Assembly: GCA_016190145.1 (NCBI GenBank)
Contig: JACPRD010000189.1
Coordinates: forward strand, 64 to 64,063
Reading direction: 5' to 3'
Length of the DNA stretch: 64,000 nt
DNA from: Planctomycetota bacterium
GTDB lineage: Bacteria; Planctomycetota; MHYJ01; WSZJ01
In this document: piece by piece, positions 1-64,000 of the stretch
How the letters are laid out: each line of letters opens with the position of its first letter
Position numbering within the stretch: the stretch's first letter is position 1
The notes under the pieces: generated by a model
Seen by the model: only the letters and a program-made list of their open reading frames with translations
What the model was told of the DNA's origin: nothing
The model's database searches: none
Program-made: the position numbers and the translations under genes

Positions 1-155
1 GCAGGCCCACCGGCCGAGGGACGTGGCCCGATGACGCCGGGGCAACCACCCGCAGGGGGAAGGTGCCAATTCCCACCCGTGAAAGACGGGGGAGATAAGA
101 GAAGGAACCGCTTCGCCGACCCTCCTTCTCCTCCCCTGGAATCGAGGGTTTTTTC

Positions 156-1472
156 GTGGCGCAGGTAACGCTGGGGCTGATCGGGCTCGGGACCGTGGGG
201 ACGGGCGTGGTGCGCCTGCTCCGCGAGAACGGGGACCTGATCGAAAAGAAAACCGGGATCCGGTTCCGGCTGAAGCGCATCGCGGACCGCGGGATCCGCG
301 AGTTCCGCGAATTCGCCCTCGACGGCTACGAGCTGTCGGAGTCCGCGGACGCCGTTCTCGACGACCCCGAAATCGAAATCGCCATCGAGCTGATCGGCGG
401 CTACGAGCCCGCGCGCACGTACCTGCTCCAGGCCATCGAGCGCGGGAAACACGTCGTCACCGCCAACAAGGCGCTTCTCGCGAGGTTCGGGGGGGAGATC
501 TTCGCGCTGGCGGACCAGGTCGGAGTGGAGGTGGGTTTCGAGGGAAGCGTCGCCGGCACGGTGCCGATCATCCGGGTGCTGCAGGACGGTCTGGCCGCGA
601 ACCGCATCGAGAAGGTGGCGGGGATCGTGAACGGCACCACGAACTACATCCTCACGAAGATGACGGAGGAGGGGCTCGACTACGAACCGGCCCTCGCGCA
701 GGCGACGGCGGCGGGGTTCGCGGAGGCGGATCCGACGCTCGACGTGGACGGGGAGGACGCGGCGCACAAGCTCGCGATTCTCGCGACGCTCGCGTTCGGC
801 GTGCGGCCGGAGGCGAAGGACATTCACGTCGAGGGGATCCGCGGGCTCGGGCAGGAGGACATCCGGTTCGCGCGGGAGTCGGGGTACGTGCTGAAGCTGC
901 TGGCGATCGGCCGGAAGACGAACGGCCACGTCGAGCTGCGCGTGCATCCCGCGCTGGTGCCGAAGACCCACCCGCTCGCGTCGGTCCGCAACGAGTTCAA
1001 CGCGGTGTTCGTGCGCGGCGACGCTTCGCGCGAGACCATGTACTACGGCCGCGGGGCGGGCCAGATGCCGACGGCCTCGGCGGTTCTCTCGGACATCATC
1101 GAGATCGCGGAGCGCTCCCTGCACGACTGCCGCCGGCCCGAGTGCCGCGCCGCCGTGCGCGCCCGAAAACGGTCGCTCTACTGGTCCTCCGACCGCTTCC
1201 GGCCCGTCGACGGCATCCGCTCGCGCTACTACCTGCGGTTTCCCATCGTCGACGCGCCGGGGGCGATCGGGACGCTCACCACCATCCTCGGCCGCCACGG
1301 CGTCTCCATCGCCGCGGTCCACGCTTCCATCGTGGACGCCTCCGCGAACAAGGGCCGGATCGAGATCCTGACGCACGAGGCGCTGGAGAGCGCGGTGAAG
1401 GAGTCGTGCCTGGAGATCGGGAGGACGGGAATCCTGAGGGAGAAGGAACGATTGATCCGGGTGGAAGAATGA
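156..1472 (+). CDS. hom: homoserine dehydrogenase
   Basis: 438-aa ORF. N-terminal NAD-binding GLIGLGTVG, core motifs VTANKALLA and NGTTNYIL, and a C-terminal ACT-like region. GTG start preceded by GAGGG. ATGA overlap with the next gene. Confidence 0.9.
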   Translation: MAQVTLGLIGLGTVGTGVVRLLRENGDLIEKKTGIRFRLKRIADRGIREFREFALDGYELSESADAVLDDPEIEIAIELIGGYEPARTYLLQAIERGKHVVTANKALLARFGGEIFALADQVGVEVGFEGSVAGTVPIIRVLQDGLAANRIEKVAGIVNGTTNYILTKMTEEGLDYEPALAQATAAGFAEADPTLDVDGEDAAHKLAILATLAFGVRPEAKDIHVEGIRGLGQEDIRFARESGYVLKLLAIGRKTNGHVELRVHPALVPKTHPLASVRNEFNAVFVRGDASRETMYYGRGAGQMPTASAVLSDIIEIAERSLHDCRRPECRAAVRARKRSLYWSSDRFRPVDGIRSRYYLRFPIVDAPGAIGTLTTILGRHGVSIAAVHASIVDASANKGRIEILTHEALESAVKESCLEIGRTGILREKERLIRVEE

Positions 1473-2449
1473 CGGGCGCGCCGGACCTGACGAAGGCGTT
1501 CCGGGTGACGGCGGGGCCGGAGCCCGCCACGAACCGGAAGGTCCTGAAGAAGCTCGCCCCCGCGAAGGCGGGCGACCGCGGGCGCGTGCGCGCGCCGGCG
1601 ACGACGTCGAACATCGGCCCGGGGTTCGACGCGTTCGGGCTCGCGCTCACGCTCGAGAACGAGGCGACGTTCGAACCGGCGGAGCGCTGGGAGGTGCTGA
1701 TCGCGGGCGAGGGCTCGGAAGTCCTCCCCACGGACTCCACCAATCTCATCGCGCTGGCCTGCGCGCTGGGGCTCGAGGCGTGGAAAACCCCGATGAAGGC
1801 GCGCATCACCTGCGTGAATCGCGTTCCGCTGGGCCGCGGGCTCGGCTCGAGCGCCGCGGCGATCGTGACGGGCCTCGCCGGGGCCGCGGCCCTCTCGGGG
1901 CGCGAGCCGGGGCGGGACGAGATCCTCGAGCTCGCTCTCACTCTCGAACCCCATCCCGACAACCTCGCGGCCTGCCTCTGGGGCAGCTTCACCATCGCGG
2001 CGCCGCCCCACGTCGTCACGCTGCCGTGGCCCGACGCGCTCCGCATCGTCGCCGCCATTCCGGACTTCGCCGTCGAGACCGCGAAAGCCCGACAGATCCT
2101 GCCGAAGCAGGTGTCCCTGCAGGACGCCGTCCATAACATCGCCCGCGCCGCCACGCTCGCCGCGGCGGTCGCGAGCGATTCGTTCATTCCGACGTGGGCC
2201 CTCGACGACCGACTTCACCAGGACCACCGGGCCCCGCTCGTGCGGGCCTGGCCGGCCGCGCGCGAAGCCGCGATCCGCGCGGGCGCGCTGGGGGCGGCGA
2301 TCAGCGGAAGCGGCCCGACGGTCGTGGCGTTCACGCAGGACCACGCGCCGGACGTCGGAAAGGCGATGGTCGCGGAATTCGTGAAGGCCGGCGCCAGGGC
2401 CCGGGCGCTTGAGCTCGGCCCGGCGGCCGGGGCCAGCTGGAAACGGTAA
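1469..2449 (+). CDS. thrB: homoserine kinase (GHMP family)
   Basis: Internal ATG (residue 110 of ORF 1142..2449) overlaps the hom stop. Motifs TSNIGPGFDAFGLAL and PLGRGLGSSAAA. The upstream part of the ORF is Arg/Pro-rich shadow sequence. Confidence 0.85.
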   Translation: MTGAPDLTKAFRVTAGPEPATNRKVLKKLAPAKAGDRGRVRAPATTSNIGPGFDAFGLALTLENEATFEPAERWEVLIAGEGSEVLPTDSTNLIALACALGLEAWKTPMKARITCVNRVPLGRGLGSSAAAIVTGLAGAAALSGREPGRDEILELALTLEPHPDNLAACLWGSFTIAAPPHVVTLPWPDALRIVAAIPDFAVETAKARQILPKQVSLQDAVHNIARAATLAAAVASDSFIPTWALDDRLHQDHRAPLVRAWPAAREAAIRAGALGAAISGSGPTVVAFTQDHAPDVGKAMVAEFVKAGARARALELGPAAGASWKR

Positions 2450-2462
2450 GGAGATCACCAGG

Positions 2463-3692
2463 ATGTCCAACGACAGGCTCAACGGACTGAAATGCCGCGA
2501 GTGCGGCACGATCACGACGATCGGCCCGAAGTACGTCTGCGAGGACTGCTTCGGCCCGCTCGAAGTCGTCTACGACTACGACGCGATCCGGTCGCGGATC
2601 TCGCGCGAGAAGATCGCCGCGGGGCCGCATTCGATCTGGCGCTACCTGGACCTGCTGCCGGTCAGCGAGGACTGCATCGTCACGCTTCACGAGGGCATGA
2701 CCCCCCTCGTCGCTGCCCCGCGCCTCGGAAAGGAAATCGGCCTCCGAAATCTCTTCATCAAGAACGACTCCGTCAACCCCACCTTCTCGTTCAAGGACCG
2801 GGTCGTCGCGTGCGCCGTGTCGCGCGCGAAGGAATTCGGATTCGATACGGTGTCGTGCGCTTCCACCGGAAACCTCGGCGGCTCGGTCGCGGCGTTCGGG
2901 GCGGTGAGCGGGATGCGGCCGGTGGTGTTCGTTCCGGCGGACCTCGAGCCGTCGAAGATCGTGGGCATCGGCGCGTACGGGCCGACGCTGATCGCGGTGG
3001 ACGGGAGCTACGACGACGTGAACCGGCTGTGCGCCGAGATTTCCGCGACGAAGAAATGGGCGTTCGTGAACATCAACCTGCGGCCGTTCTACAGCGAGGG
3101 GTCGAAGACGCTGGGGTACGAGGTCGCGGAGCAGCTCGGCTGGCGCGCGCCGGACCACGTCGTGGTGCCGATCGCGAGCGGGTCGCTTCTGTGCAAGATC
3201 CACAAGGGCCTGCACGAGTTCGAGACGCTGGGCCTGATCGGGCCCGTGAAGACGCGGATCTCGGGCGCGCAGGGCTCGGGCTGCTCGCCGGTCGCGACGG
3301 CGTTCGCCGCGGGGCGCGACGAGATCGTTCCGGTCCGGCCGGCGACGATCGCCAAGTCGCTCGCGATCGGCAATCCGGCCGACGGGATTTACGCGCTCGA
3401 CATCATCCGGAAGACCGGCGGCGCGGCGGACTCCGCGACCGATCCGGAGATTATCGACGCGATGAAACTGCTCGCGCGGACCGAGGGGATCTTCACGGAA
3501 ACCGCCGGCGGGGTGACGGTCAGCGTGCTCCGGAAACTCGCCACGCGGGGGAAGATCGGGCGCGACGAGGTCACCGTCGCGTACATCACCGGTAACGGCT
3601 ACAAGACGCAGGAAGCGGTCGCGCCGACGCTTCCCCAGCCTCCCGTCATCCGCCCGACCGTGAAGGAGGTCGAGCGGGTCCTTGGTTCGTGA
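2463..3692 (+). CDS. thrC: threonine synthase with N-terminal zinc ribbon
   Basis: ATG after an AAGGAGA SD. CRECG...CEDC ribbon, PLP-lysine motif FSFKDR, STGNLG. Third gene of the hom-thrB-thrC operon. Confidence 0.9.
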   Translation: MSNDRLNGLKCRECGTITTIGPKYVCEDCFGPLEVVYDYDAIRSRISREKIAAGPHSIWRYLDLLPVSEDCIVTLHEGMTPLVAAPRLGKEIGLRNLFIKNDSVNPTFSFKDRVVACAVSRAKEFGFDTVSCASTGNLGGSVAAFGAVSGMRPVVFVPADLEPSKIVGIGAYGPTLIAVDGSYDDVNRLCAEISATKKWAFVNINLRPFYSEGSKTLGYEVAEQLGWRAPDHVVVPIASGSLLCKIHKGLHEFETLGLIGPVKTRISGAQGSGCSPVATAFAAGRDEIVPVRPATIAKSLAIGNPADGIYALDIIRKTGGAADSATDPEIIDAMKLLARTEGIFTETAGGVTVSVLRKLATRGKIGRDEVTVAYITGNGYKTQEAVAPTLPQPPVIRPTVKEVERVLGS

Positions 3693-3714
3693 GGTTGTAG
3701 CGCGATTCCCGGGG

Positions 3715-3742
3715 CCATAAACCAGAAGCCATAAGCCATAAG
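3715..3742. repeat. CCATAAG-type heptamer repeats in the loop of a GC hairpin (GCGCGATTCCCGG / CCGGGATCGCGC) between convergent genes
   Basis: The sequence ccataaaccagaagccataagccataag is flanked by an inverted GC repeat. The same heptamer family occurs at 8812..9021. Confidence 0.6.
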
Positions 3743-3770
3743 GAAAGGCCGGGATCGCGCGCGGACCGAC

Positions 3771-4844
3771 TCATCGGGCCAGCGCTTCGCGCACGAGCGC
3801 GCGGAGCACCTCCGAGCGTCTGACGATCCGCGCCGCCGGGGCCGCGGAGCGTTCGTAGAGGCCGACGAAGAACCCGCCGCTCGGCGTTCCGCGGAGGCTG
3901 CGGTCGCGGAAGGCGCGCAGGGTGTCGACGCGCGAGGCGTCGGCGGACCCGCACGCGGCGGTGGCGACGATGCAATACTTGTCCTTGTACTTGTGGTAGC
4001 GGCCCTTCACGCCCCCGCCGTAATCGTCGTCGTCGTCGTCGACCCACTGGTCGTCGTCGTCGCTGCTGCTGCCGCCGCCGCCGCCGCCGGAGGGCGAAGT
4101 GGGGGCGCGGGGGGCTGGTGCAGGCGCGGGTTCGGGTGCGGGAGCCGGCTCCGGTTCGGGTTCCGGCTCGGGTTCCGGCTCCGGTTCCGGCGGAGGCGCC
4201 GGGGGGAGGATGCCGTCGCCGCCGCCGCCCAGCCCGTAGAGCGCCTGCGCGCCCGCGATGTCGTCGGGCTGGAGGACCGAGACGCTTCCGACCGAGGGAT
4301 TCATGATCGCGGTCACGCCCGTCTCATGTCCGAGGCCGATGGAGTGGCCGAATTCGTGGAGAGCGACCTTCTTGAGCAGGAGGGCGTCGGACCACGTGAA
4401 ATGCTGTCCGTTGAATCCAACGTCGGCGTCGACCATCGAGCTGCCGGAATAGTCGAAGACGCAGACGCCGATGGCGCTCGAGCCGTAGCCCCAGCCGGAT
4501 TCGATCCAGGTGGCGACGTGCAGGCCATCGCCGGTGACCATGCCGGCGGCCGTGGTGCCGGTGTACTGGAGGTCGAGGTTGCCGCCCGTCGCGTCCTCCC
4601 ATTCGAGGAGGCAGGCGATGAGCGTCGTGAATTCCCCGTCCTGCGTGACGGGTCCACCGGCCATGTCCGGCGTCCCGAGATCGTTGAAAACCCAGTTGAC
4701 GTCGCCGCCGCTCGTGGAAGGGGCGAGGCCGCCGCCCCATTTCGCGGGAGGCGAGCCGTAGGTGACGAATCCGTCCGCCCTGGGCGAACAGAGGAGGGCT
4801 GCGAGGATGAACGCCAGCGGGCCGGCGAGGAGAAGCTTCTTCAT
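3771..4844 (-). CDS. secreted matrixin-like zinc metalloprotease with (PE)n linker and CFI-box-like C-terminal module
   Basis: Signal peptide MKKLLLAGPLAFILAALLC. HEFGHSIGLGHE zinc motif and AIMNP Met-turn. PEPEPEPE linker and poly-G/poly-D runs. C-terminal CIVATAACGS...LRAFRD tail. Start chosen at the internal ATG of ORF 3771..5015. Confidence 0.7.
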   Translation of the reverse strand: MKKLLLAGPLAFILAALLCSPRADGFVTYGSPPAKWGGGLAPSTSGGDVNWVFNDLGTPDMAGGPVTQDGEFTTLIACLLEWEDATGGNLDLQYTGTTAAGMVTGDGLHVATWIESGWGYGSSAIGVCVFDYSGSSMVDADVGFNGQHFTWSDALLLKKVALHEFGHSIGLGHETGVTAIMNPSVGSVSVLQPDDIAGAQALYGLGGGGDGILPPAPPPEPEPEPEPEPEPEPAPAPEPAPAPAPRAPTSPSGGGGGGSSSDDDDQWVDDDDDDYGGGVKGRYHKYKDKYCIVATAACGSADASRVDTLRAFRDRSLRGTPSGGFFVGLYERSAAPAARIVRRSEVLRALVREALAR

Positions 4845-5419
4845 TTGGCGGCCTCCGCCTGGAGCCGGGCGACGAGATCCGCGAGCGGCTCGATCGAGTC
4901 GCCGGGCGCGTTCGCGTCGGCGAGGTTGCCCGAGGCCGTCCGGGACATGAAATGGGCGTCGGAGTAGGAACGGCGGGCGACTTCCGTGCCGTCGTCCGCG
5001 GTCGTGACGGTCCACCGTCCCTGGATCACGCCCGCGATCGGGCTCAGCTTCGCGGTTTCAGGATTGCGTTCGAGGCAGAGGAGAAGGCGTTCGCCGTTGG
5101 TGAAGAGGGGCACGCCGGGGGCGAGCTGGGTGCGTTCGCCGATGGTGCCGCCGAGGACATGAAGCGTGAGGATGGTGCCGGCGGGGTCATTGCCCTTGAC
5201 GGTCTGGTCGATCCGGAAGGTCGCGACCGTGTAGATGTTCTCGAACCCATCCCCATCGGGATCCATCCAACGAGCCTGCGCCGTAGTGACGGTTCCGACC
5301 ACGACCCGTTCGCTTTGCGCGACGATGTCGGCGTCGGTGAGCAGGAGCAGCGTCAGGGGTCTTGCCGCGACCGCGGCGAGGAGGAGGAAGGCGAAGCAGG
5401 CTCCGAGGCGTTTGAGCAT
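4841..5419 (-). CDS. secreted hypothetical protein
   Basis: 192-aa ORF with signal peptide MLKRLGACFAFLLLAAVAA and GC3-rich codons. ATGA overlap with the downstream metalloprotease gene. Confidence 0.6.
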   Translation of the reverse strand: MLKRLGACFAFLLLAAVAARPLTLLLLTDADIVAQSERVVVGTVTTAQARWMDPDGDGFENIYTVATFRIDQTVKGNDPAGTILTLHVLGGTIGERTQLAPGVPLFTNGERLLLCLERNPETAKLSPIAGVIQGRWTVTTADDGTEVARRSYSDAHFMSRTASGNLADANAPGDSIEPLADLVARLQAEAAK

Positions 5420-5543
5420 GCGGCGTTCTCCCGAATCTGGATGGGGCGGGTTCCTGGGTGTCGGGAAGGCAGGGACACTCTCCTTACGGGAGCAAAGGGC
5501 GTTCCTCCGAATAAAACCTATAAAACGTCTGAATTTGGGGTTT

Positions 5544-6029
5544 TCAGGCGAACTTCATCGCAAAGATGAGTTTACATGTCAGGTTTTGCTTACATTTTGC
5601 AAAACTGCCAACCTCAATGGGTTGCAGCGCACTACGAAATGTGGCCTTCCAGCTCGGGATGATGGCGTGCATTACTGTACGGTCGATCTTGCTCCGAAGC
5701 CCGGTCAAGCCGCTTCCGGCCGCCGGAATCGAAAGAGCTGCACCAGCGCCGTCAGCGCCGAGCCCGGCGTGCACCACCGCGATCGCCTTCGGCGACCCCG
5801 GCACGCGCTCCGGAATCCAGTCGATCCCGCAAAGGCTGCACCGGTCCGGCACGAGCGCCGACGTGAGAAGCACCGAGAGCATCCACGCGAGCGAGAGCCC
5901 GCAGACCGCCGCCAGCGGCACATCCACCAACAGGGGAAAATCGACGATCTGCGCGAGAAGAGGGAGCAGCAGGATGCCCGCCGTCTGCGAGGCAAAGAAG
6001 ACCCGGTTGTCCCGCAGCACATCCAGCAT
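5544..6029 (-). CDS. hypothetical membrane protein (C-terminal part doubtful)
   Basis: Starts 10 nt after the DUF983 stop. The N-terminal 60 residues are hydrophobic helices. The last ~50 codons run into an AT-rich region and look non-coding. Confidence 0.35.
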   Translation of the reverse strand: MLDVLRDNRVFFASQTAGILLLPLLAQIVDFPLLVDVPLAAVCGLSLAWMLSVLLTSALVPDRCSLCGIDWIPERVPGSPKAIAVVHAGLGADGAGAALSIPAAGSGLTGLRSKIDRTVMHAIIPSWKATFRSALQPIEVGSFAKCKQNLTCKLIFAMKFA

Positions 6030-6039
6030 CGCCGCGCCT

Positions 6040-6369
6040 CTACCAGTTGCCCAGAGTGCGGTCGAAGTGCAGCCAGAGCACGCGCGAGTACTGCCGCAGG
6101 GCGGGGAAGAGGAGCGCGAGAAACCCGCCGGTGGCCGCGACGCAGTGCCAGTAGGCGACGCCCGCGTACAGGAGCCCGAGAAACACCGGCGTCCCGATCG
6201 CGAGCGTCATGCCGTAGCTGAAGTAAATGGCGCCCATGAAATACCCCGGCTCCGGGAAGTACCCGAATCCGCACTCCGGACACCGCGCGTGCATCCGGAA
6301 CAGCCCGGCGAACACCGCTCCCTTCAGGCACTGCGGGCAGCGCCGCCTCAGGATCGCCCCGAACCTCAT
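6040..6369 (-). CDS. DUF983 family membrane protein
   Basis: CPQC...CPEC zinc-ribbon pair followed by two TM helices, which is the typical DUF983 architecture. Its ATG directly abuts the rhodanese TAG. Confidence 0.75.
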   Translation of the reverse strand: MRFGAILRRRCPQCLKGAVFAGLFRMHARCPECGFGYFPEPGYFMGAIYFSYGMTLAIGTPVFLGLLYAGVAYWHCVAATGGFLALLFPALRQYSRVLWLHFDRTLGNW

Positions 6370-6723
6370 CTATCCGGCCTTCTCCACCACGGGAAACCCC
6401 GCCTTCTCCCAGGCCGCGATCCCGCCGTCCAGGACCGCGGCGTTCGGCCACCCGTCCGCCACGTACTGCGCCGCCAGACCGGCGGCGCTCACGTCGTTCG
6501 GTCAGCCTCAGTAGAAGACGACTTCCGTGTCTTTCTCGATCCGCGGCGCCCGCTTCTCGAACTCCGGCATCGAGATCGACCCGTCCAGGTGCGATTCGTC
6601 CCAGTCGTCCTGGTCGTAAATGCAGACCAGCACCGTCTTCTTCGCCCCCGAAATCAGCCTCTTCCGCACCTCCTGCACGCTCACCCGTCTCGGTCCGGCC
6701 GCCGGCTTGACGCTTCCCGCCAT
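6370..6723 (-). CDS. single-domain rhodanese/sulfurtransferase with two in-frame TGA codons (putative selenocysteines) in the active-site loop
   Basis: ORF 6508..6723 ends ...EVVFY at TGA. Reading on in frame gives TGA-GGC-TGA and then 43 sense codons (PNDVSAAGLAAQYVADGWPNAAVLDGGIAAWEKAGFPVVEKAG) up to TAG at 6370..6372. The 117-residue product matches rhodaneses with a Y-C-x-C-P-N-[DE] loop, and both Cys positions are TGA. Confidence 0.6.
6461..6494 (-). promoter_or_regulatory. SECIS-like hairpin downstream of the two TGA codons
   Basis: mRNA ACGU-GA-GCGCCGCC-GGUCU-GGCGGCGC-AGU-ACGU. It has an 8-bp GC upper stem, a 5-nt GGUCU loop, an internal loop and a 4-bp lower stem. The loop begins 21 nt after the second UGA and 27 nt after the first. 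Confidence 0.5.
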
Positions 6724-6747
6724 GATTCTCTCCTCAACGAATCTCCG

Positions 6748-7971
6748 CTACCACCACCTCGCCTCATCGTACCCGCCCCGGATCAACCGGTGCACCGCCT
6801 GCCCCAGAATCTCCCTTCCCCACTTGAACCGCGCGTACAACCGGATGAACGCGAGGATCTCCGCGATCACCTTCGCCCGTTCCCCGATCCCCAGCGGCCC
6901 GAGCGCCTTCCAGAAGTCGGCTTCGTGCGGACGTCCGAAGGCGATCTGAAGCGGATTCCACTGGTCGCTGCACCGGCGTACTTCGCTCGCGATGTGCCTC
7001 CGGTACACCGCCTGCGCGGGTTCGCCGTGGAAGGCCGCCTCGACGATCGACTCGCCGCAGATCGCACCCGAGTGGAGCGCCGCCGACATGCCTTCGGCCA
7101 TCATGTTGAGGAACCCCGCGGCCTGCCCCGTGATCAGGACGCGGCCGCGCCCGAACACGTACCGGTTCACGAGCGACAGCCCGAAATTCTCGCCACAACC
7201 TTCCGAATCCTGCGCCGGCCCGAGCCGCACGCCGTGGCGCTTCCCCAGGTACTTCACCACGTTTGCGTGCGCCCGGTCGAAGTTGTGGCCGACGTCGAAC
7301 CCCACGCCGACGATCTGCCGGCCGTCGCGCGCGTGGCTCCAGGTGTAGTGGCCGAGCGCGGGGTGGAACCAGAAATGGAAGTAGCGGGTATCGAGCGGGC
7401 AGGCCTCGATCTGGTGGAACTTCTGGCCGACCATGAACCACGGGATCGACGCCTGGTACTCCGGGTAGACGGCCTTCACGACCATCGACGTCGGCCCATC
7501 CGCCCCCACGACCCAGCGCGCGCGGAATTCCTGCGGGCGGCCGCGGTGAGTCGCGTGCACGACGACCCCGCCGTCCCCCGCCTCCAGCCGCGCGAACGAC
7601 GTCTCGTCCTGCACCTCCACGCCGCTCCGCCGGATCGCCCACCAGTCCGACTGCTTGCGGTACAGGTGCGGCGTCGGCCCACCGAAAAAATCGATGTCGA
7701 TCGACGGCGCGCTCGGGAAATGGAACGTCACCCCCGTGCAGCTCGTCGGCTCGTGAAGGACTTCGCGGGGAAGCGGGCCGAAATTCTCGATCAGGAACCG
7801 GTGCCCGCGCGGCGAGAGGATCCCGCTGCAGACCTTGTGGCGCGGCAGCTTCTTCCGCTCGATCACCACCGTCTCGAGCCCCGCGTCCACCAGTCGCTTC
7901 GCACAGGCGGCCGCCGACAGGCTCGCGCCGACGACGAGGACGTCCACGTTTCGCGGGGAGGGGGAGATCAT
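6748..7971 (-). CDS. FAD-dependent oxidoreductase (geranylgeranyl reductase-like family)
   Basis: 407 aa. N-terminal dinucleotide-binding DVLVVGASLSAAACAKRL...VVIERK, with family-typical length and CSGILSP region. Confidence 0.75.
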   Translation of the reverse strand: MISPSPRNVDVLVVGASLSAAACAKRLVDAGLETVVIERKKLPRHKVCSGILSPRGHRFLIENFGPLPREVLHEPTSCTGVTFHFPSAPSIDIDFFGGPTPHLYRKQSDWWAIRRSGVEVQDETSFARLEAGDGGVVVHATHRGRPQEFRARWVVGADGPTSMVVKAVYPEYQASIPWFMVGQKFHQIEACPLDTRYFHFWFHPALGHYTWSHARDGRQIVGVGFDVGHNFDRAHANVVKYLGKRHGVRLGPAQDSEGCGENFGLSLVNRYVFGRGRVLITGQAAGFLNMMAEGMSAALHSGAICGESIVEAAFHGEPAQAVYRRHIASEVRRCSDQWNPLQIAFGRPHEADFWKALGPLGIGERAKVIAEILAFIRLYARFKWGREILGQAVHRLIRGGYDEARWW

Positions 7972-7998
7972 GGAAGCGGGGCGAAGCGGGAGATCCGG

Positions 7999-8391
7999 CT
8001 ATTTCTCCCAGGTCTCGTGCGCGGCGTTCTGGTAGACGGCGAAGGGCTCTCCGGTCGTCCGGGCGAAGATCACCGCGTATTTCTCGTTCCCGGCGACGAC
8101 CGTGCGGTCCGGGAGGGTCGCATGGCGGAGGCGGGCGTCCGGTTCGAAGAGCCAGCGGACGTGGATCAGGCGTCTCTCGTCGGGCGGGGGGATCCCGAGC
8201 TGCTTCGCGAACTCCGCGGTCGTGAATCCGTCCTCGATCCGTCCTTTCGAGACGCGCAGCGCCGCGAAGGCTTCCTCGCGCGTCGGGTACGGTCCGACGT
8301 AACTGCCCTTCATCGGCCCGCCCCATCGGACGAGCATGCGCATCGCGAAGTTGTTGCCGGCGTTCGTGAGGAACTCCTCACCGGAGATCAT
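7999..8391 (-). CDS. hypothetical protein
   Basis: 130-aa ORF with GC3-rich codon usage, tightly packed in the same-strand gene string. No motif recognised. Confidence 0.55.
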   Translation of the reverse strand: MISGEEFLTNAGNNFAMRMLVRWGGPMKGSYVGPYPTREEAFAALRVSKGRIEDGFTTAEFAKQLGIPPPDERRLIHVRWLFEPDARLRHATLPDRTVVAGNEKYAVIFARTTGEPFAVYQNAAHETWEK

Positions 8392-8769
8392 TCAGCCGGT
8401 GCTGCGTTTGTAGCAGCGGAGATCGCGGTTGAGGTTCTCGGCTTCCAGGGAGGGCAGCCCGGTCATGAGCAAGGTGCCGGTCCCGCGGAAGTATCCCCGC
8501 GCGCCGGATGCGAACCCGAGGGCGGGAAGGAGGAAGGCGGGCGCGAGGAGGACGGACAGGGCCGCCCAGCGGCGGCGGCCGAGGGCGGAGTGGGCGACGT
8601 GCGCCGCGCCGATGCCGACGGCCCAGACGCTTCCGCAGAAGGGCGCGCAGAACACGGCGCCCCAGGCGACGAAGATCGGCCACATCCAGACGCGCGGGCG
8701 TTCCGCGCGATCCGTGTGTGTCACGACGCCGGCGAAGGGTTTTGAGGGATCGGGGGTGGCGGCGGGCAT
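8392..8769 (-). CDS. hypothetical membrane protein
   Basis: Internal ATG (MPAATPDP...) of ORF 8392..8952. Three hydrophobic helices. The ORF part upstream of that ATG lies in the repeat element. Confidence 0.5.
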   Translation of the reverse strand: MPAATPDPSKPFAGVVTHTDRAERPRVWMWPIFVAWGAVFCAPFCGSVWAVGIGAAHVAHSALGRRRWAALSVLLAPAFLLPALGFASGARGYFRGTGTLLMTGLPSLEAENLNRDLRCYKRSTG

Positions 8770-8811
8770 GGGGGGTATTCTAATGCATCGGGGGTGGGCG
8801 TGGTAACGGCA

Positions 8812-9021
8812 AGCCATAAGCGATAGGCCATAAGCCATAAGCGGCGCGCTGGAAGCCAGCCATAAGCCATAAGGCATAAGCGGCGCGCTTCGCGCGCCAC
8901 ATGAGGCGAAGCGGACTTCAGTGTTCCCGGGCCACCGTGTGTACGGGATCACTGAAGTCCCCTGCGACCGATGTGGCGCGCGAAGCGCGCCGCTTATGGC
9001 TTATGGCCTATGGCTTATGGC
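8812..9021. repeat. large composite palindromic element built from GCCATAA heptamers and GC hairpins
   Basis: Left arm GCCATAAGCCATAAGGCATAAGCGGCGCGCTTCGCGCGCCACAT and right arm ATGTGGCGCGCGAAGCGCGCCGCTTATGGCTTATGGCCTATGGCTTATGGC. A nested hairpin GGACTTCAGTG...CACTGAAGTCC sits in the centre, and an extra half-copy lies at 8812..8850. Confidence 0.7.
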
Positions 9022-9036
9022 TCTCCTGGCGCCTGG

Positions 9037-10038
9037 CTATACACCCACCGCAGCCACATGCACCACGGCCAGCCCCCGGTCGCGCCGAAACGCCTCCCCA
9101 TCCTCCAGACTCTCCACGACCACCCGCTTCACACGCCTCCCTTCCAGGATCCACCGGATCTGCTCGTGCACCCGCACGGGGCCCGCGTTGTGGCGGGCGG
9201 GGAGGCTCGGGGCGGCGGTGGGGAGGGCGAAGCGCTGGAGGTCGAGGTTGATGGAGCAGCCGGTCTCGTGACGCAGCGCGTCATAGAGCGGGACCAGGCG
9301 CGCGAAGTCGGCGTGGTACGCGCGCGACTCCACGACGTAGAGGTCGGTCGGGCGAAGCGCCCTGCGGATTTCGGACAGGTGGAGGACCGCGGCGCCGATG
9401 CTGCGGACGGGCAGCCCCGGAAGCCAGGCGCGGAGGAAGCGGTGGAGGAAGCCGTCGGAGGTGACGACGCGCAGGGCCCCGCGGAGGCCGTCGAGGAAGC
9501 GCGCGAGCCGTTCCGGGGGGACGGGCAGGCCGGCCTCGAGCGCGAACGCGATGTCGCGTCCGGAGTCCTCGGCGACGACGACGTGCGCGGGCCCGCCGAG
9601 GCGGAGGATGACCGAAGACAGCGTCGGGATGTCCGCGAGGAGTTTCTCCTCCGCGAGCAGCACAGTCTTCATGTGGACGAACGAGCGCTTTTCGGGAAGA
9701 GGCGGCGGTTCCGCGAGGTCGCGGGCCATCGCCGCGACGGGCGACTTGCCCGTCGCGGCCAGCTCGGCGCGCAGCCGGAGCGTCATCCCGACCGTGTCGA
9801 TGTTCTCCGGGCAGGCCGGTTCGCAGGAGCCGCACATGACGCAGGCGCTGACCGACTCGACCAGGTCCTCGGCCTTCGCTCCGCCCTGCAGCGCCTTCGC
9901 GCGCCCTTTCGGCGTCAGCCGGATGTCGCGCGTCTGCTGCCAGACCGGGCACGCGAGGGCGCAGACGTCGCAGCCGTTGCAGGTTTCGAAGCCGGGCCGT
10001 GAGGACAAGGGCGACTTCAGGAGCAACGGTTGGAGCAT
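9037..10038 (-). CDS. (Fe-S)-binding protein, GlcF-like N-terminus
   Basis: Two 4Fe-4S ferredoxin-type motifs (CNGCDVCALACP and CVMCGSCEPACP) at the N-terminus. Located downstream of an FAD-linked oxidase, as in glycolate-oxidase-like pairs. Confidence 0.7.
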   Translation of the reverse strand: MLQPLLLKSPLSSRPGFETCNGCDVCALACPVWQQTRDIRLTPKGRAKALQGGAKAEDLVESVSACVMCGSCEPACPENIDTVGMTLRLRAELAATGKSPVAAMARDLAEPPPLPEKRSFVHMKTVLLAEEKLLADIPTLSSVILRLGGPAHVVVAEDSGRDIAFALEAGLPVPPERLARFLDGLRGALRVVTSDGFLHRFLRAWLPGLPVRSIGAAVLHLSEIRRALRPTDLYVVESRAYHADFARLVPLYDALRHETGCSINLDLQRFALPTAAPSLPARHNAGPVRVHEQIRWILEGRRVKRVVVESLEDGEAFRRDRGLAVVHVAAVGV

Positions 10039-10065
10039 GGTCTCCGCATCTGCGCTGGGATCGTG

Positions 10066-10127
10066 CCTCGTTCCTCGTGACTCGTTCCGACAGTGTCCTC
10101 AGAACGAGAAACGAGTCACGAGGAACG
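10066..10127. repeat. CTCGTT-family inverted repeat hairpin between two co-oriented genes
   Basis: CCTCGTTCCTCGTGACTCGTTC ... GAACGAGAAACGAGTCACGAGGAACG, a stem of about 19 bp. Confidence 0.6.
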
Positions 10128-10136
10128 CCCTTCGCC

Positions 10137-11762
10137 CTAAAACACGACGTCGGGATTCAGGATCATCGCCGGATCGGCCTGGCGCTTGAACTCGAGCTGG
10201 CGGTCCACCACCGCGTCGCCGAACACGCGGCGGATGTATCCCTTCATCGACCCCCCGAACCGGTAGTAGCTCGTCCGCATCTCGACGCCCACGTCGTAAA
10301 TCGCGTTCTTGAAGGACTGCAGGTGGTCGCGGCTGTACTCGCCGGGCTCGAACATCGGCTCGAACTCGCAGCCGTAGGCCCAGTCGCGCGCGTCGGGAGG
10401 GATGCAGGACATCTCGTAGCGCGGCCGGTTCCCGGACAGGCGGATCGCCACGCAGTAGAGCGTGTAGTGCGCAAAGTACTTCCGCATCACCCGGTTGCCC
10501 CGCAGGATCGCTTCGATGAACTTCTCCTCGCTCGTCGCCAGGTCCGGGATCACCATCGTCCGGTTGCCCCAATGGCGCCACACGGCCCGCGAGAACACCA
10601 CCGTGCGGTCGAACATCTTCCCGTCGCGCAGGTGCTCGGGCCTCTCGAACTCCGGCAGCAGCAGCTTCTTCCGGCGGTACAGCCACAGCGCTTCCTCGAT
10701 CCGCCACGGCCGGAGCGCGTAGAACCCAGCGGCGCGCACCGCGAACTGCATCTCGGTGAGGCCGCGCAGCTTCGGACGGACGTTCGCGAAGAAGTCCTTC
10801 TCGCGCTCCTCGGAGTCGAACGCGAACAGGAGGTTGTTCGCGCGGTCCTTCATCGTGAGGATGCCCGAATAATCGGTCGCGTCGGAGCGGACGACGACGA
10901 TGAGGTCTTCCATGGCGGTTCTGAGGTCGTCATAGAAGAGGTAGTGCATGCGGCACGGTGTGTACGGCCGGACGCGCATGGTGGCTTCCGTGACGACGCC
11001 GAACTGGCCGTAGCCGAGGAGGACGCGCTCGAACAGCTCCGGATTGCGGTCTTCGGAGCACTCGACGATCTGCCCGGTCGGGGTCACGACTTCCATCGCG
11101 ACGCACTGGTCGGCGCTGCACCCGTGCCGGCAGGCGTTGACGTCGATTCCGCCCACCGCGAGCGTGCCGCCGACGGAGGACGTGAAGTTGAGCGGCGCCG
11201 AGATGTAATCGAGCCCCTGCCGGCGCAGCACCTCGGCCATGTCGTGCCAGAACATCCCGCCCTGGACGCGCGCGAGCATCTTCTCGCGGTCGACCCACAC
11301 CATCCGGCTCATGCCGGTCATGTCGAGCTGGAGCCCGCCGAACGCGACCGATTCGCCCTCGGTCGTGAGCCCGCCGCCGCGCGTCGTCACCGGCACGCGC
11401 CTCGCCTGCGCGGCGCTCAGCACCGCCGCCACCTGCTCCGCCGACCGCGCCGTTACCACCCCGTGCGGCATCCCGAACGCCAGCCCGCCCGCGTCCGTCA
11501 CGAACGCCGCCCGCGTGCCCTTCTCCTCCCGCACGTCCACGCCGGCGCGCGCCAGGTCGGACACGAAGGCGTCCCACGAAGCGCCGTTCCAGCGCGAAGG
11601 ATTGGTCTGGACGCGCGGGATGCCGACGAGCGAATCGGGACCGACGGGGTCCGGCGGGATGGTCCCGCGCGCCTGAGGCTCGACCGGCAGTTCCCTCCCG
11701 CCGTCGCGATGCGCGGTGGCGGCGGGAGCGGCCTGGCGGAGGGTGCGGGGATCGAGAAGCAT
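10137..11762 (-). CDS. FAD-binding oxidoreductase (FAD_binding_4 / PCMH type)
   Basis: 541 aa. FAD-binding core VTTRGGGLTTEGESV ... GGTLAVGGIDVNACRHG ... GYGQFGVVTEATMRV. Confidence 0.8.
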   Translation of the reverse strand: MLLDPRTLRQAAPAATAHRDGGRELPVEPQARGTIPPDPVGPDSLVGIPRVQTNPSRWNGASWDAFVSDLARAGVDVREEKGTRAAFVTDAGGLAFGMPHGVVTARSAEQVAAVLSAAQARRVPVTTRGGGLTTEGESVAFGGLQLDMTGMSRMVWVDREKMLARVQGGMFWHDMAEVLRRQGLDYISAPLNFTSSVGGTLAVGGIDVNACRHGCSADQCVAMEVVTPTGQIVECSEDRNPELFERVLLGYGQFGVVTEATMRVRPYTPCRMHYLFYDDLRTAMEDLIVVVRSDATDYSGILTMKDRANNLLFAFDSEEREKDFFANVRPKLRGLTEMQFAVRAAGFYALRPWRIEEALWLYRRKKLLLPEFERPEHLRDGKMFDRTVVFSRAVWRHWGNRTMVIPDLATSEEKFIEAILRGNRVMRKYFAHYTLYCVAIRLSGNRPRYEMSCIPPDARDWAYGCEFEPMFEPGEYSRDHLQSFKNAIYDVGVEMRTSYYRFGGSMKGYIRRVFGDAVVDRQLEFKRQADPAMILNPDVVF

Positions 11763-11877
11763 GAGGGCTCCGCATTACAGCAGCTTGGGGATGCCCGGAC
11801 AAGGGGGGCGAGTACGGTTCTTTTGGCGCGAGCCGCCGGGGCTGCTACGCTTCCCCCCCCCTGCAACGGAGGCACCG

Positions 11878-14800
11878 ATGGAACTGCACCAGCTCGAAGC
11901 GTTCGCCCTCGCCCGGGATCGCGCGAAGGCCCTCGAACAGCTCATTCCCGGGACGGACGAGTTCTATTTCCACCAGTGCCTCGTCCACGAGCAGAAGGGC
12001 GATCTCAAGGCGGTCGCCGACGTCATGAAGACATGGAACGACCGGTGCGGCGAAACCGCCCTCTTCCAGGAAATCCGGAACCGCCTGAACCTGCTCCGGT
12101 ACGAGGAGGCGCCGGCGGAGACGCTGGAGTACCTGCGCTATCACCTGGGGCTCGAGTTCAACCACGAGCGGGCCGTGGAAGGGCGGCGGACGAAGCTCCC
12201 TTCGAAGCTCGATCCACGGGCCGTGAGTCGTGACGCAGTGCGTCAACTCGGGCTGGCCCACAGCAATGGCAGCGACCTCGCGGGGTTCACGGACGCGGCG
12301 CTCGAGTGGCTGGCGGACGAATCGCACGACGGCCACCGCCTGCGGAGCCTTCTCGGGCGCCTCCGCCGGCCCGACGTCGCGAAACTGCCGGAAATGGTCG
12401 CCGCGGAGCTCAAGGACCGTCATACGAGCGGGTTCGGAGCCATCCCGATCCACAATCTCATGCTCCAGGAGCAGCTCGAGAAACTCCGGAAACTCGTGCC
12501 CGACCTCATCCAGAACGAAGCGTTCGTGTACGCCTGCCTTCTCAAGCTGCGCCCCGGTCCCGACGTGGACCTGCAGAACGACCCGGCGGAGCGCGAGAAG
12601 TACCTGGCGGCGCTGTGGGATTTCGTGAAGGGGCTCGCGCCGAAGTTCAACCCGCTGAAGGCGCACGTGCTCTACCACAGGCTCGACCACGACCGGCGGG
12701 CCGGGGCCATGGACCGGGTGCGATTCACCGAGTACCTGAAGCTCCCGCGGCAGGTCGGATACGCAAATGCCGAGTACCTGAAGCAGTTCAGGCGCGACGA
12801 TTCGCCGTTCGGGCTTGGGCAGGACTACCGGCACGTAACGCTTCAGGCCGCCGTGAACGACGACGAGGAGCTCGTGCGCCACTACCTGGGGACCTTCTTC
12901 GCGGGCGCGAAGGACTTCAAGCCGTTCGACACGTGGATCGACGCCGCGTTCCTGCGGGAGGTCTTCGCTTCGACGAAACTGCTCCAGGGAACCGGGGATC
13001 CGGGCGCCTGGACCGCGATGATCAACGATCCGGCGGCCTGCCAGGCGCTGAAGGAGCGGGTGGAGATCGGGTTCGCGCTCACGAACCGGACGTGGTTCGC
13101 GGCGGGCGATCCGGTGACGCTCGACGTGGACGTGAAGAACGTCCCGACGCTGGTCGTGAAGGTGTTCGAGATCAACGCGCTCAACTACTTCCTCGCGAAC
13201 GGCCGCGACGTGGACACGAGCATCGACCTCGACGGGCTGGTGGCGAGCGAGGAGCAGACGCACCGGTACGCGGAGGCCCCGATCCGGAGGGTGAGGCGGA
13301 CGTTCCCTTTCCCGGCGCTGGCCGCGCCCGGCGCTTACATCGTGGAGTTCATCGGCGGGGGAATCAGCTCGCGGGCGCTGGTCCGCAAAGGGCGGCTGCG
13401 GTTTCTCGAGCGGGCCGGATCGGCGGGCCACGTATTCACGGTGCTGGACGAGAACCGCGAGGTTCTCAGGGATGCGTCCGTCTGGCTGGGCGGGCGCGAG
13501 TACCGCGCGGAGGCCGACGGCTCGATCGCGGTCCCGTTCAGCACGCACCCGGGCCGGCAGACGGTCCTGCTCCGGCACGGGAACCTCACGACGCTCGAGG
13601 CGTTCGACCACCAGGCGGAAACCTACGCCCTGACCGCGGGCCTCTACGTCGACCGCGAGAGCCTTATCCGGAAACGTGAAGCGCAGGTCGTACTGCGCCC
13701 GACGCTTCAGGTGAACGGCGCACCCGCGAGCCTGTCGCTCCTCGAAGAGCCGGCGCTCGTCATCCAGTCCACCGACCGCGACGGAGTGAGCTCCAGCCTC
13801 GAGGTCCGCGACTTCAAGGTGCAGGAGGACGCCGAGTCCGTGCACGCGTTCCAGGTCCCCGAGAACCTCGCCTCTATCTCTTTCTCCTTCCGCGCGAGGG
13901 TCCAGAGCCTCTCGCAGAGCCGGAAGGTCGATCTCTCGGACGGAAGCGGCTTCCAGCTGAACGGCATCGACGCCGAAGCGACGATCGAGGATCTGCACCT
14001 GGCGCGGACGGCGGCCGGCTACGTCGTGACGCACTGCGGCAAGTCGGGCGAGCCGAAGGCGGGCACCGCGCTCGCCTTCAGCTTCCGGCACCGCGACATC
14101 ACGCCCGCGATCGACGTCACGCTCCAGACCGACGCGGAAGGCCGCGTCGAGCTCGGCCATCTCCGGGACATCCTGGAAATCACCGCTTCCACGCCCGCGG
14201 GCGTGACGGAGACCTGGACGCCGCCGCGCGACCGGTTCCGGGCGGAGCCGGCGGTGCACGTCCGGGCGGGGGAGGCGTTCCGGGTGCCGTTCATGGAAGA
14301 GGCGCCACTCGGGGGCGCCGGGTACCCGGACGCGCACGGGCGGGAGGCCGCGCCGGGGGCGGGGGTCGAGCACCGGGACGTCTCGCTGTTCGACCGGGTC
14401 GGCGACACCTTCGTGCGCGACCATTTCAAGGCGCTCGCGCGGAAGGACGGATACCTGGAGGTCGCCGGCCTTCCGGCGGGCGACTACGACCTGCTCCTCA
14501 AACGCGACGGCGTCGCCGTCACCGTCCGCGTGGCGCCCGGCGCGGACCGCGACGGGTGGGTGGCGGGGGAGAAGCGCCACCTCGAGCGGCACAACGCGAG
14601 GCCGCTTCAGATCGGCGACGTCACCGCCAGAAAGTCGGACGTCCGGATCTCGGTCGGCAACGCGCACGGCCGCGCGCGCGTGCACGTGTTCGGGACGAGG
14701 TTCGTGCCGGCGTATTCGTGTTTCGACGAGCTGGGCCGGGCGCCCGGGAGCGGCGCGAGGGCGGTGGAGGTCTGGAAGGCCGCCTCACATTACGTCTCCG

Positions 14801-17800
14801 GCCGCGACATCGGCGACGAGTACCGGTACATCCTGGAGCGGAAGCAGTCGGAGAAGTTCGCGGGGAACACGCTCGCGCGGCCGGGGCTGCTGCTCAACCC
14901 GTGGGCGATCCGGAGCACGGAGACGGCGACGCAGGAGGCCCAGGCGGGCGGGGCGTACGGCGCCTCGGCGCAGCCGGTGATGTCAGCGGCGGCGTGTGCG
15001 CCGCCCGAGCCCGGGATGCGGGAAGGCGCGGCGGGAGCGTTCGCGAACCTGGATTTCCTCGCGAACCCCGCGGCGGTGCTTCTCAACCTCAGGCCCGATG
15101 ACAAGGGCGTGGTGACGGTTCCGCGAGAGGCTTTCGCGCACGCGAACTCGCTTCGGATCGTGGCGATCGACGCTCTCAACACGGTCTGCCGGGACGTTCT
15201 CCTTCCGGAAGTCCGCACGCCGCACGAGGACCTGCGCCTCCGGCTCGCGCTCGACGCAGACCGGCACTTCAGCGAGAAAAAGCAGGTCTCCGTCCTCGCC
15301 CCCGCGCAGCCGCTCGAGATCGCCGATATCACGACATCGAAGACCGAGGTGTACGACACGCTCGCGCGGGTGTACCGCCTGTACGCGACGCTCTCGAACA
15401 ATCCGGAGCTGACGCAGTTCGGGTTCGTGCTCCGGTGGCCGGGGATGACGGAGGAAGAGAAGCGCGCGAAGTACAGCGAGTTCGCGTGCCACGAGCTGAG
15501 CTTTTTCCTGTCGCGCAAGGACCCCGAGTTCTTCCGGCGCGTGGTCCAGCCGTATCTGCGCAACAAGATGCACAAGACGTTCATGGACCGGTACCTGCTG
15601 GAAGGGGACCTTTCCGAGGACCGGCGCCCCTGGGCGTTCGGGAGGCTGAACATCGTCGAGCGCATCCTGCTCGCGCGGCGGATCGACGACGAGGGCGACC
15701 CGGTCGCGCGCCACGGCCGCGATCTCAACGACCTCCTGCCGCGCGACCTCGAGCGCGCGGAGCACCTGTTCGGGTCGGCGATCCTGGGAAGCGCTCTCGA
15801 GACCGGCGACAAGCTGGGGATCGCAGGCCAGGCGGCGAGCGTCGAGAAGTCGGCGCTGGCGCGCCTCGACGAATCGCTCCAGATGCCGATGGGCGCCGCG
15901 ATGGCGGCCCCGGCGTCGATGGCGCCCAAGGGCGGGCGCCGCAGCCCCGCGAAGGAGAGCCGGTCGAAGAAGATGAAATCCGAATCGCCGCGCGACGAGG
16001 AGGCCGATTCGTGCGTTTCGGAAGATATGGCGGAAATGCGCGGGGCGGGGATGGACGACTTCGATCGCGGCGAGAAGGACGCGCGCTCCCGCGGGAAGAT
16101 GCGCGCCTTCTACCAGAAGCTCGACAAGACCCAGGAGTGGGCCGAGAACAACTACTGGCATCTTCCGATCGAGCAGCAGGGTCCGGAACTGGTCACCATC
16201 AACCCCTTCTGGCGCGATTTCGCCGCCCATCGCGGCGGGGAGCCCTTCCTCTCCCCGAATCTCGCGCACGCCTCGCGGAGCTTCGCCGAGATGATGCTCG
16301 CGCTTGCGGTGCTGGATCTGCCGTTCGAGGCGGAGAAGCCGGCGGTGATGTTCGAGGGCGCCCGAATGAAGCTGGCCTGCGCGGCGCGCGCGGTCGCCTT
16401 CCACAAGGAGATCAAGCCCGTCGAGCCGGCGGCCGAGCGCGTGCCGATCCTGGTGAGCCAGAACTACTTCAGGGACGACGACCGGACGCGTTACGAAAAC
16501 GACGAGGAAGTCGACAAGTACGTCACGGGCGAATTCCTCGTGAACGTCGTTTACACCTGCCAGGTCGTGCTCACGAACCCGACGTCCACGAACCAGAAAC
16601 TGGACCTCCTGCTCCAGATCCCGACGGGCTCGATCCCGGTCCGGTGCGGCTTCGTCACGCGCGGGAGGCACGTCGAGCTGTCCTCCTATGCCACGGAATC
16701 GATCGAATACGCGTTCTACTTCCCGGCTCCCGGCACCTTCGCGCACTTCCCGGTCCACGTCGCGAAGAACGAGCAGCTGATCGCCTCCGCCGAGCCCGCG
16801 CGGCTCAAGGTCGTGCGCGAGCTCAGCGCCGTCGACAAGACGTCGTGGGCCTGGCTCTCGCAGAACGGCGACGAGAAGGACGTCCTCGCCTGGATGGAGA
16901 AGAACAACGTCGACCGCCTCGCCGCCCCGGACGGCGACGGCGAAGTCGGCCTCGAGCTCATCGCCTGGCGCGTGCGCGACCGCGGTTTCTACGGGAAGTG
17001 TCTCGCGCTGCTCGCCCGGCGGCACATCTACAACAACACGCTCTGGGCCTACAGCGTCCACCACAAGGACGTCGCGAACATCCGCGAGTTCCTCCTCCAC
17101 CAGGGTTCCTTCCTCGACCGCTGCGGCCTGTGGCTCAAGAGCCCGCTCGTGACCATCGACCCCGTCGCACGCCGCCGCTACCAGCACCTCGAGTACGCCC
17201 CGCTCGTGAACGCCCGCACCCACAAGCTCGGCGCGCGCCGGAAAATCCTCAACGACCGCTTCGGCCTTCGGTACGCCCAGTTCATGGGCGCCCTGCGCTA
17301 CCGCGCCCGCCTGTCGGACGCCGACCTCCTCGCCGTCACGTACGACCTCTTCCTCCAGGACCGCGTCGCCGAAGCCCTCGAATCGTTCGACCGGATCGAC
17401 GCGCGCAACCTCGAGACCTGGCTGCAGTACGACTACCTCAAGGTCTACGCCGAGTTCTTCCGGGAGAATGCCGCCGGCGCGCGCGAGATCGCGGAGCGCC
17501 ACAAGGACGAGCCCGTCGACCGCTGGCGCCATCATTTCCGCAACGCCCTCGCCCAGATCGACGAAATCGCCGGCGCCGCCGCGCAGGTCGTCGACGACAA
17601 GGACCGCGACCAGCGGCAGGCGAAACTCGCAGCGACGGAACCGGACTTCGACTTCACCGTCGAAAAGAAAACCGTCACGCTCAACGTCCAGAACCTCGCC
17701 GCCGTCCGCGTGAACTACTACCGGATGGACATCGAGCTCCTCTTCTCCCGCCAGCCCTTCGTCCAGCAGCAGTCCGACCAGTTCTCGTACATCCGGCCCA

Positions 17801-18213
17801 ACCGGAGCGAAGAAGTCCGCGTGCCCGCCGGCCGGAACCAGTTCGCGTTCGACCTGCCGGCCGAATTCCACGGGGCGAACGTGATCGTCGAGCTCGTCGC
17901 CGAAGGCCGCCGCAAGTCGCAGGCGTACTACGCGCACGAACTGCTCGTCCAGGTCGTCGAGTCCTTCGGCCAGGTCCGCGTCGCGCTGCAGGGAACGAAC
18001 CGCCCGCTGCCGAAGACCTACGTGAAGGTGTACAGCCGGATGAAGGGCGGCGAAGTGAAGTTCTACAAGGACGGCTACACCGACCTGCGCGGCGTCTTCG
18101 ACTTCACGTCGCTCAACACGAACGAGCTCGACTACGTGGACCGGTTCTCGATCCTCGTGCTGCACGAGAAGCACGGGGCGGTGATACGGGAGGCGGGGGT
18201 GCCGAAACGATAG
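11878..18213 (+). CDS. giant (2111 aa) cytoplasmic-looking protein of unknown function with helical N-terminus and multiple beta-sandwich-like modules
   Basis: Uninterrupted ORF with GC3-rich codons. ATG 11878 (MELHQLEAF...) was chosen inside ORF 11716..18213. No signal peptide or catalytic motif recognised. The C-terminal KFYKDGYTDLRGVFDF resembles prealbumin-like/CarboxypepD_reg-type folds. Confidence 0.75.
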   Translation: MELHQLEAFALARDRAKALEQLIPGTDEFYFHQCLVHEQKGDLKAVADVMKTWNDRCGETALFQEIRNRLNLLRYEEAPAETLEYLRYHLGLEFNHERAVEGRRTKLPSKLDPRAVSRDAVRQLGLAHSNGSDLAGFTDAALEWLADESHDGHRLRSLLGRLRRPDVAKLPEMVAAELKDRHTSGFGAIPIHNLMLQEQLEKLRKLVPDLIQNEAFVYACLLKLRPGPDVDLQNDPAEREKYLAALWDFVKGLAPKFNPLKAHVLYHRLDHDRRAGAMDRVRFTEYLKLPRQVGYANAEYLKQFRRDDSPFGLGQDYRHVTLQAAVNDDEELVRHYLGTFFAGAKDFKPFDTWIDAAFLREVFASTKLLQGTGDPGAWTAMINDPAACQALKERVEIGFALTNRTWFAAGDPVTLDVDVKNVPTLVVKVFEINALNYFLANGRDVDTSIDLDGLVASEEQTHRYAEAPIRRVRRTFPFPALAAPGAYIVEFIGGGISSRALVRKGRLRFLERAGSAGHVFTVLDENREVLRDASVWLGGREYRAEADGSIAVPFSTHPGRQTVLLRHGNLTTLEAFDHQAETYALTAGLYVDRESLIRKREAQVVLRPTLQVNGAPASLSLLEEPALVIQSTDRDGVSSSLEVRDFKVQEDAESVHAFQVPENLASISFSFRARVQSLSQSRKVDLSDGSGFQLNGIDAEATIEDLHLARTAAGYVVTHCGKSGEPKAGTALAFSFRHRDITPAIDVTLQTDAEGRVELGHLRDILEITASTPAGVTETWTPPRDRFRAEPAVHVRAGEAFRVPFMEEAPLGGAGYPDAHGREAAPGAGVEHRDVSLFDRVGDTFVRDHFKALARKDGYLEVAGLPAGDYDLLLKRDGVAVTVRVAPGADRDGWVAGEKRHLERHNARPLQIGDVTARKSDVRISVGNAHGRARVHVFGTRFVPAYSCFDELGRAPGSGARAVEVWKAASHYVSGRDIGDEYRYILERKQSEKFAGNTLARPGLLLNPWAIRSTETATQEAQAGGAYGASAQPVMSAAACAPPEPGMREGAAGAFANLDFLANPAAVLLNLRPDDKGVVTVPREAFAHANSLRIVAIDALNTVCRDVLLPEVRTPHEDLRLRLALDADRHFSEKKQVSVLAPAQPLEIADITTSKTEVYDTLARVYRLYATLSNNPELTQFGFVLRWPGMTEEEKRAKYSEFACHELSFFLSRKDPEFFRRVVQPYLRNKMHKTFMDRYLLEGDLSEDRRPWAFGRLNIVERILLARRIDDEGDPVARHGRDLNDLLPRDLERAEHLFGSAILGSALETGDKLGIAGQAASVEKSALARLDESLQMPMGAAMAAPASMAPKGGRRSPAKESRSKKMKSESPRDEEADSCVSEDMAEMRGAGMDDFDRGEKDARSRGKMRAFYQKLDKTQEWAENNYWHLPIEQQGPELVTINPFWRDFAAHRGGEPFLSPNLAHASRSFAEMMLALAVLDLPFEAEKPAVMFEGARMKLACAARAVAFHKEIKPVEPAAERVPILVSQNYFRDDDRTRYENDEEVDKYVTGEFLVNVVYTCQVVLTNPTSTNQKLDLLLQIPTGSIPVRCGFVTRGRHVELSSYATESIEYAFYFPAPGTFAHFPVHVAKNEQLIASAEPARLKVVRELSAVDKTSWAWLSQNGDEKDVLAWMEKNNVDRLAAPDGDGEVGLELIAWRVRDRGFYGKCLALLARRHIYNNTLWAYSVHHKDVANIREFLLHQGSFLDRCGLWLKSPLVTIDPVARRRYQHLEYAPLVNARTHKLGARRKILNDRFGLRYAQFMGALRYRARLSDADLLAVTYDLFLQDRVAEALESFDRIDARNLETWLQYDYLKVYAEFFRENAAGAREIAERHKDEPVDRWRHHFRNALAQIDEIAGAAAQVVDDKDRDQRQAKLAATEPDFDFTVEKKTVTLNVQNLAAVRVNYYRMDIELLFSRQPFVQQQSDQFSYIRPNRSEEVRVPAGRNQFAFDLPAEFHGANVIVELVAEGRRKSQAYYAHELLVQVVESFGQVRVALQGTNRPLPKTYVKVYSRMKGGEVKFYKDGYTDLRGVFDFTSLNTNELDYVDRFSILVLHEKHGAVIREAGVPKR

Positions 18214-18265
18214 GAGACGGCGCAGGGAGCGGGGGATCAGGAGCGGGGGCGGGGGGCGCGAATCG

Positions 18266-18308
18266 TGTTTCGTTCCTCGTTTCTCGTGCTTCGTTTCTCG
18301 TTCCTTCG
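18266..18308. repeat. CTCGTT-family heptamer-like direct repeats downstream of the giant gene
   Basis: gtttcgttcctcgtttctcgtgcttcgtttctcgttcctt. Confidence 0.6.
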
Positions 18309-18424
18309 AGGCCTTTCGTATCGCGTGGAACGGGGCGACCTCTCGCCGTGAAAGTCATGGGGTCCGGATCGGCGCGAGTGGAGGCCAAGGCCATTGAGAT
18401 GGTTCAGGACTTCACTGTAAGATC

Positions 18425-19060
18425 ATGGCCGAGAGGAGACGAACGACTGCGGTGGGCGTGACCTCCATGGTCGGCCAGGAAGTGGCTCGACAATCCGCGC
18501 GGCGACGAAGATACGAGCGATTCTTGAGCTTCGCCTTCTTCGGCTATGTCGCGTCTCTTGCGCTGCCGTTTTTCAGGCACGAGCCGATCCTGGGTGTTCA
18601 CCCGAATCTGTTCTTCCCGGTGGAGACACTGATTTTCTTCCTGGCGGTTCTCGCCGCTGCGCGCCACCTCAGGGTTCGTTGCCCGCAGTGCCGGGCCCCG
18701 TTTTTCCCCGAGTGGGGAAGCTTCTGCAGGCGTTGCGGTGAGTCGACGCCGAGCCGCCGAGTGCCGAGCGTATGGATGTTTCGCGTCCCGTATCTGGGAG
18801 CCGCCATGGTTCTCGCCGGGCTGACTCTCGCCCGGCGCCCGCTCATCGGCGGCAGCCTGTTCGCCCTTGGCGTACCCGCATTTGTGCTCGGCTGGATGGC
18901 CGCTCCCTACCTGTATTGCGGGCGATGCAGCCGTGCGAACCGAGGTTCGATGGGTGGAAGCAGGGGAAGCTCTCCTGATCCGCCGGCCTATTGCTCGATG
19001 TGTGGGTTGGACCTTAGCCCCCATGTCGAGGAGATTTTCAAGGCGCCGCTGCGCCGGTAA
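18425..19060 (+). CDS. hypothetical membrane protein with zinc-ribbon-like CxxC pairs
   Basis: 211-aa ORF. CPQC...CRRC and CGRC...CSMC pairs are interspersed with hydrophobic helices. GC looks somewhat lower than the surroundings. Start uncertain. Confidence 0.5.
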   Translation: MAERRRTTAVGVTSMVGQEVARQSARRRRYERFLSFAFFGYVASLALPFFRHEPILGVHPNLFFPVETLIFFLAVLAAARHLRVRCPQCRAPFFPEWGSFCRRCGESTPSRRVPSVWMFRVPYLGAAMVLAGLTLARRPLIGGSLFALGVPAFVLGWMAAPYLYCGRCSRANRGSMGGSRGSSPDPPAYCSMCGLDLSPHVEEIFKAPLRR

Positions 19061-19075
19061 CGCTTCCTGCCGGCT

Positions 19076-19867
19076 TCACTTCTTTTTGCCTCCTCGCTGC
19101 ATTTCCGCCAGGTACGCAACCTGGCGCAGCAGGCCCTTTTCGTCGAAGGACACGCACAGCAGCGAACTGTCCGCGTACGTGGTGTTGCCGTCGTCGGCGA
19201 CGGGGGCTTCGGCGGTGTCGGCGTGGAATTCGAAGGGGCCGTCGGTGAGCGCCCGGGCCCGCTCGAGGCCGGTCAGCACGCCGGCGACGACTTCCTTCTC
19301 GCGGCCTGACGGGGCCGATGGAATCCACTTCGCGATCAGCGGATAGTCCGCGTTGGAGCGGATTCGCACGATCTCCGACGGCTCGCGGCAGACGGCCCAC
19401 AGCTGCGTCTCGACGGTCTCCTTCTCGGCGCCGACCCAGTCGGCGATGACGAACATGACTTTCGGGATCGCGCGGTCGAGCGCCGGGTTTTCGATCGCAT
19501 GCAGCTCCCAGCCTTCGGTGCCTTCGTTCAGGCGCTTCAGTTCGTCCGTCACGTCCCGGGCGGCGTCGTGACGGTCTCCCCAGATCCGGCGGTGTTCCTG
19601 GCCGGCCTCGATCTCCGGGATCAGGGCGGCGGCGCGGGCCCTGGCTTCCGCGCCGAGTCGATCGTCCTTCGAGGCGGCCCGGAGCGCGTCGAGGGCACCC
19701 GGGCCGATCCCGCGGAGTTCCTCCGCGGCCGCATCCCGCTTCGCGGCGTCCTCGTCGTCGAGCTGGCGGACGAGCCGGGCGACCTGTCCGGGTTCCGCGG
19801 GCGTGGTCTGGGCAGCGGCCGGGGAGAGCAGCGCGACGGCAAGCAGGAAACCGGCAAGCGTGCGCAT
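19076..19867 (-). CDS. secreted hypothetical protein with HEAT-like N-terminal repeat
   Basis: Only the last 263 codons of the 1292-aa ORF 19076..22954 look coding. They begin with signal peptide MRTLAGFLLAVALLSPAAAQ, followed by DDEDAAKRDAAAEELRGIGPGALDALRAA. Confidence 0.6.
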   Translation of the reverse strand: MRTLAGFLLAVALLSPAAAQTTPAEPGQVARLVRQLDDEDAAKRDAAAEELRGIGPGALDALRAASKDDRLGAEARARAAALIPEIEAGQEHRRIWGDRHDAARDVTDELKRLNEGTEGWELHAIENPALDRAIPKVMFVIADWVGAEKETVETQLWAVCREPSEIVRIRSNADYPLIAKWIPSAPSGREKEVVAGVLTGLERARALTDGPFEFHADTAEAPVADDGNTTYADSSLLCVSFDEKGLLRQVAYLAEMQRGGKKK

Positions 19868-19971
19868 GCGATGTCCTCGATTGTTTCCCTTTTGACGCCT
19901 CTGCGCGTCGAAAGTTCCGTGGCCGCTCCGGCTCGCGCCACCGCGACGCAGCTCGATTTCTTCGCAGACTC

Positions 19972-22881
19972 TCACGCCGGGTCCGTCCACGGCCGCGCCG
20001 CGAGCCGGAGGCCGATGATCCGGTCGGTGTGGGAAGGATGGATGGCGGGGTTCCATGCCGACCGCGCGTTCGAGGACGAAAGCGACCACGCGCCGCCCCG
20101 CAGGCAGCTCCAGTCCAGGTAGTGAATGTCGGGGGAATTGAGGATCCACGTCGCCACGCCGCCCGCCATGTCGCGCACGCCGTAGGGCGATTCGTCGACC
20201 GGGAAGGAGCCGACGGGCAAGGGGTTCATTCCGCCCGGCACCGAGACGTTCGTGTGCGAGTACGTCCCGTCGTAGTCGTTGCCGCAGGGGTAGACCCGGG
20301 CGTCGACGCCCCGCGCTGCTTTCTCCCATTCCTCTTCGTGGGGAAGCGTCCAGGCGATGCGGTCCCGTTTCGACCGCCAGCAGGCGAAGGCCGTCGCGTC
20401 GTGCCAGGAGATGCCGAAGACGGGGTACGCGGGGCTCTTGAGAAGGGTTTCCGGCGATTCGGGGGGAGGGAGGCCGAATCCGGCCGCGGATTCCGCGAAG
20501 AACCGCACCTCGCCCTCCCGCGGCTGCCGTTCCCGCGCCTCCGGCCTCCGGCCCGCCGCACAGAGGTCGTTCAGGAACTCCAGGTACTCGCCCGCGGTGA
20601 CGGGAAAGCGCGCGATGAACAGATCCTCCGTTACGATCTCCTCTTCCGCCCGGCCGCTCGCCTGTTCGTTGCCGAAGATGAAAGGCCCGCCCGGCACGAA
20701 GCAGAACCCCGGCGGGATTTCGTCGGGGCGGTAGAGGTTCACGTCCTGCGACCGGGAGGAGTCGCGATCCACGCGGACGGGGAGCTGCGTGTCGGCGAAG
20801 CCGGCCGCCTTCAGCGTGCAGCGCCAGGAGCCCTGGGGCAGTTCGACTCCGGTGAGCGGCGTCGTTCCGAGGAGCCTCGGCTCCCCGGGCTGGAGACGTT
20901 TCTCCCGTTCCTCGTACCGGGCGATCCAGACTTCCGCCCCCGGGATCTCCTCCTTCGCGCAGACGCCGCGCGCGTGACCCCAGCGGATCCCGTCCGGATG
21001 GAATCTCACGGCGGGGACCGCACGGTCCCGTTCCACCAGCGGCGACCCCGGATGCGCCCGGCCGCCGCGCCAGGCGACGGTTCGTGTCTCCGCGATTTCG
21101 ACGAGCCACTCCGGATGGCGGACCGGCTTCAGGCAGTCGCACCGGCACGCGAACGTCCGGATCGAGAGCTTTCCCGGCGAGTCCAGCCTCGCGCGGTAGC
21201 GTCCCTCGCGGTCGTATGTCTCCAGCGTCCGCAGGTTCAGCAGCATCTCCTCCCGGTCCCGCCGCTTCTCCGCCTCCAGGTACCGGTCGAGGTGCAGCTC
21301 GCATTTTCCATCCCGCGCCTCCACCGAGTCCCCCTTCGCATCCAGCGCCCGCCCGAATTCCGCGCTCGCCGACGAGAGGGCCTCGATCCGCTCGTCGCGC
21401 AGCTGCTTCAGCCGCCGCTCCGCCTCCCACAGCGGCCGCTTCTCCTCCGGCGGCAGGTGCGGCGGGATCCGCTCCGACCACTCCGTCACCGCCTTCGACT
21501 GGGCCTCGATCTCCGCGCCCAGCGCCCGGAAGCGCGCGAGCCGCTCCCGGCCCTTCTCCACCCGCTCCCGCGCCTCCACCTCCGCCCGCTCCCGCTCCTT
21601 CACGCCTTCGAGGAGCAGCTGGATCTCGCCGTGCAGTTCGAGGGCGGAGGCGAAGCGGTCCTCGCGCCGCGGCGCCATCGCGCGGAGGCAGATCGCGTCG
21701 AGGTCGGGGGAGACCTTCTCGGGTCCGTCCGGCCCGCCCGCCGCGACGCGCGCGGAGGGCGGCACCGGAGATCCGCGCCGCGATCCCGCCCGCGCTTCCG
21801 CGAACGTCCCGTCCGGCCACGGGGCCTGCCATGCGAGGATCGTGTGGAGGATCGCGCCCAGGGCGTAGACGTCGCTCGCGGTCCCGACCTCCTCCGCCCG
21901 CCCTTCGGCCTGCTCGGGCGCCATGTAGGCCGGCGTCCCCACGATGTCGCCCGTGAGCGTGGCCGCCGTCGCCTGGCCGTCGGATCCCGCCGGCGCCGCG
22001 TCCCCGCGCCGCAGGTCCGGGCCCGCGGCGAGCTTCGCGATTCCCCAGTCCACCACCAGAGTCTCGCCGTAGTCCCCGATCATGACGTTGGAGGGTTTCA
22101 GGTCGCGGTGAATGATGCCGCGCGAATGGGCGTAGGCCACGCCGAGGCAGATGTCCTGGAAGATGCGCAGGAGCCGCGGCCGGGTGAACGCCGCCCGCGC
22201 CCCGCGGTCCCCGTCGCGAAGCAGCCCCACGATCCGGCCCAGGTCCGTGCCGAAGACGCGCTTCATGCACAGGAACGGCCGCTCGCCCGCCTCCGTCTTC
22301 ATCCGGCCGAAGTCGTAAACCGGCACGATGTTCGGATGGTCGAGCATCGCCATCACGCGCGCCTCGCGCACGAACAGGTCCCAGAGTTCCGCCCCGATGT
22401 CGCGGCGCAGGAGCTTGACGGCGACGGCGCGCTCGAGCGCCCGGTCCTCCGCCTCGTAGACCTCCCCCAGGCCGCCGCGTCCCAGCAGGTTTCCGAGGAT
22501 GTACCGTTCGTGGGGGGCCTCGAGCGCCGGCGGGCGCGGGGGGAGGCGTTGGGGAAGCGACTGGAGCCAGGCGCGGACGGAGGCGGGGGGCAGGAGCCCG
22601 AGCAGTTTCCGGCGGAGTTCGGGCTCGATGGCCGGGGAATTGCCGGGGGAGGAGGCGTCGGCGGCGGCGCGGACGAGGCGGTCGCCCTCCGCGTCGAGGC
22701 AGCCGGACTCGAGGAGCAGGCGCGGGAGCCCGGGTCGGTGACGGGCGCCCGTCACGATTTCCGCGTCGAGGTCGTTCAACCAGTCTTCCACGGCCTCGAG
22801 AAGGCGCTCCTGTTTCACGAGCCCGAGTTGCTGCGCGAGAATTCCGTGGAGCAGCTCCCGGTGCCAGCTGGTCTCGGTCAT
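19972..22881 (-). CDS. Ser/Thr protein kinase fused to C-terminal FGE-sulfatase (SUMF1-like) domain
   Basis: [43 protein letters not shown]. The C-terminal region has the RGGAW...IGLRL hallmarks of the FGE-sulfatase fold. Start at MTETSWH. Confidence 0.85.
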
Positions 22882-22906
22882 GCCGCGCGCCCCGCCTTCC
22901 CTTGCT

Positions 22907-23044
22907 CTCGGAGTTTGACAAGAAATCGGCCCGGGATGCTCCATCGGCCGGCAAGTGGGTTCCCGGTTACCGGGATCTCACGCGCCAGCCGATTCCGCCC
23001 CCCGGTCCGACCGCACCGGAGATCGAATCTGTCTCACGCTCTCA
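22907..23044. repeat. dispersed structured repeat (same family as 26812..26930 and 27226..27349) between ECF sigma and kinase genes
   Basis: CGGAGTTTGACAAGAAATCGGCCCGGGATGCTCCATCGGCCGGC and GCCAGCCGATTCCGCCCCCCGGTC match the arms of the 26.8-27.3 kb elements. The terminal GATCGAATCTGTCTCACGCTCTCA matches 26772..26795. Confidence 0.6.
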
Positions 23045-23893
23045 CGGCCTCAGCAGGTCTTCCATCTCCCGGTCGGCCTCGTCTTCGGACGACGCGTAGT
23101 CCCTGATCACGTCCCGGAGGACCTTGCGCATCTTCGTGCGGCACACGGAAAGGTAGTGCCGGACCTGCGTATGGCTCAGCTTGAGCTTCTCCGCGATCTC
23201 GCGATAGGTCGGGGCCCCGGGTTCGGGCGTGGTCCCGGTCGCGGCGGCGGGCAGCAGCTCGTCGAGGCAGTACGCGCGGAAAACCTCGAGATAAACGCCT
23301 TTCCCCTCCTTCTCCAGCTCCTGCCGGACCTTGAGCAGCGCCGCCTCGAACACCGTGCGGAACCACTCGCGGTCGTAAGCGGCTTCCGGCGTGTCTTCGG
23401 ACGGGCGATCGCCGATGCGATCGACCTCCTCCGGCGCCATCTCGAGCGGCACCAGCGGCTGTTTCGGCCGGCGCGCGCGGTCGGCGCGGTCGGCGTCGAT
23501 GAGGAAGTGCTTGAGAGCCCGCTTGAGGTATCCGCGGAAGCTGCCCTTCTCGGGCCGCATCCGGGCGATGTACCCGTGCTCGAGCACGTGGGCGAAGAAC
23601 GCCTGGGTGAGGTCCTTGGCGTCTTCGACGTCCTTGTGCCAGGCGGTGCGGACGTAGGCGTAGACGGGTTTCCAGTAGGCGCGCACGAGGCGGTCGAGGC
23701 AGCCGGCGCAGTCCGGGTCGGCGGGATCCGCGGCCGAGAGGACGTCGGACCAGACGGTGGTCGGGAGTATGCGGCCCGGTCCTCCGAGGGCCGTGTCCGG
23801 CGGATCCATGAAGCTCTCCGGTGTGGCGGTGCTTGCCGGAGCGTACACGACCCTACGCGGGAGGCACAAGGCGCGCGTATCCGGAGTCTTCAT
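23042..23893 (-). CDS. ECF-type RNA polymerase sigma factor (kinase-associated subgroup)
   Basis: Region-2-like YWKPVYAYVR...DAKDLTQAFFAHVLE and a C-terminal HTH YREIAEKLKLSHTQVRHYLSVCRTKMRKVL. Paralogue of 33900..34634. The start could instead be ATG 23809. Confidence 0.75.
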   Translation of the reverse strand: MKTPDTRALCLPRRVVYAPASTATPESFMDPPDTALGGPGRILPTTVWSDVLSAADPADPDCAGCLDRLVRAYWKPVYAYVRTAWHKDVEDAKDLTQAFFAHVLEHGYIARMRPEKGSFRGYLKRALKHFLIDADRADRARRPKQPLVPLEMAPEEVDRIGDRPSEDTPEAAYDREWFRTVFEAALLKVRQELEKEGKGVYLEVFRAYCLDELLPAAATGTTPEPGAPTYREIAEKLKLSHTQVRHYLSVCRTKMRKVLRDVIRDYASSEDEADREMEDLLRP

Positions 23894-24005
23894 AGCTGAT
23901 GCATGAATTAGCCTAAATATGCTTGCTTTTATTCTAAAAGGTGAGATAAGTAGCCATGCTATTTTGACACTAAGCGGCGCCGAACGCGAAAGGATGCTCC
24001 CTTCC

Positions 24006-25445
24006 ATGGACACCTCCCCCCTCCGCAGCTTCCTCGAGATCCCCTACGACAAGCTCGAAGAGATGAACCTCGAAATCAAGGAGGCGCGCCTGAAGCGCGT
24101 CTCCGCCGCGAAGCTCCAGGAGCAGCGGATGAAGTACCTCGCCGGCGAAAAGCGGATCAAGGCCGTCACCGTGTGCTTCACGGACCTCGAGGGCCGGCTG
24201 CACATGCTGGACTACGACAAGAAGTTCCTCCTCAAGTCCCACGACAACCTGACGTTCGACGGCTCGTCCATCCGCGGGTTTTCGCAGCAGAAGGAGTCGG
24301 ACCTCCGGCTCAAGGCCGACTGGTCCGCGTTCTACTGGCTGCCGGCGGACGTCTTCGGCCCCGGGAAAGTGCTGGTCTTCGGCGAAGTCCTCGAGCGCGA
24401 CGGCACGCCCTACGCCGCCGACATGCGCTCGAGGCTCAAGATGTTCACCGACCGCCTCTTCGCCAGACAGGGCATCGAGGCCCACGCCGCCAACGAGATC
24501 GAGGGGTTCCTGTTCCAGGGGAGGCACTCCGAGCGCCGCTACTACGAAACCGGGAAGTTCGAGTTCGTGTCGACCGGCGGGTACTACCACTCGCTTCCGG
24601 GTGATCCGCTCCGGAGATTCATCGACACGGCCGCGGAGGTGCAGCGCTCGATGGGGTTCGCCAACGAAAAGGACCACCCCGAGGTCGCGCCTTCGCAGTT
24701 CGAGATGAACTACTCGTATACGCAGGCGCTGATCGCCGCCGACCAGGTGCAGCTTTACAAGCTTGTGTGCCGCCAGGTCGCCGACCGCATGGACATGACG
24801 GCGTCGTTCCTGCCCAAGCCCGTGACCGGCGTGAACGGAAACGGGATGCACACGAACCTCTCGGTCGCGAAGGGCGGCAGAAACCTCTTCTATGACAAGA
24901 ACGGCCAGGACGGCCTCTCGAAGCTGGGCTGGCAGTTCATCGACCGCCTGCTCCACAACGCGAACGACATCTGCCTCGTGCTGAACTGCAGCGTGAACAG
25001 CTACCGCCGGCTCGACCCGCATTTCGAGGCGCCCAACCAGATCAAGGCGTCGGCGATCGACCGCGGCTCGATGGTGCGGATCCCGCTCGGCAACGAGCGC
25101 ACGGCGCGCACGGAAGTGCGCTCGATCGCGCCCGACGCGAACCCCTACCTCGCGATCTACACGCTTCTTGCGACCGGCCTCGAGGGCCCCGAGGCGCCGC
25201 CCGCCGAGAGCGACAAGCGCGCGCGCACGCGGTTCCTGCCCGACAACATCCACGACGCGATCCGGCTGTTCAAGACGAGCCCGTTTGCGATCAAGCTTCT
25301 GGGTGAAGAGGTGCACGGGAAGTATGCGGAGCTGAAGTGGGCGTCGGCGGAGCGGTGTCCGAAGGCGCTGGGGTCGGTGATCAAGGCGGCGGAGGTGCAG
25401 TTCCATCACGAGGTTACGAACCAGTTCCTGTGGAACCTCTTCTAA
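24006..25445 (+). CDS. glnA: glutamine synthetase family protein
   Basis: Beta-grasp N-domain (VCFTDLEGRLHMLD) and catalytic domain motifs (NEIEGFLF, HPEVAPSQFEMNY, NGNGMHTNLS, NSYRRL). ATG 24006 with AAAGGA upstream. Confidence 0.85.
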   Translation: MDTSPLRSFLEIPYDKLEEMNLEIKEARLKRVSAAKLQEQRMKYLAGEKRIKAVTVCFTDLEGRLHMLDYDKKFLLKSHDNLTFDGSSIRGFSQQKESDLRLKADWSAFYWLPADVFGPGKVLVFGEVLERDGTPYAADMRSRLKMFTDRLFARQGIEAHAANEIEGFLFQGRHSERRYYETGKFEFVSTGGYYHSLPGDPLRRFIDTAAEVQRSMGFANEKDHPEVAPSQFEMNYSYTQALIAADQVQLYKLVCRQVADRMDMTASFLPKPVTGVNGNGMHTNLSVAKGGRNLFYDKNGQDGLSKLGWQFIDRLLHNANDICLVLNCSVNSYRRLDPHFEAPNQIKASAIDRGSMVRIPLGNERTARTEVRSIAPDANPYLAIYTLLATGLEGPEAPPAESDKRARTRFLPDNIHDAIRLFKTSPFAIKLLGEEVHGKYAELKWASAERCPKALGSVIKAAEVQFHHEVTNQFLWNLF

Positions 25446-25487
25446 GAGGGGCTGGAGGCGGGGCGAGAGGAGACGTCTCCGGACGGG

Positions 25488-25524
25488 GTTTCGTTCTTCG
25501 TTACTCGTTACTCGTTACTCGTTT
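25488..25524. repeat. tandem heptamer repeat TACTCGT x3 with degenerate flanks, downstream of glnA
   Basis: gtttcgttcttcgttactcgttactcgttactcgtttcg. Confidence 0.65.
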
Positions 25525-25689
25525 CGCGGGGGCGCACGCGGACGGGCAAGCAGGTCGGGCGGCCGCGTTGAGTTCGCCGGGCCGGACCGCGAGCGTCAGC
25601 GCGGAGCCGGAATTCTCCTGTTGAAGTTGCTCTTTTCGGTTTTGCCTTTCGCCGACCGACCACCCCTCGACCTATACTCGCCTCTCGCC

Positions 25690-26247
25690 ATGTCCGACCG
25701 CGCCCTCGTCGCCCGCTGCCTCGACAAAGCCCCCGGCGCCTGGGAGGAGTTCCTCGCGATCCACCGCGGAACCCTCGCCTCCGCCGCCGGCGCGGCGTTG
25801 CTGCGGGCGCAGGGAAGCGCCCCGCGCGCGGACGTGGACAACGCGGTGCAGGCGGCGCTCGTCGAACTGCTGCGCGACGGCAACGCGGCGCTCCGGGCCT
25901 GGCAGGGCCGCGCCTCGCTCGCCGGCTACCTCAGGGTCATCGCTTCGCGCGTCGCGCTCAATCAGGTCCGGGGCGAGCTGCGGAAGGGATTTCTGCGGTT
26001 CCGGCCGCTGGACGGCGCGCCGGAGCCGGCCGCGCCCGAGGCCGGGGACGCGGCGGACGTCGAGGCGCTGCGGGCCGCGATGGAGCGGCTGCCGGCGCGG
26101 GAGAAGCTGATCCTGAGCCTGTTCCATTTCGACGGCGCGACGTACGCGCAGATCGCGCGCGTCATGGGAATTCCGGCGGGCTCGGTGGCTCCGACGCTCA
26201 TGCGGGCGCGGGAGAAGCTGCGGGGATTGATAGGAGGGTCGACATGA
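25690..26247 (+). CDS. ECF RNA polymerase sigma-70 family factor
   Basis: 185 aa. The sigma2 region and sigma4 HTH (REKLILSLFHFDGATYAQIARVMGIPAGSVAPTLMRAREKLR) are present. Confidence 0.8.
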   Translation: MSDRALVARCLDKAPGAWEEFLAIHRGTLASAAGAALLRAQGSAPRADVDNAVQAALVELLRDGNAALRAWQGRASLAGYLRVIASRVALNQVRGELRKGFLRFRPLDGAPEPAAPEAGDAADVEALRAAMERLPAREKLILSLFHFDGATYAQIARVMGIPAGSVAPTLMRAREKLRGLIGGST

Positions 26248-26639
26248 GCGCATGGATCCGGCCGTTGTTCGTGCTCGCGGGAATCTACGACGGCGGCCTC
26301 GGCGTTGCGTTCCTGTTCTTCCATGCCGCCATCTTCGCGCACTTCGGCGTCACGCCTCCGAATCACGCCGCCTACGTGCAGTTTCCGGCACTCCTCCTGA
26401 TCCTGTTCGCCGCCCTCTTCTTCCAGGTGGCGGCCGATCCCGCCGCGAACCGGAAGCTCATTCCCTACGGCGTCGGCCTCAAGGCCGCCTACTGCGGCAC
26501 GACGTTCTGGTACGCGGCCGCCGCCGGCATCCCGTCGATGTGGATGCCCTGGGCCTGGGCGGATCTTGGCTTCCTGATCGTGTTCGCGGTCGCGTGGGTG
26601 AGGCTCGGCGCGGCGGCGGGGGCGAAGCGCGCCGAATAG
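26244..26639 (+). CDS. hypothetical membrane protein, translationally coupled to the ECF sigma gene
   Basis: ATGA overlap with the sigma stop. Four hydrophobic helices. GC3-rich. Confidence 0.6.
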   Translation: MSAWIRPLFVLAGIYDGGLGVAFLFFHAAIFAHFGVTPPNHAAYVQFPALLLILFAALFFQVAADPAANRKLIPYGVGLKAAYCGTTFWYAAAAGIPSMWMPWAWADLGFLIVFAVAWVRLGAAAGAKRAE

Positions 26640-26653
26640 CTTCGAGGCCCGCC

Positions 26654-27349
26654 CGTTCCTCGTTACTCGTTCCTCGTTTCTCGGGAGCGAAAGCTGAGAG
26701 CGTGAGAAAAAATCGATCTACGGTGCGGTCGGACCTCGCTCGCTTCGCGAGCTCGCCCCGACCGCGCCTGCGATCGAATTTTTTCACGCTCTCAGGAAGT
26801 GCTTTGCCCACCAGAGTTTGAGAGAAAATCGGGCCGGGGGGCGGAGTCGGCCGGCTCGTCCGACCCTGACCATCAAGAGCCCTCTCGCCGGCCGACGGAG
26901 CATCCCGGACCGATTTTCTCTCAAACTCTGAGGAGGAGAAGGAGGAGGAGCAGGAGGAGATCGTCCCACCGAGGCCGTTCCTCCTCCTGCTCCTTCTCCT
27001 CCTCCTTCTACTGGGCTGTTTCAGAACAACCGGCCATTTTCAGGTGGCGTGAGAATAGCCTGGTGTGGCGGCTTCGGAATCGGGGGAAGCGCGAAGCCCA
27101 AGGGCCAAGAAAACGCACAGACGGTCAATCCCAAGCCCCAACTCGGGCCGACTCCGATCCACGACTTGGGGTTGAACCTCTGTGATTTGGGAGTTTACCT
27201 GGCCCTTGGGCATCAGCGCTTCCTCCGGCCGGGGGGGCGGAGTCGGCCGGCTCGTCCAGACTTTGTCAACCGTGGGCCTCCCAGCCGGCCGATGGAGCAT
27301 CCCGCATCAAACGCCTTAGAGGTCCAGACCGATTTTTTCTCAAACTCTG
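26654..27349. repeat. array of at least five consecutive long hairpins / dispersed repeat copies filling a 750-nt intergenic region
   Basis: CTCGTT heptads at 26654..26683. Hairpin 26694..26795 (CTGAGAGCGTGAGAAAAAATCGATC / GATCGAATTTTTTCACGCTCTCAG). Hairpin 26812..26930 with 21-bp perfect terminal arms (CAGAGTTTGAGAGAAAATCGG). Purine/pyrimidine hairpin 26931..27008. Hairpin 27096..27211. Partial second copy of the 26812 element at 27226..27349. Confidence 0.7.
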
Positions 27350-27389
27350 ATTCCTGTATTTTTCGCGGGCCGGCCGGTGACTCCGAAGC

Positions 27390-28676
27390 ATGCCCTGCCC
27401 CGATCCCGAAACACTCGCCCGCCTCGCCGAGGGGACACTGGCAGGCGCGGAATTCGACGCCGCGCAGGCACACCTGGCGGAGTGCGAGGCGTGCCGGGAA
27501 GTCCTGCTCGTGGTGATCCCGGAGGAGAAAGGGACTTCGCGCCGCATCCCCTTGCCGCGGAGGGAGTTCCCCCGGGGTCTCGCGACCGCGGCCGCGGTCC
27601 TGGTGGCGGCCGGCGCGTTCGCGCTCAGGACCGCGCTGCCGGAGAAGAAATCAACGGCCGCCCCCGAGCGTCTCGCCCAGGAGTTCAAGCCGCAGTCGAG
27701 TCCGCTTCCCGAACCCGAACCTCCGAAGCCCGGGCCGGACGTCGAGCCCGAGCCGCCGCCCGACGTCCCGGAGCCGCCGAAGCCGGAACCGGAATCCGAG
27801 CCTCCGAAGCCCGAACCTCCCAGGCCGGAGCCTCCCCGCCCCGAACCTCCGAGGCCGGAACCTCCGAAACCGGAGCCGACCCGCGCCCTCGCCGCAGTCC
27901 GCTTCCTCGATGTCACCGGCCGCCTGTTGCTCGGAAAAACGGCCGTTAGCGACGGACGGACGACCGACCAGCTCCTGACGGCCCCCAACGGCGCCTCCTT
28001 CCGCGTCGACGGCCACCTCGTCGCCTTCGGGAAGGGGGCCTCCGCGAAGATCGCCCGCGACGGCGAGACGTACGTGCTCGACGTCGAAAAAGGGGAGGTT
28101 TACGTCGAGCCGCAGGGCGCGGCGTGGCGCGTGCGCGGCGCCGAGATGGCGCTCGATTTCGGCGCGGTCGTGACGCCCACGACCGTCCAGCGGCTGCGCG
28201 ACCTGCCGAGCACCCCGGCCGCGAATCTCCGGGCCCGGTTCCAGCCCCTGTTCCCGAAGCAGACCACGCGGTTCTTCGAGGACTTCGCCTCGCGCGCCGG
28301 GGGGTTCGAGAGGGCGGTCGCCCAGGACGGGTCGATCCTGGGCGCGCGCGTCGAGCTGCCGAAAGCCGCGCCGTACACGAAGAACCTCGCCGTCCGGTGC
28401 CGGTACCGCACGGCGGCCCGCACGCTCCAGGTCGGCCTGCACGTCCGCGGCCGCCTGGAGCCGTGGGCCGCGATGGCGGATGCGAGAGCCGGCGGCTGGC
28501 AGGAACTCACCGTTCACGGTTCCGACTTCTCGGCCGGCCCGCCCGGGGGGGAGGGGCCCGCCGACGGTGACGACGTCCTCGAACTGTCGTTCGCCATCAA
28601 CACCGCCGAGCCCGGGAGCGGGGACGCCTCGCTCGAGATCGACGATGTCAGGCTGATAGAGGAGGAGAAGCGATGA
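27390..28676 (+). CDS. putative anti-sigma factor (zf-HC2-like N-terminus, TM helix, Pro-rich linker, periplasmic domain)
   Basis: AHLAECEACREVL H-x3-C-x2-C motif, TM segment LATAAAVLVAAGAFAL, and a PEPPKPEPPRPEPPRP linker. Confidence 0.7.
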   Translation: MPCPDPETLARLAEGTLAGAEFDAAQAHLAECEACREVLLVVIPEEKGTSRRIPLPRREFPRGLATAAAVLVAAGAFALRTALPEKKSTAAPERLAQEFKPQSSPLPEPEPPKPGPDVEPEPPPDVPEPPKPEPESEPPKPEPPRPEPPRPEPPRPEPPKPEPTRALAAVRFLDVTGRLLLGKTAVSDGRTTDQLLTAPNGASFRVDGHLVAFGKGASAKIARDGETYVLDVEKGEVYVEPQGAAWRVRGAEMALDFGAVVTPTTVQRLRDLPSTPAANLRARFQPLFPKQTTRFFEDFASRAGGFERAVAQDGSILGARVELPKAAPYTKNLAVRCRYRTAARTLQVGLHVRGRLEPWAAMADARAGGWQELTVHGSDFSAGPPGGEGPADGDDVLELSFAINTAEPGSGDASLEIDDVRLIEEEKR

Positions 28677-29578
28677 AGCTGTTCCCGGGATGGATCGGGG
28701 TTTTCGTGCTGGCGGTCGCGGCGCGCGCGGAAGAGCCGGCGATGACGATGAAGGCGGTGAAAGGGAAGGGCTTCCCGAAGCTGGCGGCGGAAACCGCGAC
28801 GTACGCGATCAAGACCGACGTCGACGCGAACACGCTCTGGCAGGTCGCGACGATCCTCGAGGACCTGCACCGGGGGTTCGTGACGGAGTTCAAGGACCAG
28901 GTGAAAGCGGACGGGAAGTCGGCGGGGAAGGAGCGTCTGCAGGTGAGGTTTTACAAAACGCAGAAGAGTTTCTCGGCGGGAATGGCCGCGGCGATGCCGC
29001 CCGGCATGGGCCCCGGCGGTCCCGGGGGCGGCCCGCCCGGCGGCGGCCCGGGCGGGTTCTACGATCCCGGCTCGCGCACGCTTCACACCTGTCTCGAGCA
29101 GCCCGGAGGCGACGACTGGAAATTCGTCCTTGGCCACGAGGGCACGCACCAGCTCCTGCACAACCGCCTGGGCATCGGCGGCGGCCAGCCCGGAATGAGC
29201 TCGGCGATCTGGTTCAACGAGGGATTCGCGTCGTACTGGGCGATGTCCTTCTGGAAGGGGAAAGAGCTGGTCACGGGCGGCGTGCAGAAAAAGCTGCTCG
29301 ACGAGTTCAAGTCGATGAAGTCGTCGAAGTCGCTGCTGAAACTCAAGGACCTGATCGGCGGGGCCCCGAACCCGATGGCGATGAGGGCGTACTACTCCAT
29401 GGGCTGGGCGCTCTGCCATTTCCTCCGGCACAGCGCGCACCGGGAGAAGTTCGCGGCGTACCTCGAGAAGGAACGCGACGGAAAGATCTCGTGGGAGGAA
29501 TTCAAGGGCGCGTTCGGGATCGAGGACGAGGCGAAGTTCGAGAAGGAATTCGTGAAGCACGTCATGTCGCTGAAATAG
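28673..29578 (+). CDS. DUF1570-like secreted protein with HExxH motif
   Basis: Signal peptide, GHEGTHQLLH zinc-like motif, NEGFASYW. ATGA overlap with the anti-sigma gene. Confidence 0.7.
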   Translation: MKLFPGWIGVFVLAVAARAEEPAMTMKAVKGKGFPKLAAETATYAIKTDVDANTLWQVATILEDLHRGFVTEFKDQVKADGKSAGKERLQVRFYKTQKSFSAGMAAAMPPGMGPGGPGGGPPGGGPGGFYDPGSRTLHTCLEQPGGDDWKFVLGHEGTHQLLHNRLGIGGGQPGMSSAIWFNEGFASYWAMSFWKGKELVTGGVQKKLLDEFKSMKSSKSLLKLKDLIGGAPNPMAMRAYYSMGWALCHFLRHSAHREKFAAYLEKERDGKISWEEFKGAFGIEDEAKFEKEFVKHVMSLK

Positions 29579-29595
29579 CCGGGTAGACTGGCGCC

Positions 29596-32500
29596 GTGAC
29601 CGAGGAACGCCGCACCGTCGTCGTTCTCTTTGCCCAGGCGCTCGGACTCGCCGACCTTCCCGAAACGGACCGCGCCGCGACCGCGGTCGCGCTCTTCGCG
29701 CGCCTCCGCGCCGTGGTCGAGCGGCACGGCGGGGCGGTGGACAAGTTCACGGGTGACGTGCTGATGGCACTCTGGGGCGCGCCCGTCGCGCACGAGGACG
29801 ACCCGGTCCGCGCGGTGCGCGCGGCGCTGGCCCTGCGGCGGGAAACCGGAGCGCTGGGCGCGGAACGCGGGCACCGGCTGGAACTGCGCGCGGGGATCAA
29901 CGCGGGGGAGGTGATCTGGGGAAGCGTCGGCGGGGCGGCGCCGACGGCGATGGGGGACGTGGTGAACGTCGCGCAGCGGCTGGAGGACGCCGCCGAGCCG
30001 GGGACCATCCTCGCCGCGCGCCCGGTCGCGCTCGCCGCCGGGCCCCGCCTCCGCCTGCGGCAGCTCTCTCCGATCCGCGTCCGCGGCCGGCAGGATCCCG
30101 TCGAACCGTGGCTCGTCGAAGGCGAAGGCTCCCCCCAGACGGAATTCCGACGGGCCGCCGAAATCGCCACCCCGATCGTCGGCCGCGAGCGCGAACTGGA
30201 ACGCCTCCTCGCCTCTTTCGCCCGCGGTCGTGGCGGGTACTTCGTGCTCGAGGGGGAAGCGGGGATCGGCAAAAGCCGGCTCCTTCACGAGCTCCGCCGG
30301 CGCCTGCGCGCCGAGCGGCCCGGAACCTGGATCGGCGTCGGCCGCGCGCGCGAGGGACCGCCGCTTCCCCTCGGTGCCTTCGCGGAGATCATCCGCGGGG
30401 AGGTCGGCGAGGCGGACGGCGCGCGGGTGGCGGCGCGGCTGGCGGAGGAGATGGCGGGCGCGGGGGCGCTCGAGGCGGAGAACCGCGGGCACCTGATAGC
30501 GATGTCGCTGGGGTTCGCGGTGGCGCGCGCGCGCGTCACCGGGATCGAGCCGTCGCGGGTCCTGTCGGAAATGAGGTACGCGTGGGAGTGCTGGCTGCGG
30601 TCGCGCGCCGCCCGCGCGCCCGCCGTGCTGTGCGTCGAAGACCTGCACTGGGCCGACGGCGGCACGGTGGCCCTCATGGAACATTTCGCGGCCCGCCTGC
30701 CCGGCGTCCCCGTCTTCGTGGTCGGCTCCGCCCGTCCCGGGGCGCGCCTCCCCTCGGGCCACGAGCGCCTTTCCCTCGGGGAGCTTCCCGGCGACGCCCT
30801 CGCGCGCCTCGCGGTCGGAGTTCTTCCGGGCCCGCTCTCCGGGGAACTGCTCGAGTTCCTCGTCCAGCAGTCCGGCGGCAACCCGTACTACCTCGAGGAA
30901 CTCGCCCGGTTCCTGATGGAGGAAAAACTCCTCACGGGTTCGCCTTCGCGCCTCGCCGCCCGCCCCGACCGCATCCCCGCGGGCCTCCAGGGACTCCTCG
31001 TCGCCCGCCTCGACGGCGTCGGCGCCGCGACTCGCGACGCGCTCAAGGCGGCCGCCGTCGTCGGCCGCACCTTCTGGAACGGCCTCCTGTCGCGCCTCCT
31101 CGGCCAGCCCGCCGAGCCGTTCATCGCGGAAGCCCACGCGCGCCAGATGGTCTTCCCGCGCGACGGCTCCCTCCTCCCCGGCGACGCCGAACACGTCTTC
31201 AAGCACGCCCTCCTCCGCGACGCCGCCTACTCCCTGCTCCCCCGGAAAGAGCGCGCCCGCCTCCACCGCCGCGTCGCCGAACTGCTCCCCGCCGACGGGA
31301 GCCGGAAAGTGAAGATCCTGGCGGCCGGACACCGCGAGGCCGCCGCCGAGCCCGCCGAGGCGGCGCGGCTCTGGCTGGAAGCGGGCGAAGAGGCGATGGA
31401 AGCGTGCGCGTGGGACGAAGCGGAGTCCGGCGCCGCCCAGGCGGAGCGCCTCGGCGCGGGACCCGCCGCCGCGCTTCTCGCCGCCTGCGCCGCGTACGCC
31501 GGCGCGCGGTTCGACGCGGCCGGCGCCGCCGCCGCCCGCGCGGCGGCCGCCTCCGATCCGGCCGTGCGGGCGCAGGCGCTTCTCTGCTCAGCCCGCGTCC
31601 TCGAACGACACGGGGAAACGGCGCGCTCGCTCGAACTGGCCAACGAGGTGATCGAGGTTTCCGTGGATCCGCTCGTCCGGGCCGACGCCCTCGTGCTGCG
31701 CGCCTCGGCGTTCGAGGCCCTCGGGCGGCTCGAGGAAGCGGCGTCCGCCTGCCGCGAGGGAATCGCCCTGGCCGGGTCCGGGGAGCCGCGGGCCCTGCGG
31801 ATCCTCGCTGCGCTTGAAGAGGCGTCCTCGAGGGCGCAGTTTCGGCTTGGGCGCGCGGCGGAGGCCCGGGACGCGGCGGATCGCGCCATCCGTGCGGCGA
31901 ACGCGGCCGGCGACCGCCGCGCGATCGCGCGGTCGCTGAGCCAGAAAGGCGGGATCGAATTCGCCGCCGGCGCCTGGGACGCCGCGCTCGACGCGAACCG
32001 GAGGGCGCTCGCGATCCGGCGCGAAACGGGCGACCGCTCGGGCACGGCCACGAGCCTCCAGGGGCTCGGCAACGTCCATTACCGACGCGGAGACTGGGAC
32101 GAAGCGCTGCGCAGCTACGACGAATCGCTCCGGATCAGCCTGGAGGTGGGCGACCTGAACGCGGTGGCGGCATCCCGTTCGAACGCCGCCAACGTGTATT
32201 TCCAGCGCGGCGATTACCCGGCCGCGCTCGCGGGCTACGAGGAATCGATCCGGCTCCGCCGCGAGTCCGGCCACCGCGGCTCGCTTTCCATCGTGCTCTG
32301 CAACAAGGGAAACGTGCACGGGAGCCGGGGGGAATACGACGAGGCGCGGGCGGCGTTCGAGGAAGCCCTCGGCATCGCGCGCGAAATCGGCGACCGGCCG
32401 ACGGTCGGGCTCGTGCTGGTCAACCTCGCGCTTCTGCACTACTTCCGCGGCCGGTTCGAAGACTCGCTGGGCGCGGCGGAGGAGGCGCTGAGCATCCGGC

Positions 32501-33087
32501 GGTCCCTGGGCGACCAACCCGGAGTCGCGGAATGCCTTGGCGCCGCGGGAGTGGCGCGGCAGGCGCTGGGCGACCTCGCGGGTGCGGGCGCGGCCCACGC
32601 CGAGGCGCTCGAAATCCGGCGCGGCGCCGGTGAAATGCTGGGGGTGGCCGAAAGCCTGGCCAGCCTCGGCGCCTTGCGTTTCCTGCGCGGCGACTTCGAG
32701 GCCGCCCGCCGCGATTTCGAGGAGACGGTGGCGCTGTGCCGCGGGCTCGGGCAGAAACGTGTCCTCGCGCAGGCTCTCTGCAGCCTCTCCCTCCTGCTCC
32801 AGCAGCGAGAGGACCCCGCGGCGGCGCTTCCCCCCGCCCTCGAGAGCCTCGCCCTCCGCCGGGAGATTTCCGACCGCAAAGGGACGCTCGAGAGTCTGCT
32901 CCGGCTGGGAGGCGTGCACGCCGCGGCGGGTCGGGCGGCCGAGGCGCGGCCGTGCTTCGAGGAGGCGGCGGAGCTCGCGCGCGCGCTGGGGTCTTCCGCA
33001 GATGAGGCAGCGGCAGCGGAAGCCCTCGCCGGGCTCGCCGGCGCCGACCCGGGCCTGCCGCGCCCCGGACCGGCGCCGAACGGTTAG
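29596..33087 (+). CDS. adenylate/guanylate cyclase domain - AAA/STAND ATPase - TPR repeat protein
   Basis: Class III cyclase motifs (KFTGDVLMALWGAP, RAGINAGEVIWG, MGDVVNVAQRLE), Walker A GEAGIGKSRL, and about 600 aa of TPR-like repeats (GNVHYRRGDWDEAL etc.). GTG start. Confidence 0.8.
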   Translation: MTEERRTVVVLFAQALGLADLPETDRAATAVALFARLRAVVERHGGAVDKFTGDVLMALWGAPVAHEDDPVRAVRAALALRRETGALGAERGHRLELRAGINAGEVIWGSVGGAAPTAMGDVVNVAQRLEDAAEPGTILAARPVALAAGPRLRLRQLSPIRVRGRQDPVEPWLVEGEGSPQTEFRRAAEIATPIVGRERELERLLASFARGRGGYFVLEGEAGIGKSRLLHELRRRLRAERPGTWIGVGRAREGPPLPLGAFAEIIRGEVGEADGARVAARLAEEMAGAGALEAENRGHLIAMSLGFAVARARVTGIEPSRVLSEMRYAWECWLRSRAARAPAVLCVEDLHWADGGTVALMEHFAARLPGVPVFVVGSARPGARLPSGHERLSLGELPGDALARLAVGVLPGPLSGELLEFLVQQSGGNPYYLEELARFLMEEKLLTGSPSRLAARPDRIPAGLQGLLVARLDGVGAATRDALKAAAVVGRTFWNGLLSRLLGQPAEPFIAEAHARQMVFPRDGSLLPGDAEHVFKHALLRDAAYSLLPRKERARLHRRVAELLPADGSRKVKILAAGHREAAAEPAEAARLWLEAGEEAMEACAWDEAESGAAQAERLGAGPAAALLAACAAYAGARFDAAGAAAARAAAASDPAVRAQALLCSARVLERHGETARSLELANEVIEVSVDPLVRADALVLRASAFEALGRLEEAASACREGIALAGSGEPRALRILAALEEASSRAQFRLGRAAEARDAADRAIRAANAAGDRRAIARSLSQKGGIEFAAGAWDAALDANRRALAIRRETGDRSGTATSLQGLGNVHYRRGDWDEALRSYDESLRISLEVGDLNAVAASRSNAANVYFQRGDYPAALAGYEESIRLRRESGHRGSLSIVLCNKGNVHGSRGEYDEARAAFEEALGIAREIGDRPTVGLVLVNLALLHYFRGRFEDSLGAAEEALSIRRSLGDQPGVAECLGAAGVARQALGDLAGAGAAHAEALEIRRGAGEMLGVAESLASLGALRFLRGDFEAARRDFEETVALCRGLGQKRVLAQALCSLSLLLQQREDPAAALPPALESLALRREISDRKGTLESLLRLGGVHAAAGRAAEARPCFEEAAELARALGSSADEAAAAEALAGLAGADPGLPRPGPAPNG

Positions 33088-33117
33088 AATCGCCCCGCCT
33101 CCTGCTTCCGAGACCGC

Positions 33118-33903
33118 GTGACCGATCCCTCCCCCGCGCCCGCCGAATCCGCCAGACCCCGCAGGGACAAGCTCCATCTCTTCTGGCTGGCCGCGCTCGC
33201 CGTCATCGTTCTCGCGAGCGTCTTCTTCCACTTTCCGTACCGCGCCGGGCCGGCCGCGCCGCCAAAATGGTCGGGCGCATGGCCGGGACGCGGCGTGGTG
33301 CGCGTGCCGGGCGGGTGGGACGACCGGCGGAAGGAATTCTGGAAGTCGCGCGAGCGGGACCGCGGTGCGGTGGCGTTCGTGGGCGACTCGATCACCGAGT
33401 GGTGGGCCGACCTCGCCGGGGCCTTCCCCGGCCTCCGCGTCGCCAACCGCGGGATCGCGGGCGACGTCAGCCGCGGCGTCCTGTTCCGGCTCGGAGAAGA
33501 CGTCCTCGACCTCGAGCCGCGCGGCGTCGTCATCCTCGTCGGCACGAACGATCTCCGGTTCGGAGGGACGCCCGAGGACGTGGCGTTCAATATCGCGGAG
33601 ATGATCCGGGAAGTTGAGAAGCGGGGCAAGGGGACGCCGGTCGTGATCTGTCTCGTCATGCCGCGAGAAGGCGCCGTGGACCTGTTCCCCGGGAAGATCC
33701 TGGCGCTCAATGCGCTGATCCTGAAGGAGGCCGCTCTGAAGAAGGGTGTGGCCGTGTGCGACACCTGGGCACCGTTCGCGGACGAGCGCGGGCTGGCGCG
33801 TGACGAAGAGTTTCCGGACCTGCTGCATCCGAATGCGAAGGGGTACGCAAAGTGGGCGGAGGCACTGGTGCCGGCGATGAAGGAAGCGGGGATCGTGAAA
33901 TGA
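33118..33903 (+). CDS. SGNH/GDSL hydrolase family protein
   Basis: FVGDSITEWW (block I Ser), NRGIAGD, ILVGTNDL, DLLHPN (block V). N-terminal TM/signal anchor. Confidence 0.8.
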   Translation: MTDPSPAPAESARPRRDKLHLFWLAALAVIVLASVFFHFPYRAGPAAPPKWSGAWPGRGVVRVPGGWDDRRKEFWKSRERDRGAVAFVGDSITEWWADLAGAFPGLRVANRGIAGDVSRGVLFRLGEDVLDLEPRGVVILVGTNDLRFGGTPEDVAFNIAEMIREVEKRGKGTPVVICLVMPREGAVDLFPGKILALNALILKEAALKKGVAVCDTWAPFADERGLARDEEFPDLLHPNAKGYAKWAEALVPAMKEAGIVK

Positions 33904-34634
33904 GCGGAAAGGCGACCCGGAGCGGGCGGCGGTCCGGCGGCGAGACCGAACTGGGCGGCGACGACGTCCGCTTCCATGAAACCCTCTGGTCCACCGTGCT
34001 CAAGGCGCGCGACCGGTCGAGCCCTTCGGGCAACGACGCGTTCGGCCGGCTCGCGCGCGCGTACTGGAAGCCCGCGTACTTCTTCATCCGCCGCCGCGGC
34101 AAAAACGTGGACCAGGCCAAGGACCTGACGCAGGGATTCTTCGCCGCCCTCCTCGAGCGCGATGTCCTGAAAGGCGTCGACCCCGCCAAGGGCCGCTTCC
34201 GCACCTTCCTCCTGACCGTGCTCGAGCGCTTCCTCGCCAACGAGCGCGAGCGTGCGGGCGCGCTGAAACGCGGCGGCGGCCGCGAGGCGGTGCCGCTGGA
34301 CGTGGCGCAGGCCGAGGTGGAGCTGGCGCGAGCGGGGGAAGGCCCGGAGCAGGCATTCGAGCGCGCGTGGGGGGCGGGAGTGCTGGCGCGTGCCTTCGAG
34401 CGGCTGCGGGGCGCGGCCGGATTCGAGGCGCTGGAGCTGAAGCTGGGGGAGGGCCTGTCGCACGGGGAGATCGGGAAGCGGCTGGGATGCGGGGCGAAGG
34501 ACGTGGAGAACGCGCTTTATCGGGTGCGGAGGAGGTTCAAGGAGGCGGTGCTGGCGGAGATCCGGCTGGAGGTGGAGTCGCCTGCCGAGGCGGAGGAGGA
34601 GTTGGCGCGGGTGTTGAAGATGATGGGGAAGTAG
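33900..34634 (+). CDS. ECF-type sigma factor (kinase-associated subgroup), paralogue of 23042..23893
   Basis: YWKPAYFFIRRRG...QAKDLTQGFFAALLE and a C-terminal HTH HGEIGKRLGCGAKDVENALYRVRRRF. ATGA overlap with the SGNH gene. Confidence 0.75.
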   Translation: MSGKATRSGRRSGGETELGGDDVRFHETLWSTVLKARDRSSPSGNDAFGRLARAYWKPAYFFIRRRGKNVDQAKDLTQGFFAALLERDVLKGVDPAKGRFRTFLLTVLERFLANERERAGALKRGGGREAVPLDVAQAEVELARAGEGPEQAFERAWGAGVLARAFERLRGAAGFEALELKLGEGLSHGEIGKRLGCGAKDVENALYRVRRRFKEAVLAEIRLEVESPAEAEEELARVLKMMGK

Positions 34635-34731
34635 GGCGTAAGCCGTTACGCTCCCGGGACATGACGAAATCCGAAGATCCAGCGAGGGGTTCCGCTTCTC
34701 TTCCTGAACATAGAGGCAGGAGGAGAACCAA

Positions 34732-36177
34732 ATGACGCTTGCAGCCTGCCGGGAATGCCGTGGATCGGTGAGCATCGAGGCGAAGACCTGTCCGCACTGC
34801 GGGGTGTCGCGGCCGTTCGTGATGCCGGGCGGAAAGCAGTGGGGCGGGGAGTGGAAGTCGCGGACGACGATTCTCGGGATCCCGCTGATCAGCGTGGCCT
34901 GGGGCGTGGGCGCGGACCGCCGGCCGCGGGTCGCCAAGGGCGTGATCGCGATCGGGCAGTTCGGAGTCGGGGTCGTGACCATCGCGCAGTTCGGCGTCGG
35001 GATCTTCGGGCTCGGGCAGTTCATCGTGGGAGCGGCCGTGCTCGCGCAGTTCGCGGCCTGCACGCTCGCCGCCGCCGGGTCGTTCGTCGGCGGGTACGAC
35101 TTCGACTCGGGGCGCCTGCTGCTGACCGGAGGCGGGCTCGATCTTCACACGCCCCCGCTGGATAACTCGTTCCGCGGCATGATGTTCGGGCTGACCTTCG
35201 GGCTCGCCATGTATATATTCCAGGTCTTCCGCGTCACGCTGCTGCGCGAGCGGCTCCGCGCGGGTCCTCCCCCGGAGGGTTTCCCGGCGGCCCCCCCGCC
35301 GGAAGCGATGGCCGCGTTCCTCGGGGCGGCGACGCCGGTCGCCGAGACGCCGACGCGGGTGGCGCAGGGGCCCGACCTGCCGGCCGGGACGATGCTCGGC
35401 TCGTACCGGCTGGAGGAGCTGATCGGTCGCGGCGGAATGGGCGCCGTCTACCGCGCGCGGCACTCCATGCTCGACCGCACCGTCGCGATCAAGGTGCTCC
35501 CGAAGACGTTCGCGGCAGACCCGGAATTCGTGGAAAGGTTCAAGCGGGAGGCCCAGGTGCTCGCGAAAGTCCATCACCCGAACATCGTCTCGATCTTCGA
35601 CATGGGCTGCGCGGGCGACACCTACTACTTCGCGATGGAATACGTCGACGGCGTGAACCTGAGGTCGATCGTGAAGAGTCGCGCCCTCAAGCCGGAGCAG
35701 GCCCTTCAAATGGTCCCGAAACTCTGCGACGCGCTGGAGTTCGCGCACGCCCGCGGCATCATCCACCGCGACATCAAGCCCGAGAACATCCTCGTCGGCC
35801 GCGACGGCGAGCCTCGCATCGCGGATTTCGGCCTCGCGCGGATCGTGCTCGGCTCGGGCGCGCCGATGCACCTCACGCAGACGGACGCCGTGATGGGAAC
35901 ACCCGACTACATGGCGCCCGAGCAGCGCCAGTCGACGCGCGACGTCGACCACCGTGCCGACATCTTCTCGATGGGCGTGGTCCTCTACGAGATGCTCACC
36001 GGGAAACTCCCCGTCGGGCGGTTCGACCCGCCGGCGAAGAACCTCCAGGTCGACGTCCGCATCGACTCCGTCGTCCTCAAAGCCCTCGAGCACGACCGCG
36101 AACAGCGGTACGCGCGGGCGGCGGAGATGGGAAGCGAAATCAGGCAGATCACGTCGGCGGGACCGAGGCTGTCGTGA
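34732..36177 (+). CDS. membrane-anchored Ser/Thr protein kinase with N-terminal zinc ribbon
   Basis: CRECRG...CPHCG ribbon, Gly-rich hydrophobic GQFGVG repeats, and kinase motifs GRGGMGAVYRA, VAIKVL, HRDIKPENILV, DFG, GTPDYMAPE. Confidence 0.85.
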   Translation: MTLAACRECRGSVSIEAKTCPHCGVSRPFVMPGGKQWGGEWKSRTTILGIPLISVAWGVGADRRPRVAKGVIAIGQFGVGVVTIAQFGVGIFGLGQFIVGAAVLAQFAACTLAAAGSFVGGYDFDSGRLLLTGGGLDLHTPPLDNSFRGMMFGLTFGLAMYIFQVFRVTLLRERLRAGPPPEGFPAAPPPEAMAAFLGAATPVAETPTRVAQGPDLPAGTMLGSYRLEELIGRGGMGAVYRARHSMLDRTVAIKVLPKTFAADPEFVERFKREAQVLAKVHHPNIVSIFDMGCAGDTYYFAMEYVDGVNLRSIVKSRALKPEQALQMVPKLCDALEFAHARGIIHRDIKPENILVGRDGEPRIADFGLARIVLGSGAPMHLTQTDAVMGTPDYMAPEQRQSTRDVDHRADIFSMGVVLYEMLTGKLPVGRFDPPAKNLQVDVRIDSVVLKALEHDREQRYARAAEMGSEIRQITSAGPRLS

Positions 36178-36194
36178 TGGCGCGGCGCAGCCGC

Positions 36195-36292
36195 GCCCCC
36201 TTGAACTTTACCTTCCCCTTTACCTTTCCCTGCCGTTCGCGCTGGACGAAAGGCAGGGAAAGGCAAAGGGAGAAGGTAAAGTTCAAGGGGGC
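36195..36292. repeat. ~38-bp-stem hairpin between convergent genes (terminator-like, no U tract)
   Basis: GCCCCCTTGAACTTTACCTTCCCCTTTACCTTTCCCTGCC - 17-nt loop - GGCAGGGAAAGGCAAAGGGAGAAGGTAAAGTTCAAGGGGGC. Confidence 0.65.
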
Positions 36293-36443
36293 CGCTTCGC
36301 GGCCTGAGCGGAATTGGGTCATTCCCTTCCGACTTGTCTTGACCCGGACTGCGGCACCCCTCGACTCGCCCTGCGGGCTCGCTCAGGGTAAGCCGGGCCG
36401 GCGGAAGGCCTCAGCAGGTCCGAACGGACTTCCTCGGCCCGGC

Positions 36444-37676
36444 TTAGTGCCCCTTCACATAGGCCGGCCTCACCCGGTAATAAACCTCCAGCGTCAGCAC
36501 GTTGAGCGCCGTGGCCATGATGCGGCCGCCTTCCCAGCTCCAGCGGTCCACGGCCGGATCCCACGAACCCTCGAGGCAGCGGTCCTTCTTGTCCTTCGGC
36601 TTCCCGGCCTGCGCCGGCAATACCGCCCCCTTCATCGCCGCGTTCCACTGCGCCCAGGCACCGCCTTTCGGGCCGTCGGCGAGGAACATCGCCTCGGTGC
36701 CGTAGTACCAGTAGTAGTAGTCGATCTTGAGGGGCGCGTTTTTCGGCGGGTCGGAGAGGAGGGCCCGGGCTGCCCCCTGGATCCGGGGGCTCGTCGGCTT
36801 CTCCCCCGAGCCGATCCGGACCACCATGGCCGCCGCCGTCATGGTCTCGTGCCCGTCGAACTTCTCGTTCTTTCCCATCGCCATGACCTTCCCGGTGCCC
36901 TTGTTCGTATACCCGGTCAGGAAGGTCTTCTCGTCCGTCGCCGAATCCACCCACGCGATCGCGTCCGCGAACGGTTTCGGTTCGATTTCGATCTTCGCGG
37001 CGCGCGCGGCCATGAGCGCCGTCACGCCCCAGGCGGTCGCGGACGTGTCGCTGTCTCCGGATCGAGTCGAGTAGCGCCAGCCCGAGCCGGGATTCTGGCC
37101 GGCGAGGGCGAAGTCGAGGCCCGCGCGGGCGGCCTTCTCGAACACCGGGCTCGCCGTCATCGCGTAGAACTCCGCCACCGCCGCCTCGGCGACGAGGTGG
37201 TTGTACATGTAGTGGGTGCCGCGCGTCTTTCCGAAGCGGCCGTCGGCGTCCTGCGCCGCCATCATCCACTCCAGGCCTTTCTGCACCGTCCGCCCCCAGC
37301 ACATCATCCTGCCCGTGACCGGGTCGGCGTACTCGACCTTGTCGAGGTCGGTCTTGCCCGCTCCCGCGAACGCGAGCAGCACGATCGCCGTGATCCCCGC
37401 GTCGTGTTCGGCGTTGCCGGTTCCCGTGCAGGGCGCGTCCTCGGGGCAGAGTCCCGTGTACTCGACGCAGCGCCACGCGCCGTCCTCGGATTGGTGCCGC
37501 GCGAGCCACGTGAGCCCCGAGAGGACAGCCTCCTCCGTGCTCCCCTTGCCGGTGCTCCCTCCGCCGGCCATGAGCGCGGGCTTGTGATCCTTCATCCGCG
37601 CGTCGAACGGGCCCTCTTCCGCCAGCCCCACTCCGCCGGCCACCAGCACCAGTGCCCAGGTCACGATTCCCCGCAT
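36444..37676 (-). CDS. prenyltransferase/squalene oxidase repeat-containing secreted protein
   Basis: Last 410 codons of ORF 36444..39260. Signal peptide MRGIVTWALVLVAGGVGLA. Terpenoid-cyclase-type repeats QSEDGAW, QDADGRFG, QNPGSGWRY. Confidence 0.75.
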   Translation of the reverse strand: MRGIVTWALVLVAGGVGLAEEGPFDARMKDHKPALMAGGGSTGKGSTEEAVLSGLTWLARHQSEDGAWRCVEYTGLCPEDAPCTGTGNAEHDAGITAIVLLAFAGAGKTDLDKVEYADPVTGRMMCWGRTVQKGLEWMMAAQDADGRFGKTRGTHYMYNHLVAEAAVAEFYAMTASPVFEKAARAGLDFALAGQNPGSGWRYSTRSGDSDTSATAWGVTALMAARAAKIEIEPKPFADAIAWVDSATDEKTFLTGYTNKGTGKVMAMGKNEKFDGHETMTAAAMVVRIGSGEKPTSPRIQGAARALLSDPPKNAPLKIDYYYWYYGTEAMFLADGPKGGAWAQWNAAMKGAVLPAQAGKPKDKKDRCLEGSWDPAVDRWSWEGGRIMATALNVLTLEVYYRVRPAYVKGH

Positions 37677-37723
37677 GGCGTCTCTCCGCGTTGGGTCCCC
37701 CGCGGCGGGAATCTTAACACCCT

Positions 37724-38494
37724 TCAGCTCCGCCGGCTGTTGAGTTTCGCCAGCAGCCGGAGGATCTCGAGGTAGAGCCACACGAGCGTCACGAGCAGCC
37801 CGAACGCCCCGTACCACTCCATGAACTTTGGAGCGCCGTGCTCGGCGCCTCTCTCGATGAAGTCGAAGTCGAGGACGAGGTTGAGGGCCGCGATGATCAC
37901 GACGAAGACGCTGAAGCCGATGCCGATCAGGCCCGAGCCGTGGATGTAGGGGATGCGGACGCCGAAGAAGCCGAGAATGAAGGAAGTGAGGTAGAGGAGG
38001 CAGATGCCGCTCGTGGCGGCGAAGACGCCGAGGCGGAAGTTCTCCGTGACCTTGATGAGGCGGAACATGTAGGCGACGAGGAGGCCGAACAGCGTGCCGA
38101 AGGTCAGGACGACGGCCTGGAGCACGATGCCGGTCCCGGGCCAGCGGAGGTCGTAGACGGCGGAGATCGCGCCGAGGAAGAGGCCCTCGCAGGCGGCGTA
38201 GATCGGCGCGGTGATCGGGGCGAGTTCCCGTTTGAAGATGGTGATGAGGGCGACGACGAATCCGCCGATGGCGCCGAGGAGGACCCAGGGGACGACGGCC
38301 TGGAGGTTCTGGCTCGCCTGGGTTTTCTGCCAGGTGAAGACGGCGGTGGTGGCGGCGATGGCGAGGAGGATGGCGGTCTTCACGGCCGTGCCCTGCACCG
38401 ACATGGTGCGGGCGCCGGCGGCGGCGATGAAATTGGAGAAGGTCTTGTCGTTCAGGGCGGGGTTCGCGGTTCTCATGGAGGGAGATTGTCGCAA
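37724..38494 (-). CDS. Bax inhibitor-1/YccA-like family membrane protein
   Basis: Seven predicted hydrophobic helices and the family-typical C-terminal FDFIERGAE...EWYGAFGLLVTLVWLYLEILRLL. The start may be ATG 38476. Confidence 0.8.
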   Translation of the reverse strand: MRQSPSMRTANPALNDKTFSNFIAAAGARTMSVQGTAVKTAILLAIAATTAVFTWQKTQASQNLQAVVPWVLLGAIGGFVVALITIFKRELAPITAPIYAACEGLFLGAISAVYDLRWPGTGIVLQAVVLTFGTLFGLLVAYMFRLIKVTENFRLGVFAATSGICLLYLTSFILGFFGVRIPYIHGSGLIGIGFSVFVVIIAALNLVLDFDFIERGAEHGAPKFMEWYGAFGLLVTLVWLYLEILRLLAKLNSRRS

Positions 38495-38562
38495 ATGCGG
38501 GACCGGAGCGCCCCGGGTATGCTGCCGGGGGGTCAGTTCGACCTCGTTGAGGGATCCGGCCT

Positions 38563-39756
38563 GTGAACATCCGCCCGCTTCTTCCGATTCTGCTCGCCGC
38601 GGCGACCGCCGCTGGAGATCCGGACCACCGCTGGCTCGTCCCCGAGGAGGTGATTTCCGCGAAAGGGGAGCGCGAGCCGATCCCCGTCGACGTGGCCCGG
38701 ACCCGGTCCGGAGCCACCGGAGTGTTCGTCTTCGAGAAGGACGCGGGACTTACCCTCCACGTGTCGAAGGACGGCAGACCGCCCTGGAAGGTCCTGATGC
38801 TGCCCCTCGGACTCCCCGGCGGGACGCGCACCGAGGAAGCGGTCGCGGAGACCCTGCTGACGGACATGGACGCGCGCACCGTGGCGTTCGCGCGGTTCGA
38901 CCTCGAGAAGGCCGAGGAACTCTCCCGCACCCCATTCCCCGGGAAAACCACCGGCACCCCGCTCTTCTCCCGCCTCGAAGCCGACGGCGCGACCCGCTCC
39001 GCCCTCGTCGTCTGCGAGGGCGGAGACGTGAACTTCTCTTCCAGCTCCGACGCCGGCGCTACCTGGACGGCTCCGACCCGGATCGCGCGGAACGCGCGCC
39101 ACGACGACTCGATCTGCCCGCCGCTGTACCGGACCTCGAGGGGCCTGAGCGTCCTGCACGTCGACGAGGCGGGCGCGCCGGCGGCCATCGAGAGCGCGGA
39201 CGGCGGGAAGACCTGGGCGACCTCGAGGTCGGCACCGGCGCTGGCGGAGAAGGACGGCAAGCCGATCCTCGTCGCGGGCGCGGCGGACGGCCGCGACCTT
39301 CACGCCGTATTCCTCACGTCGGAAGGCCGGTACGTGCACGTCCTCTCCGGCGACGAGGGCGCGCACTGGCAGAACCCGGTCCTGCTCGCCGTCACGCGCC
39401 TCTGCGACACCGCGTGTTTCTTCGACCTCCGCGCCGCGCGCGGGACCGTGACGTTCGCCTGGAGCGAACCCGGCAAGGGAGACCGCCACGTCCGGCGCGC
39501 CCGGCTCCTGGTCAGCCGCAACGCGGGGAATTCGTGGGAAGAGTCGCCGATCGCCGGCGGCCTCGCGGCGGATTCGGGGTGGCCCGTGGTGCGGCTGACG
39601 CCTGAGGCGGGGGTCTTCGCTCTTCTCTCGGCGCGTCCGGAGGAGGGGAAGGGCGGCGGGAAGTTCGTGCTGCTCCGCGAGTCGCAGGGGATCGACGCGC
39701 CCGCGCCGGTCTGGCCCGCGGGGCGCAGGGTGCCGGAGTGGTGGAAGGGAGAGTAG
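38563..39756 (+). CDS. secreted BNR/sialidase-like repeat protein
   Basis: Signal peptide. Four SxDxGxTW-type BNR motifs (SSDAGATWT, SADGGKTWA, SGDEGAHWQ, SRNAGNSWE). GTG start. Confidence 0.65.
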   Translation: MNIRPLLPILLAAATAAGDPDHRWLVPEEVISAKGEREPIPVDVARTRSGATGVFVFEKDAGLTLHVSKDGRPPWKVLMLPLGLPGGTRTEEAVAETLLTDMDARTVAFARFDLEKAEELSRTPFPGKTTGTPLFSRLEADGATRSALVVCEGGDVNFSSSSDAGATWTAPTRIARNARHDDSICPPLYRTSRGLSVLHVDEAGAPAAIESADGGKTWATSRSAPALAEKDGKPILVAGAADGRDLHAVFLTSEGRYVHVLSGDEGAHWQNPVLLAVTRLCDTACFFDLRAARGTVTFAWSEPGKGDRHVRRARLLVSRNAGNSWEESPIAGGLAADSGWPVVRLTPEAGVFALLSARPEEGKGGGKFVLLRESQGIDAPAPVWPAGRRVPEWWKGE

Positions 39757-39766
39757 GGCGGTTCCA

Positions 39767-40609
39767 TCAGGGGAGATAGCGCCCCGCGATGAAATGCCGG
39801 AGGGACTCCGGCTTGTAGTTCTTGCTGTAGTACGTCCAGGTTGGCGGTGTTCCGGGCGGCTGCGACTTGTTACCGGTCATGCTCCACGTGTACCCGAGGT
39901 AGGCGCCGGCGGCGTCGACGTAGATCCTCATCCAGCCGCGCCCCGCCCCGCGCCACTCCGCGTACGCGCTTCCCGGCCCCAGCTCGCCCGCGAGAAACAT
40001 CCGGGTGTCCTGCGAGTGCGGCGACTTGCTCGAGTCGAAGACCAGCAGGTCGCGGAACCGGACGGTGGGGCCCTTCTTGGGGAACTTGTAGACAATGACC
40101 GGTCCCACGGAAGCGACGACCGCACAATGCCCGGTGGTCGCCGGGTAACCGGAATCAGGGTCGTCGACGTACCACCAGACCGCGACGTCCCCGGGAGCCA
40201 GGTCGGCGAGGTTCGTGATCCGCTCGAACGAAACGCCGTCCTCGATGAGCTGGTAGAAACTCTCGCTGGAGGGCCAGTCGTACCCGGTCTTCAGCTTCCA
40301 GGAGAAATCCGTCGTGCCCCAGCCGGTCTTGAGTGCGCGCGTCACGAGCTGGTTGCAGAGGGAGCGGTTTTCGGCGAAGGGGTTCCCGTCCTCCTTCCAG
40401 AGGACGAGGTGCTCGGAGGCGTAGTCGTTGAGCGTTTTCCCTGTCGAATTCACGGTGAGTCCCGCCAGCGTCTGGGCTCGGAGGTCTTCGGCGAGGGCGG
40501 ACAGGCGGGCGACGTGGGGTGGGGAAGCGGATTCCGCGCGGGCGGGCGGGTGTGGGGTGACGGCGAGGACCAGGGTGGCGGCGGCGGCGGCCGCGGGTGC
40601 GAAGCGCAT
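39767..40609 (-). CDS. secreted hypothetical protein, possible papain-like (NlpC/P60 or CHAP-like) fold
   Basis: Signal peptide. Candidate Cys (SLCNQLV) and His (GDVAVWW...TGHCAVV) are spaced as in the Cys-His amidase fold. The domain call is weak. Confidence 0.5.
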   Translation of the reverse strand: MRFAPAAAAAATLVLAVTPHPPARAESASPPHVARLSALAEDLRAQTLAGLTVNSTGKTLNDYASEHLVLWKEDGNPFAENRSLCNQLVTRALKTGWGTTDFSWKLKTGYDWPSSESFYQLIEDGVSFERITNLADLAPGDVAVWWYVDDPDSGYPATTGHCAVVASVGPVIVYKFPKKGPTVRFRDLLVFDSSKSPHSQDTRMFLAGELGPGSAYAEWRGAGRGWMRIYVDAAGAYLGYTWSMTGNKSQPPGTPPTWTYYSKNYKPESLRHFIAGRYLP

Positions 40610-40680
40610 GGGGCCTGCCTTCCTGCGGGGCGGGATCGGGTTCGGGTCTCCGGCCTGGGACTCAGGGTAACATGGCCAGC

Positions 40681-40710
40681 ATTAAAATTATAAAGCTTTA
40701 TCATTTTAAT
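40681..40710. promoter_or_regulatory. 30-bp AT-rich near-perfect palindrome in a divergent promoter region
   Basis: ATTAAAATTATAAAGCTTTATCATTTTAAT: 28 of 30 positions are self-complementary, centred on AAGCTT. It lies between the starts of 39767..40609 (-) and the FKBP gene (+). Confidence 0.5.
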
Positions 40711-40797
40711 GTCTGACCAACAGGCCTCCCCTCACTCGTTCGCGCCGCGGCGCGCCGACGCTATAGTGCCCCTTCATAACAATCAGGAGCACACTCC

Positions 40798-41151
40798 ATG
40801 GCCGATGAAAAAACCGTCACCACCCCCTCCGGTCTCCAGTACGAAGACCTCGTCGCAGGCACCGGCGCTTCCCCCACCCAGGGCAAGAGCGTGAAGGTGC
40901 ACTACACCGGCTGGCTCACCAACGGGACCAAATTCGACAGCTCGAAGGACCGGGGCGAGCCGTTCATCTTCCAGATCGGGCTCGGCCGCGTGATCAAGGG
41001 CTGGGACGAGGGCGTGGCGACGATGAAGGTCGGGGGCAAGCGCAAGCTGACGATTCCGCCGGGCCTCGGCTACGGCGCGCGCGGGGCGGGCGGGGTGATC
41101 CCCCCGAATGCGACGCTGGTGTTCGAGGTGGACCTGCTGGGCGTCGGGTAG
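40798..41151 (+). CDS. FKBP-type peptidyl-prolyl cis-trans isomerase
   Basis: 117 aa. [34 protein letters not shown]. Confidence 0.9.
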
Positions 41152-41187
41152 GAATCCGGCGGCCGCCGGGACGCGTAATTGACGGCG

Positions 41188-41781
41188 ATGACTCCCATGC
41201 CGATCCGACTGCTGGCCCTGACCGCGCTCGTGCTCGCCGGCTGCGACAAGCCCGGACCCGAGCCCGGCCCGAAAGGAGACCCCTCGATGCCCGCGAAGGA
41301 GCAGGTGGCGACGCTGTCGGGCGGCTGCTTCTGGGGAGTGGAGGAACTCGTCCGCGAAATTCCGGGCGTCCTCGCGACCGAGGTCGGCTACACCGGAGGC
41401 ACCGTCGAGAATCCGAAATACGCCGACGTCAAGACCGGCCGCTCCGGCCACGCCGAGGCGATCCAGATCCGCTTCGACGCCAACGTCCTCAGCTACGAAA
41501 CGCTCCTCCGGAATTTCTTCCGCCTGCACGACCCCACCACGCCCAACCGCCAGGGCAACGACCGCGGCACGCAGTACCGCTCGGCGATCTTCTATCACGA
41601 CGAGGAGCAGAAGCGGACGGCGGAGAAGGTGAAGGACGAGGTGAACCGGTCGGGGAAGTGGCCGGCGCCGGTCGTGACGGAGATCGTTCCCGCGAAGACG
41701 TTTTATCCTGCGGAGGACTATCACCAGGACTATCTGCAGAAGAATCCGGGAGGCTATACCTGCCACTATTGGCGGGATTGA
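41188..41781 (+). CDS. msrA: peptide-methionine (S)-S-oxide reductase, lipoprotein-type N-terminus
   Basis: GGCFWGVEE active site, GHAEAIQIRFD, YHQDYL. LVLAGC lipobox. The start could be TTG 41179 or ATG 41197. Confidence 0.9.
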   Translation: MTPMPIRLLALTALVLAGCDKPGPEPGPKGDPSMPAKEQVATLSGGCFWGVEELVREIPGVLATEVGYTGGTVENPKYADVKTGRSGHAEAIQIRFDANVLSYETLLRNFFRLHDPTTPNRQGNDRGTQYRSAIFYHDEEQKRTAEKVKDEVNRSGKWPAPVVTEIVPAKTFYPAEDYHQDYLQKNPGGYTCHYWRD

Positions 41782-41790
41782 TACCGCGGA

Positions 41791-41897
41791 CAACTTCAAC
41801 ATTTCAACTTCAAAGGAAAAAAATCAACCGCATGATCGGATTGAATTCCGCCCCATTTGGAATTTGGAAGTTACTTGAAGTTGAATAATTGAAGTTG
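41791..41897. repeat. AT-rich long imperfect hairpin between convergent genes
   Basis: CAACTTCAACATTTCAACTTCAAAGG ... GGAAGTTACTTGAAGTTGAATAATTGAAGTTG. Its composition contrasts strongly with the GC-rich surroundings. Confidence 0.6.
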
Positions 41898-41910
41898 CCC
41901 TTTCCGGCCG

Positions 41911-42462
41911 TCAGGCCGGTCTGCCGTACACCAGCGCGTGAAGCGCCCTCATCGCATTCAGCGCGACGATCCCCCAGCTCGATTCGAAGCTCGGGTACTT
42001 CCAGGCCAGGACCACCCGCGGAAGCACCCGGACGCCGGCCCGCCGCGCCGCCGTGAGACCGGGCTTGATCTCGCGGTAGATCTCGGCGAGGTCCTGCACG
42101 AGGTCCCCCTCCTCGGGCTCCTCTCCATCCTCAGGTTCCCGCCTCGGGTCCAGCCAGACCCGGTAACGCCGCGCTCCCCCGAGCATCGCCTCCGCCACGT
42201 GCGTCACCCGCGCGCGGTCCCGGTCGGTCAGCACGAACGGGTTTTCCCACCGGTCCAGCTTTTCGTCCCAGCGCGTTTCAGGAAGCGCGCACGCGGCGAG
42301 ATAGAGCTGCGACAGGCACCAGAGCGCCGCCCCGCACCATTCCTCGGGCGGCGGCTGCGGGCCCGCGAACAGCTCGCAGAAGTTCCGGCCCGCGACAATG
42401 AAAGACGCCACCGCGGGGTTCCGGAGGAGGTTCGGCGCGCGTCGGCGCGGCTTCGCCTTCAC
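41911..42462 (-). CDS. DUF5063-like protein
   Basis: Last 183 codons of ORF 41911..43806. GTG start in a GTGA overlap with the upstream stop. GDLVQDLAEIYREIKPGL and SWGIVALNAMRALHALV resemble the DUF5063 family. Confidence 0.55.
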   Translation of the reverse strand: MKAKPRRRAPNLLRNPAVASFIVAGRNFCELFAGPQPPPEEWCGAALWCLSQLYLAACALPETRWDEKLDRWENPFVLTDRDRARVTHVAEAMLGGARRYRVWLDPRREPEDGEEPEEGDLVQDLAEIYREIKPGLTAARRAGVRVLPRVVLAWKYPSFESSWGIVALNAMRALHALVYGRPA

Positions 42463-43745
42463 TTGTTGTCCACGATCCTGTACCGCGTCGCCGGCATCGG
42501 CTTCGGCGTTTTCACCGTCTCGGGCGGCACCACGCCCGCGTCTTTCCACTCCTCGGCAAGCAGCTCCCCGCAGGACTTTCCGCCGCCCCTGTGCGTCTTC
42601 CCGTCGCATACCCCGGGCTTCGTCCGCCCGTCCCAGATCCGGCTGTTGAAGAAACACTCCACGCAGTCCGCGCTCGACTCGGCGATCTTCAGCCAGTCCG
42701 GCAGGAGATATCGCGCGAAATTCCAGGCGGGAATCGTGCCGACCGTCAGCCAACCCTTCTCGTTCTTCACGAACATCGTGTCCGGATTCGACTTCAGCAC
42801 CGTCGCGTCGTCGCCCTCGCACCCCTTCTCGATTGTGATGTCCCCGGCCTCGCACTTGTCCTCCACCACGGCTTCGGCGATGAAGAACTGCTCCTTCGTG
42901 TGCAGCCGGAGCAGCGCGTCCAGCTCCGCCACCCGGTTCTTCCAGTCGCCCAGCCGCCCCGCGTCCACGTCGCCCTGGAACGCCACCTTGATTGAGAGCG
43001 CCCGCCCGCGCGCCGCCATCTCCTTCACCACCTTCGCCTCCTCCGGCGTGAACGGCGCGAATTCCGGCGGAAGATCGTTCGGCCCCCGGTCCGTCACCGT
43101 GAACTTCACCTTCGGCGCCTTGCCCCCGGCCTTCCATTTCGGATTCGGAAACCTCACGCCCGGCACCTTCTCCGCGATCAGCTCCTTGCACGACTTCGTC
43201 GGCGCCGTCCCCTTGTGCGTGTCCTTTCCGCACAGCTTCCGCGGATCGCTTCCCATGATGCAGTCCGGACACTCCCACCCCTTCTGCGTGCTGTCGCGTT
43301 CGTCGAGCTGGCCGAAGACAGCATGGCCGAGCTCGTGCACGACGACGGTTCCCAGGGTCCAGGTCCGGCCGGGATGGCCGTCGGGATGCGCGACCATCTT
43401 GATCTTCCAGAGCGACGTCCCCCCCATCATCGCCAGCCCCATCGCCTCCACGTCCTTCAGCACCTCCCGGTCGAGGTGCCCCGCCGGAACGAAGATCCGC
43501 CCGCGCGTGGTCTTGTCCTCGAGAGTCACCTCCGCGAACCAGAACTGGCCCTCGGTGAGGTCGAAGAGCAGCTGTGAAGCGGTCTGCAGGCGCCCTTTCC
43601 ACTCGTCGAAGATCTTCCCGTCGACGTCGTCCTCGAATGACACGGAGAATTTCCAGGCCGTGGCCTCGGGCGGGGCGGCGGTGGTCTGGGCGCGGGCGGT
43701 GGCGGTGGCGGCGAGCAGGGCGGCGACGGCGAGGGCCTGGCGCAT
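42459..43745 (-). CDS. secreted CLCA-like zinc metalloprotease-domain protein with internal duplication
   Basis: Signal peptide MRQALAVAALLAATATARA. VVVHELGHAVFGQLDERD (HExxHxxxGxxDE type). A second homologous half lacks the HExxH. The CGKDTHKG..KSCKELIAE and CDGKTHRGGGKSCGELLAE motifs are repeated. Confidence 0.65.
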   Translation of the reverse strand: MRQALAVAALLAATATARAQTTAAPPEATAWKFSVSFEDDVDGKIFDEWKGRLQTASQLLFDLTEGQFWFAEVTLEDKTTRGRIFVPAGHLDREVLKDVEAMGLAMMGGTSLWKIKMVAHPDGHPGRTWTLGTVVVHELGHAVFGQLDERDSTQKGWECPDCIMGSDPRKLCGKDTHKGTAPTKSCKELIAEKVPGVRFPNPKWKAGGKAPKVKFTVTDRGPNDLPPEFAPFTPEEAKVVKEMAARGRALSIKVAFQGDVDAGRLGDWKNRVAELDALLRLHTKEQFFIAEAVVEDKCEAGDITIEKGCEGDDATVLKSNPDTMFVKNEKGWLTVGTIPAWNFARYLLPDWLKIAESSADCVECFFNSRIWDGRTKPGVCDGKTHRGGGKSCGELLAEEWKDAGVVPPETVKTPKPMPATRYRIVDNK

Positions 43746-43840
43746 GGCGGGTCTCCCGGATGGTCCCCCCGTCGTGGTCAGACGCCCGGAGGGGGCGCGC
43801 GGTCAAAGCGGTCCCATGATATCCCGAAGCCGCCGCGCGC

Positions 43841-45526
43841 CTAACCGAACCGCATCTTCCGCCTCGGCTTCCGCAGATAGAGGTGCGTCCAGCTCACCCG
43901 CGCGTCCCTGTCCGTCGGCGCGTATTGACGCACCGCGTCACCCCGCTGCCGCGACGTTGACGCCGCGGGCGGCTCCCGGACCGCCCTGTCCAGCTCGGCC
44001 GCCTCGAAATAGGGGCGCACCTGGCCGGCCTCCGCCAGCACGAACCAGTAGCCGCGGGGGGAGATTTCATGGAAGCGCGCGTCGACCTTCAGTGCGACCG
44101 CGGCCGGCGCCGCCGCAAGCGAGACGCCGCCGCGAAGCCCCTTCCAGCCCCCCTCCTCCCGCAGCGCTTCGGCCACCACGTCGCGTTTCGTCACCCAGTC
44201 GACGTCCTTGTAGAGCAGGTGGGGATCTTCCCGGAGCGCGTCCAGCACGTACCGCCATTTCGCCAGGATCTCCCCGGTTTCGCCGCGCGCGTCGCGGCCG
44301 AAGAACTTATCGGCTTCTCCGAGGTAGTACTCCTGGATCTCGAGGGCGGTCATGCGGTTTCCGTCCTCGAGCGGGATCGCGGCGGCCAGGCCGGGATCCG
44401 CGTTTACGAGGGACAGGGCCTGGACGGGGTCGCGGGGTGTGAGGTCGCGCAGGGGATGACCGGCCTCGATCATGTGGAGGACGAGGTCGGTGGTGCCGAG
44501 CTTGAGGACGGTGGCGAGGCGGCTCATGGAGCTGTCGCTGAAGAGCACCTGCAGGCGTTTGCGGCGGCGGAAGACGCTCCAGGGGGCGCGCACGAAGTTC
44601 TTGAGGTCGAAGACCGGCCGCAGTGTGTCGTCCCAGAAGACGCCGCTCGCGGCGCGGATCGCGGGACCTTTCTGCGAGAGTCCGATCCGGCCTGCCGCGG
44701 GTTCGACGCGGCCCGGCCCGGCGTAGACCGCGCGGGTGAGGAGGTGGGGGAGGAGCAGCCGGCGCGCGCGCCGGAGGATGCAGAGCCGCAGAAAAGCGGA
44801 GTACGCCCGGATCCAGGGGATCGTGAGGACGTAGGTGGCGTCCATGAACCGGACGAGGTTCTCCTCGCGGAGGGCGGCGCGGCTGAGGCGGAACAGGGCG
44901 CGGGCGGCGGCGGCGAAGGGGCGGCCGGCGAGGGGAATCTGGGCGAGGGAGGAACAGAGGAGGTAGGCGGCGGCGCCCGAGAGGAAAACCGCGGCCAGGG
45001 CCGCCTTGAGGGCGAATTCGACGATCCACAGGGGAATCCAGAAGAACGGGAAGGCGGCGGCGAGGAGAATCGCGCGCGCCGGCCCCGCCGGATCGTCGAC
45101 GTCGTAATTCTCATGCGACCCCCAGACGTTTCCCGCCGCGTCGGCCGAGGACTTTCCGAACACGAGCTCGCCGTCGTACCCGCGCAGCCTGAGGCGGCGC
45201 TCGGCCTCGGCGTGAATCGACAGCAGCAGCCGGTCCTGCGCGTGGTGGTACTTCGCCGCCTCGACGGGCCCGCGGCACTCCGGGGTCGCCATCTCCAGCA
45301 GCCCCGTCGAGAACCGGAGCGTCGGCGCCTCGTAGTGCAGCAGACCCCCGTTGGAGAGGAAGACGCCGCCCTTTGGGATCGCGGCGGGAAGCGACGGGAC
45401 CGCGTTGCGCACGGCGGTCTCGGCGACCTCGAAGATCTCCCGCGGCAGCGGGGCGGGGGAGCCCGGCTCGCGCGGGACGAAGAACAGGGCGTACTCGGTT
45501 TCCACGCCGATCAGGCGGTCGGACAT
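43841..45526 (-). CDS. Pup-ligase family (PafA/Dop-like) carboxylate-amine ligase with ~100-aa hydrophobic insertion
   Basis: IGVETEY, EMATPEC, WGSHENY, LLTRAVYAGPGRV, LKLGTTDLVLHMIEAG, DVDWVTKR. Hydrophobic insertion at about residues 150-260 (about 44744..45100). Confidence 0.8.
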   Translation of the reverse strand: MSDRLIGVETEYALFFVPREPGSPAPLPREIFEVAETAVRNAVPSLPAAIPKGGVFLSNGGLLHYEAPTLRFSTGLLEMATPECRGPVEAAKYHHAQDRLLLSIHAEAERRLRLRGYDGELVFGKSSADAAGNVWGSHENYDVDDPAGPARAILLAAAFPFFWIPLWIVEFALKAALAAVFLSGAAAYLLCSSLAQIPLAGRPFAAAARALFRLSRAALREENLVRFMDATYVLTIPWIRAYSAFLRLCILRRARRLLLPHLLTRAVYAGPGRVEPAAGRIGLSQKGPAIRAASGVFWDDTLRPVFDLKNFVRAPWSVFRRRKRLQVLFSDSSMSRLATVLKLGTTDLVLHMIEAGHPLRDLTPRDPVQALSLVNADPGLAAAIPLEDGNRMTALEIQEYYLGEADKFFGRDARGETGEILAKWRYVLDALREDPHLLYKDVDWVTKRDVVAEALREEGGWKGLRGGVSLAAAPAAVALKVDARFHEISPRGYWFVLAEAGQVRPYFEAAELDRAVREPPAASTSRQRGDAVRQYAPTDRDARVSWTHLYLRKPRRKMRFG

Positions 45527-45547
45527 CTCACGCCCCCAGGCGCCGAC

Positions 45548-45579
45548 AAAAAAAGCTCCACCCGGGAAGCGGATGGAGC
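45548..45579 (-). terminator. intrinsic terminator/attenuator between the small modifier gene and the ligase gene
   Basis: mRNA GCUCCAUCC-GCUUCCC-GGGUGGAGC followed by UUUUUUU. The stem is 9 bp with one G-U pair. Confidence 0.6.
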
Positions 45580-45599
45580 GGAGTCACCGGGACGACTTC

Positions 45600-45749
45600 C
45601 TACTCGCCGCCCCCGGGGACGGTGCTCGCCTTCACGTAGTCACCCGGACGCGTCTTCGCGTCCTTCACGATCGCCTTGAACGCCTCCGCCACCCTGTCCT
45701 TCGGCGGCGCGACGGGCGGCTTCACGGCCGCGGTCTTCGTCTCTTCCAT
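45600..45749 (-). CDS. small Pup/UBact-like protein ending in Gly-Gly-Gly-Glu
   Basis: 49 codons starting at the internal ATG of ORF 45600..45809: MEETKTAAVKPPVAPPKDRVAEAFKAIVKDAKTRPGDYVKASTVPGGGE. GC3-rich codons. SD AGGAAAGG lies 9 nt upstream. It sits directly upstream of the Pup-ligase homologue. Confidence 0.55.
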   Translation of the reverse strand: MEETKTAAVKPPVAPPKDRVAEAFKAIVKDAKTRPGDYVKASTVPGGGE

Positions 45750-45779
45750 GGTTCTCAACCTTTCCTGAGGAATGAGCGG

Positions 45780-45809
45780 ATTGTAGTCTGACGGGCGCCT
45801 GCAATTCAA
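45780..45809 (-). promoter_or_regulatory. sigma-70-like promoter for the small modifier gene
   Basis: TTGAAT - 18 nt - TACAAT on the minus strand, about 30 nt upstream of the ATG. It overlaps the end of the DUF72 gene. Confidence 0.4.
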
Positions 45810-46648
45810 CGCGGTCCGATCGGCGCCCCGCCCTGCGCTTCCCAGATCTGCTTGAAGAGGGCGATCGACGCGGGCGCGTGTCCCGCGTAGTGGTTATTGA
45901 AGTAGCCGAAGACTTCGTACTTCGGCGCGAGGTCGCGCACCGTCGGGATCCAGGCTTCCATTTCCTTGGTGCGGTCGACGACGACCTTATCCCACGAGGT
46001 GGTGACCTTCTCGATTCCCTGCCGATCGCCGAGCCACCGGATGTACACGAAGTCCGACGTCATCAGGTCCATGCGTTTCCGGTACTCCGCGGCCCGCAGC
46101 ATGAACGGGTGGTCGATGAGGGCCAGCGCGACCTTCTTCGAACGGAGGTGGTCGAGCATGGCGGGGACGAGAAAGTTCTTGTTCCGGACCTCGACCGCGA
46201 ACCGGTATCCCTCCGGCAGCGCTCTCACGAACTTCTTGAGCGCCTCGAAGAACGGCATGGGGTTGGGAAGCTCGGTCTTGTTCATGTAGGGGAACTGGAA
46301 CAGGATCGGTCCGAGCCGGTCGCCGAGTCCGTCCATCACCTTGAGGAACGCCGCGAGGTCGTCTTCGGCGCCGACCAGTTTCTTCTCGTGCGTGATGACC
46401 TGCGGCGCCTTCGCGGCGATCGTGAATCCTCTCGGCGTCTTCGCGACCCATCCCGCGACCACCGCTGCGGAAGGGATTCGATAGAACGTGGCGTCGACTT
46501 CGACCGTGTCGAAGTGCTTCGCGTAGTGCGCGAGGAAGTCGGCGGGCGCCGTGCCGGGGGGATAGAACGGCCCGACCCACGATTCCGCGGAGAAGGAGGA
46601 GGTGCCGAGTCGGACGGGCATGCGCGGGATGATACCCTTTACCTTCAA
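45806..46648 (-). CDS. DUF72 (YecE-like) family protein
   Basis: LGTSSFSAESWVGPFYP, FDTVEVDATFYRIP, FQFPY. The start may be ATG 46621. Confidence 0.8.
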   Translation of the reverse strand: MKVKGIIPRMPVRLGTSSFSAESWVGPFYPPGTAPADFLAHYAKHFDTVEVDATFYRIPSAAVVAGWVAKTPRGFTIAAKAPQVITHEKKLVGAEDDLAAFLKVMDGLGDRLGPILFQFPYMNKTELPNPMPFFEALKKFVRALPEGYRFAVEVRNKNFLVPAMLDHLRSKKVALALIDHPFMLRAAEYRKRMDLMTSDFVYIRWLGDRQGIEKVTTSWDKVVVDRTKEMEAWIPTVRDLAPKYEVFGYFNNHYAGHAPASIALFKQIWEAQGGAPIGPR

Positions 46649-47118
46649 CCGCCGATCTGAATCTCGTAAAGGTGCGCGAACGGCGCGCCGGGCCGGGCGA
46701 TGTTCTCGTGGATGTGCTGCAGGCTCGTCCGCTGCCCCGGCCAGGCCAGCGACTCGTACGCGGTCTCGAACGCCAGCCAGCGCGACTCGACGTGCTCGAT
46801 CGAAAGCCGGACCGCCGGGCTGCCCGTCGCCTGCGCCGCGAAGACCGACACCATCTGGATCGCGTCCAGCCCCACCTCGTAGAACGTCTGCACGTTGTCG
46901 GCGGAGAACAGCCGGAGGGGGATGACTCCCGTGTCGACCATGATCTCTCGAAACGCCGCCTGGTACGCCGTCTCTCCCTTGTCGATGTGCCCGCGCACTC
47001 CTTCCCAGGTGCCCCCCATGTGATAGTGCGGGTTGCGTTTCAGAAGGAGATACTCGGTCCCGGCCTCGGCCTGGCGGAAGATGTAGGCCTCGACCATCGT
47101 GGAAATGATGCGCGGCAT
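46645..47118 (-). CDS. NUDIX hydrolase
   Basis: NUDIX box GHIDKGETAYQAAFREIMVDTG. Confidence 0.8.
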   Translation of the reverse strand: MPRIISTMVEAYIFRQAEAGTEYLLLKRNPHYHMGGTWEGVRGHIDKGETAYQAAFREIMVDTGVIPLRLFSADNVQTFYEVGLDAIQMVSVFAAQATGSPAVRLSIEHVESRWLAFETAYESLAWPGQRTSLQHIHENIARPGAPFAHLYEIQIGG

Positions 47119-47164
47119 CGCGGGCGGATTCTAAGCTCCCCGGACCGTTTTGACACTCCCGCGC

Positions 47165-48721
47165 CTACGATTTCGCGTCCCAGGCGCCCTTCGCCAGCGC
47201 CTCCGTCTCTTCCTGGATCGCCTCCATCCCGAAGAAGTGCTTCCGGATGACGCGCTCCCGGTCGATCCACCAGATGGAGCGCACCTTGTCGGCGATCCGT
47301 TCCACGAACTTGCACAGCATGAGCTGCTCTCCGCGGATTTCGGTGATCTGTTCGCCGTGGCATTCGATCGTCGTGGGCGCGAGCTCGGTCTGGGCCATCG
47401 CGAGGCGCTGGACGGTGCGTTTCGTGCCGGGGGTCTGAGGAAGGGTAGCGACGAACTCGTGGAGGCCGAAGCCCGGGACGAAGTCGTCGGGGAGTCCCCG
47501 CTTGTAGGGCCTGCCCTGCCACGTGCCGATGAAGCCGGTTTCGATTCGCCTGAGGGTGAAGAAGGGCTGGCCGAGTTCGGTCTGGACGCCGTCCTGCATG
47601 AAGTGGCAATTGGCGATCCTGTCGTTGTGGCCGAACACGACGACGGCGGCGGAGTCGTGCCATTTGCCATCGCCGCCCATGTAGTGGAGTTCGGTTTCGA
47701 GCATGGCTCCCTCGCCGGTGGGATTGACCATGTGGCATTCCCAGCCGGTGGCCTTGCCCTCGGCCCAGAGGGAATACCAGCGGTGAATCTTTTTCCAGGG
47801 GCCGCGCTCGGCGAGTTCTTTCGAATATGGGCGTCCGAGGGGCGGAAACACGTGCTCCGGCCGTTTTGGAGCCTCCGGCGCGGCGGGCGGGGCGGCCGGC
47901 GCGGGCGGGGCGGTTGTGTTCACGAGGCGGGAGGGCGCCTGGACCGCCGCGGCGGCGGAGCCCGCCTGCCTGGAGGCCACGACCGGGTTTTTCGGAATCT
48001 CCACCATCAGCTTGGTGGGGTCGTCGAATCCCGCGATCGGCGTTCCGGCCGGCTTCGGCGGCGGCGGTTTCGGGAAGGGCAGCGTGATTTCCGTGCGCGC
48101 GGCGGCTTCCGATTCTTCGAGAAGCGCCGTCAGCCCGAATTCGTACTTCACGAGGTTCCGATCCCGGTCGATCCACCAGGTCGTGCGCGCCTTGCCCTGC
48201 ACGCGCTCGACGAATTTCCAGGCGCGGAAGATCTTGTTGAGGACTTTGACCTCTTCCTCTCCCATGCACTCGATCGTTGCAGGCGCTGGCGTGTCGGTGC
48301 CCATCGGGAGGCGCGTGAACCCCCAGAATCCGTGCATCTCCTGGGGAAGGGTGGCCACCCACTCGGCGAATCCGAAGTTGGGGAGGAAGTCGGGAGGGAG
48401 GTGTTTTGTGAAGGCTTTTCCGACCCAGTAGCCGCTGAAAGTTTCCCCGTCGCGGCGGATGGAGAAGCCCATGACGCCGTCTCTCTGGTAGCGGACAGCT
48501 TCGAGGCGCACGCCGCCGGTTCCGAAGGCCAGCGTGGAGACGCCTTCGGACAGGCCGGCATCGGTCCGGTAGACGGTCAGCGTTTCGATCGTGGCGCTGC
48601 CGTCGGAGACGGCCGAGACCACGTGGCGCTCGTATCCGGTGCGCTTGCCCTGGGGGTCCCAGAGCGAGAACCAGCGGACGCCGGACTTGAACGGAGCGCG
48701 TTTGGAGGTCGAAACGGGCAT
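47165..48721 (-). CDS. hypothetical protein made of two homologous ~200-aa halves joined by a Pro/Ala-rich linker
   Basis: The halves share VRWFSLWDPQGKRTGYERHVV / HRWYSLWAEGKATGWECHMV and WWIDRDRNLVKYEFG / WWIDRERVIRKHFFG. Confidence 0.65.
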   Translation of the reverse strand: MPVSTSKRAPFKSGVRWFSLWDPQGKRTGYERHVVSAVSDGSATIETLTVYRTDAGLSEGVSTLAFGTGGVRLEAVRYQRDGVMGFSIRRDGETFSGYWVGKAFTKHLPPDFLPNFGFAEWVATLPQEMHGFWGFTRLPMGTDTPAPATIECMGEEEVKVLNKIFRAWKFVERVQGKARTTWWIDRDRNLVKYEFGLTALLEESEAAARTEITLPFPKPPPPKPAGTPIAGFDDPTKLMVEIPKNPVVASRQAGSAAAAVQAPSRLVNTTAPPAPAAPPAAPEAPKRPEHVFPPLGRPYSKELAERGPWKKIHRWYSLWAEGKATGWECHMVNPTGEGAMLETELHYMGGDGKWHDSAAVVVFGHNDRIANCHFMQDGVQTELGQPFFTLRRIETGFIGTWQGRPYKRGLPDDFVPGFGLHEFVATLPQTPGTKRTVQRLAMAQTELAPTTIECHGEQITEIRGEQLMLCKFVERIADKVRSIWWIDRERVIRKHFFGMEAIQEETEALAKGAWDAKS

Positions 48722-48839
48722 ATATTCGCCTGATCTCTCTTTTTCCTAACCGGAAATATGGTCAGGGGATGCGGCAGAGTACAGTTTTTCTTGCCGGGGG
48801 CCAAGGGGGGATTTTGCCCTCCCGACAGTCGCCGATGCC

Positions 48840-50033
48840 CTACATCCCGAACAGCATCGCCGCCGCCCGCCCGCGCGCCCGCTTCACCTCGATCTCGAGA
48901 CGCCCCTTCCCAAATTCCAGAATCTCGTCGAAACCGTTTGCGTAGGGAAGCGGGTACTCCACGACATGGTGCGGGGTCACGCCGGCGCCCTCGAGTTTCA
49001 CGCCTTTCGTGAACATCTTCCCGTCGACCACCGGCACGAGCAGGCAGGACCCGTCGGAGAGCGGGAAGAACTGCGAGCCCAGGACCGCGCCCTCCGTCGT
49101 GCGTCCGACGACCGGTCCCAGTTCTTCCTTCATGAACATCCAAGCGAAGATCTCCTTCGCCGAGCGCGAACGGTCGTCCACGAGGAGCACGACGGGTTTG
49201 TCCCAGGCGCCGGTGCGGAAAAGTCCGAGGATCGCATTCATGACGAGCGGCGATCCGCCGCGGCCGCGGATGTCGAGGAGGAGGCCGTCGCAGTGGCGGA
49301 ATTCCTTCTTCATCGCCTTGGAGACGGTCCCGTAGATCGCCGTCGCGAGGAAGTGCCACGTGTGGACGTAGCCGAATCTCATGCCGTTGTGCCGGATCAC
49401 GCGGACCGAGTTCTGGGTCGCGCCGATCATGGAAATCGGCTCCGGGTTCACTACGACCTCCCGCACCCGGCCCTTCTTCGATTCGACTTCAAGCGTCACC
49501 GCCCTGTCCTTCGGCGCCCGGACGTAGTAGAGCGCCGGCCAGGGCAGCCCGGGGTCGCACCCCGTCTCCTCCAGCAGCTTTGACTTCTTCGCCGCCACGC
49601 CGTCCACGCTCACGAGGCGGTCGCCGCGCAAAATCCCGGCTTTCTCCGCGGGGCCGCCTTCGAGGAGGTTCCGGACCCAGAGCTCGCCCTCGAGCAGCAC
49701 CGCCTCGAATCCCACCTGAGGCGACGGTTTCGAGCCCATCTCGGGCAGGAAGTGCTCCGTGTACGAGTCCTTGCTGATCAACACGAGGTGCGACACCTTG
49801 AGCTCGCCCAGCATGCGATTCGTGACGGAGATCAGCTCGTCCTGGGTCTTCGCCTTTTTCGCGTAGGGCAGGTACTTCTCGTGGAGGGCCTTCCAGTCCC
49901 GCCCGTTCATCTTCTTGTCGAAGAAGTTCTTCTGCGTCGTCTGCCACGCCTCCTCGAACGTCTTGATGTCGGGTTTTTCGGCGAGGGCGGGAAGGGAGAG
50001 GGCGAAAGCAAGAGCGACCGGAAGCAGGCGCAT
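48840..50033 (-). CDS. S41 family peptidase with PDZ domain
   Basis: Signal peptide, PDZ (PAEKAGILRGDRLVSVDG), and S41 core (LLLDIRGRGGS, VVLLVDDRSRSAKEIFA). Confidence 0.8.
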   Translation of the reverse strand: MRLLPVALAFALSLPALAEKPDIKTFEEAWQTTQKNFFDKKMNGRDWKALHEKYLPYAKKAKTQDELISVTNRMLGELKVSHLVLISKDSYTEHFLPEMGSKPSPQVGFEAVLLEGELWVRNLLEGGPAEKAGILRGDRLVSVDGVAAKKSKLLEETGCDPGLPWPALYYVRAPKDRAVTLEVESKKGRVREVVVNPEPISMIGATQNSVRVIRHNGMRFGYVHTWHFLATAIYGTVSKAMKKEFRHCDGLLLDIRGRGGSPLVMNAILGLFRTGAWDKPVVLLVDDRSRSAKEIFAWMFMKEELGPVVGRTTEGAVLGSQFFPLSDGSCLLVPVVDGKMFTKGVKLEGAGVTPHHVVEYPLPYANGFDEILEFGKGRLEIEVKRARGRAAAMLFGM

Positions 50034-50131
50034 CGGGGAAGAGCCTCGAATGAGGGACCCTTATGATACGGAGGCGGCGGGTCGCGTGATGGACGGAGTC
50101 GGAAGGGAAGCCCGAAACGGTCCCGACCGGC

Positions 50132-50674
50132 CTATGACCCGAAGATCTCGTCCACGACGGGGGAGAACCCCGGCAGGATGGCCGTCGAGAGGCGGTCGCC
50201 CGCGCCGAACGTCCGAGGCTCCTCGGATTCCTGCAGGCGATACTGCGCGACCGTCGCCGAGGCCGGGTCGGCGATCCAGTATTCCGGAACGCCGGACTTG
50301 CCGTAGATCTTGCGCTTCTTGCCCAGGTCCTGGCCCCCCGACTTGGGGGACAGGACCTCGATCACAAGGTCCGGCGCGCCATGGATGCCATCGGGCTTGA
50401 TCCGGTCGCGGTTCGCGTGCAGGACGACGAAGACGTCGGGCTGAACGGCATCGCTGTCGGAGAGATAGACGTCGCAGGGAGCGATGAAGACTTCCCCGAT
50501 CGGGTTGTCCTTGAGCCAGGCCGCAAGCAGGAAGTAGAGGCGGGCGACCGTACGCTGATGCAGAACGCTCGGGCTGGGGCTCATGACGAACTCTCCATCA
50601 AGGAGCTCCATCCGCGGAGCGGTGGGCGGCAGCGCCCGGTAGTCTGAAACAGTCAAGCGGATCGTCGTAGTCAT
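50132..50674 (-). CDS. Uma2 family (DUF820) endonuclease
   Basis: ELLDGEFVMSPSPSVLHQ, QPDVFVV, PDLVIEVLSPKS, YGKSGVPEYWI. Confidence 0.8.
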   Translation of the reverse strand: MTTTIRLTVSDYRALPPTAPRMELLDGEFVMSPSPSVLHQRTVARLYFLLAAWLKDNPIGEVFIAPCDVYLSDSDAVQPDVFVVLHANRDRIKPDGIHGAPDLVIEVLSPKSGGQDLGKKRKIYGKSGVPEYWIADPASATVAQYRLQESEEPRTFGAGDRLSTAILPGFSPVVDEIFGS

Positions 50675-50778
50675 CTCGTGTCCTCACCAGAATTCTAACA
50701 GGATTCCGGCGTGGCGGGCAGCCCCCCTCTACCCCTCGTCGCGGCCGAGGCAGAGACCACGCGGCCGATCTCCGACGC

Positions 50779-52086
50779 TCACTTCCCCTTCCATTTCTTG
50801 ACCCATTCCGCGGTCTTCTTCAGGTAGAGGTCCCCGTCCTCCTTCGACGGCTCGATCTCGCTTCCCTCGTGCCACTCGTTCCAGGAGCACACGAGGATCC
50901 AGTCGGGCTCCGAGGCGATCGCCGCTTCCCAGAACGCGTCATAGAGCTTGCCTCCGTCGCGCGCGCGGCGGCCGCCGGGAGTGCGGACGAAGGTGTCGTC
51001 GTAGCCGGGGACGACGGTGGCGGCGAACAGGAGGCCGTTGACGCGGGAGGCGAAGGAGGCGGACTGGTACTCGGAGCGGAGCGGTTCGAGGTCTGTGAAG
51101 ACGGGGTTATAGGAGTGGAGGCCGCCGCCGGCGCGGGCGAGGTCGAGGTCGGGGGTGTCCATCAGGAGGAGGGCCTTGCCGCGGGCGGCGACGAAATCCG
51201 CGGGAGGGAAGGCGGCGGCGACGCGGGTATAGACGAAGACGACGGGGGCGCCGTCCGAGCGGAGCCAGGCGGGGGAGGGGCCGTACTCGCGGTCGAGGTA
51301 CGCGAAGTCGGCCGCGATCTGCTTCGCGTCCTTCGCCTGTTCGTAGTAGGCGCCGACGAGGAACTTCTCTTTTTCGGCGACCGCGAGCAGGTTACGCAGC
51401 GCCCGGTCCTCGAACGTCCCCTCTCCCCACCAGCTCGCGATGAAACCATCCACGCCCGCGGCCTTCGCCCACTCGATGTGTTTCCGGAGGACCGCCTCGT
51501 CGTTCGAGTCGTACAGACCCAGCTCCGGCGTGTTTGTCGCCGCGTTGTGACGCTCCGGATCCCAGTGCACCCAGCGCCCGCTCGGCCCAACTTTCGTCCC
51601 GTACCACGGATAGTAGAAGGCGAGCACGAGTTTCTCCCGCGGCTTCTTCACCTCGAAGCGTGCGGCGCCGAGCCGCCGGATCTTCTCCGCGCTCGCCGTG
51701 AAGGCCTTCCGATTCGTGGGCTCGCCGGTCTTCGTATCGTGTACAAATTCCACGACGTCTTTGATCGCGACCCTCGTGCCGCCGATGTCGCCCCGCGTGA
51801 CGATGATCTCGAGGTCGCCCTTCTCCGGAAGCTCGACAAACACGACGGCTTCGAGCGTCGTCTTCGTCGCGTTCATCGAGGGCTTGCCGATGCGAAGGGG
51901 CCCCGTCTCGACCTTCACGGCCGGGTCTTCGGCGGCGACTTTCTGGCTGTCCACCCAGAACCGCGCGGCGTTGGCGAACCGGACGGCGGTCCAGTCCGAG
52001 GTGGTGGTGACGGTGACATCGAGGCGGAACCAGTCGGCGGCGGCGGGCGTGCTCAGGGCGAGAAGCAATATCGGCGAGAGGCGCAT
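50779..52086 (-). CDS. secreted glycoside hydrolase family 99-like protein
   Basis: Start at MRLSPILLLALSTPAAA. AFYYPWYG...WVHWD and GLYDSNDEAVLRKHIEWAKAAGVDGFIASWWG resemble GH99-type domains. Confidence 0.6.
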   Translation of the reverse strand: MRLSPILLLALSTPAAADWFRLDVTVTTTSDWTAVRFANAARFWVDSQKVAAEDPAVKVETGPLRIGKPSMNATKTTLEAVVFVELPEKGDLEIIVTRGDIGGTRVAIKDVVEFVHDTKTGEPTNRKAFTASAEKIRRLGAARFEVKKPREKLVLAFYYPWYGTKVGPSGRWVHWDPERHNAATNTPELGLYDSNDEAVLRKHIEWAKAAGVDGFIASWWGEGTFEDRALRNLLAVAEKEKFLVGAYYEQAKDAKQIAADFAYLDREYGPSPAWLRSDGAPVVFVYTRVAAAFPPADFVAARGKALLLMDTPDLDLARAGGGLHSYNPVFTDLEPLRSEYQSASFASRVNGLLFAATVVPGYDDTFVRTPGGRRARDGGKLYDAFWEAAIASEPDWILVCSWNEWHEGSEIEPSKEDGDLYLKKTAEWVKKWKGK

Positions 52087-52090
52087 GGGC

Positions 52091-52759
52091 TCAGCATAGC
52101 GCCGGGTCCTCCATTCCGATCTCTTCAAAACCCCTCCGCCGCAGCACGCACGCGTCGCACGCCCCGCAGGCGCTCCCGCCCGGGCCCGGATCGTAGCAGG
52201 AGTGGGTGAGGGCATAGTCCACGCCCGCGCGCAGCCCGGCGCGGATGATCTGCGCTTTCGTCATGCGGACGAGCGGCGCGTGGATTCTCCACCGTCCGCC
52301 CTCGGCGCCCGCCTTCGTCCCGGCAATCAGGACCCGCTCGAACGCCCTCAGGAACGCAGGGCGGCAGTCCGGATACCCGCTCGAGTCCAGCACGTTGACG
52401 CCGATCACGAGGTCGCGCGCGCCCAGCGTCTCCGCCCACGCCGCCGCGAACGCGAGGAAGATCGTGTTGCGCGCCGGGACGTAGGTCGCCGGAATCCGCC
52501 GCCCGATCCGCCGCCACTTCGGCACCGCGATCGCCAGGTCCGTGAGGGCGCTTCCCCCGAACACTCCCAGGTCGATCCGCACGACGCGATGGTCCCGGAT
52601 TCCCAGCGCCCGTGCCACCCGCCGCGCCGCCTGGATTTCCACCGCGTGCCGCTGGCCGTAGCGGAAGGAGAGGGCATGGAGCCGGAAACGCGGCCGCGTG
52701 AGGGCGGCGGCGGTCGCGGAGTCGAGCCCGCCGGAGAGGAGGACGACGGCGTCGCGCAT
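52091..52759 (-). CDS. queC: 7-cyano-7-deazaguanine synthase
   Basis: [14 protein letters not shown]-loop and a C-terminal Cys cluster [14 protein letters not shown]. Confidence 0.9.
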
Positions 52760-52798
52760 GGGGCGGGATTCTAACCGGCGGAGACCGGGAGGCGGGCG

Positions 52799-55441
52799 TC
52801 AGGCTCGCGGCAGGCGGGCGAGCATCAGGAGCCGGAATCCGGTGTGCGGGCTGGGCTGGGACTGGGAGGAGCTGGATCGGAAGGAGGCGAGGCAGCGCAG
52901 GCCGGTGCTGGCCCAGTGGCCGCCGCGCAACAGCCGGCAGTGCGGAAAAGCGGCTCCGGCGTCGTTGAGACACAGGTCGCGCGAATTCCCGGCCAGGCCG
53001 CGGACGCCGTACGGGGACTCGTCGTGCGGGAACGACTCGACGCCGGCCGGGTGGGCGCCTGACGGATCCGCCCGGTTGTTGCTGCACCAAGGGTCCGCCA
53101 TCAGGGTTCCCCAGGGATAGGGTCGCTGGTCGGCGCCGCGCGCGGCCTTTTCGCGTTCTACTTCATGCGGAAGTGTGACGAGGCGCCCCGTCCGGCGGCG
53201 CACCCATTCGGCGTAGGCCAGAGCGTCTTCCCAGGAGACGCCGAGGACGGGCCAGGATTCCTCCCAGTCCCTGGCCGTGCCGGGGAGCCGCCTCGCGCGG
53301 GCCCGGATATCCGGTTGCGCCTGCGCGAGCCACGCCGCGGTCGGGACGGACCAGGGTGGCCCGGGCCAGTACGGACCTTCAGGGCCACGGGGGACGTGGG
53401 GGACTGCGAGGGAAGGGTCGGTGCGCGCAAGGTCGTTGAGCCAGACGGCGTAGGCCGCGCAGGTGACGGGATGGCGGGCGATGAAATACTCCGCGACCGC
53501 GCGCAATTCCCGAGGGCCCGATTGCTTGTTCGCCGGATCTCCCTGGTAGGTGAACTCGCCCGCGGGGATCTGGACGAAGCCGCCCGGGAGTTCGGGAGAT
53601 TCGTACATCGTGACGACCTGCTCGATGTGGCGGGCCCGGTTGAAGACGACCGATGCGCGGACGGCACGCCGGCCGCCGGCGGCAATCACGAGCAGCCAGG
53701 AGCCTGGGGGAAGTGGCGCCGACTCCACGGGAGTCCGCCCCAGGTGGAGCCCCGGTCCCTCCGGTTTGAAAGGAGATTCCCCGGGAAACAGCTCCCTGAT
53801 CACGGGATCCGGGATGACCGGCGCGCCGGCGGTGCCGCCCTCGGGTGTGACCGGGAGCAGGAGGCCGTCTCTTTCCTCGAATCGGAACGCCCAGACGTCG
53901 GCCCCCGTGAGGGGAGCCGGGGGGCAGGAAGGCCCGTGTGCCTTCAGCCGCATCGGCTGCGCCCGCTCGAACGCCGTGATGCCCTGGGCATCCACGCGGC
54001 CGGAGGTCGACCCGCCTGAGAGCGGGTTGTACCCGAGATGGACGAGTTCGGCGGGCTGAAAGCTGCGGCCGTCGACGAGACAGCGGCAGGGGAACGCCTC
54101 CGTGCGGACCGACAGCGTGCCGTCGCCGCGGAGAGCGCCGCTGCCGCCTCCCTCGGGTACCGCCGCCATCGGAGTGGCGATCATGGGGTCCTTCACCGCC
54201 TGCACGTGCGTTCCCCCGGCCCCGGACAGGCCTTCGCGCTGCTCGAGGCTCTTCAGGAAGAGCCGGACCAGAGCGCCCAGCTCTCGAGCGTCGGCGTAGC
54301 GCCCCGAGGGATTGAGCGAAAGCGCTTTGCGGCAGATCGCGTCGATCGGGCTCGGCACCTCCGCTCCGAACGCAGAAGGCGGTTTGAGGGCTTTCGAGCG
54401 GATGTTCCCCAGAACCTCCGCGGCGGTTTCCCCGGGCCAGGGCAGATGCAGTGTCAGAATTTCGTACAGGATGACTCCCAGCGAGAAGACGTCGCCCCTC
54501 GGGTCCTTCGCCGCCACCCCGGACTCGAGTTCCTCCGGCGACATGTACGCCGGCGCCGGATCGCCCGGACTCTGTGCGCTCTCATCGCCGGAGGCGGGCG
54601 GAGAGCTGTCTCCTGGGGACCCGGCGGCCTGCCAGCCGGCGACGATCGTCTCTCCGGACGCCCCGACCAGGATGCCCGAGGGGCGCAACCCCCTGTGAAC
54701 GACCCCCGCGGCGTGCGCGAAGCCGATCCCGTCGCAGACGTCCAGGAACAGCCGCACCAGCTTCGATCGGTGCCACTCCCGGCGCGCCCTCTCGTTCCCG
54801 TGCTCCAGTCCCGTCAGCACGGCCGCGAGCGGCGTCCCCTCCATCCTCTTCAGCGCCAGAAACAGGCGCCGCTTCCCGTCCATTCCCGCCGCCTCGGGCG
54901 CGACCGCCAGCTGGAGAGGATCCGGTCCTTCTTCGCCGATCCCGCGCGCGCGGCGCAGCCGCTGGCGCAATCCGGCGGACGCCGTGTCCAGAGCCAGGAT
55001 GACGGCGGTGGTCGAGGTGTCCGAGGCCGGCGTGCGCGGGCGCCCGGCCGCGCCGATCGCGACATCCTCCCCGCCGCCCCCCAGGACCATCGTCCCGGAC
55101 CCGCGCGCCGGCCGGAGCATCTCCAGGATCCGCCTGAGCCCCGCCGGCGGTTTCGCCGCGAGAAGCTCCTCAATCATCACCGGATTCAACGGCGCGCGCG
55201 CCAGCGCGAGCGCGGCCTCGCCGTCGTTCCGCAGCAGGTGCGACTCGGCGATCGCCCGCACCGCCGACATCTCGCGCGCCGAAACCTGTCCCTCGGACTG
55301 CAGGCGGTCGGTCAGCCCGCGCGATGGATCGGCCTCCCAGCCGGCGGCGCAGGCGACGAGCGTCTCCTTCGTGACGAACATCATCTGGAGGGCGAGAAGT
55401 CCCTCGAGAATCTGCTGTTCGCGCGGAATCGGCTTGTTCAC
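52799..55441 (-). CDS. degenerate Ser/Thr kinase-like (pseudokinase) protein fused to FGE-sulfatase domain
   Basis: The C-lobe is recognisable (VHRGLRPSGILV, APAYMSPEE, DVFSLGVILYEILT), but HRD is HRG, DFG/DWG is AGW, and there is no GxGxxG or VAIK lysine. The C-terminal FGE-sulfatase fold is present (RGGHW...GFRLL). Confidence 0.75.
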   Translation of the reverse strand: MNKPIPREQQILEGLLALQMMFVTKETLVACAAGWEADPSRGLTDRLQSEGQVSAREMSAVRAIAESHLLRNDGEAALALARAPLNPVMIEELLAAKPPAGLRRILEMLRPARGSGTMVLGGGGEDVAIGAAGRPRTPASDTSTTAVILALDTASAGLRQRLRRARGIGEEGPDPLQLAVAPEAAGMDGKRRLFLALKRMEGTPLAAVLTGLEHGNERARREWHRSKLVRLFLDVCDGIGFAHAAGVVHRGLRPSGILVGASGETIVAGWQAAGSPGDSSPPASGDESAQSPGDPAPAYMSPEELESGVAAKDPRGDVFSLGVILYEILTLHLPWPGETAAEVLGNIRSKALKPPSAFGAEVPSPIDAICRKALSLNPSGRYADARELGALVRLFLKSLEQREGLSGAGGTHVQAVKDPMIATPMAAVPEGGGSGALRGDGTLSVRTEAFPCRCLVDGRSFQPAELVHLGYNPLSGGSTSGRVDAQGITAFERAQPMRLKAHGPSCPPAPLTGADVWAFRFEERDGLLLPVTPEGGTAGAPVIPDPVIRELFPGESPFKPEGPGLHLGRTPVESAPLPPGSWLLVIAAGGRRAVRASVVFNRARHIEQVVTMYESPELPGGFVQIPAGEFTYQGDPANKQSGPRELRAVAEYFIARHPVTCAAYAVWLNDLARTDPSLAVPHVPRGPEGPYWPGPPWSVPTAAWLAQAQPDIRARARRLPGTARDWEESWPVLGVSWEDALAYAEWVRRRTGRLVTLPHEVEREKAARGADQRPYPWGTLMADPWCSNNRADPSGAHPAGVESFPHDESPYGVRGLAGNSRDLCLNDAGAAFPHCRLLRGGHWASTGLRCLASFRSSSSQSQPSPHTGFRLLMLARLPRA

Positions 55442-55516
55442 GAACGTCCCTCATTGATTCCGGCAGGCCGCCGGTACCCCCCTGATCCCCAGTGGCACGA
55501 TACCACCCCGGCGCGC

Positions 55517-57175
55517 TCAGACCCCGGATCTGCCTGCCATCGGAACGCGGATTCCGTTTCGGCGCGCCGCCCTCGCCGCCTCCCCGTACCCGGCGTCCGC
55601 GTGCCGCGCAATCCCGATCCCCGGATCGTTCGTGAGCACGAGCTGCGCCCGCTTCGCCGACTTCGCCGACCCGTCCACGCACAGGACCTGCCCCGCGTGA
55701 ATCGAGTACCCGATGCCGACGCCGCCGCCATGATGGACGGAAACCCACGTCGCGCCGCTCGACGTGTTGAGAAGCGCGTTCAGCACCGGCCAGTCGGCGA
55801 TCGCGTCGGAGCCGTCCTTCATCGCCTCGGTCTCCCGGTTGGGGGAAGCGACGCTGCCCGTGTCGAGGTGGTCTCTTCCAATCACGAACGGCGCCTTCAC
55901 TTTCTTCTTTGCGACGAGCCTGTTGAGGAGGGCGCCGAAGCGGGCGCGTTCGCCCTGGCCGAGCCAGCAGATGCGGGCGGGGAGGCCCTGGAAGCGGACT
56001 TTCTCGCGGGCCATGCGGATCCAGTGGGCGAGGGACTCGTTGTCGCCGAATTCCCTGAGGACGAGGTCATCGGTGACGGCGATGTCGGCGGGGTCGCCGG
56101 AGAGGGCGGCCCAGCGGAAGGGGCCGCGGCCCTCGCAGAAGAGGGGGCGGACGTAGGCGGGGACGAAGCCGGGGTAATCGAACGCGTTGGCGACGCCGGC
56201 GAGTTTCGCCTGGCCGCGGAGGTTGTTGCCGTAGTCGAAGGCGACGGCGCCTGCGGCCTGCATGTCGATCATGGCGCGGCAGTGGGCGGCCATGGCGGCC
56301 ATCGACTTCTTTACGTATTCCTGCGGGTCCCGGCCGCGCAGTTCGACGGCCTCGGTGAGGGTCATGCCGTTGGGGACGTAGCCGTTCAGGGCGTCGTGGG
56401 CGCTGGTCTGGTCGGTGACGACATCGGGGATGATGTTGCGCTGGACGAGCTCGGGGAAGATGTCGGCGGCATTTCCGACGAGCCCGACGGAGACCGGCTT
56501 CTTCGCGGCCTTCGCGTCCTCGGTCCAGCGCAGCGCCTCGTCGAGCGACCCCGTCATCCGGTCGCAGTATTCCTTCTCGATGCGCCGCCGGATGCGCGCG
56601 GGGTCGACTTCCACCGTCAGGATCGCGGCGCCCGCCATCGTCCCCGCCAGCGGCTGCGCGCCGCCCATGCCGCCCATGCCGCCCGTGAGCACGAACCGGC
56701 CCGCGAGCGTCCCGCCGAAATGCTTCCGGCCCGCCGCCGCGAACGTCTCGTACGTGCCCTGGAGAATCCCCTGCGTCCCGATGTAGATCCACGACCCCGC
56801 CGTCATCTGGCCGAACATCGTGAGACCGAGCGCCTCCAGGCGGCGGAACTCGTCCCACGTCGCCCAGTGCGGCACCAGCAGCGAATTCGCAATCAGCACG
56901 CGCGGCGCCATGTCGTGCGTGCGGAAGACGCCGACGGGCTTGCCGCTCTGGATGAGTAGCGATTCGTCGTCGCGCAGCGTCCTGAGCGTCTTCAGGATCG
57001 CCTTGAGGCACGCCTCGTTCCGCGCGGCCTTGCCGCTGCCGCCGTAGACGACGAGCCGCTCCGGCGCCTCCGCGACCTCCGGGTCGAGATTGTTCTGCAG
57101 CATCCGGAACGGAGCTTCGGTCTGCCAGGACCGGCACGAGCGTTTCGTGCCCCGGGGTGCGCGGATCGGTTTCAT
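55517..57175 (-). CDS. hutU: urocanate hydratase
   Basis: 552 aa, collinear with Hut[49 protein letters not shown]. Confidence 0.9.
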
Positions 57176-57247
57176 GCCGCCGGATTGTCGCCGCGACCCG
57201 CGCCGCGCGGAAGCAAATCGTCCCCGCCTCTCCGTTCCGGCCGGAGA

Positions 57248-58585
57248 CTACTCCCGCGCGCCCCGGATCAGCTCGTCCACCACGTCCATGAGCAGCTTCG
57301 ACACGATGCGGATCGGAAGCGGCCGTGCGCTCGGATCCGACCAGGTCCCCTTCACCTCGACGGCGAGCAGGAAGTTCCGCGTGAAGAAGTCCGTCGCCGG
57401 GCGCGCGGCCTCGCGCACGGTTTCGATGCCGAGCGGGAGCTCGCCGATGAGGCGGAGTATGAAGGTGAGGTCGACCTCGTGGGCTTTGAAGAGCACGTCG
57501 CCGTCGCCGGCGAGGCAGATGCCTTCGGTGAGGACGTAGAAGCGGTCGAAACGGAGGCGGTCGTCGAGGACGCGGAAATCCGTGCGGCAGGCGTTCACGA
57601 GGGCGTCGCCGGGGAGCTTGAGCCGGAGCACGTTGAGCACGGAGAGCAGGACGGGCAGTTCCGTGAGGCGGCCGTCCGCGACGTCGATCCAGCCCGCGCC
57701 GACGGCCTTGCCGCCGCCGCTTCGGTCTCCCTCGAGCGAGAGGAACCCGTCGAGCCGGCCTTCGAGGTGTTTTCCTTCAAGCGTCGTGCCGCGCGTCATT
57801 TCCCTGACGTTTCCGCCGGCGACGTTGATCTGCATGGCCCAGCCTTCGCCTTTCTCGCGGCCGACGAAACCCGAGAGCGACGCGCGCCCGCCGAATCCCT
57901 GCGCCTGGACGGTGGTAAACGTGAATCTCTGTCGGCTCACGTGCAGGTCGGCGTTGACCTTTCCGAACACGGTGGCGACGTAAGGGGCGCTGAAGCGGAT
58001 CTGGCCGTCCTCGACCTGGATGGTCTCGGGGAGCTTGAGCGGGTTGGGGGAAGGCGGCGGGGCTTCCGGCGGGCGGCGCAGCGCGCGCTCGATGTCGAGG
58101 CGGCCTTCGTCGTTGAGCACCGCGGACACGTCGGGGCGGATGACGCGCATGGAGGAGACCGCGGGTTTCCCGAAACCCACGAGCGGCCGGTCGAGCCGGA
58201 TGCGCACTTCGTCGGCCTCGCCGAGCAACCGGCCCTCGCGATCGGTGAGCCTGAGCTTGCGCAAGACGATGGTCTTCCAGCCGACACTGGCGCTTCGGAT
58301 CTCGAGCCGCGCGTAGGAGTGCGACGCGAGCCACCCGGAAATGTGGTTCCGGACGGCGAGCGGTACGATCCACCACTTGGCGATCAGGACGCTCGCGACA
58401 ACGAATACCCCGGTGCCGGTGAGGATCCGGTAGAAAAGACGGCGCCGCCGCGGCGGCGGCGCTTCGGGCCTCCCCTGCCATCGTTCCGGGTCGATTCCCT
58501 GCATGGCAAAACCACGAGCAAGGCTCATGCCCTGCGAGGCGCCCCCGGCGAAGCACCCGCCGGCCGCGCCCGGGTCAGTAGACAT
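57248..58585 (-). CDS. AsmA-like membrane-anchored protein
   Basis: N-terminal TM anchor, long beta-rich body, and a C-terminal VEVKGTWSDPS motif typical of AsmA-family ends. Start uncertain (several ATGs in the first 30 codons). Confidence 0.5.
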   Translation of the reverse strand: MSTDPGAAGGCFAGGASQGMSLARGFAMQGIDPERWQGRPEAPPPRRRRLFYRILTGTGVFVVASVLIAKWWIVPLAVRNHISGWLASHSYARLEIRSASVGWKTIVLRKLRLTDREGRLLGEADEVRIRLDRPLVGFGKPAVSSMRVIRPDVSAVLNDEGRLDIERALRRPPEAPPPSPNPLKLPETIQVEDGQIRFSAPYVATVFGKVNADLHVSRQRFTFTTVQAQGFGGRASLSGFVGREKGEGWAMQINVAGGNVREMTRGTTLEGKHLEGRLDGFLSLEGDRSGGGKAVGAGWIDVADGRLTELPVLLSVLNVLRLKLPGDALVNACRTDFRVLDDRLRFDRFYVLTEGICLAGDGDVLFKAHEVDLTFILRLIGELPLGIETVREAARPATDFFTRNFLLAVEVKGTWSDPSARPLPIRIVSKLLMDVVDELIRGARE

Positions 58586-58727
58586 TGCCCGGCGCGGGGA
58601 GTTCTTGCCGGTTCTTGCGAAGAGCGTCCAGCGGTCCGGGCTGCCTTCCCGGAATCACGTTTCATTCTGCGCCGATGCGCGCCCGCGGGTACCATCGCTC
58701 CGGTTTCCCGAAAACCCGGAGTCCACG

Positions 58728-59642
58728 GTGTCCTCAGCCCAACCGAACCGCCGCATCCCCGTCACCTGCTCGTGCGGCGCCACGTTCACAGTGGATGCAA
58801 AATTCGCGGGGCGAATGGGAACCTGCCCGAAATGCCGCCAGGCCCTGCTCGTGCCGGCGCCGGGAACCGGCTGCCCGAAATGCGGGTCCCTGGTGCCGCC
58901 CGACGAACTCTTCTGCCCGGGTTGCGGCGAAATGCTGCCGCCGGTGGAGCCTGAAGCGCCCGCGGCGCCGCGGCTGAGGTCGTCGCCGGACACTCCGACC
59001 GAGGTCGGTCCCGCGCCGGCACCCCGGCGTCGGCCGGACAACCGCCCGACGGAGATCGAGCGCGCTCCCGCGGTCGCCGCGAAACCCCCGCCCGCGGCAA
59101 TCCAGGCGCCCGCCTCCCCGGCCGCCGCGCCGGCGCCGCCGGAGGAACCGGCCGCGGCGCCCGTACCCGCACGGCGCACCCCGGTCCTCCGGAACAAACT
59201 CGCCGAACTCGACGCGCCCCGCCGGCCCCTCGCCCTCCGCCTCGTCGTCTTCCTGGTCTTCGCCGGCGGTGGCAGCGTCGGCGCCTTCTACCTCGGCCGC
59301 TCCACCTTCCAGCCCCTGATCGCCCGGCACGCCGCCGCCGAAGCCGCCGCGCGCCAGGGCGAATGGCCCCCCGCCGTCCTCGAGAAACTCCGCGACCGCG
59401 TCACCGAACTTTCAGAAACCGTCGACCCCCTTTACCCCAACGCACCCCTGACCCCCGAACAGATCGCCCTCCACAAGACGCTCGACGGTGAATTCGTCCG
59501 GCTGAAAAAGGAGAGTCAGGAAGCGGAGAAGCGCCGCGAAGAGGCCCACACGCGGACTCAGAACTGGCAGGTCGCGTGGTACGGCTACATCGCGCTTCTC
59601 GGGATTCTGCTGGGCGCGTTGGGCTGGCGGATCTCAGGGTGA
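58728..59642 (+). CDS. zinc-ribbon protein with Pro/Ala-rich linker and C-terminal TM helices
   Basis: GTG start with GGAG 6 nt upstream, inside ORF 58503..59642. CSCG...CPKC and CPKCG...CPGCG ribbons. Two hydrophobic helices. Confidence 0.5.
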   Translation: MSSAQPNRRIPVTCSCGATFTVDAKFAGRMGTCPKCRQALLVPAPGTGCPKCGSLVPPDELFCPGCGEMLPPVEPEAPAAPRLRSSPDTPTEVGPAPAPRRRPDNRPTEIERAPAVAAKPPPAAIQAPASPAAAPAPPEEPAAAPVPARRTPVLRNKLAELDAPRRPLALRLVVFLVFAGGGSVGAFYLGRSTFQPLIARHAAAEAAARQGEWPPAVLEKLRDRVTELSETVDPLYPNAPLTPEQIALHKTLDGEFVRLKKESQEAEKRREEAHTRTQNWQVAWYGYIALLGILLGALGWRISG

Positions 59643-59669
59643 AGCGGCTGGCCGGCACCGCGGTCGCTT

Positions 59670-60260
59670 CTACTTCTTTCTCGTGTACGTCAGCTCCATC
59701 ACCTTGTGTTCCTTGTCCTTCTCTCCGAAGAACATATCGAATACGAACTGGTCGTCGGACTTCTGCGTGTGCACCCAGCGCGTCGTGACCTGGACGCCCG
59801 CCTCGGGCTCGGACATCTTTCCCGACAGCACGATCGTCTTGCCTCCGTCCTCGCTCGTGCCGGTCAAAAACGTCGCGCTCGTGGACAGGTTGTCGATCCA
59901 GTGCTCCGTGTACCTCTTCGTCACCCGGTCGTACCCGAGGATGGCCGTTCCCTTGTACGTCATGCCCATCATCGCGCCCTCGTAGTCCTGCTGCACGAAC
60001 CGGCCGTCCATGATCGAGGTCATCGTCGCGGTCCCCTTCGATTCCACCGCTTCCGCCCCCGGCTCCATCCAGAACTTGCCCGACACCTCGTACTTCCCGG
60101 CCAGCTTCGCCAGCGCCGCGTGCTCGGGCCCCGGCTGCATCGTCTCGGGCATCGCCCCCTCCCCGCCGCCTTCCTTGCCCTCCTCGGACAGCAGCGGACG
60201 CGCGGCCAGCAGGCCCGCCACGAGCGCCACGGGCAGCAACAGCAGGACCTTGATCTTCAT
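59670..60260 (-). CDS. DUF1579 domain-containing secreted protein
   Basis: Signal peptide. The GKYEVSGKFWMEPG...MDGRFVQQDYEG...GYDRVTKRYTEHWIDN pattern is typical of DUF1579. Confidence 0.75.
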   Translation of the reverse strand: MKIKVLLLLPVALVAGLLAARPLLSEEGKEGGGEGAMPETMQPGPEHAALAKLAGKYEVSGKFWMEPGAEAVESKGTATMTSIMDGRFVQQDYEGAMMGMTYKGTAILGYDRVTKRYTEHWIDNLSTSATFLTGTSEDGGKTIVLSGKMSEPEAGVQVTTRWVHTQKSDDQFVFDMFFGEKDKEHKVMELTYTRKK

Positions 60261-60378
60261 CGCGGGTTCTCCTTTGAGTTTTGGGGAAGCGGAAGAGGAT
60301 GCGCGGAGAGCCCCGGCAATTCAAGTCCAAAGGGGCTGCACCCGCCCCGCGGATCCCGTAACTGAACGACGCTTCCAC

Positions 60379-60412
60379 CACGAGAAACGATGAACGCGAA
60401 ACGATGAACGAC
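60379..60412. repeat. CTCGTT-family repeats (reverse orientation) in a divergent intergenic region
   Basis: cacgagaaacgatgaacgcgaaacgatgaacgacc. Confidence 0.5.
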
Positions 60413-60473
60413 CTTCGCCGCGTACTTCCCGATGGCTTCGGCCCAACCGAAACGATATGCTGCCCGCCCTTCC

Positions 60474-61823
60474 ATGAAACCCCAGCCGCCGCCCGACCCC
60501 GCTCGCTTCGAAGATCTCGGCCTCGTCGAACCCCTGCTCCAGGCCATCCGCGAGGAAGGCTACACGGCTCCGACGCCGATCCAGGCCCGGGCCATTCCGC
60601 ACGCCCTCGCCGGGAAGGACCTCATGGGCTGCGCCCAGACCGGCACGGGCAAGACCGCGGCCTTCGCCCTTCCCATCCTCCAGCGCCTGATGCGCGTTCC
60701 GGCTCCGAAGCCGCGGCACATCCGGGCGCTCATTCTCTCGCCGACGCGCGAGCTGGCGAGCCAGATCGGCGAGTCGTTCGGGGCTTACGGGCGCCACGCC
60801 GGGCTCGTGCACACCGTGGTCTACGGCGGGGTGGGGCAGGGCTCGCAGACGAAGGCTATCCGGGCCGGCGTGGACATCCTGGTCGCGACGCCGGGGCGGC
60901 TGCTCGACCTGATGGGGCAGGGCTTCATCCGCCTGAACGGCGTTGAGGTGCTGGTGCTGGACGAAGCGGACCGGATGCTGGACATGGGGTTCATCTTCGA
61001 CGTGAAGCGGATCATCAACGCGGTACCGCTGTCGCGGCAGACGTTTTTCTTCAGCGCGACGCTGACGCACGACGCGACGGACCTGGCGCGGGAGATCCTG
61101 CACGAGCCGCTTCGGATCGACGTGGCGCCTTCGGCGACGACGGTGGAGAAGGTGCAGCAGTGGGTGTATTTCGTGGAGAAGAGCCGGAAGGCGCGGCTGC
61201 TGGAGCAGATCCTGAGGGATCCGGCCATCGTGCGCGTGCTGGTCTTCACGAAGACGAAGCATGGGGCGAACCGCGTCGCGGAGGAACTGAATCGCGGGCC
61301 GGTGCGCGCGGACGTCATTCACTCGAACCGGAGCCAGTCGGCGCGCGAGCGGTCGCTGGAACATTTCCGATCAGGCGAAACGAGGGTCCTGGTGGCGACG
61401 GACATCGCGGCGCGCGGGATCGACGTGGACGGGATCACGCACGTGGTGAACTACGACGTGCCGCACGAGTCCGAGGTCTACGTGCACCGGATCGGGCGCA
61501 CGGCGCGGGCGGGGGCGGCGGGCGTGGCGCTGACGCTGTGCGATCGCGACGAGCGCGGGATGCTGCGCGACATCGAGAACCTGATCCGGATGAAGATTCC
61601 CGAAGTGGGGCCGCACCCGGCGGGGCCGGGCGCCGGGCCGTCCGCCGCGCCGGGCGCGGCTCCTCACGTCGCGGCGCCGCACCACGCCGCGCCGCACCAC
61701 GCCGCGCATGCGCCGGCGCACGCCGCGCCGCACCGCGCGGTCGCCCATCCGGCGCCGCCGCCGGCGCCGCAGGCGCCCTCCACGCGCGGCCGACTCCGCC
61801 AGCGCCGCTACAACCCGCGATAG
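60474..61823 (+). CDS. rhlE: DEAD-box ATP-dependent RNA helicase with His/Ala/Pro-rich tail
   Basis: Q motif TPIQ, AQTGTGKT, PTRELA, DEAD, SAT, HRIGRTARAG. The start could also be 60432. Confidence 0.85.
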   Translation: MKPQPPPDPARFEDLGLVEPLLQAIREEGYTAPTPIQARAIPHALAGKDLMGCAQTGTGKTAAFALPILQRLMRVPAPKPRHIRALILSPTRELASQIGESFGAYGRHAGLVHTVVYGGVGQGSQTKAIRAGVDILVATPGRLLDLMGQGFIRLNGVEVLVLDEADRMLDMGFIFDVKRIINAVPLSRQTFFFSATLTHDATDLAREILHEPLRIDVAPSATTVEKVQQWVYFVEKSRKARLLEQILRDPAIVRVLVFTKTKHGANRVAEELNRGPVRADVIHSNRSQSARERSLEHFRSGETRVLVATDIAARGIDVDGITHVVNYDVPHESEVYVHRIGRTARAGAAGVALTLCDRDERGMLRDIENLIRMKIPEVGPHPAGPGAGPSAAPGAAPHVAAPHHAAPHHAAHAPAHAAPHRAVAHPAPPPAPQAPSTRGRLRQRRYNPR

Positions 61824-61858
61824 AGCGGGTGCATGACCGGGTCTGCGGCAGGGTCGGC

Positions 61859-63085
61859 CTACCTGAATTCCATCGCCGTGTAGCTCACGACCTCGTGGTT
61901 TTCGAGGTCCGCGAACCGGTCGTACTTCACCAGTTTTCCCCTGGATGCATCCATCGCCGCGAGCATCGTCGTGATCGGCGAGAGCCCGCAGATCTTCCGC
62001 CAGTCGCCACCCTGCGCGATGGAGCGGAAGAATCCCGGGGCGTCGACGGCGGCGGCCTTCTCGAGCGAGGCGAGATCCTCTTCCTCGATCTTCTTCAGCA
62101 GGTCCTCCGTGACCGGTTCGCGGTCGCCGAACTTGGCGCCCACGTGCGCGAGGTCCACGGCGCCGATGAAGCAGACGCTGCGGCCGTCGACGGTTTGACG
62201 CAGTGCGTCAACGAAGTCCCGGATCTCGGGGTCGGCCAGCGGGTCCGATTTCTTCGCGACGTGCCCGTGCATCGAGCTCACCAGAACCGGGACGATCCGG
62301 AACGGGCGGTCCCCGAACAGCCACTTGAGGCACACGGCCTGGAATTCGATCGAGTGCTCCGTCCTGTGGAAGTACTCGTCTGCGAACAGGTCCCGGCCGT
62401 ACCGCTTCGCCAGCTCGTCCACGAACTCTCCGTCGACCGGCGCGGGCCCGAGCGGCGTCTCGTACGCCTTCTTCGTGGCCGTGTAGAGGCTGCGCGGGCT
62501 CTGGTGCGCCGTGCCCAGGATCACGAACGTGTCCGCGCTGCACGCGGAGGCCAGCGCGCCGTAAGCGTGCGCGTAGCACGCGCCCCCGCGGTGGAAATCG
62601 ATGTGCGGTGCCAGGATCCCCCGGATCTTCCCAGGCTTCACGGACCTGGGCGGCGCCTTCCCCGGCCCCCGCGGATCCTTCCAGAACTTCGACAGGAAGC
62701 CCGGCAGCTCGGACGCCTCCGCCGTGTAAGCGCCCGTGTGCGACGCCGGCCGGGTCGGCGCCTCCGTGAAGTCCCTCACCACCCGGCGGCGCCTCTCCTC
62801 GAACGCCGGCGACTCGAGGTACCCGGCGCCGTCCAGCTCGCGGATCAGCCCCTCCACGTCCTCCGCCGGAACGTCGTGGCCCGTCGCGCGCCGGAACTCC
62901 TCGCGCATCTGCTCCACCGTGTGGCGCCCGTCGAACATCTGGAGCAGGTAGGCGCCGTAAAGCGTGATCGGATAGACGCGCTCGGCGAATCCCTGCGGGT
63001 CGGTGAGGAGGATGAACCGCTGTCCGTCGTGCACGTGGCTCTGGGGTTCCACGTAGCGCAGAAGGGGGCGGAGGGAGGAGGGCAT
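61859..63085 (-). CDS. MEMO1 / AmmeMemoRadiSam system protein B family protein
   Basis: ILAPHIDFHRGG, FVILGTAHQS, DLAHVG motifs. Start at MPSSLRP inside ORF 61859..63169. Confidence 0.75.
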   Translation of the reverse strand: MPSSLRPLLRYVEPQSHVHDGQRFILLTDPQGFAERVYPITLYGAYLLQMFDGRHTVEQMREEFRRATGHDVPAEDVEGLIRELDGAGYLESPAFEERRRRVVRDFTEAPTRPASHTGAYTAEASELPGFLSKFWKDPRGPGKAPPRSVKPGKIRGILAPHIDFHRGGACYAHAYGALASACSADTFVILGTAHQSPRSLYTATKKAYETPLGPAPVDGEFVDELAKRYGRDLFADEYFHRTEHSIEFQAVCLKWLFGDRPFRIVPVLVSSMHGHVAKKSDPLADPEIRDFVDALRQTVDGRSVCFIGAVDLAHVGAKFGDREPVTEDLLKKIEEEDLASLEKAAAVDAPGFFRSIAQGGDWRKICGLSPITTMLAAMDASRGKLVKYDRFADLENHEVVSYTAMEFR

Positions 63086-63218
63086 AGGCGGGGGATTGTA
63101 TCCGGTTTGCCGGGGATCCGAGGTTGCCGGCGAGCCCGCTTCAGCTATACTCCCCGCCCCTCCCCCCAAAGTTGGAGCGCGCGCGATGCGCCCTCCACGC
63201 CTCTAAAGGACGCTTCAC

Positions 63219-64000
63219 ATGCAGGACCGCCTCCAGAAGATTCTGTCCCATGCCGGCATCGGCTCCCGCCGCCAATGCGAGGAGATCGTGGCCGCCGGCC
63301 GCGTGTCGGTGAACGGCAAGATCGTGACGGAGCTCGGCTCGAAGGCCGACCCCGCCGTGGACGACATCCGCTGCGACGGGCAACCGGTGAAGGCCGAGAT
63401 CCCGGTCTACTTCCTGCTCAACAAGCCCGAGCACGTTCTCTGCACGAACGAGCGGTCGTTCGGGAAGAAGCGCGTGATCGATCTTTTCCCCAGCATCCGC
63501 CAGCGTCTCTACACCGTCGGCCGGCTGGACTCGGAATCGACGGGGCTGATCGTCGTCACGAACGATGGCGAACTGGCCAACCGGATCGCGCATCCGCGGT
63601 ACGAGGTCGAGAAGACGTACGCGGTGACGGTGCGCGGGTGGCTGGAGGGGCCGGCGCTGGAGAAGATTCAGAAGGGCGTGTGGCTGTCGGAGGGGCGGAC
63701 GGGGCGCGCGAAAGTCCGGATTCTGAAGCGGACGCGGCAGTTCACGCATCTCGAGGTGACGATTCACGAGGGGAAGAACCGGGAAGTCCGCCGGGTGTTC
63801 GCGCGGGTGGGGCATCCGGTCACGTCGCTCGTGCGCATCCAGGTGGGGCACCTCAAACTGGGGGCGCTTCGAGAGGGCCAGTGGATACCGATCGACCGGG
63901 AGACGCTTCTCCGGAAGATCGGCCTCGATCCCGTGACGCTGGAGCCGGTGGGGCGGCGGGCCAGGCCGGAATTCGAGCGCAGGCAGCGGAAGGCGGAGGA
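63219..64000 (+). CDS. rluB: pseudouridine synthase (RluB/RsuA family), 3' end outside window
   Basis: S4 domain (RLQKILSHAGIGSRRQCEEIV), catalytic GRLDSESTGL, KTYAV, HEGKNREVRR. AAAGGA SD 8 nt upstream. The frame stays open to the window end. Confidence 0.85.
   Translation, partial: MQDRLQKILSHAGIGSRRQCEEIVAAGRVSVNGKIVTELGSKADPAVDDIRCDGQPVKAEIPVYFLLNKPEHVLCTNERSFGKKRVIDLFPSIRQRLYTVGRLDSESTGLIVVTNDGELANRIAHPRYEVEKTYAVTVRGWLEGPALEKIQKGVWLSEGRTGRAKVRILKRTRQFTHLEVTIHEGKNREVRRVFARVGHPVTSLVRIQVGHLKLGALREGQWIPIDRETLLRKIGLDPVTLEPVGRRARPEFERRQRKAE

What the first reader, a model, noticed from the sequence alone, without database searches (positions are those of the whole stretch)
6370..6723. Rhodanese gene with both active-site cysteines (Y-C-x-C-P-N-D loop) encoded by in-frame TGA plus a SECIS-like hairpin: candidate double-selenocysteine sulfur/selenotransferase
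Seen in sequence: the annotated 71-aa ORF stops at TGA right after ...EVVFY. The same frame continues TGA-GGC-TGA-CCG-AAC-GAC... for 43 further sense codons (PNDVSAAGLAAQYVADGWPNAAVLDGGIAAWEKAGFPVVEKAG). It ends at a TAG that directly abuts the ATG of the next gene. Established knowledge: the joined 117-residue product looks like a complete single-domain rhodanese of the subgroup with the active-site loop Y-C-x-C-P-N-[DE]-x-S followed by ...GG(I/L)xAW. The two TGAs fall exactly on the two Cys positions. Starting 21 nt after the second UGA (27 nt after the first) lies a hairpin with an 8-bp GC stem (GCGCCGCC/GGCGGCGC), a GGUCU loop, an internal loop and a 4-bp lower stem. As far as I recall, this fits the bacterial SECIS spacing window and the G-rich apical loop of E. 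coli fdhF. Rhodanese-related sulfurtransferases have been reported as a selenoprotein family in metagenomes, but a U-x-U loop would be unusual. TGA is an ordinary stop elsewhere in the window (for example hom), so genome-wide recoding is unlikely. Inference: Sec incorporation is more likely than a pseudogene, because two independent nonsense mutations falling exactly on the two catalytic Cys codons with an intact downstream frame is improbable.
Basis: partly seen in the sequence, partly recalled or inferred. Interest (0 to 1): 0.8.

Follow-up and report, generated by a model that had tools for sequence, protein, structure and literature searches.

The report
Rhodanese gene with two selenocysteine codons
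A small sulfur-transfer (rhodanese) gene annotated as a 71-residue stub almost certainly reads through two UGA codons as selenocysteine with the help of one conserved RNA hairpin, and it belongs to a widespread, apparently undescribed Sec-x-Sec branch of a known selenoprotein type.

Summary
On the minus strand (6723..6370) a rhodanese ORF reads ...EVVFY-TGA-GGC-TGA-PND... and continues in frame for 43 codons to a TAG that abuts the next gene's ATG. An 8-bp hairpin with a GGUCU loop follows.

It is not a pseudogene. Thirty independent loci keep both TGAs and an intact downstream frame. That frame is under purifying selection (dN/dS 0.11-0.39).

Homologues show C-x-C, C-x-U and U-x-U at the same two positions, but never U-x-C.

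The hairpin sits at an invariant distance: its loop starts 21 nt after UGA2 and 27 nt after UGA1. Its 5-bp core pairs in 49 of 49 distinct sequences, with compensatory changes at synonymous sites. It meets the published bacterial SECIS criteria for both UGAs.

The first UGA occupies the canonical catalytic Cys of rhodanese.

The closest described family is the C-x-U "rhodanese-related (seleno)protein" (NF041203), scored at 59 bits against a cut-off of 115. Two recent reviews list no U-x-U form.

Untested: the Sec machinery of this MAG (none in the window) and the biochemical function.

Verdict: real, and a new variant of a known kind.

The parts
6370..6723 (-). Complete recoded rhodanese CDS: 117 codons (M1...Y71, U72, G73, U74, P75...G117) plus TAG. 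GenBank annotates only codons 1-71, as hypothetical protein HYY18_20065.
   Evidence: Downstream frame under purifying selection.
6508..6510 (-). UGA no. 1 (codon 72). It aligns with the canonical catalytic Cys of rhodanese domains.
   Evidence: 'vvfyCG' aligns with 'fyCG' of YnjE and 6mxv. Homologues carry Cys here (C-x-U and C-x-C forms).
6502..6504 (-). UGA no. 2 (codon 74). This is the Sec position of the described C-x-U rhodanese selenoproteins.
   Evidence: C-x-C homologues carry Cys here.
6468..6488 (-). SECIS-like hairpin: 8-bp stem GCGCCGCC/GGCGGCGC with apical loop GGUCU (6480-6476). The family-conserved 5-bp core is 6485-6481 paired with 6475-6471.
   Evidence: Published bSECIS criteria quoted.
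6464..6510 (-). Stretch from UGA1 to the 3' side of the hairpin, matched by the family covariance model.
   Evidence: 58.9 bits, E 1.4e-14, the only significant hit in the window.
6748..7971 (-). Upstream co-oriented gene, 24 nt away: FAD-dependent oxidoreductase (geranylgeranyl-reductase-family-like). A probable operon partner only in the closest relatives.
   Evidence: Synteny only with L001 and L002. The operon is an inference.
6040..6369 (-). Downstream gene whose ATG abuts the rhodanese TAG: a DUF983-like small protein with a Cys-rich N-terminus.
   Evidence: Synteny only with L001 and L002.

Best explanation
The gene encodes a 117-residue single-domain rhodanese whose short active-site loop is Y-U-G-U-P-N-D.

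Both in-frame UGA codons are decoded as selenocysteine by the SelB/Sec-tRNA pathway. One SECIS hairpin inside the coding sequence directs both. Its G-rich apical loop starts 21 nt after the second UGA and 27 nt after the first.

The first Sec replaces the canonical catalytic Cys of rhodanese. The second sits two residues later in a loop that is two residues shorter than the classical CX4R loop.

The lineage most likely evolved C-x-C, then C-x-U (when the SECIS arose, locked to the second position), then U-x-U. The first position could be converted because it lies within reach of the existing SECIS.

Shown here: conserved UGAs, an intact and constrained downstream frame, Cys/Sec pairs, and a covarying hairpin that fits the bSECIS model.

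Inferred: actual Sec insertion. Also inferred is the chemistry, namely a vicinal selenol pair acting as a redox or chalcogen-transfer centre (persulfide or perselenide carrier, possibly cycling through a Se-Se bond).
For: 1. Thirty independent loci read TGA-NNN-TGA with an intact rhodanese C-terminus. They are the window, L001-L003, L005-L010, L013-L022, L037, L046, L051, L053, L066, L073, L088 and L091-L093. Identity to the window falls as low as about 29-40%.

2. dN/dS of the 37 codons after the UGAs is 0.11-0.39 in close pairs. The N-terminal part gives 0.05-0.34.

3. Homologues carry Cys at both positions: C-x-C in P0092, P0096, P0102, P0105, P0106, P0108 and L079. In the loci, C-x-U occurs in 40, U-x-U in 24 and U-x-C in 0.

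4. In an NJ tree, U-x-U appears as one large clade plus four isolated cases next to C-x-U sisters, for example L051 beside L067. This suggests repeated Cys-to-Sec change at position 1.

5. The hairpin lies at an invariant position in an ungapped alignment of 56 sequences. The five core pairs are paired in 49 of 49 distinct sequences. Pair 33-45 is C-G in 26 and U-A in 20, and pair 36-42 is C-G in 41 and U-A in 6. Both pairs join third codon positions. The covariation score is 0.319 against 0.183 for shuffles (0 of 500 reach it) and at most 0.175 for slid registers. RNAalifold finds the same stem independently.

6. The loop is GGUCN in 43 of 49 sequences, and UGA2 is followed by C in 44 of 49.

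7. The published bSECIS criteria (PMC13188914) are a 3-9 nt loop, a 4-16 bp stem, G in the first two loop positions, 16-37 nt from UGA to loop, and MFE of -7.5 kcal/mol or lower. The first four are met for both UGAs. MFE was not computed for the isolated window hairpin, but columns 28-50 of U-x-U members average -13.3 kcal/mol.

8. Four homologues without a UGA in the loop (three C-x-C, one C-A-E) lack this hairpin at the corresponding place.

9. A covariance model built without the window hits it at E 1.4e-14.

10. TGA is a normal stop in this genome.

11. The Sec-decoding trait is documented in several Planctomycetes (PMC4807772). One C-G-U family member lies next to a Sec-type selD.
Against: No selA, selB, selD or tRNA-Sec lies in the 64-kb window, and the rest of the MAG could not be searched. 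The organism's ability to decode Sec is therefore assumed, not shown.

There is no experimental evidence (75Se labelling, mass spectrometry) for any member.

In E. coli, recoding is 30-40% per UGA (PMC4513850). From my own recollection of the fdhF literature, the UGA-to-hairpin distance there is tightly constrained. One hairpin serving two UGAs 6 nt apart should then be inefficient unless this SelB/SECIS system tolerates variable spacing.

The hairpin lies in codons for a conserved S-A-A-G-Q/L-A-A peptide, so part of its sequence conservation is protein-level. The synonymous-site covariation argues against this being the whole story.

The function is not constrained by gene context, which is not conserved.
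Confidence: 0.8

Rival explanations
1. Pseudogene, or a genuinely truncated 71-residue protein as annotated. The downstream frame would be a relic.
For: GenBank and the gene callers annotate only the 71-aa ORF.
Against: Both TGAs and the downstream frame are kept in 30 loci, down to about 30-40% identity. Downstream dN/dS is 0.11-0.39. The stops fall exactly on the two Cys positions of C-x-C homologues. Half a rhodanese domain would lack its active-site loop and the last helix and strand.
Confidence: 0.02
2. The UGAs are read through, but not as Sec. Either a near-cognate tRNA (Trp, Cys or Arg) reads them with the hairpin as a stimulator, or a SelB-like factor delivers a Cys-charged tRNA-Sec-like tRNA.
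For: The Sec machinery was not demonstrated for this MAG. UGA followed by C is a leaky context (from my own recollection). The second option, Cys-inserting tRNA-Sec-like systems, is also recalled from the literature and was not checked here.
Against: The hairpin fits the bSECIS model, including the G-rich loop. The same loop with one UGA is a catalogued selenoprotein type. UGA/Cys alternation at redox-type positions is the standard signature of Sec. A related member sits beside a Sec-type selD.
Confidence: 0.08
3. Sec is inserted, but the first UGA mainly acts as a selenium-sensing attenuator. Most ribosomes terminate there, and full-length U-G-U protein is made only when Sec-tRNA is abundant. 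The double UGA would then be regulatory rather than catalytic.
For: Per-UGA efficiency in E. coli is 30-40%, so two UGAs would compound the loss. The SECIS spacing is locked to UGA2, not UGA1.
Against: Position 1 is the canonical catalytic residue, which points to a catalytic reason for Sec there. U-x-U arose several times and is maintained in a large clade. This reading is not exclusive of the main explanation.
Confidence: 0.1
4. Genome-wide reassignment of UGA (code 4 or 25), or an assembly or sequencing artefact.
For: One database protein (P0010) shows W-G-W at this loop.
Against: P0010 is simply TGA-GGC-TGA translated with code 4 (L088). In the window, 22 of 43 well-supported ORFs end in TGA with complete Pfam domains. 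The same codons are found in independent ENA, JGI, NCBI and Logan assemblies.
Confidence: 0.01

Closest known systems
Rhodanese-related (seleno)protein, NCBIfam NF041203 'rhodanese_LYCAU'. [quoted passage not shown]
   Same: Best NCBIfam hit. Same single rhodanese domain, the same short Y-C/U-x-U-P loop, Sec at the second position, and the same type of in-CDS hairpin 21 nt downstream.
   Different: The score is 59 bits against a cut-off of 115, and the C-x-U relatives sampled here also score only 52-82 bits. The first position is Sec instead of Cys, giving two Sec rather than one. The middle residue is Gly (22 of 24) rather than Ala (27 of 32).
Rhodanese-related sulfurtransferase selenoproteins with a single Sec at the canonical catalytic Cys (forms 1, 2 and 4: UxxS, UxxG; Sargasso Sea and GOS families).
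   Same: Sec at the canonical catalytic position of a rhodanese domain. An example found here is L011 (a Planctomycetota MAG), VFY-U-GGGSRS.
   Different: Those keep the classical six-residue loop with Arg and have one Sec. This protein has a loop two residues shorter, no Arg, and a second Sec at +2.
Multi-Sec redox motifs: bacterial UxxU proteins (Prx-like, metal-binding, FmdB-family), TsoB UxxxxU, and eukaryotic SelL (UxxU diselenide).
   Same: Two closely spaced Sec residues in one motif, presumably decoded with one downstream SECIS in the bacterial cases.
   Different: Different folds. The spacing here is one residue (UGAs 6 nt apart), which is closer than any two-Sec motif written out in the 2026 review table; the strings UxU and UGU are absent from that review. 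The TsoB model scores only 16 bits against a cut-off of 805.
E. coli fdhF-type bacterial SECIS (bSECIS consensus model).
   Same: A stem-loop inside the CDS just downstream of the UGA. The apical loop is small, with G in its first two positions followed by U. The spacing lies within 16-37 nt, and UGA2 is followed by C.
   Different: There is no sequence similarity to fdhF. The lower stem is not conserved. One element would have to serve two UGAs.

Membership tests
Bacterial selenoprotein gene (Sec-UGA plus bSECIS) | In-frame UGA aligned with Cys in homologues (Cys/Sec pair) | tested here: met
   Both positions. C-x-C in P0092, P0096, P0102, P0105, P0106, P0108 and L079; C-x-U in 40 loci.
Bacterial selenoprotein gene (Sec-UGA plus bSECIS) | UGA conserved in other organisms, with an intact and selected downstream ORF | tested here: met
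   30 U-x-U loci. Downstream dN/dS 0.11-0.39.
Bacterial selenoprotein gene (Sec-UGA plus bSECIS) | bSECIS model: 3-9 nt loop, 4-16 bp stem, G in the first two loop positions, 16-37 nt from UGA to loop, MFE of -7.5 kcal/mol or lower | tested here: met
   5-nt GGUCU loop, 8-bp stem, 21 nt (UGA2) and 27 nt (UGA1). Criteria quoted. MFE was not computed for the isolated window hairpin; alignment columns 28-50 of U-x-U members average -13.3 kcal/mol.
Bacterial selenoprotein gene (Sec-UGA plus bSECIS) | Structure supported by covariation | tested here: met
   Core pairs 100% paired in 49 distinct sequences. Compensatory C-G/U-A changes at synonymous sites. 0 of 500 shuffles reach the score. RNAalifold agrees.
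Bacterial selenoprotein gene (Sec-UGA plus bSECIS) | selA, selB, selC (tRNA-Sec) and selD present in the same genome | not testable with these tools
   None in the window. The window covers nearly the whole contig (64,103 bp), and other contigs of the MAG cannot be addressed.
Bacterial selenoprotein gene (Sec-UGA plus bSECIS) | Selenium shown in the protein (75Se labelling or mass spectrometry) | not testable with these tools
   Requires an experiment.
Rhodanese homology domain (PF00581) | Profile match above the gathering score | tested here: met
   41.9 bits against 22.2, residues 17-107. PDB rhodaneses are also hit.
Rhodanese homology domain (PF00581) | Catalytic Cys at the start of the active-site loop, after the central beta-strand | tested here: met
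   The position is occupied by UGA1 (Sec) and aligns with the Cys of 'FYCG' in YnjE and 6mxv.
Classical catalytic rhodanese (thiosulfate sulfurtransferase) | Six-residue CX4R/CRxGxR active-site loop | tested here: not met
   The loop is U-G-U-P-N-D. The alignment to PDB rhodaneses needs a 2-residue gap, and there is no Arg.
NF041203 rhodanese_LYCAU (equivalog) | Score at or above the curated cut-off of 115 bits | tested here: not met
   59 bits for the window protein. Other U-x-U members score 50-56 bits and sampled C-x-U members 52-82 bits.
NF041203 rhodanese_LYCAU (equivalog) | Y-C-A-U motif: Cys at position 1, a single Sec at position 3 | tested here: not met
   The motif here is Y-U-G-U.
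TsoB rhodanese/DsbD fusion selenoprotein (NF045694) | Score at or above the 805-bit cut-off, and the fusion architecture | tested here: not met
   16 bits. The protein is a single 117-residue domain.

The most novel reading that the evidence does not exclude
The U-G-U loop may be a dedicated selenium-handling centre. The two selenols, one at the canonical rhodanese nucleophile position, would carry or relay selenium (or sulfane sulfur) as a Se-Se(-Se) species, cycle through a vicinal diselenide, and feed selenophosphate synthetase.

Translation of the motif would require one bacterial SECIS to recruit SelB twice within two codons. That would be the tightest natural double recoding reported, and a direct test of how rigid UGA-to-SECIS spacing really is outside E. 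coli.

The only hints for the selenium-delivery part are one C-G-U member lying 200 nt upstream of a Sec-type selD (L031) and the old in vitro rhodanese-perselenide proposal (cited in PMC8538045).
Probability: 0.15. Interest if true: 0.8.

Novelty: new variant of a known kind. Interest (0 to 1): 0.55.

Why it matters
1. It corrects an annotation class. At least 35 protein clusters (at 50% identity) in public databases are 60-70-residue stubs that are really full rhodanese selenoproteins with two Sec. About 66 more are C-x-U forms truncated two residues later.

2. By its motif it would count as an additional subfamily under the classification of the catalogue of 119 prokaryotic selenoprotein subfamilies, which splits subfamilies by Sec position or motif. 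It has Sec both at the canonical catalytic site and at a second loop position.

3. It provides a natural system for asking how one bacterial SECIS can serve two UGA codons 6 nt apart.

4. It allows a direct comparison of C-x-C, C-x-U and U-x-U versions of the same catalytic loop, which bears on the question of why Sec is used instead of Cys.

5. It suggests that soil and groundwater Planctomycetota have larger selenoproteomes than their annotations show.

Tried and rejected
I used the N-terminal 71-aa profile instead.
- The first genome-contig scan, with close relatives only, found nothing. A broader alignment with X at the Sec positions worked.
- The 629-639-aa ORFs next to the gene in L010, L018, L020 and L009 were suspected to be SelB by size. 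They are ABC-F ATPases.
- tRNA-Sec was not found by ARAGORN in the window or in 38 loci. Rfam found only a SAM riboswitch in the window.
- tblastn with E. coli SelA, SelB and SelD against the window and 424 kb of loci gave only the L031 selD.
- Conserved gene context was not found. The FAD-oxidoreductase/rhodanese/DUF983 order holds only in L001 and L002. Other members sit next to RskA anti-sigma, DoxX or ABC-F genes.
- A conserved lower SECIS stem was not supported.
- I tested whether U-x-U members have a longer or stronger hairpin than C-x-U members. There is no difference once GC content is matched.
- I considered separate translation of the 40-aa GTG ORF (6492-6370). The GTG exists only in the window, L001 and L002, so this was rejected.
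- The literature search for 'LYCAU' returned only noise. The search for rhodanese plus 'two selenocysteine' returned nothing.
- Structure prediction was not run. The recoded sequence cannot be submitted, and the tool returns no coordinates from which a Se-Se distance could be measured.
Full report
**1. What is in the sequence**

The feature lies on the minus strand.
- An ATG at 6723, preceded by GGAGAG, opens a frame of 71 sense codons ending ...DTEVVFY.
- Then come TGA (6510-6508), GGC and TGA (6504-6502).
- Another 43 sense codons follow (PNDVSAAGLAAQYVADGWPNAAVLDGGIAAWEKAGFPVVEKAG).
- The frame ends at TAG (6372-6370), which touches the ATG (6369) of a 109-aa DUF983-like ORF.
- With the two UGAs read as Cys, the 117-residue product matches Pfam Rhodanese end to end: residues 17-107, E 1.4e-10, 41.9 bits against a cut-off of 22.2.
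- The hairpin GCGCCGCC-GGUCU-GGCGGCGC occupies 6488-6468. The surrounding 76 nt fold to -38.5 kcal/mol, z = -2.68 against dinucleotide shuffles.
The stem begins 13 nt after UGA2, and it is the loop that begins after 21 nt (27 nt from UGA1). The 'lower stem' is specific to this sequence and is not a family feature.

The source is a GenBank MAG, 'Planctomycetes bacterium'. There the 71-codon stub is annotated as hypothetical protein HYY18_20065. The window covers almost the whole 64,103-bp contig.

**2. TGA is a normal stop in this genome**

- Of 43 ORFs with coding-type GC3, 22 end in TGA.
- These include homoserine dehydrogenase (156-1472), a PALP enzyme (2409-3692), MsrA, QueC and urocanase, all with complete Pfam domains.
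- Genome-wide recoding of UGA is excluded.

**3. Relatives keep both UGAs**

- A word-indexed protein search found only three hits, all stubs of 69-71 residues.
- Their contigs (L001 and L002, 85% and 81% identical over the joined product) read TGA-GGY-TGA and continue in frame to the same C-terminus.
- An HMMER search with the N-terminal profile against 1.84 billion cluster representatives gave 119 hits:

| Class | Number of representatives |
|---|---|
| End exactly at ...FY (stop at position 1) | 35 |
| End at ...FYC[AGST..] (stop at position 3) | 66 |
| Full-length Cys forms | about a dozen |

- I fetched DNA for thirteen of the position-1 stubs. This included three of the weakest hits and one entry that a gene caller had translated as W-G-W with code 4. 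All thirteen are U-x-U.
- Scans of GTDB species genomes and JGI metagenomes added three Planctomycetota or uncultured MAG loci (L008-L010) and 73 metagenome loci.

Altogether 30 independent loci carry U-x-U.
- The middle residue is Gly in most, Ala in L037 and L092, and Ser in L073 and L091.
- Forty loci carry C-x-U, one carries C-T-C, and none carries U-x-C.
- Full-length C-x-C proteins exist: P0092, P0096, P0102, P0105, P0106 and P0108.
- Both UGAs therefore form Cys/Sec pairs.

**4. The downstream frame is translated**

- Nei-Gojobori dN/dS for the 37 codons after the second UGA is 0.11-0.39 in twelve close pairs.
- The 50 codons before the first UGA give 0.05-0.34.
- There is no conserved internal start. 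The GTG that creates a 40-aa ORF in the window is present only in the window and its two closest relatives.

**5. The hairpin is a conserved RNA structure in the place expected for a bacterial SECIS**

- Fifty-six sequences (24 U-x-U, 32 C-x-U) align without a single gap from the Tyr codon to 50 nt past UGA2. The loop is therefore always 21 nt from UGA2.
- For the 8-bp stem of the window, the five loop-proximal pairs are paired in all 49 distinct sequences.
- Pair 33-45 alternates C-G (26) with U-A (20), and pair 36-42 alternates C-G (41) with U-A (6).
- These four columns are third positions of Ala, Ala/Val, Leu/Gln and Ala codons. The compensatory changes are therefore synonymous or nearly so, and protein selection cannot explain them.
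- The covariation score is 0.319, against 0.183 +/- 0.015 in shuffles (0 of 500 reach it) and at most 0.175 in slid registers.
- RNAalifold independently returns the same 5-bp stem and nothing else.
- The loop is GGUCN in 43 of 49 sequences, and UGA2 is followed by C in 44 of 49.
- Four homologues without a UGA in the loop (three C-x-C, one C-A-E) do not have this element at the corresponding place. At the protein level the S-A-A-G-Q/L-A-A motif that encodes it is not kept in Cys forms.
- The published bSECIS consensus requires a 3-9 nt loop, a 4-16 bp upper stem, G in the first two loop positions usually followed by G or U, 16-37 nt from UGA to loop, and MFE of -7.5 kcal/mol or lower (PMC13188914). 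The geometric criteria are satisfied for both UGAs with the one hairpin; MFE was assessed only on alignment columns 28-50, which average -13.3 kcal/mol in U-x-U members.
- A covariance model built from 45 family members, without the window, L001 or L002, finds 6464-6510(-) at 58.9 bits (E 1.4e-14). Nothing else in the 64 kb scores above 11 bits.
- Stem length and stability do not differ between U-x-U and C-x-U members once GC content is matched. The same element evidently serves both forms.

**6. Where the two residues sit**

- Alignments to solved rhodaneses (YnjE 3ipo/2wlr, 6mxv) place the first UGA on the canonical catalytic Cys: 'vvfyCG' against 'fyCG'.
- They also show that the loop is two residues shorter than the classical CX4R loop and lacks the Arg.
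- The second UGA is two residues further into the loop.
- No solved structure among the hits has a C-x-C-P loop.

**7. Evolution**

- An NJ tree of 60 joined proteins shows one large U-x-U clade (20 sequences, including the window and the Planctomycetota MAGs).
- Four isolated U-x-U sequences sit next to C-x-U sisters, for example L051 next to L067.
- U-x-C is absent, and the hairpin is locked to the second position.
- Together these support the order C-x-C, then C-x-U, then U-x-U, with position 1 converted repeatedly once a SECIS was in reach.
- The tree rests on about 100 residues, so its resolution is low. The close L051/L067 pair is nevertheless unambiguous.

**8. Mechanism**

*Shown:* two conserved in-frame UGAs on Cys positions, a constrained downstream frame, and a covarying hairpin that fits the SECIS model.

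*Inferred:* the SelB-GTP-Sec-tRNA complex is recruited by the hairpin and decodes UGA1, with 27 nt to the loop. Two codons later it, or a second complex, decodes UGA2, with 21 nt to the loop.

- E. coli recodes about 30-40% per UGA (PMC4513850), so yield may be modest unless this system is more efficient.
- From my own recollection, the fdhF SECIS tolerates little change in spacing. If that holds generally, this gene argues that other bacterial systems are more permissive.

*Chemistry (inference):* the rhodanese nucleophile and a neighbouring resolving residue are both selenols. This suits persulfide or perselenide transfer, or a reductase-type cycle through a Se-Se bond.

**9. Context and function**

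- Neighbours are conserved only among the closest relatives: a geranylgeranyl-reductase-like FAD protein upstream and a DUF983-like gene downstream.
- Other U-G-U loci lie beside RskA-type anti-sigma factors, DoxX or ABC-F ATPases.
- One C-G-U member (L031) lies 200 nt upstream of, and co-oriented with, a selD homologue. That selD has its own in-frame UGA, TCG-U-AAKIGP.
- This shows the Sec trait in that organism. It also recalls the in vitro proposal that rhodanese perselenide donates selenium to selenophosphate synthetase (Ogasawara and Stadtman, cited in PMC8538045).
- With n = 1 this is a lead, not evidence.

**10. Sec machinery**

- No tRNA was found in the window.
- No SelA, SelB or SelD domains appear among 43 ORFs, and tblastn with the E. 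coli proteins gave no hit in the window.
- The rest of the MAG cannot be reached with the tools provided.
- Complete Sec-insertion gene sets are documented in several Planctomycetes (PMC4807772).
- Another Planctomycetota groundwater MAG carries a classical rhodanese with Sec at the catalytic site (L011).
- The trait is therefore plausible for this organism but unproven.

**11. Comparison with what is known**

- Rhodanese-related sulfurtransferases have been listed as selenoproteins since the Sargasso Sea study (PMC1088965).
- Reviews from 2022 and 2026 list the following rhodanese forms: UxxS, UxxG, CxU (NF041203) and TsoB (UxxxxU).
- The 2026 review defines subfamilies by Sec position or motif. 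The strings UxU, UGU and 'diselenide' are absent from the 2026 review.
- NF041203 is the best NCBIfam hit, but at 59 bits against a cut-off of 115. The C-x-U relatives sampled here also fall below the cut-off, at 52-82 bits. The whole FY[CU]x-U group is therefore broader than that equivalog.
- No full-length protein annotated with U was returned by either protein search.

I therefore rate this a new variant of a known kind. The fold is known, the Sec-bearing loop is known, and the recoding mechanism is known. What is new is a second Sec at the canonical catalytic position, which gives the tightest two-Sec spacing among the motifs listed in that review.

**12. Verdict**

- Confidence that both UGAs encode Sec is about 0.8.
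- The main gaps are the unverified Sec machinery and the unknown function.
- Interest is moderate to high for selenoprotein and recoding specialists, and modest beyond that field.

Noticed in passing
L031:96-392 and L031:602-1189: A C-G-U member of the family lies about 200 nt upstream of, and co-oriented with, a selD homologue (45% identical to E. coli SelD, E 1e-46). That selD has its own in-frame TGA in the N-terminal loop (TCG-U-AAKIGP). This may link the rhodanese family to selenophosphate synthesis, but it is a single case.
   Followed up: partly
L011:10001-10312 (Planctomycetota groundwater MAG JACPWG01): A classical rhodanese with TGA at the catalytic Cys (VFY-U-GGGSRS). The same MAG also encodes a C-A-C member of the short-loop family (P0092, L087). 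L078 and L084 show similar single-Sec classical forms.
   Followed up: partly
P0010 / L088:355-705: A database protein reads W-G-W at the active-site loop. Its DNA is TGA-GGC-TGA, so the gene was called with genetic code 4. This artefact could hide selenoproteins in metagenome protein catalogues.
   Followed up: yes
L075:5001-5309: A homologue with C-A-E in place of C-x-U still has a hairpin-like element at roughly the SECIS position. It may be a lineage that lost Sec.
   Followed up: no
L009:8974-9996, L022:1028-2050, L010:6366-6899: In several U-G-U loci the gene is preceded by an RskA-type anti-sigma factor, and in L009 and L022 also by a DoxX membrane protein. From my own recollection, DoxX partners with a rhodanese-type sulfurtransferase in mycobacterial thiol homeostasis.
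   Followed up: partly
window 9-93 (+): A SAM (S-box) riboswitch (Rfam RF00162, 53 bits) lies directly upstream of homoserine dehydrogenase (156-1472) and a PALP enzyme (2409-3692).
   Followed up: no
window 43841-45526 (-): A Pup-ligase family protein (PF03136, E 1.8e-71) in a Planctomycetes MAG. From my own recollection, pupylation genes are mainly known from Actinobacteria and a few other phyla.
   Followed up: no
window 19972-22944 (-) and 52799-55441 (-): Two large fusions of a Ser/Thr protein kinase domain with an FGE-sulfatase (SUMF1-like) domain. There is also a 2165-aa ORF at 11716-18213 (+) that was not characterised.
   Followed up: no
window 8392-8394 (-): A TGA stop is immediately followed in the same frame by the ATG of the next ORF (186-aa and 130-aa ORFs, both with coding-type GC3). 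It was flagged by the in-frame-TGA scan. It looks like an ordinary abutting gene pair, not recoding.
   Followed up: partly

Follow-up and report, generated by a model that had tools for sequence, protein, structure and literature searches.

A probable cluster of genus-restricted mobile hairpins between a sigma factor gene and a putative anti-sigma factor gene in a planctomycete

Genes and repeats at the locus

The window, a 64,000-nt stretch of DNA, belongs to a planctomycete MAG (5.35 Mb, 85% complete, 68% GC). On its plus strand, an ECF-type sigma factor gene (25621..26247; Pfam Sigma70_r4_2) is followed by ORF131 (26244..26639; GC3 0.90), which encodes a small membrane protein of 131 amino acids from a widespread uncharacterized family; its 339 homologues come from many phyla, and a Pfam domain was found in none of them. 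The next gene on the same strand (27390..28676), an intact ORF, is a putative anti-sigma factor gene by virtue of its N-terminal HxxxCxxC motif, read in the translation as AHLAECEAC, and the adjacency of its orthologues to sigma factor genes in congeners; a Pfam search at E ≤ 0.001 returned zero matches. The gap in between does part the sigma and membrane-protein genes from the presumed anti-sigma gene, as an earlier note on this DNA had claimed. In agreement with the same note, no plausible ORF with the local codon bias occupies the gap, as its ORFs have GC3 values of 0.52 to 0.76, compared with 0.88 to 0.90 in the flanking genes. The E1-linker-E2 composite described below is open in frame from TGA to TGA over 78 codons; a role as coding, read-through, or SECIS-dependent sequence was rejected because its copies differ in length (235 to 282 nt), do not keep to multiples of three, and have a translation of low complexity.

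Dispersed repeats, namely E0, the hairpins E1 to E4, and a truncated element, E5, cover positions 26640-27350 from end to end; the repeat depth is unbroken over this interval and is zero at 27355-27389. The six items previously listed for the gap were all recovered, at or near the places assigned to them. The count of at least five long hairpins holds for four strong ones (E1 to E4) and fails for the fifth: E5 has no left arm and folds alone no better than shuffled sequences (z 0.03), so the gap contains four strong hairpins and one truncated element rather than five full hairpins.

All elements of the array lie on the plus strand. E0 (26654..26681) consists of four CGTTNCT heptads; its dispersed family comprises 162 arrays, 136 of them intergenic, that sit a median of 21 nt past a co-oriented stop codon. 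All 31 close pairs of these arrays are convergent, forming the arms of hairpins. E1 (26694..26795) is a 102-nt "double-foot" hairpin with the ends 5' CTGA ... TCAG 3' and a folding energy of −67.9 kcal/mol (z −10.4 against 200 shuffles), built as an A-tract, a GC stem, and a T-tract around an invariant apical core. Double (compensatory) changes are found in 20 of the 35 pairs of its stem, and the focal copy is 95 to 99% identical to ~24 other copies. A 16-nt linker (26796..26811, GAAGTGCTTTGCCCAC), conserved on the right-hand side of almost every E1 copy and on the left-hand side of almost every E2 copy, couples E1 and E2 into a recurrent composite of ~237 nt; E1 almost always accompanies E2 in this two-hairpin unit, and the same architecture is seen in the congeners G006 and G002. 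E2 (26812..26931) is a 119-nt hairpin (folded 26812-26930) with the ends 5' CAGA ... TCTG 3', followed by an A, and with perfect 21-bp terminal arms (−75.8 kcal/mol, z −8.2).

E3 (26928..27036) is a GGA/TCC-rich hairpin (folded 26930-27012; −58.6 kcal/mol, z −6.0) whose foot is CTGA and whose 3' tail is conserved. A comparison of the flanks of 18 E3 copies revealed that the 5' extension usual in this family is missing from the focal copy, which shares a CTGA with E2 at the point where the two are fused. The feet of E1 (CTGA), E2 (CAGA), and E3 (CTGA) have CnGA in common. E4 (27054..27228) is a hairpin of ~150 nt in which a core at 27093-27214 (−59.6 kcal/mol, z −6.1) is widened to ~27081-27227 by a conserved outer stem, CGGGGGAAGCGC / GCGCTTCCTCCG; its 5' leader is also conserved and contains CGGA. 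E5 (27226..27350) is a 5'-truncated copy of a long E2 subfamily that shares the direct repeats D1 to D3 with E2, is 86 to 92% identical to copies on contigs C63, C152, C14, C189, and C55, and ends in ...CAAACTCTGA, 39 nt before the anti-sigma ATG (27390). A second E1/E2-like copy is present in the window on the minus strand (22911..23044), and its edge adjoins the TGA stop of a minus-strand gene (23042-24013); the edge, at C168:23067 (window position 23004), reads "...ctgaggccg TGA GAGCGTGAGACAG".

Distribution and placement of the element families

The genome-wide copy numbers that the earlier note had proposed to count are ~101 loci for E1, 66 for E2, 38 for E3, and 21 for E4 by BLAST and nhmmer tallies, alongside the 162 E0 arrays. 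Each element family thus comprises ~20 to 160 copies in the MAG, mostly intergenic and many at contig ends (31 E1 loci lie ≤400 nt from one). The copies are spread over >100 contigs, behind ordinary housekeeping genes, and 76 to 87% of the loci of each family fall outside gene calls; these calls, on which all placement statistics depend, are our own crude ORF/GC3 calls. A model of E1 matched all eight genomes of the genus but none of the 38 genomes examined from 27 other genera. The element families are restricted to this planctomycete genus.

Copies at many random intergenic sites had been named beforehand as evidence against a special role of the array. The families are indeed dispersed, which largely removes a special-purpose reading, but their placement is nonrandom, because copies favor the 3' ends of genes. 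In 31 of 93 copies, E1 starts exactly past the native TGA of an intact, co-oriented gene, with the coding-like ORF ending on E1 positions 2-4; a TGA in the next frame accounts for 3 copies and the third frame for 0. The abutted stops are TGA in 32 of 34 cases, compared with a genome-wide usage of 47% (P = 5e-9), and TGA sites outside genes would lead one to expect an abutment frequency of 4.9%, compared with the 33% observed (P = 4e-18). Coverage of their Pfam profiles shows that the abutted genes are complete, and those for pdxA and an acyl-CoA dehydrogenase end at the same stop codon as their orthologues; truncation of genes by an E1 that donates a new stop was ruled out by Pfam end coverage and orthologue C termini. 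Stop abutment was also found in 7 of 28 hairpins sampled across four congeners (G002, G003, G005, and G006). In tandem spacers, 26 E1 copies are co-oriented with the genes and 4 are opposite, and a strand ratio of 14 to 4 is seen among non-abutting copies. These observations show that the elements favor gene 3' ends. Since abutment is ~7-fold more frequent than under a simple model of a TGA target plus purifying selection, something more is needed, either a function or a longer target.

One such function, which we hold to be possible if rather unlikely, is that the hairpins are kept as portable bidirectional intrinsic terminators or stabilizers of mRNA 3' ends, in which case the array would be a strong insulator between the membrane-protein gene and the anti-sigma gene. 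This explanation is compatible with either of the mechanisms of mobility considered below and would fit the excess of abutment, the placement at or just past stops in the orientation of the genes, and the old, diverged solo E1 copies that are still at stop codons. On either strand, and in a genome of 68% GC, E1 and E2 read as an A-tract, then a GC-rich stem, then a T-tract, with runs of T5-6 read from the sequence 6-7 nt past the inner GC stem on each strand. That spacing also counts against termination, since 6-7 nt separate the T-run from the GC stem and the bases of the run are themselves paired, and a consensus scan found no canonical terminator in the elements. The compensatory changes preserve the stems, but in a DNA palindrome they need no RNA function, and two thirds of the E1 copies are away from stops; 14 copies lie in divergent spacers. 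REPs are reported to terminate transcription and to stabilize mRNA in work cited in passages of PMC6006769 and PMC3733652. The hairpin stack probably does terminate or insulate transcription, as a consequence and not as its purpose.

Movement of the elements

The gap is most probably a BIME-like cluster of small, non-autonomous mobile hairpins of the REP, REPIN, or MITE kind, which piled up recently and are specific to the genus. The suggestion of a stack of REP/BIME- or MITE-like elements has thus held up, with each element belonging to a dispersed multicopy family. We propose that the elements would move as single-stranded hairpins by a REP- or IS200-like reaction of the HUH-Y1 type, in which a strand would be cut 3' of the CnGA in the foot and would then join the DNA 3' of an (n)TGA or CnGA target. 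Such a reaction would account for the stop abutment, the CTGA common to E2 and E3, the strand bias, and the fact that no clear target duplication is seen.

As an alternative, the E1-linker-E2 composite could be a single classical TIR-MITE with TIRs of ~21 bp and a TGA duplication, moved by a DDE transposase; one candidate for the mover is an element of the IS5 family, with its duplication of 3-bp TNA targets. The composite is bounded as TGA-GAGCGTGAGAAAAAATCGATC ... GACCGATTTTCTCTCAAACTC-TGA, and its outer ends in E1 and E2, read from the sequence, match as inverted repeats at 17 of 21 positions. TGA flanks both sides of nearly all intact composites, there are 226 TIR-like motifs genome-wide, and a TGA target would likewise place many copies at stop codons. 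The terminal repeats of the composite carry GAGCGTGAGAAAAA ends. Against the MITE reading, solo E1 copies are flanked by TGA...TCA, a palindrome rather than a direct repeat, and the flanking triplet covaries with the opposite arm (TAA/TTA on contig C161), so it belongs to the hairpin. The 14:4 strand bias of non-abutting copies is unexpected for cut-and-paste transposition of double-stranded DNA. Further, the assembly contains no longer element that bears these ends and no assembled multicopy transposase: a search for facing TIR pairs 400 to 4,000 bp apart yielded only a false positive (C105:4737-5837, an ordinary NAD-dependent epimerase gene), and long multicopy segments yielded wrong-frame ORFs, a pseudopilin, and a sigma factor but not a single transposase. 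We therefore consider movement by a DDE transposase improbable. An integron attC array was rejected, as the core sites RYYYAAC and GTTRRRY are absent at the hairpin ends and the copies are dispersed rather than arrayed.

With respect to a HUH enzyme, a six-frame motif scan of the 85%-complete MAG found no gene with class 3 motifs (NHVH, W[TA], YV[VI]xEQ). The scan detected a single RAYT-like ORF (C145:7025-7591; motifs WR and YVRLNP), which matches NF047646 with E = 2e-13, under the curated cutoff. This ORF is flanked by another palindrome family (~50 nt, at least 25 copies), and its contig bears no E1 to E5 copies; a cognate RAYT flanked by the same repeats, that is, a REPtron, was not found, an absence that in an 85%-complete MAG is not proof. 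A homologue of the RAYT-like gene occurs in one of seven congeners (G006, at a contig end where the flanks are uninformative), whereas E1-like hairpins occur in all seven. PF01797 searches of the MAG and the seven congeners came back empty, which is a false negative for divergent Y1 enzymes, as the RAYT-like ORF itself scores E = 0.08. More speculatively, E1 and E2 (with E3) may be a previously undescribed long "double-foot" hairpin transposon of Planctomycetes, which would home 3' of TGA stops through base-specific CnGA/TGA tetranucleotide recognition by a class 3-like HUH enzyme and bring a bidirectional terminator with it; we advance this idea only tentatively. If true, it would be a mobile element that targets stop codons, carries a terminator, and is able to rewire operons, as at the sigma/anti-sigma locus.

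History of the locus and likeness to known systems

The sigma factor is 61 to 62% identical to sigma ORFs located directly before the anti-sigma gene in the congeners G004 and G001. The alignments begin at residue 24, and the true start is probably at 25690. At its 3' end the gene departs from its orthologues past "...REKLR", where, judging by the alignment, the last ~8 codons are replaced through insertion. Residues 1 to 426 of the anti-sigma protein are 46 to 47% identical to ORFs that lie 10 nt past sigma in G001, G002, and G004 (sigma stop to anti-sigma ATG, 10 nt in G004 and G001). ORF131 is missing from seven congeners; in L054, a nearer relative, its homologue is followed by 46 nt and then by the anti-sigma gene. 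The array is not present at the orthologous locus in G001, G002, G004, or L054, which is the result of the comparison across related genomes that the earlier note had called for. A unique stretch on the plus strand (27351..27389), with zero repeat matches, aligns with the sigma 3' end and the sigma/anti-sigma junction of G004 and G001, as well as with the 46-nt L054 spacer. It is read as a relic of the sigma 3' end and of the junction, with the old stop TGA at 27378-27380. A search for the locus across named genomes gave a single distant match, labelled an uncultured Planctomycetota MAG.

Gene order in the congeners shows the sigma and anti-sigma genes to have been 10 nt apart in their ancestral arrangement. 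ORF131 is, judging from its distribution, an inserted gene foreign to this ancestral module. With the 10-nt gap in congeners and the array-less L054, the ~710-nt array is read as a lineage-specific accretion into a spacer of ~12 nt; this comparison shows the order of events, in which the foreign gene came first and the hairpins came later, just past its stop and in this lineage only. It is plausible that the array, as a side effect, undid a close and perhaps translational coupling between the two genes.

The absence of the array at the orthologous locus also bears on the notion of a dedicated cis-regulatory or structured RNA (an attenuator, a processing platform, or a small RNA) whose evolved role would be to uncouple sigma from anti-sigma. 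In its favor, the folds have high stability (minimum free energies of E1 to E4 summing to about −260 kcal/mol), the array lies between two regulatory genes, and the anti-sigma ORF remains intact. All parts, however, belong to families with copies at dozens of unrelated loci, identities to copies elsewhere reach 95 to 99%, E5 forms no fold, and Rfam at a permissive E value gave no match at the gathering score, only sub-threshold matches to generic miRNA-precursor hairpins. This explanation is largely refuted and very improbable, and the earlier suggestions of a large structured RNA and of an attenuation or processing region are not supported; there is no evidence that the array evolved to regulate sigma/anti-sigma. 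Least probable of all is a repeat-induced assembly artifact, because, while repeats do fragment the assembly, many copies lie at contig ends, and 27035-27063 (29 nt) is the sole stretch without an exact unitig, six junctions out of the seven inside the array and at its borders (E0-E1, E1-linker, linker-E2, E2-E3, E4-E5, and E5-anti-sigma) are crossed by exact (100%) unitigs at an organism-like depth of ~7 to 16x in two samples, and both flanks are syntenic partners in congeners. The locus is held by four groundwater metagenome DNA runs, all of one study, which supplied the unitigs and may represent the same samples from which the MAG was assembled.

For this locus, the idea of a bespoke regulatory RNA is removed and replaced by a three-step history in which a foreign gene and selfish hairpins split sigma from anti-sigma. 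The genus, which offers eight genomes and both recent bursts and older, diverged copies, is a natural data set that could help to show how REP-like hairpins choose their sites (here, precisely after native TGA stops) and what enzyme mobilizes the CnGA-foot hairpins of Planctomycetes, which are poorly understood. The repeats break MAG assemblies and give rise to false ORFs, and they should be masked when planctomycete genomes are annotated.

The E0 arrays resemble the intergenic TAACTGA heptamers of Beggiatoaceae and Cyanobacteria (PMC4679880) in number and size, with 169 arrays of 2 to 6 heptads in a Beggiatoaceae genome and 162 arrays of 3 to 10 heptads here. They differ in their unit (CGTTNCT), in their position past stops rather than just upstream of starts, and in often forming convergent pairs that serve as hairpin arms. 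With bacterial MITEs (Correia/NEMIS, ERIC, RUP, and Coxiella QMITEs) the elements have in common a length of 100 to 250 bp, TIRs, a non-autonomous nature, near-identical bursts, insertions at gene ends that can provide stop codons, and possible terminator activity. Unlike those MITEs, they have no demonstrable target-site duplication and no parent IS, each half is a near-perfect long palindrome, and there is a strand bias with respect to genes.

The proteobacterial REP, REPIN, and BIME systems (GTAG or CGTC; RAYT/TnpA_REP) are likewise multicopy intergenic palindromes, single or clustered and mostly downstream of ORFs, with a tetranucleotide conserved at the foot of the hairpin and stems retained through compensatory change. 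In these systems the tag is often the stop of the flanking ORF, as when GTAG termini provide TAG (PMC3733652), just as CTGA provides TGA here, and some of their families (CGTC) have no known transposase. The present elements depart from them in unit length (80 to 150 nt versus 20 to 40 nt), in a CnGA foot instead of GT[AG]G or CGTC, and in a main mobile unit made of two different hairpins and a fixed 16-nt linker. The focal cluster contains mixed families in one orientation rather than alternating copies of one REP, the sole RAYT-like gene is flanked by other, shorter palindromes, and the hairpin arms, as read from the sequence, include no internal REP-like palindrome. The class 3 TnpA_Y1 (HUH) hairpins described by Quentin et al. 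in 2018 (PMC6006769) differ in being 26 to 30 nt long and weakly paired (supplementary Table S1), compared with 80 to 150 nt and very stable here, and in their association with a gene of a type whose motifs the MAG lacks. Like the present elements, they have a 5' CnGA foot, a match of only three fixed bases, and are found mainly in Planctomycetes and Acidobacteria; in Planctomycetes, class 3 Y1 genes are flanked by multicopy hairpins with this foot, and the hairpins, which are atypical and reach hundreds of copies per genome, were described as REPtron-like (PMC6006769). The cluster between the sigma and anti-sigma genes is a variant of an already known kind of element.

A stack of dispersed hairpin repeats

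The gap between the stop codon of the 131-aa membrane-protein ORF (26639) and the ATG of the 428-aa putative anti-sigma ORF (27390) contains every item listed in the earlier note. The E0 heptads (26654-26681; no fold computed) are followed by the hairpins E1 (26694-26795; fold −67.9 kcal/mol, z = −10.4 versus shuffles), E2 (26812-26930; −75.8 kcal/mol, z = −8.2), E3 (26930-27012; −58.6 kcal/mol, z = −6.0) and the E4 core (27093-27214; −59.6 kcal/mol, z = −6.1), and finally by E5 (27226-27350; −45.9 kcal/mol, z = 0.03), an E2-family copy that has no fold of its own because its left arm is missing. ORFs in the gap display a GC3 of 0.52 to 0.76, compared with 0.88 to 0.90 in the adjacent genes; the gap is therefore non-coding, in agreement with the earlier failure to see a plausible ORF there. 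An Rfam search of the array returned only sub-threshold, generic hairpin matches.

The window is C168:64-64063 of the focal MAG (5.35 Mb, 217 contigs, 68% GC, 85% completeness), which its relatives assign to uncultured Planctomycetota; the sequencing runs containing it are groundwater metagenomes. Exact unitigs of organism-like depth in two groundwater samples span six array junctions, which rules out an assembly artifact as the origin of the array; 27035-27063 is the sole stretch without an exact unitig piece. Repeat depth is unbroken over 26640-27350 and zero over 27355-27389.

BLAST and nhmmer searches of the whole MAG located ~101 E1, 66 E2, 38 E3 and 21 E4 loci, as well as a long E2 subfamily, which includes E5. 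At least 0.40% of the assembly consists of E1 to E5 loci; within each family, 76 to 87% of the loci lie outside gene calls, which are crude and based on our own ORF/GC3 criteria. The focal E1 is 95 to 99% identical to ~24 other copies, indicating a recent burst, and 31 E1 loci are situated within 400 nt of a contig end, showing that the repeats interrupt the assembly. In metagenome runs X1 and X2, the summed depth of unitigs over E1 (26704-26770) reaches ~1,300 to 1,800, versus ~10.6 on unique flanks; E1-like sequence is thus far commoner, whether community-wide or as collapsed copies, than the assembled loci suggest. Among 171 loci or arrays, only the focal one has five elements. One E2 copy and one weak E1 copy were also found in a tRNA array on contig C89, and hybrid hairpins with an E1 left arm and an E2 right end (C217:7078 and C120:36867) indicate recombination or template switching between these two related families.

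The E0 family comprises 162 CGTTNCT heptad arrays genome-wide (3 to 10 heptads each, mostly 4 or 5), 136 of them intergenic, at a median of 21 nt 3′ of stop codons. All 31 nearby array pairs are convergent and so form hairpin arms, with loops of 15 to 319 nt. Same-strand arrays at 25492-25526 and 26654-26681 bracket the sigma and membrane-protein genes. These arrays are alike in kind to the TAACTGA heptamer repeats of Beggiatoaceae (PMC4679880).

Nearly every E1 copy runs into a fixed 16-nt linker with E2 behind it, and the linker precedes nearly all E2 copies; the usual mobile unit is a two-hairpin composite of ~237 nt with sharp ends and variable flanks. Two congeners (G006 and G002) carry the same composite with stems that have diverged yet still pair. 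In an alignment of 35 copies, double compensatory changes occur in 20 of 35 E1 pairs, very few pairs are broken, and the apical core GGTCGGACCTCGC...CTCGCCCCGACC hardly varies. E1 begins with CTGA and ends with TCAG, and the corresponding E2 ends are CAGA and TCTG. CTGA precedes the E3 hairpin in most copies, and CGGA lies 2 to 3 nt from the foot in several E4 copies. The focal E3 lacks the usual 5′ extension and is fused to E2 exactly on their common CTGA. An E1 covariance model matched all 8 genus genomes but had no hit in 38 genomes representing 27 other genera; all the genomes compared are incomplete MAGs, and the congener counts derived from the model are lower bounds.

As dispersed multi-copy families, the elements bear out the REP/BIME/MITE-like stack that the earlier note had offered as one of three readings. 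A large structured RNA and an attenuation or processing region, the other two, largely give way to dispersed repeats, the kind of finding that the same note had named as telling against them.

Placement of E1 behind TGA stop codons

The gene statistics rest on our own ORF/GC3 gene calls. Of the 30 E1 copies in tandem spacers, 26 point the same way as the genes. A coding-like long ORF has its stop codon at E1 positions 2-4 (TGA within CTGAGAGCG) in 31 of the 93 copies with enough upstream sequence; the TGA of the next frame (positions 10-12) is used by 3 copies and the third frame by none. TGA accounts for 32 of 34 E1-abutted stops versus 47% of stops genome-wide (P = 5e-9), and the observed abutment of 33% is a ~7-fold excess over the 4.9% predicted by "any TGA outside genes" (P = 4e-18). 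Copies that abut no stop are still biased in orientation (14:4). In G002, G003, G005 and G006, 28 E1-like hairpins were sampled, and 7 of them likewise start after a gene's TGA. The stop triplet is also part of the palindrome, pairing with TCA of the opposite arm; one old copy shows the covarying pair TAA/TTA instead.

Truncation of genes by E1 was ruled out, as six abutted genes reach the last positions of C-terminal Pfam profiles. Orthologues of pdxA and acyl-CoA dehydrogenase in 3 to 4 congeners have the identical stop codon and no E1 behind it. No fixed distance to stop codons was found for E3, E4 or the free end of E2. The focal E1 is not at a stop but 54 nt after a TAG, with E0 in between; an in-window example of the rule is a second, partial E1/E2-like copy at 22911-23044 (minus strand), with one edge exactly at the stop codon, TGA, of the gene at 23042-24013 (minus strand).

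The excess at stop codons suggests that the hairpins are retained as putative terminators or 3′-end stabilizers. On both strands, E1 and E2 consist of an A-tract, a GC stem and a T-tract, against a genomic background of 68% GC; a consensus terminator scan found no canonical terminator in them. An added function of this kind is plausible and compatible with either mobility mechanism discussed below.

History of the sigma/anti-sigma locus

The sigma orthologues of congeners G004 and G001 (61 to 62% identity) stop 10 nt short of the anti-sigma ATG; as in the window, anti-sigma is followed by a DUF1570 gene. This spacing suggests ancestral co-transcription and possibly translational coupling. The final ~39 nt before the window's anti-sigma ATG can still be aligned with the former 3′ end of sigma and contain its TGA (27378-27380), and the window sigma gene has a new eight-codon tail overlapping the start of the 131-aa ORF. 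The listed sigma start is TTG 25621; orthologues align only from residue 24 (MSDRALV...), and the real start is probably ATG 25690.

The 131-aa ORF (26244-26639) belongs to a widespread, uncharacterized family of small membrane proteins without a Pfam domain (339 homologues in many phyla, 55 to 70% identity across phyla, with members at L055:3001-3396 and L056:231-626), and was not found in the seven congeners. In a soil organism, a homologue immediately precedes a pair of genes for ECF sigma and FecR anti-sigma and adjoins a B12-binding radical-SAM gene and a second paralogue; the family may have a recurrent link with ECF sigma modules.

A nearer relative's metagenomic contig, L054, has the 131-aa ORF (84.5% nucleotide identity), 46 nt including the same sigma relic, and anti-sigma (84% protein identity at the N terminus), with no repeats. 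The gene upstream of its 131-aa ORF (L054:1-353) is on the opposite strand and is not the sigma factor, yet the sigma 3′-end relic persists downstream; that lineage may have lost its sigma gene or relocated it. L054 shows the intermediate state of the locus. Taken together, the congener, relic and L054 comparisons give three steps: sigma and anti-sigma were adjacent, 10 nt apart; a membrane-protein gene was then gained about eight codons before the sigma stop; and ~710 nt of hairpin elements filled the ~12-nt spacer just behind its stop in the focal lineage only. The missing array at this locus in G004, G001 and L054 also speaks against a dedicated RNA.

Sigma and anti-sigma are now separated by one gene and four very stable hairpins. 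Since its ORF is intact, anti-sigma must presumably still be expressed, either through read-through of the array or from a promoter that lies in or next to the elements. There is no sign that separation of the two genes is what the array was selected for.

Mobility and likeness to known elements

The families are multi-copy, recently amplified, genus-restricted, structurally constrained and able to stack, and they show a preference for gene 3′ ends and for one strand. We infer a REP/IS200-like single-strand mechanism as the best fit: an HUH-Y1 enzyme would bind the hairpin and cut beside the tetranucleotide at its foot, and the cut strand would integrate 3′ of a matching target. Counting against this model, no class 3-type Y1 gene was found in the MAG (85% complete), and the one divergent, single-copy RAYT-like HUH-Y1 gene (C145:7025-7591, minus strand, outside the window) has a homologue in only one congener. 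The latter, directly after a mutY-like gene, has the motifs NHVH, VWRTRYHDRI and EYVRLNP and matches NCBIfam NF047646 (E = 2e-13, 50 bits, under the 80-bit curated cutoff) and PF01797 (E = 0.08 only). It is followed by three tandem ~38-nt repeats and by a ~50-nt palindrome, CTGTTTCGAGGTGCGGGCGCGCC...GGCGCGCCCGCACACCGAAACAG, with at least 25 copies genome-wide and of a different family from E1 to E5, a further point against the model; together with its neighbouring repeats the gene makes up a REPtron-like unit, and the palindromes are a sixth repeat family.

The chief alternative takes the elements for DDE-type MITEs that duplicate a 3-bp TGA target, in keeping with composite ends that match at 17 of 21 positions and with TGA on both composite sides. 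However, solo E1 copies are flanked by TGA...TCA, a strand bias is present, and no parent IS was found in the assembly; the target duplication is putative, and so is MITE status.

What fills the gap is a genuine cluster of mobile hairpin repeats that belongs with elements of the REP/BIME/MITE type but falls outside the strict REP family, from which the elements differ in size and tag. Two published observations make the single-strand model more than analogy. Multi-copy hairpins whose foot is CnGA flank the genes of "class 3" Y1 proteins, known mainly from Planctomycetes, although the listed hairpins are only 26 to 30 nt long, which counts against the model (PMC6006769). In GTAG REPs the tag often supplies the TAG stop codon (PMC3733652), and CTGA giving TGA here is the equivalent with a different tag. 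The interest lies mainly in the composite of two hairpins, in its exact positioning behind TGA stops throughout the genus, and in the connection with planctomycete CnGA-foot hairpins, which have been little studied.

What the first reader, a model, noticed from the sequence alone, without database searches (positions are those of the whole stretch)
43841..45809. Pup/UBact-like modifier (C-terminal GGGE) with its own promoter and terminator, next to a PafA/Dop-family ligase carrying a large hydrophobic insertion; no proteasome genes nearby
Seen in sequence, small gene: the 49-codon ORF 45600..45749 encodes MEETKTAAVKPPVAPPKDRVAEAFKAIVKDAKTRPGDYVKASTVPGGGE. It has GC3-rich codons, a strong SD (AGGAAAGG) and a near-consensus promoter (TTGAAT-N18-TACAAT). 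A canonical intrinsic terminator (9-bp stem plus U7) separates it from the next gene. Seen in sequence, ligase: gene 43841..45526 carries the Pup-ligase family landmarks IGVETEY, EMATPEC, WGSHENY, LLTRxxYxGPGRV and LKLGTTDLVLHMIEAG. Established knowledge: Pup and UBact are small disordered proteins ending in G-G-Q/E or G-Q/E. PafA ligates their terminal Glu side chain to lysines, and a native Glu needs no Dop deamidation. The tail DYVKA....GGGE resembles the mycobacterial Pup tail DFVRAYVQKGGQ (from memory). Unusual features: (a) the modifier is short and basic, whereas Pup is acidic and UBact ends RQRTG[EQ] as I recall. (b) About 120 residues separate HENY from LLTR, versus roughly 20 in actinobacterial PafA as I recall. 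Most are hydrophobic helices (ILLAAAFPFFWIPLWIVEFALKAALAAVFLSGAAAYLL; YVLTIPWIRAYSAFLRLCIL), so the ligase is probably membrane-embedded. (c) There is only one ligase paralogue, and no prcA, prcB or mpa/arc ATPase anywhere in the 64-kb window. (d) The downstream same-strand genes encode a secreted CLCA-like metalloprotease-like protein and a DUF5063-like protein. Inference: this is a membrane-anchored, proteasome-independent pupylation-like tagging system. The promoter / small gene / terminator / enzyme layout would keep the modifier in excess over the enzyme.
Basis: partly seen in the sequence, partly recalled or inferred. Interest (0 to 1): 0.85.

Follow-up and report, generated by a model that had tools for sequence, protein, structure and literature searches.

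The report
Membrane-anchored Pup-like tagging gene pair
A Planctomycetes genome carries a small protein ending in Gly-Gly-Glu next to a membrane-anchored relative of the mycobacterial Pup ligase; this proteasome-unlinked tagging pair is real and conserved, but it was already predicted from genomes in 2008 and has never been tested in the laboratory.

Summary
Gene 43841..45526(-) is a Pup_ligase-family enzyme (PF03136, 242 bits; predicted fold matches Dop and PafA). It carries a ~110-residue hydrophobic helical insertion right after the HENY strand. Gene 45600..45749(-) encodes a 49-aa protein ending in VPGGGE.

The pair is conserved. 79 of 80 related loci from GTDB genomes have a small gene ending in G-G-E immediately upstream of an insertion-bearing ligase, even at ~30% ligase identity. 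These genomes are mostly Planctomycetota, with some Myxococcota, Acidobacteriota and Verrucomicrobiota. No third gene is conserved. No proteasome or Mpa gene lies in the 64-kb window or in any neighbourhood with Pfam annotation.

Iyer, Burroughs & Aravind (2008) described Pup ligases with a transmembrane insertion after core strand 4, unlinked to proteasome genes, in Rhodopirellula and Plesiocystis.

What I add:
- The modifiers form a sharply defined family (L..VL..IR.DS...P..YLDET.VP.GGE, always Glu-terminal). Pfam and NCBIfam Pup models do not recognise it.
- The PafA/Dop catalytic Asp is an invariant Glu.
- The promoter/terminator layout and the basic charge are quirks of a narrow subclade.

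Verdict: new member of a known, experimentally untested kind. Genome-wide absence of a proteasome is untested.

The parts
45780..45809 (-). Sigma-70-like promoter candidate TTGAAT-N18-TACAAT upstream of the modifier gene. The -35 overlaps the stop codon of the upstream DUF72 gene.
   Evidence: 9 of 12 matches, 0.1 expected in shuffles. A similar site (TTGATT-N17-TACAAT) is kept in the closest relative L090. It is absent in L001 and L004. L006 has a different, chance-level site upstream of its small gene (TTGTCC-N17-TACAAT; 0.6 expected by chance).
45759..45766 (-). Shine-Dalgarno-like AGGAAAGG, 9 nt upstream of the modifier ATG.
   Evidence: Read directly from the sequence.
45600..45749 (-). 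Modifier gene: 49-aa Pup-like protein MEETKTAAVKPPVAPPKDRVAEAFKAIVKDAKTRPGDYVKASTVPGGGE (stop codon included).
   Evidence: ORF confirmed. A syntenic small gene ending in GGE lies upstream of the ligase in 79 of 80 GTDB loci. 265 cluster representatives were found by exhaustive profile search, and 149 of the top 150 end in GGE or EGE. It matches no Pfam or NCBIfam model.
45603..45701 (-). Conserved C-terminal module of the modifier (residues 17-49): two helices (17-33, 35-40), then an extended tail ASTVPGGGE ending in the reactive Glu.
   Evidence: Family consensus L..VL..IR.DS...P..YLDET.VP.GGE. AF2 model: H17-33, H35-40, tail 41-49, with pLDDT 82 in the helix and 64 overall. Against L090, residues 26-49 carry only synonymous changes, while all 5 amino-acid changes fall in residues 1-25.
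45545..45579 (-). Intrinsic-terminator-like hairpin (10-bp stem, 5-nt loop, T7 tail) between the modifier and the ligase. Only 28 nt separate the T-run from the ligase ATG.
   Evidence: It is conserved in L090 (11-bp stem, T6) while the flanks diverge, and one stem position changes from G.U to G-C. It is absent in L001, L004 and L006.
43841..45526 (-). 561-aa PafA/Dop-family carboxylate-amine ligase (stop codon included).
   Evidence: PF03136, 241.9 bits. It scores below both NCBIfam equivalog cutoffs: PafA 177.9 against 551.3, Dop 153.8 against 492.3. PDB phmmer: Dop 6e-35, PafA 7e-24. AF2 pLDDT 90.8, pTM 0.90. Foldseek: Dop 4b0r TM 0.83 at 3.0 A, PafA 4bjr TM 0.75.
45494..45508 (-). GhExE Mg/ATP-binding motif (G7-V-E9-T-E11).
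   Evidence: Invariant across the TM clade, PafA and Dop. It is a defining motif per Iyer 2008.
45329..45343 (-). Strand carrying E66 (LLHYE), in the alignment column of the PafA/Dop catalytic Asp.
   Evidence: MAFFT alignment A1 places E66 under PafA 'LYLD' and Dop 'LYVD'. E66 is invariant in 17 TM-clade enzymes. A regex check gave Glu at this position in most of the 80 loci.
45104..45118 (-). Core strand-4 motif S-H138-E-N140-Y ([HQ]x[NH]).
   Evidence: Motif definition.
44762..45094 (-). Clade-specific insertion of ~110 residues (145-255) immediately after core strand 4, predicted as long helices projecting from the core.
   Evidence: Query residues 143->256 align to Dop 160->171. The insertion is present in all non-actinobacterial tiers and absent in PafA and Dop. 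The HENY-to-TR..G.G gap is 103-131 residues in the 73 of 80 related loci where both motif anchors matched. AF2 helices: 149-194, 202-218, 221-249.
44930..45079 (-). Hydrophobic block 150-199, a putative two-pass transmembrane hairpin with a turn at E171...K174.
   Evidence: The 19-residue Kyte-Doolittle mean is >=1.6 across ~150-197. The run is uncharged apart from E171 and K174. Equivalent uncharged runs of 38-51 residues occur in relatives.
44759..44929 (-). Arg-rich amphipathic return segment 200-256, predicted to lie on the cytoplasmic side (positive-inside rule).
   Evidence: The charge map shows 11 Arg and 4 acidic residues.
44534..44551 (-). Core strand-6 motif Q326-x4-D331 ([QH]x4D).
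   Evidence: D331 is invariant. Motif definition.

Best explanation
This is a two-gene tagging cassette of the kind Iyer, Burroughs & Aravind predicted in 2008 for Rhodopirellula and Plesiocystis.

The upstream gene makes a small protein with three parts: a disordered, variable N-terminus; a conserved two-helix module; and an extended tail ending in Gly-Gly-Glu. The downstream gene makes a PafA/Dop-family carboxylate-amine ligase. A hydrophobic helical insertion emerges right after the HENY active-site strand and holds the enzyme on the cytoplasmic face of the inner membrane.

Proposed mechanism, inferred from PafA biochemistry:
1. The helical module of the modifier docks on the ligase.
2. The gamma-carboxylate of the terminal Glu is phosphorylated by ATP/Mg, bound by GhExE, H138/N140 and the conserved arginines.
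3. The acyl-phosphate is attacked by an amine, most likely a lysine of a membrane or membrane-proximal protein. E66 acts as the general base in place of the PafA Asp.

The modifier is born with Glu, so no deamidase is needed and a single enzyme suffices.

The tag is probably not a proteasome signal. Its downstream meaning is unknown; it could be regulation, or hand-off to another AAA+ machine.

In this genome and its closest relative, a terminator between the two genes probably keeps the modifier in excess over the ligase.

Shown here: family membership, fold, motifs, hydrophobic insertion, conserved gene pairing, invariant Glu terminus, absence of proteasome genes nearby.
Inferred: ligase rather than hydrolase activity, protein lysine as acceptor, membrane topology, and biological role.
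For: Enzyme:
- PF03136 at 241.9 bits.
- Fold matches Dop and PafA (TM 0.75-0.83) with a confident model (pLDDT 90.8).
- All superfamily catalytic motifs are present and invariant: GhExE, the acidic strand-2 and strand-3 residues E66/E78/E83, H138xN140, Q326x4D331, R265/R303/R324.

Insertion:
- About 110 residues right after strand 4.
- Hydrophobic in every clade member and absent in PafA and Dop.
- Uncharged 151-199 followed by an Arg-rich segment.

Pairing:
- A small gene ending in G-G-E sits directly upstream in 79 of 80 loci from at least 5 phyla, with ligase identity down to 28-35%.
- The gap is mostly -11 to +40 nt, which implies co-translation.
- No other gene is conserved.

Modifier:
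- 149 of the top 150 profile hits end in GGE or EGE, and none ends in Gln.
- Bihelical plus tail model, matching the Pup architecture described.
- hhalign aligns 24 columns to both Pup helices in the correct register.

No proteasome, Mpa or PAC2 in the window or in the Pfam-annotated neighbourhoods.

Literature precedent: PMC2588565 and PMC7947786.

Terminator and promoter are conserved in L090.
Against: There are no experimental data for any member of this clade; none was found in the searchable literature.

The modifier is not recognised by Pfam Pup, by any NCBIfam model, or by PDB Pup chains. Profile-profile similarity to Pup is not significant (probability 6.8%). 'Pup-like' therefore rests on architecture and context.

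The enzyme scores far below both the PafA and Dop equivalog cutoffs. It is slightly closer to the hydrolase Dop in sequence and fold. Its residues at the PafA/Dop discriminating positions are a mosaic, and its alpha-loop matches neither (one search compared). Ligase activity is therefore inferred from logic, not from sequence.

The catalytic Asp is replaced by Glu, with a longer following loop.

Membrane insertion is predicted from hydropathy only. The TM count is uncertain (2 by my estimate, 4 per Iyer et al.), and AF2 draws residues 149-194 as one continuous helix.

The rest of the genome was not available, so a proteasome elsewhere is not excluded.
Confidence: 0.65

Rival explanations
1. 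The acceptor is not a protein lysine but a membrane amine, for example phosphatidylethanolamine, ornithine lipids or a lipid-linked precursor. The cassette would then lipidate the small protein at the membrane, analogous to Atg8-PE conjugation.
For: The insertion leaves the core only ~5 residues after the active-site strand carrying H138/N140, so the catalytic cradle should sit close to the bilayer. No conserved protein partner or reader gene accompanies the pair. The GS/GCS superfamily routinely ligates small-molecule amines.
Against: All characterised PafA-family reactions use protein lysines (established knowledge). There is no lipid-handling gene in the neighbourhood. No coordinates were available to measure the distance between the active site and the membrane. 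This is pure inference.
Confidence: 0.1
2. The enzyme is mainly a Dop-like hydrolase (an eraser or processing enzyme), or a bidirectional enzyme. A ligase encoded elsewhere, or no ligation at all, accounts for any conjugation.
For: It lies closer to Dop than to PafA by phmmer (6e-35 against 7e-24) and by Foldseek (TM 0.83 at rmsd 3.0 against TM 0.75 at rmsd 8). It has Ser at Hecht position 46 and Pro at position 15, as in Dop.
Against: The modifier always ends in Glu, never Gln, so no deamidation is needed. The enzyme is single-copy next to the modifier in 74 loci, and Hecht 2020 found a single copy in Planctomycetes. A tagging system needs a ligase. The Dop-loop is absent. NCBIfam scores PafA above Dop. 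PafA itself can reverse the reaction (PMC5358908 abstract), so one enzyme could do both.
Confidence: 0.1
3. This is an ordinary detached pafA. The genome has a canonical pup/UBact-mpa-prcBA operon elsewhere, and this locus merely supplies its ligase.
For: Only one 64-kb contig of the MAG was available, so genome-wide absence of a proteasome is untested.
Against: The enzyme is not a canonical PafA: it scores 178 bits against a 551-bit cutoff, carries a ~110-residue hydrophobic insertion, and has Glu in place of the catalytic Asp. It has its own dedicated modifier next door in 79 of 80 loci. None of the Pfam-annotated neighbourhoods contains proteasome genes. Iyer 2008 reports no proteasome linkage in Rhodopirellula or Plesiocystis.
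Confidence: 0.05
4. The small gene is a RiPP-like precursor and the ligase makes an intramolecular Glu-Lys isopeptide (macrolactam), not a protein tag.
For: It is a small peptide gene directly upstream of an ATP-dependent amide-forming enzyme, and the window modifier has 7 lysines.
Against: 16 of 77 family members have no lysine at all. No protease, exporter or leader-recognition gene is conserved nearby. The conserved module looks like a docking helix plus tail, as in Pup.
Confidence: 0.03

Closest known systems
Transmembrane-insertion Pup ligases with adjacent Pup orthologues in Rhodopirellula baltica and Plesiocystis pacifica (in-silico description by Iyer, Burroughs & Aravind 2008, Biol Direct 3:45)
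   Same: A PafA-family enzyme with a hydrophobic insertion immediately C-terminal to core strand 4. An adjacent small gene ending in G-E. No linkage to proteasome genes. The same phyla: the related loci here include many Pirellulaceae and Enhygromyxa (Nannocystaceae, kin of Plesiocystis). The same functional proposal, namely tagging of membrane-associated proteins.
   Different: Iyer et al. count 4 TM segments; I can defend 2 for this protein, plus an Arg-rich amphipathic return. They report linkage to a membrane-protein gene; no such conserved neighbour is seen here. This subclade has a shorter (49 aa), basic modifier and a terminator between the genes. I could not compare directly with their sequences because the supplement is not held.
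Actinobacterial Pup / PafA / Dop pupylation system (Mycobacterium, Corynebacterium)
   Same: The same enzyme superfamily and fold, the same catalytic motifs, a small disordered modifier with a two-helix docking region and a GG[E/Q] tail, and adjacent modifier and ligase genes. Corynebacterium also pupylates without a proteasome (established knowledge).
   Different: One enzyme instead of the PafA plus Dop pair, lying outside both clades. A ~110-residue membrane insertion. Glu instead of the catalytic Asp, followed by an 11-residue loop. An alpha-loop unlike either enzyme. The modifier is never Gln-terminal and is not matched by PF05639 or by any NCBIfam model. No mpa/arc, prcAB or PAC2 nearby.
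UBact systems of Nitrospirae, Verrucomicrobia and other Gram-negative phyla (Lehmann et al. 2017; features recalled from memory, the paper is not in the searchable library)
   Same: A Pup-like small modifier ending in Gly-Glu/Gln, next to PafA/Dop homologues, in Gram-negative phyla.
   Different: As I recall, UBact sits in an mpa-UBact-prcB-prcA-pafA/dop operon and ends in R-[TS]-G-[EQ]. Here there is no proteasome context, the tail is VP-x-G-G-E, and the ligase carries a membrane insertion.
GCS2/YbdK-type gamma-glutamyl-cysteine ligases
   Same: The same GS fold (Foldseek E 5e-6 to 1r8g and 1tt4). An acidic residue on strand 2 that is Glu rather than Asp would fit the ancestral state (inference).
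   Different: These are small-molecule ligases of ~350 aa. They have no modifier partner, no C-terminal Pup-binding helical domain and no membrane insertion.

Membership tests
Pup-ligase/deamidase superfamily (Pfam PF03136) | Full-length match above the Pfam gathering threshold | tested here: met
   241.9 bits against 25, residues 4-549 on profile positions 1-440 of 441.
Pup-ligase/deamidase superfamily (Pfam PF03136) | Catalytic motifs of carboxylate-amine ligases as listed by Iyer 2008: GhExE on strand 1; acidic residues on strands 2 and 3; [HQ]x[NH] on strand 4; [QH]x4D on strand 6; two active-site arginines | tested here: met
   G7VETE11; E66, E78, E83; H138-E-N140; Q326-VLFS-D331; R265, R303, R324. 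All are invariant or nearly so across the clade, PafA and Dop.
Pup-ligase/deamidase superfamily (Pfam PF03136) | GS-type beta-sheet cradle plus C-terminal helical domain (fold) | tested here: met
   AF2 pLDDT 90.8. Foldseek: Dop 4b0r TM 0.83 at rmsd 3.0; PafA 4bjr TM 0.75.
PafA (Pup--protein ligase, NCBIfam TIGR03686 equivalog) | Score above the equivalog cutoff | tested here: not met
   177.9 bits against a cutoff of 551.3, split into two stretches by the insertion.
PafA (Pup--protein ligase) | Catalytic Asp (Mtb D57) in the context L-D-V-G-S, and a PafA-type helical alpha-loop (H.WEG.SSATTRSRP) | tested here: not met
   The column holds Glu (HYE66APTLRF...), followed by an 11-residue loop. 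The alpha-loop reads FWDDTLRP (one search compared with Table 1).
PafA (Pup--protein ligase) | ATP-dependent ligation of the modifier's C-terminal Glu to lysine | not testable with these tools
   This needs biochemistry. It is inferred from the Glu-terminal partner and the single-copy enzyme.
Dop (depupylase/deamidase, NCBIfam TIGR03688 equivalog) | Score above the equivalog cutoff, and presence of the ~37-40-residue Dop-loop | tested here: not met
   153.8 bits against 492.3. There is no Dop-loop: the TM clade has gaps where Dop has the loop in alignment A1.
Membrane-anchored Pup ligase class of Iyer et al. 2008 | Hydrophobic (TM) insertion immediately C-terminal to core strand 4 | tested here: met
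   The insertion spans residues 145-255, after SHENY 137-141. Hydropathy is >=1.6 over ~150-197. The segment count is 2 by my estimate against 4 published.
Membrane-anchored Pup ligase class of Iyer et al. 2008 | Adjacent Pup-like gene with a C-terminal G[EQ] | tested here: met
   Gene 45600..45749 ends in GGGE. The same arrangement holds in 79 of 80 related loci.
Membrane-anchored Pup ligase class of Iyer et al. 2008 | No linkage to proteasome subunit genes | tested here: met
   The window-wide Pfam survey is negative, and so are the Pfam-annotated neighbourhoods of relatives. Genome-wide absence was not tested.
Membrane-anchored Pup ligase class of Iyer et al. 2008 | [quoted passage not shown] | tested here: not met
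   No neighbour family is shared by more than 15 of 74 loci, and the top cluster consists of spurious ORFs. The window neighbours are DUF72 and a secreted 428-aa protein, neither of which is conserved beyond the close clade.
Membrane-anchored Pup ligase class of Iyer et al. 2008 | Actual membrane localisation with a cytoplasmic catalytic domain | not testable with these tools
   Only hydropathy and positive-inside reasoning are available. No dedicated TM predictor or experiment was possible.
Pup (Pfam PF05639 / NCBIfam Pup model) | Sequence match to the family model | tested here: not met
   0 of 57 partners match PF05639 at E<=10, while the control Mtb Pup scores 3e-22. There are no NCBIfam hits and no PDB Pup chain hits. 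The exhaustive HMMER search reaches no canonical Pup in its top 150.
Pup (Pfam PF05639 / NCBIfam Pup model) | Remote homology by profile-profile comparison | tested here: inconclusive
   hhalign of A7 against a Pup alignment gives P = 0.0053 and probability 6.8%, with 24 columns in the expected register. The Pup profile had low diversity (88% mean identity).
Pup (functional definition, Iyer 2008) | 50-90 aa; C-terminal G[EQ]; bihelical unit plus an extended 6-7-residue tail; gene adjacent to a PafA homologue | tested here: met
   The protein is 49 aa (family range 45-105). It ends in GGGE. The AF2 model has H17-33, H35-40 and tail 41-49, at modest confidence. The gene lies 73 nt upstream of the ligase.
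UBact | Location in an mpa-UBact-prcB-prcA operon with an R-[TS]-G-[EQ] terminus (features recalled from memory) | tested here: not met
   There are no proteasome or mpa genes in the window, and the terminus is VPGGGE. The UBact definition could not be checked against the original paper.

The most novel reading that the evidence does not exclude
The VP-x-GGE proteins and their insertion-bearing ligases form a third, independent branch of bacterial Pup-type tagging, alongside Pup and UBact. This branch would predate the PafA/Dop split, keeping the ancestral Glu at the catalytic position and a single bidirectional enzyme. It would work at the membrane without any proteasome, either marking membrane proteins for regulation or extraction, or attaching the modifier to amine lipids in an Atg8-like way.
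Probability: 0.15. Interest if true: 0.7.

Novelty: new member of a known kind. Interest (0 to 1): 0.4.

Why it matters
Pupylation is studied almost entirely as a proteasome-targeting signal in Actinobacteria. A recent major review does not mention the membrane-anchored variant at all.

This cassette is compact: two genes. It is also widespread. At least 234 species-level genomes matched in the GTDB scan, the best 80 of which were examined and are all non-actinobacterial, and 265 modifier clusters were found. The modifier needs no deamidation. That makes it an easy system in which to ask three questions:
- What does a Pup-type tag do when no proteasome is linked?
- How did PafA and Dop diverge from a single ancestor?
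- Can such a ligase act at a membrane?

A naturally membrane-tethered Pup-type ligase with an orthogonal tag could also be useful for proximity labelling (PUP-IT-like tools).

The current gap is practical as well. Neither Pfam nor NCBIfam has a model for the modifier, so every one of these genes is annotated 'hypothetical protein' or is not called at all.

Tried and rejected
- Pfam and NCBIfam scans of the window modifier and of 57 family members gave no Pup or UBact hit, even at E<=10.
- hhalign against Mtb Pup alone, and against a 16-sequence Pup alignment, was not significant.
- The modifier profile found nothing in PDB sequences.
- The exhaustive profile search expanded the family to 265 clusters but did not bridge to Pup.
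- Neighbour-gene clustering across 74 loci, looking for a conserved third component (reader, eraser, AAA+ or membrane partner), found none. The largest cluster consisted of spurious Arg/Pro-rich ORFs.
- I looked for the promoter/terminator layout in relatives. It is present only in L090.
- The supplementary alignment of Iyer et al. is not held as text, so I could not compare with their Rhodopirellula and Plesiocystis sequences.
- UBact details could not be retrieved from the library.
- The look-up of encoding contigs returned only a 10.9-kb Logan copy of the locus, not the rest of the MAG, so a genome-wide proteasome check was impossible.
- A ligase-modifier complex prediction was not attempted, because structure prediction accepts only single chains of window or database sequences.
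- The RiPP/macrocyclisation idea was rejected because 16 of 77 modifiers lack lysine.
- The 428-aa 'CLCA-like' protein and the DUF5063 neighbour were rejected as parts of the system. They are not syntenic even in the closest relative, and the 428-aa protein has no family assignment.

Full report
OBSERVATION

The window is a 68.6% GC contig of a Planctomycetes MAG. The ligase is 100% identical to an NCBI protein named 'proteasome accessory factor PafA2 family protein [Planctomycetes bacterium]' on a 64,103-bp contig.

The 561-aa product of 43841..45526(-) matches Pfam Pup_ligase PF03136 end to end (E 1.8e-71, 241.9 bits against a cutoff of 25). It falls far below the NCBIfam equivalog cutoffs for both PafA (177.9 against 551.3 bits) and Dop (153.8 against 492.3). 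In each case the match is split into two stretches.

The 49-aa product of 45600..45749(-) matches nothing in Pfam or NCBIfam.

- promoter-like TTGAAT-N18-TACAAT at 45809..45780 (9 of 12 matches; 0.1 expected by chance);
- the AGGAAAGG Shine-Dalgarno sequence at 45766..45759;
- a 10-bp-stem plus T7 hairpin at 45579..45555.

THE LIGASE

phmmer against PDB sequences finds Dop (4b0r/5lrt, E 6e-35) and PafA (4b0t/4bjr, E ~1e-23). Query residues 143->256 correspond to Dop 160->171, so there is a ~100-110-residue insertion directly after the HENY strand.

An AF2 model built on 38 homologues is confident (pLDDT 90.8, pTM 0.90). It draws the insertion as long helices (149-194, 202-218, 221-249) leaving the core. 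Foldseek returns Dop (TM 0.78-0.83, rmsd 3.0-3.5 A), then PafA (TM 0.71-0.75), then GCS2/YbdK.

All motifs that Iyer et al. list as defining the family are present and invariant:
- GhExE (G7-E11);
- the strand-2 and strand-3 acids (E66, E78, E83);
- [HQ]x[NH] (H138-N140);
- [QH]x4D (Q326-D331);
- the arginines (R265, R303, R324).

Two features set it apart from both PafA and Dop. First, the column of the catalytic Asp (PafA LYLD, Dop LYVD) holds an invariant Glu (E66), followed by an 11-residue loop instead of 4-5 residues. Second, at the discriminating positions defined by Hecht et al. 2020 the residues are a mosaic. Positions 13-15 read A-T-P, position 46 is Ser as in Dop, and the alpha-loop FWDDTLRP resembles neither enzyme.

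This agrees with Hecht et al., who found a single-copy PafA/Dop-related protein in Planctomycetes. It was 29-31% identical to both enzymes, and they used it to root the PafA/Dop tree.

THE INSERTION

A 19-residue Kyte-Doolittle window stays at >=1.6 across ~150-197. It does so in every member of the non-actinobacterial clade, and there is no comparable segment in the aligned region of PafA or Dop.

In this protein, residues 151-199 are uncharged apart from E171 and K174 in the middle. Residues 200-256 carry 11 Arg. The simplest topology is an in-out-in hairpin followed by a cytoplasmic amphipathic return.

Relatives have one uncharged run of 38-51 residues, and often a further hydrophobic helix of 15-21 residues. 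My count is therefore at least 2 passes, against the 4 reported by Iyer et al. No dedicated TM predictor was available, and AF2 draws 149-194 as one straight helix, so the exact topology remains open.

THE MODIFIER AND THE PAIRING

Every relative I could inspect has a small gene directly upstream of the ligase, and its product has a nearly invariant tail:
- close relatives at 61-89% ligase identity end in ...[DE]Y[VL]KA..VPGGGE;
- relatives at 31-35% end in ...YLD[QE]VHVP[GH]GGE;
- a third tier ends in ...FVQNWRLAGEGE.

A scan of GTDB species genomes with clade-specific patterns found 234 relatives. The best 80 are all non-actinobacterial. Most are Pirellulaceae, Planctomycetaceae and other Planctomycetota, including the complete genomes of Anatilimnocola sp. 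NA78 and Ca. Uabimicrobium amorphum. The rest include Enhygromyxa and other Myxococcota, Acidobacteriota/Thermoanaerobaculia, a Verrucomicrobiales MAG and a Vulcanimicrobiota MAG.

In the 73 of these 80 loci where both motif anchors matched, the HENY-to-TR..G.G spacing is 103-131 residues with strong hydrophobicity; the regex found no anchors in the other 7. Combining three passes, 79 of 80 loci carry an upstream small ORF ending in Glu, 77 of them in GGE. The gap to the ligase start is mostly -11 to +40 nt. Against this, only 78 of 14,776 ORFs in those loci end in GGE.

An exhaustive HMMER search of 1.84 billion representatives with the family profile found 265 clusters at E<=1e-3. Of the top 150, 149 end in GGE or EGE, none ends in Gln, and none is a canonical Pup. 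The consensus of the last 30 residues is L..VL..IR.DS...P..YLDET.VP.GGE, behind a variable, Pro/Ala/Glu-rich N-terminus.

The AF2 model of the window protein shows a disordered 1-16, helices 17-33 and 35-40, and an extended tail 41-49 (pLDDT 64 overall, 82 in the helix). This is the 'bihelical unit plus extended tail' that Iyer et al. describe for Pup.

Between the window and its closest relative, all five amino-acid changes fall in residues 1-25. The four DNA changes in residues 26-49 are all synonymous.

IS THE MODIFIER A PUP?

By architecture and context, yes. By sequence models, no.

NCBIfam and PDB sequences give nothing.

The best hhalign result against a low-diversity Pup alignment is P = 0.0053 with probability 6.8%. 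It does align 24 columns across both Pup helices in the correct tail-anchored register.

Iyer et al. report recovering the planctomycete proteins as Pup orthologues with PSI-BLAST and HMMER. I could neither reproduce nor refute that.

The family is acidic like Pup, with median net charge -4.

CONTEXT

A Pfam survey of 49 window ORFs (44 GC3-called genes, which cover 82% of the window, plus 5 extra ORFs from uncalled stretches) found no Proteasome, AAA/Mpa, PAC2, Pup or second Pup_ligase. The only AAA-type hit is AAA_16, inside a cyclase-TPR STAND protein.

None of the Pfam-annotated neighbourhoods of relatives contains proteasome genes.

Clustering all flanking ORFs across 74 loci found no third conserved gene and no second ligase within 4.5 kb. 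DUF72, NUDIX and the S41 peptidase upstream are local synteny of the close clade only. The 428-aa secreted protein and DUF5063 downstream are not syntenic even in the closest relative. The functional unit is therefore the two-gene cassette.

The terminator and promoter are conserved in the 89%-identical relative L090. There the hairpin stem is kept amid diverged flanks, and one stem position changes from G.U to G-C. Both are absent in more distant relatives, apart from one chance-level promoter-like match in L006, and in most loci the genes abut or overlap.

In the window only 28 nt separate the T-run from the ligase ATG.

WHAT IS KNOWN

I found no experimental work on it, and a 2021 review of pupylation does not mention it.

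MECHANISM AND RIVALS

The best-supported model has three steps. The modifier's helical module docks on the ligase. The terminal Glu gamma-carboxylate is phosphorylated by ATP. The acyl-phosphate is then transferred to a lysine of a membrane-proximal protein, with E66 as the base. No deamidase is needed, and no proteasome is involved (confidence 0.65).

The rivals are:
- a non-protein amine acceptor at the membrane (0.10);
- a mainly hydrolytic, Dop-like role (0.10);
- an ordinary detached pafA serving a proteasome operon elsewhere (0.05);
- a RiPP-type cyclase (0.03; 16 of 77 modifiers have no Lys).

VERDICT

The feature is real, conserved and correctly read, but already described in silico. 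This locus is a new member of that known kind. Its minor subclade peculiarities are a short basic modifier and an intergenic terminator.

The new information from this analysis is:
- the breadth of the clade;
- the sharp definition of the VP-x-GGE modifier family, and its invisibility to current annotation models;
- the invariant Asp-to-Glu replacement;
- the absence of any conserved third gene.

Interest is moderate (0.4). It is unsurprising to anyone who knows the 2008 paper, but the system is neglected, compact and experimentally tractable.

Noticed in passing
JGI metagenome 3300047160, 14,225-bp contig (no DNA held); genes at 3536-3727, 3727-5442, 5541-7244: Two tandem insertion-bearing ligase paralogues (P0017, 571 aa; P0019, 567 aa) follow a single 63-aa gene. 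This may be an independent ligase/eraser duplication inside the membrane-anchored clade. No second paralogue lies within 4.5 kb in 74 other loci.
   Followed up: partly
L084:814-3328 and L088:3826-5998: The reading frame that ends in the conserved ...VP[RK]GGE tail stays open for 0.7-0.8 kb or more upstream. The modifier module may be fused to a larger upstream protein in these genomes, or there may simply be no in-frame stop.
   Followed up: no
L056 (Acidobacteriota MAG), ligase ORF around 6001-7881: The ligase ORF is 849 aa with HENY near residue 354, which is about 210 residues of extra N-terminal sequence compared with the rest of the clade.
   Followed up: no
P0072, P0078, P0080, P0082, P0083, P0085; L008:1-234; L015: A distinct modifier subfamily has a conserved Cys pair and a different tail (...DTGICA[LM]CDVVNDLFVAPRAFVQNWRLAGEGE). 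It pairs with longer ligases (P0010/P0011, 642-675 aa) that carry an extra ~40-residue insert after DWV[TC]K and a C-terminal extension.
   Followed up: partly
window 19972-22944 (-) and 52799-55441 (-): Two large proteins each fuse a Ser/Thr protein kinase domain to an FGE-sulfatase (sulfatase-modifying-factor-like) domain.
   Followed up: no
window 11716-18213 (+): A 2165-aa ORF with good coding statistics (GC3 0.91) has no Pfam match at E<=1e-5.
   Followed up: no
window 29596-33087 (+): A 1163-aa signalling protein combines an adenylate/guanylate cyclase domain, an AAA_16 STAND NTPase and many TPR repeats. It is the only AAA-type hit in the window and is not an Mpa/ARC homologue.
   Followed up: partly
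window 42459-43745 (-): The 428-aa neighbour has a signal-peptide-like N-terminus, an HELGH zinc-protease motif and an apparent internal duplication. It has no Pfam or PDB sequence match, so the 'CLCA-like' label is unverified. It is not syntenic with the ligase in the closest relative.
   Followed up: partly
window 36174-37775: This is a stretch of ~1.5 kb without a confident gene call. The short ORFs there have atypical codon-position GC, and the 533-aa ORF on the + strand has no Pfam hit.
   Followed up: no
window 47165-48721 (-): The 518-aa protein looks like two tandem copies of one domain (W[FY]SLW...G..TG[YW]E.H.V recurs in both halves). Only a weak DUF3108 hit was found (E 0.022).
   Followed up: no
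window 37724-41781 and L001, L002, L004: BaxI_1, FKBP_C and a ~397-aa unknown protein lie within a few kb of the cassette in the window and in relatives at 64-65% identity. L001, L002 and L004 also carry an Oxidored_FMN gene there, while the window has MsrA. This is local synteny of the close clade and is not conserved in the wider family.
   Followed up: partly
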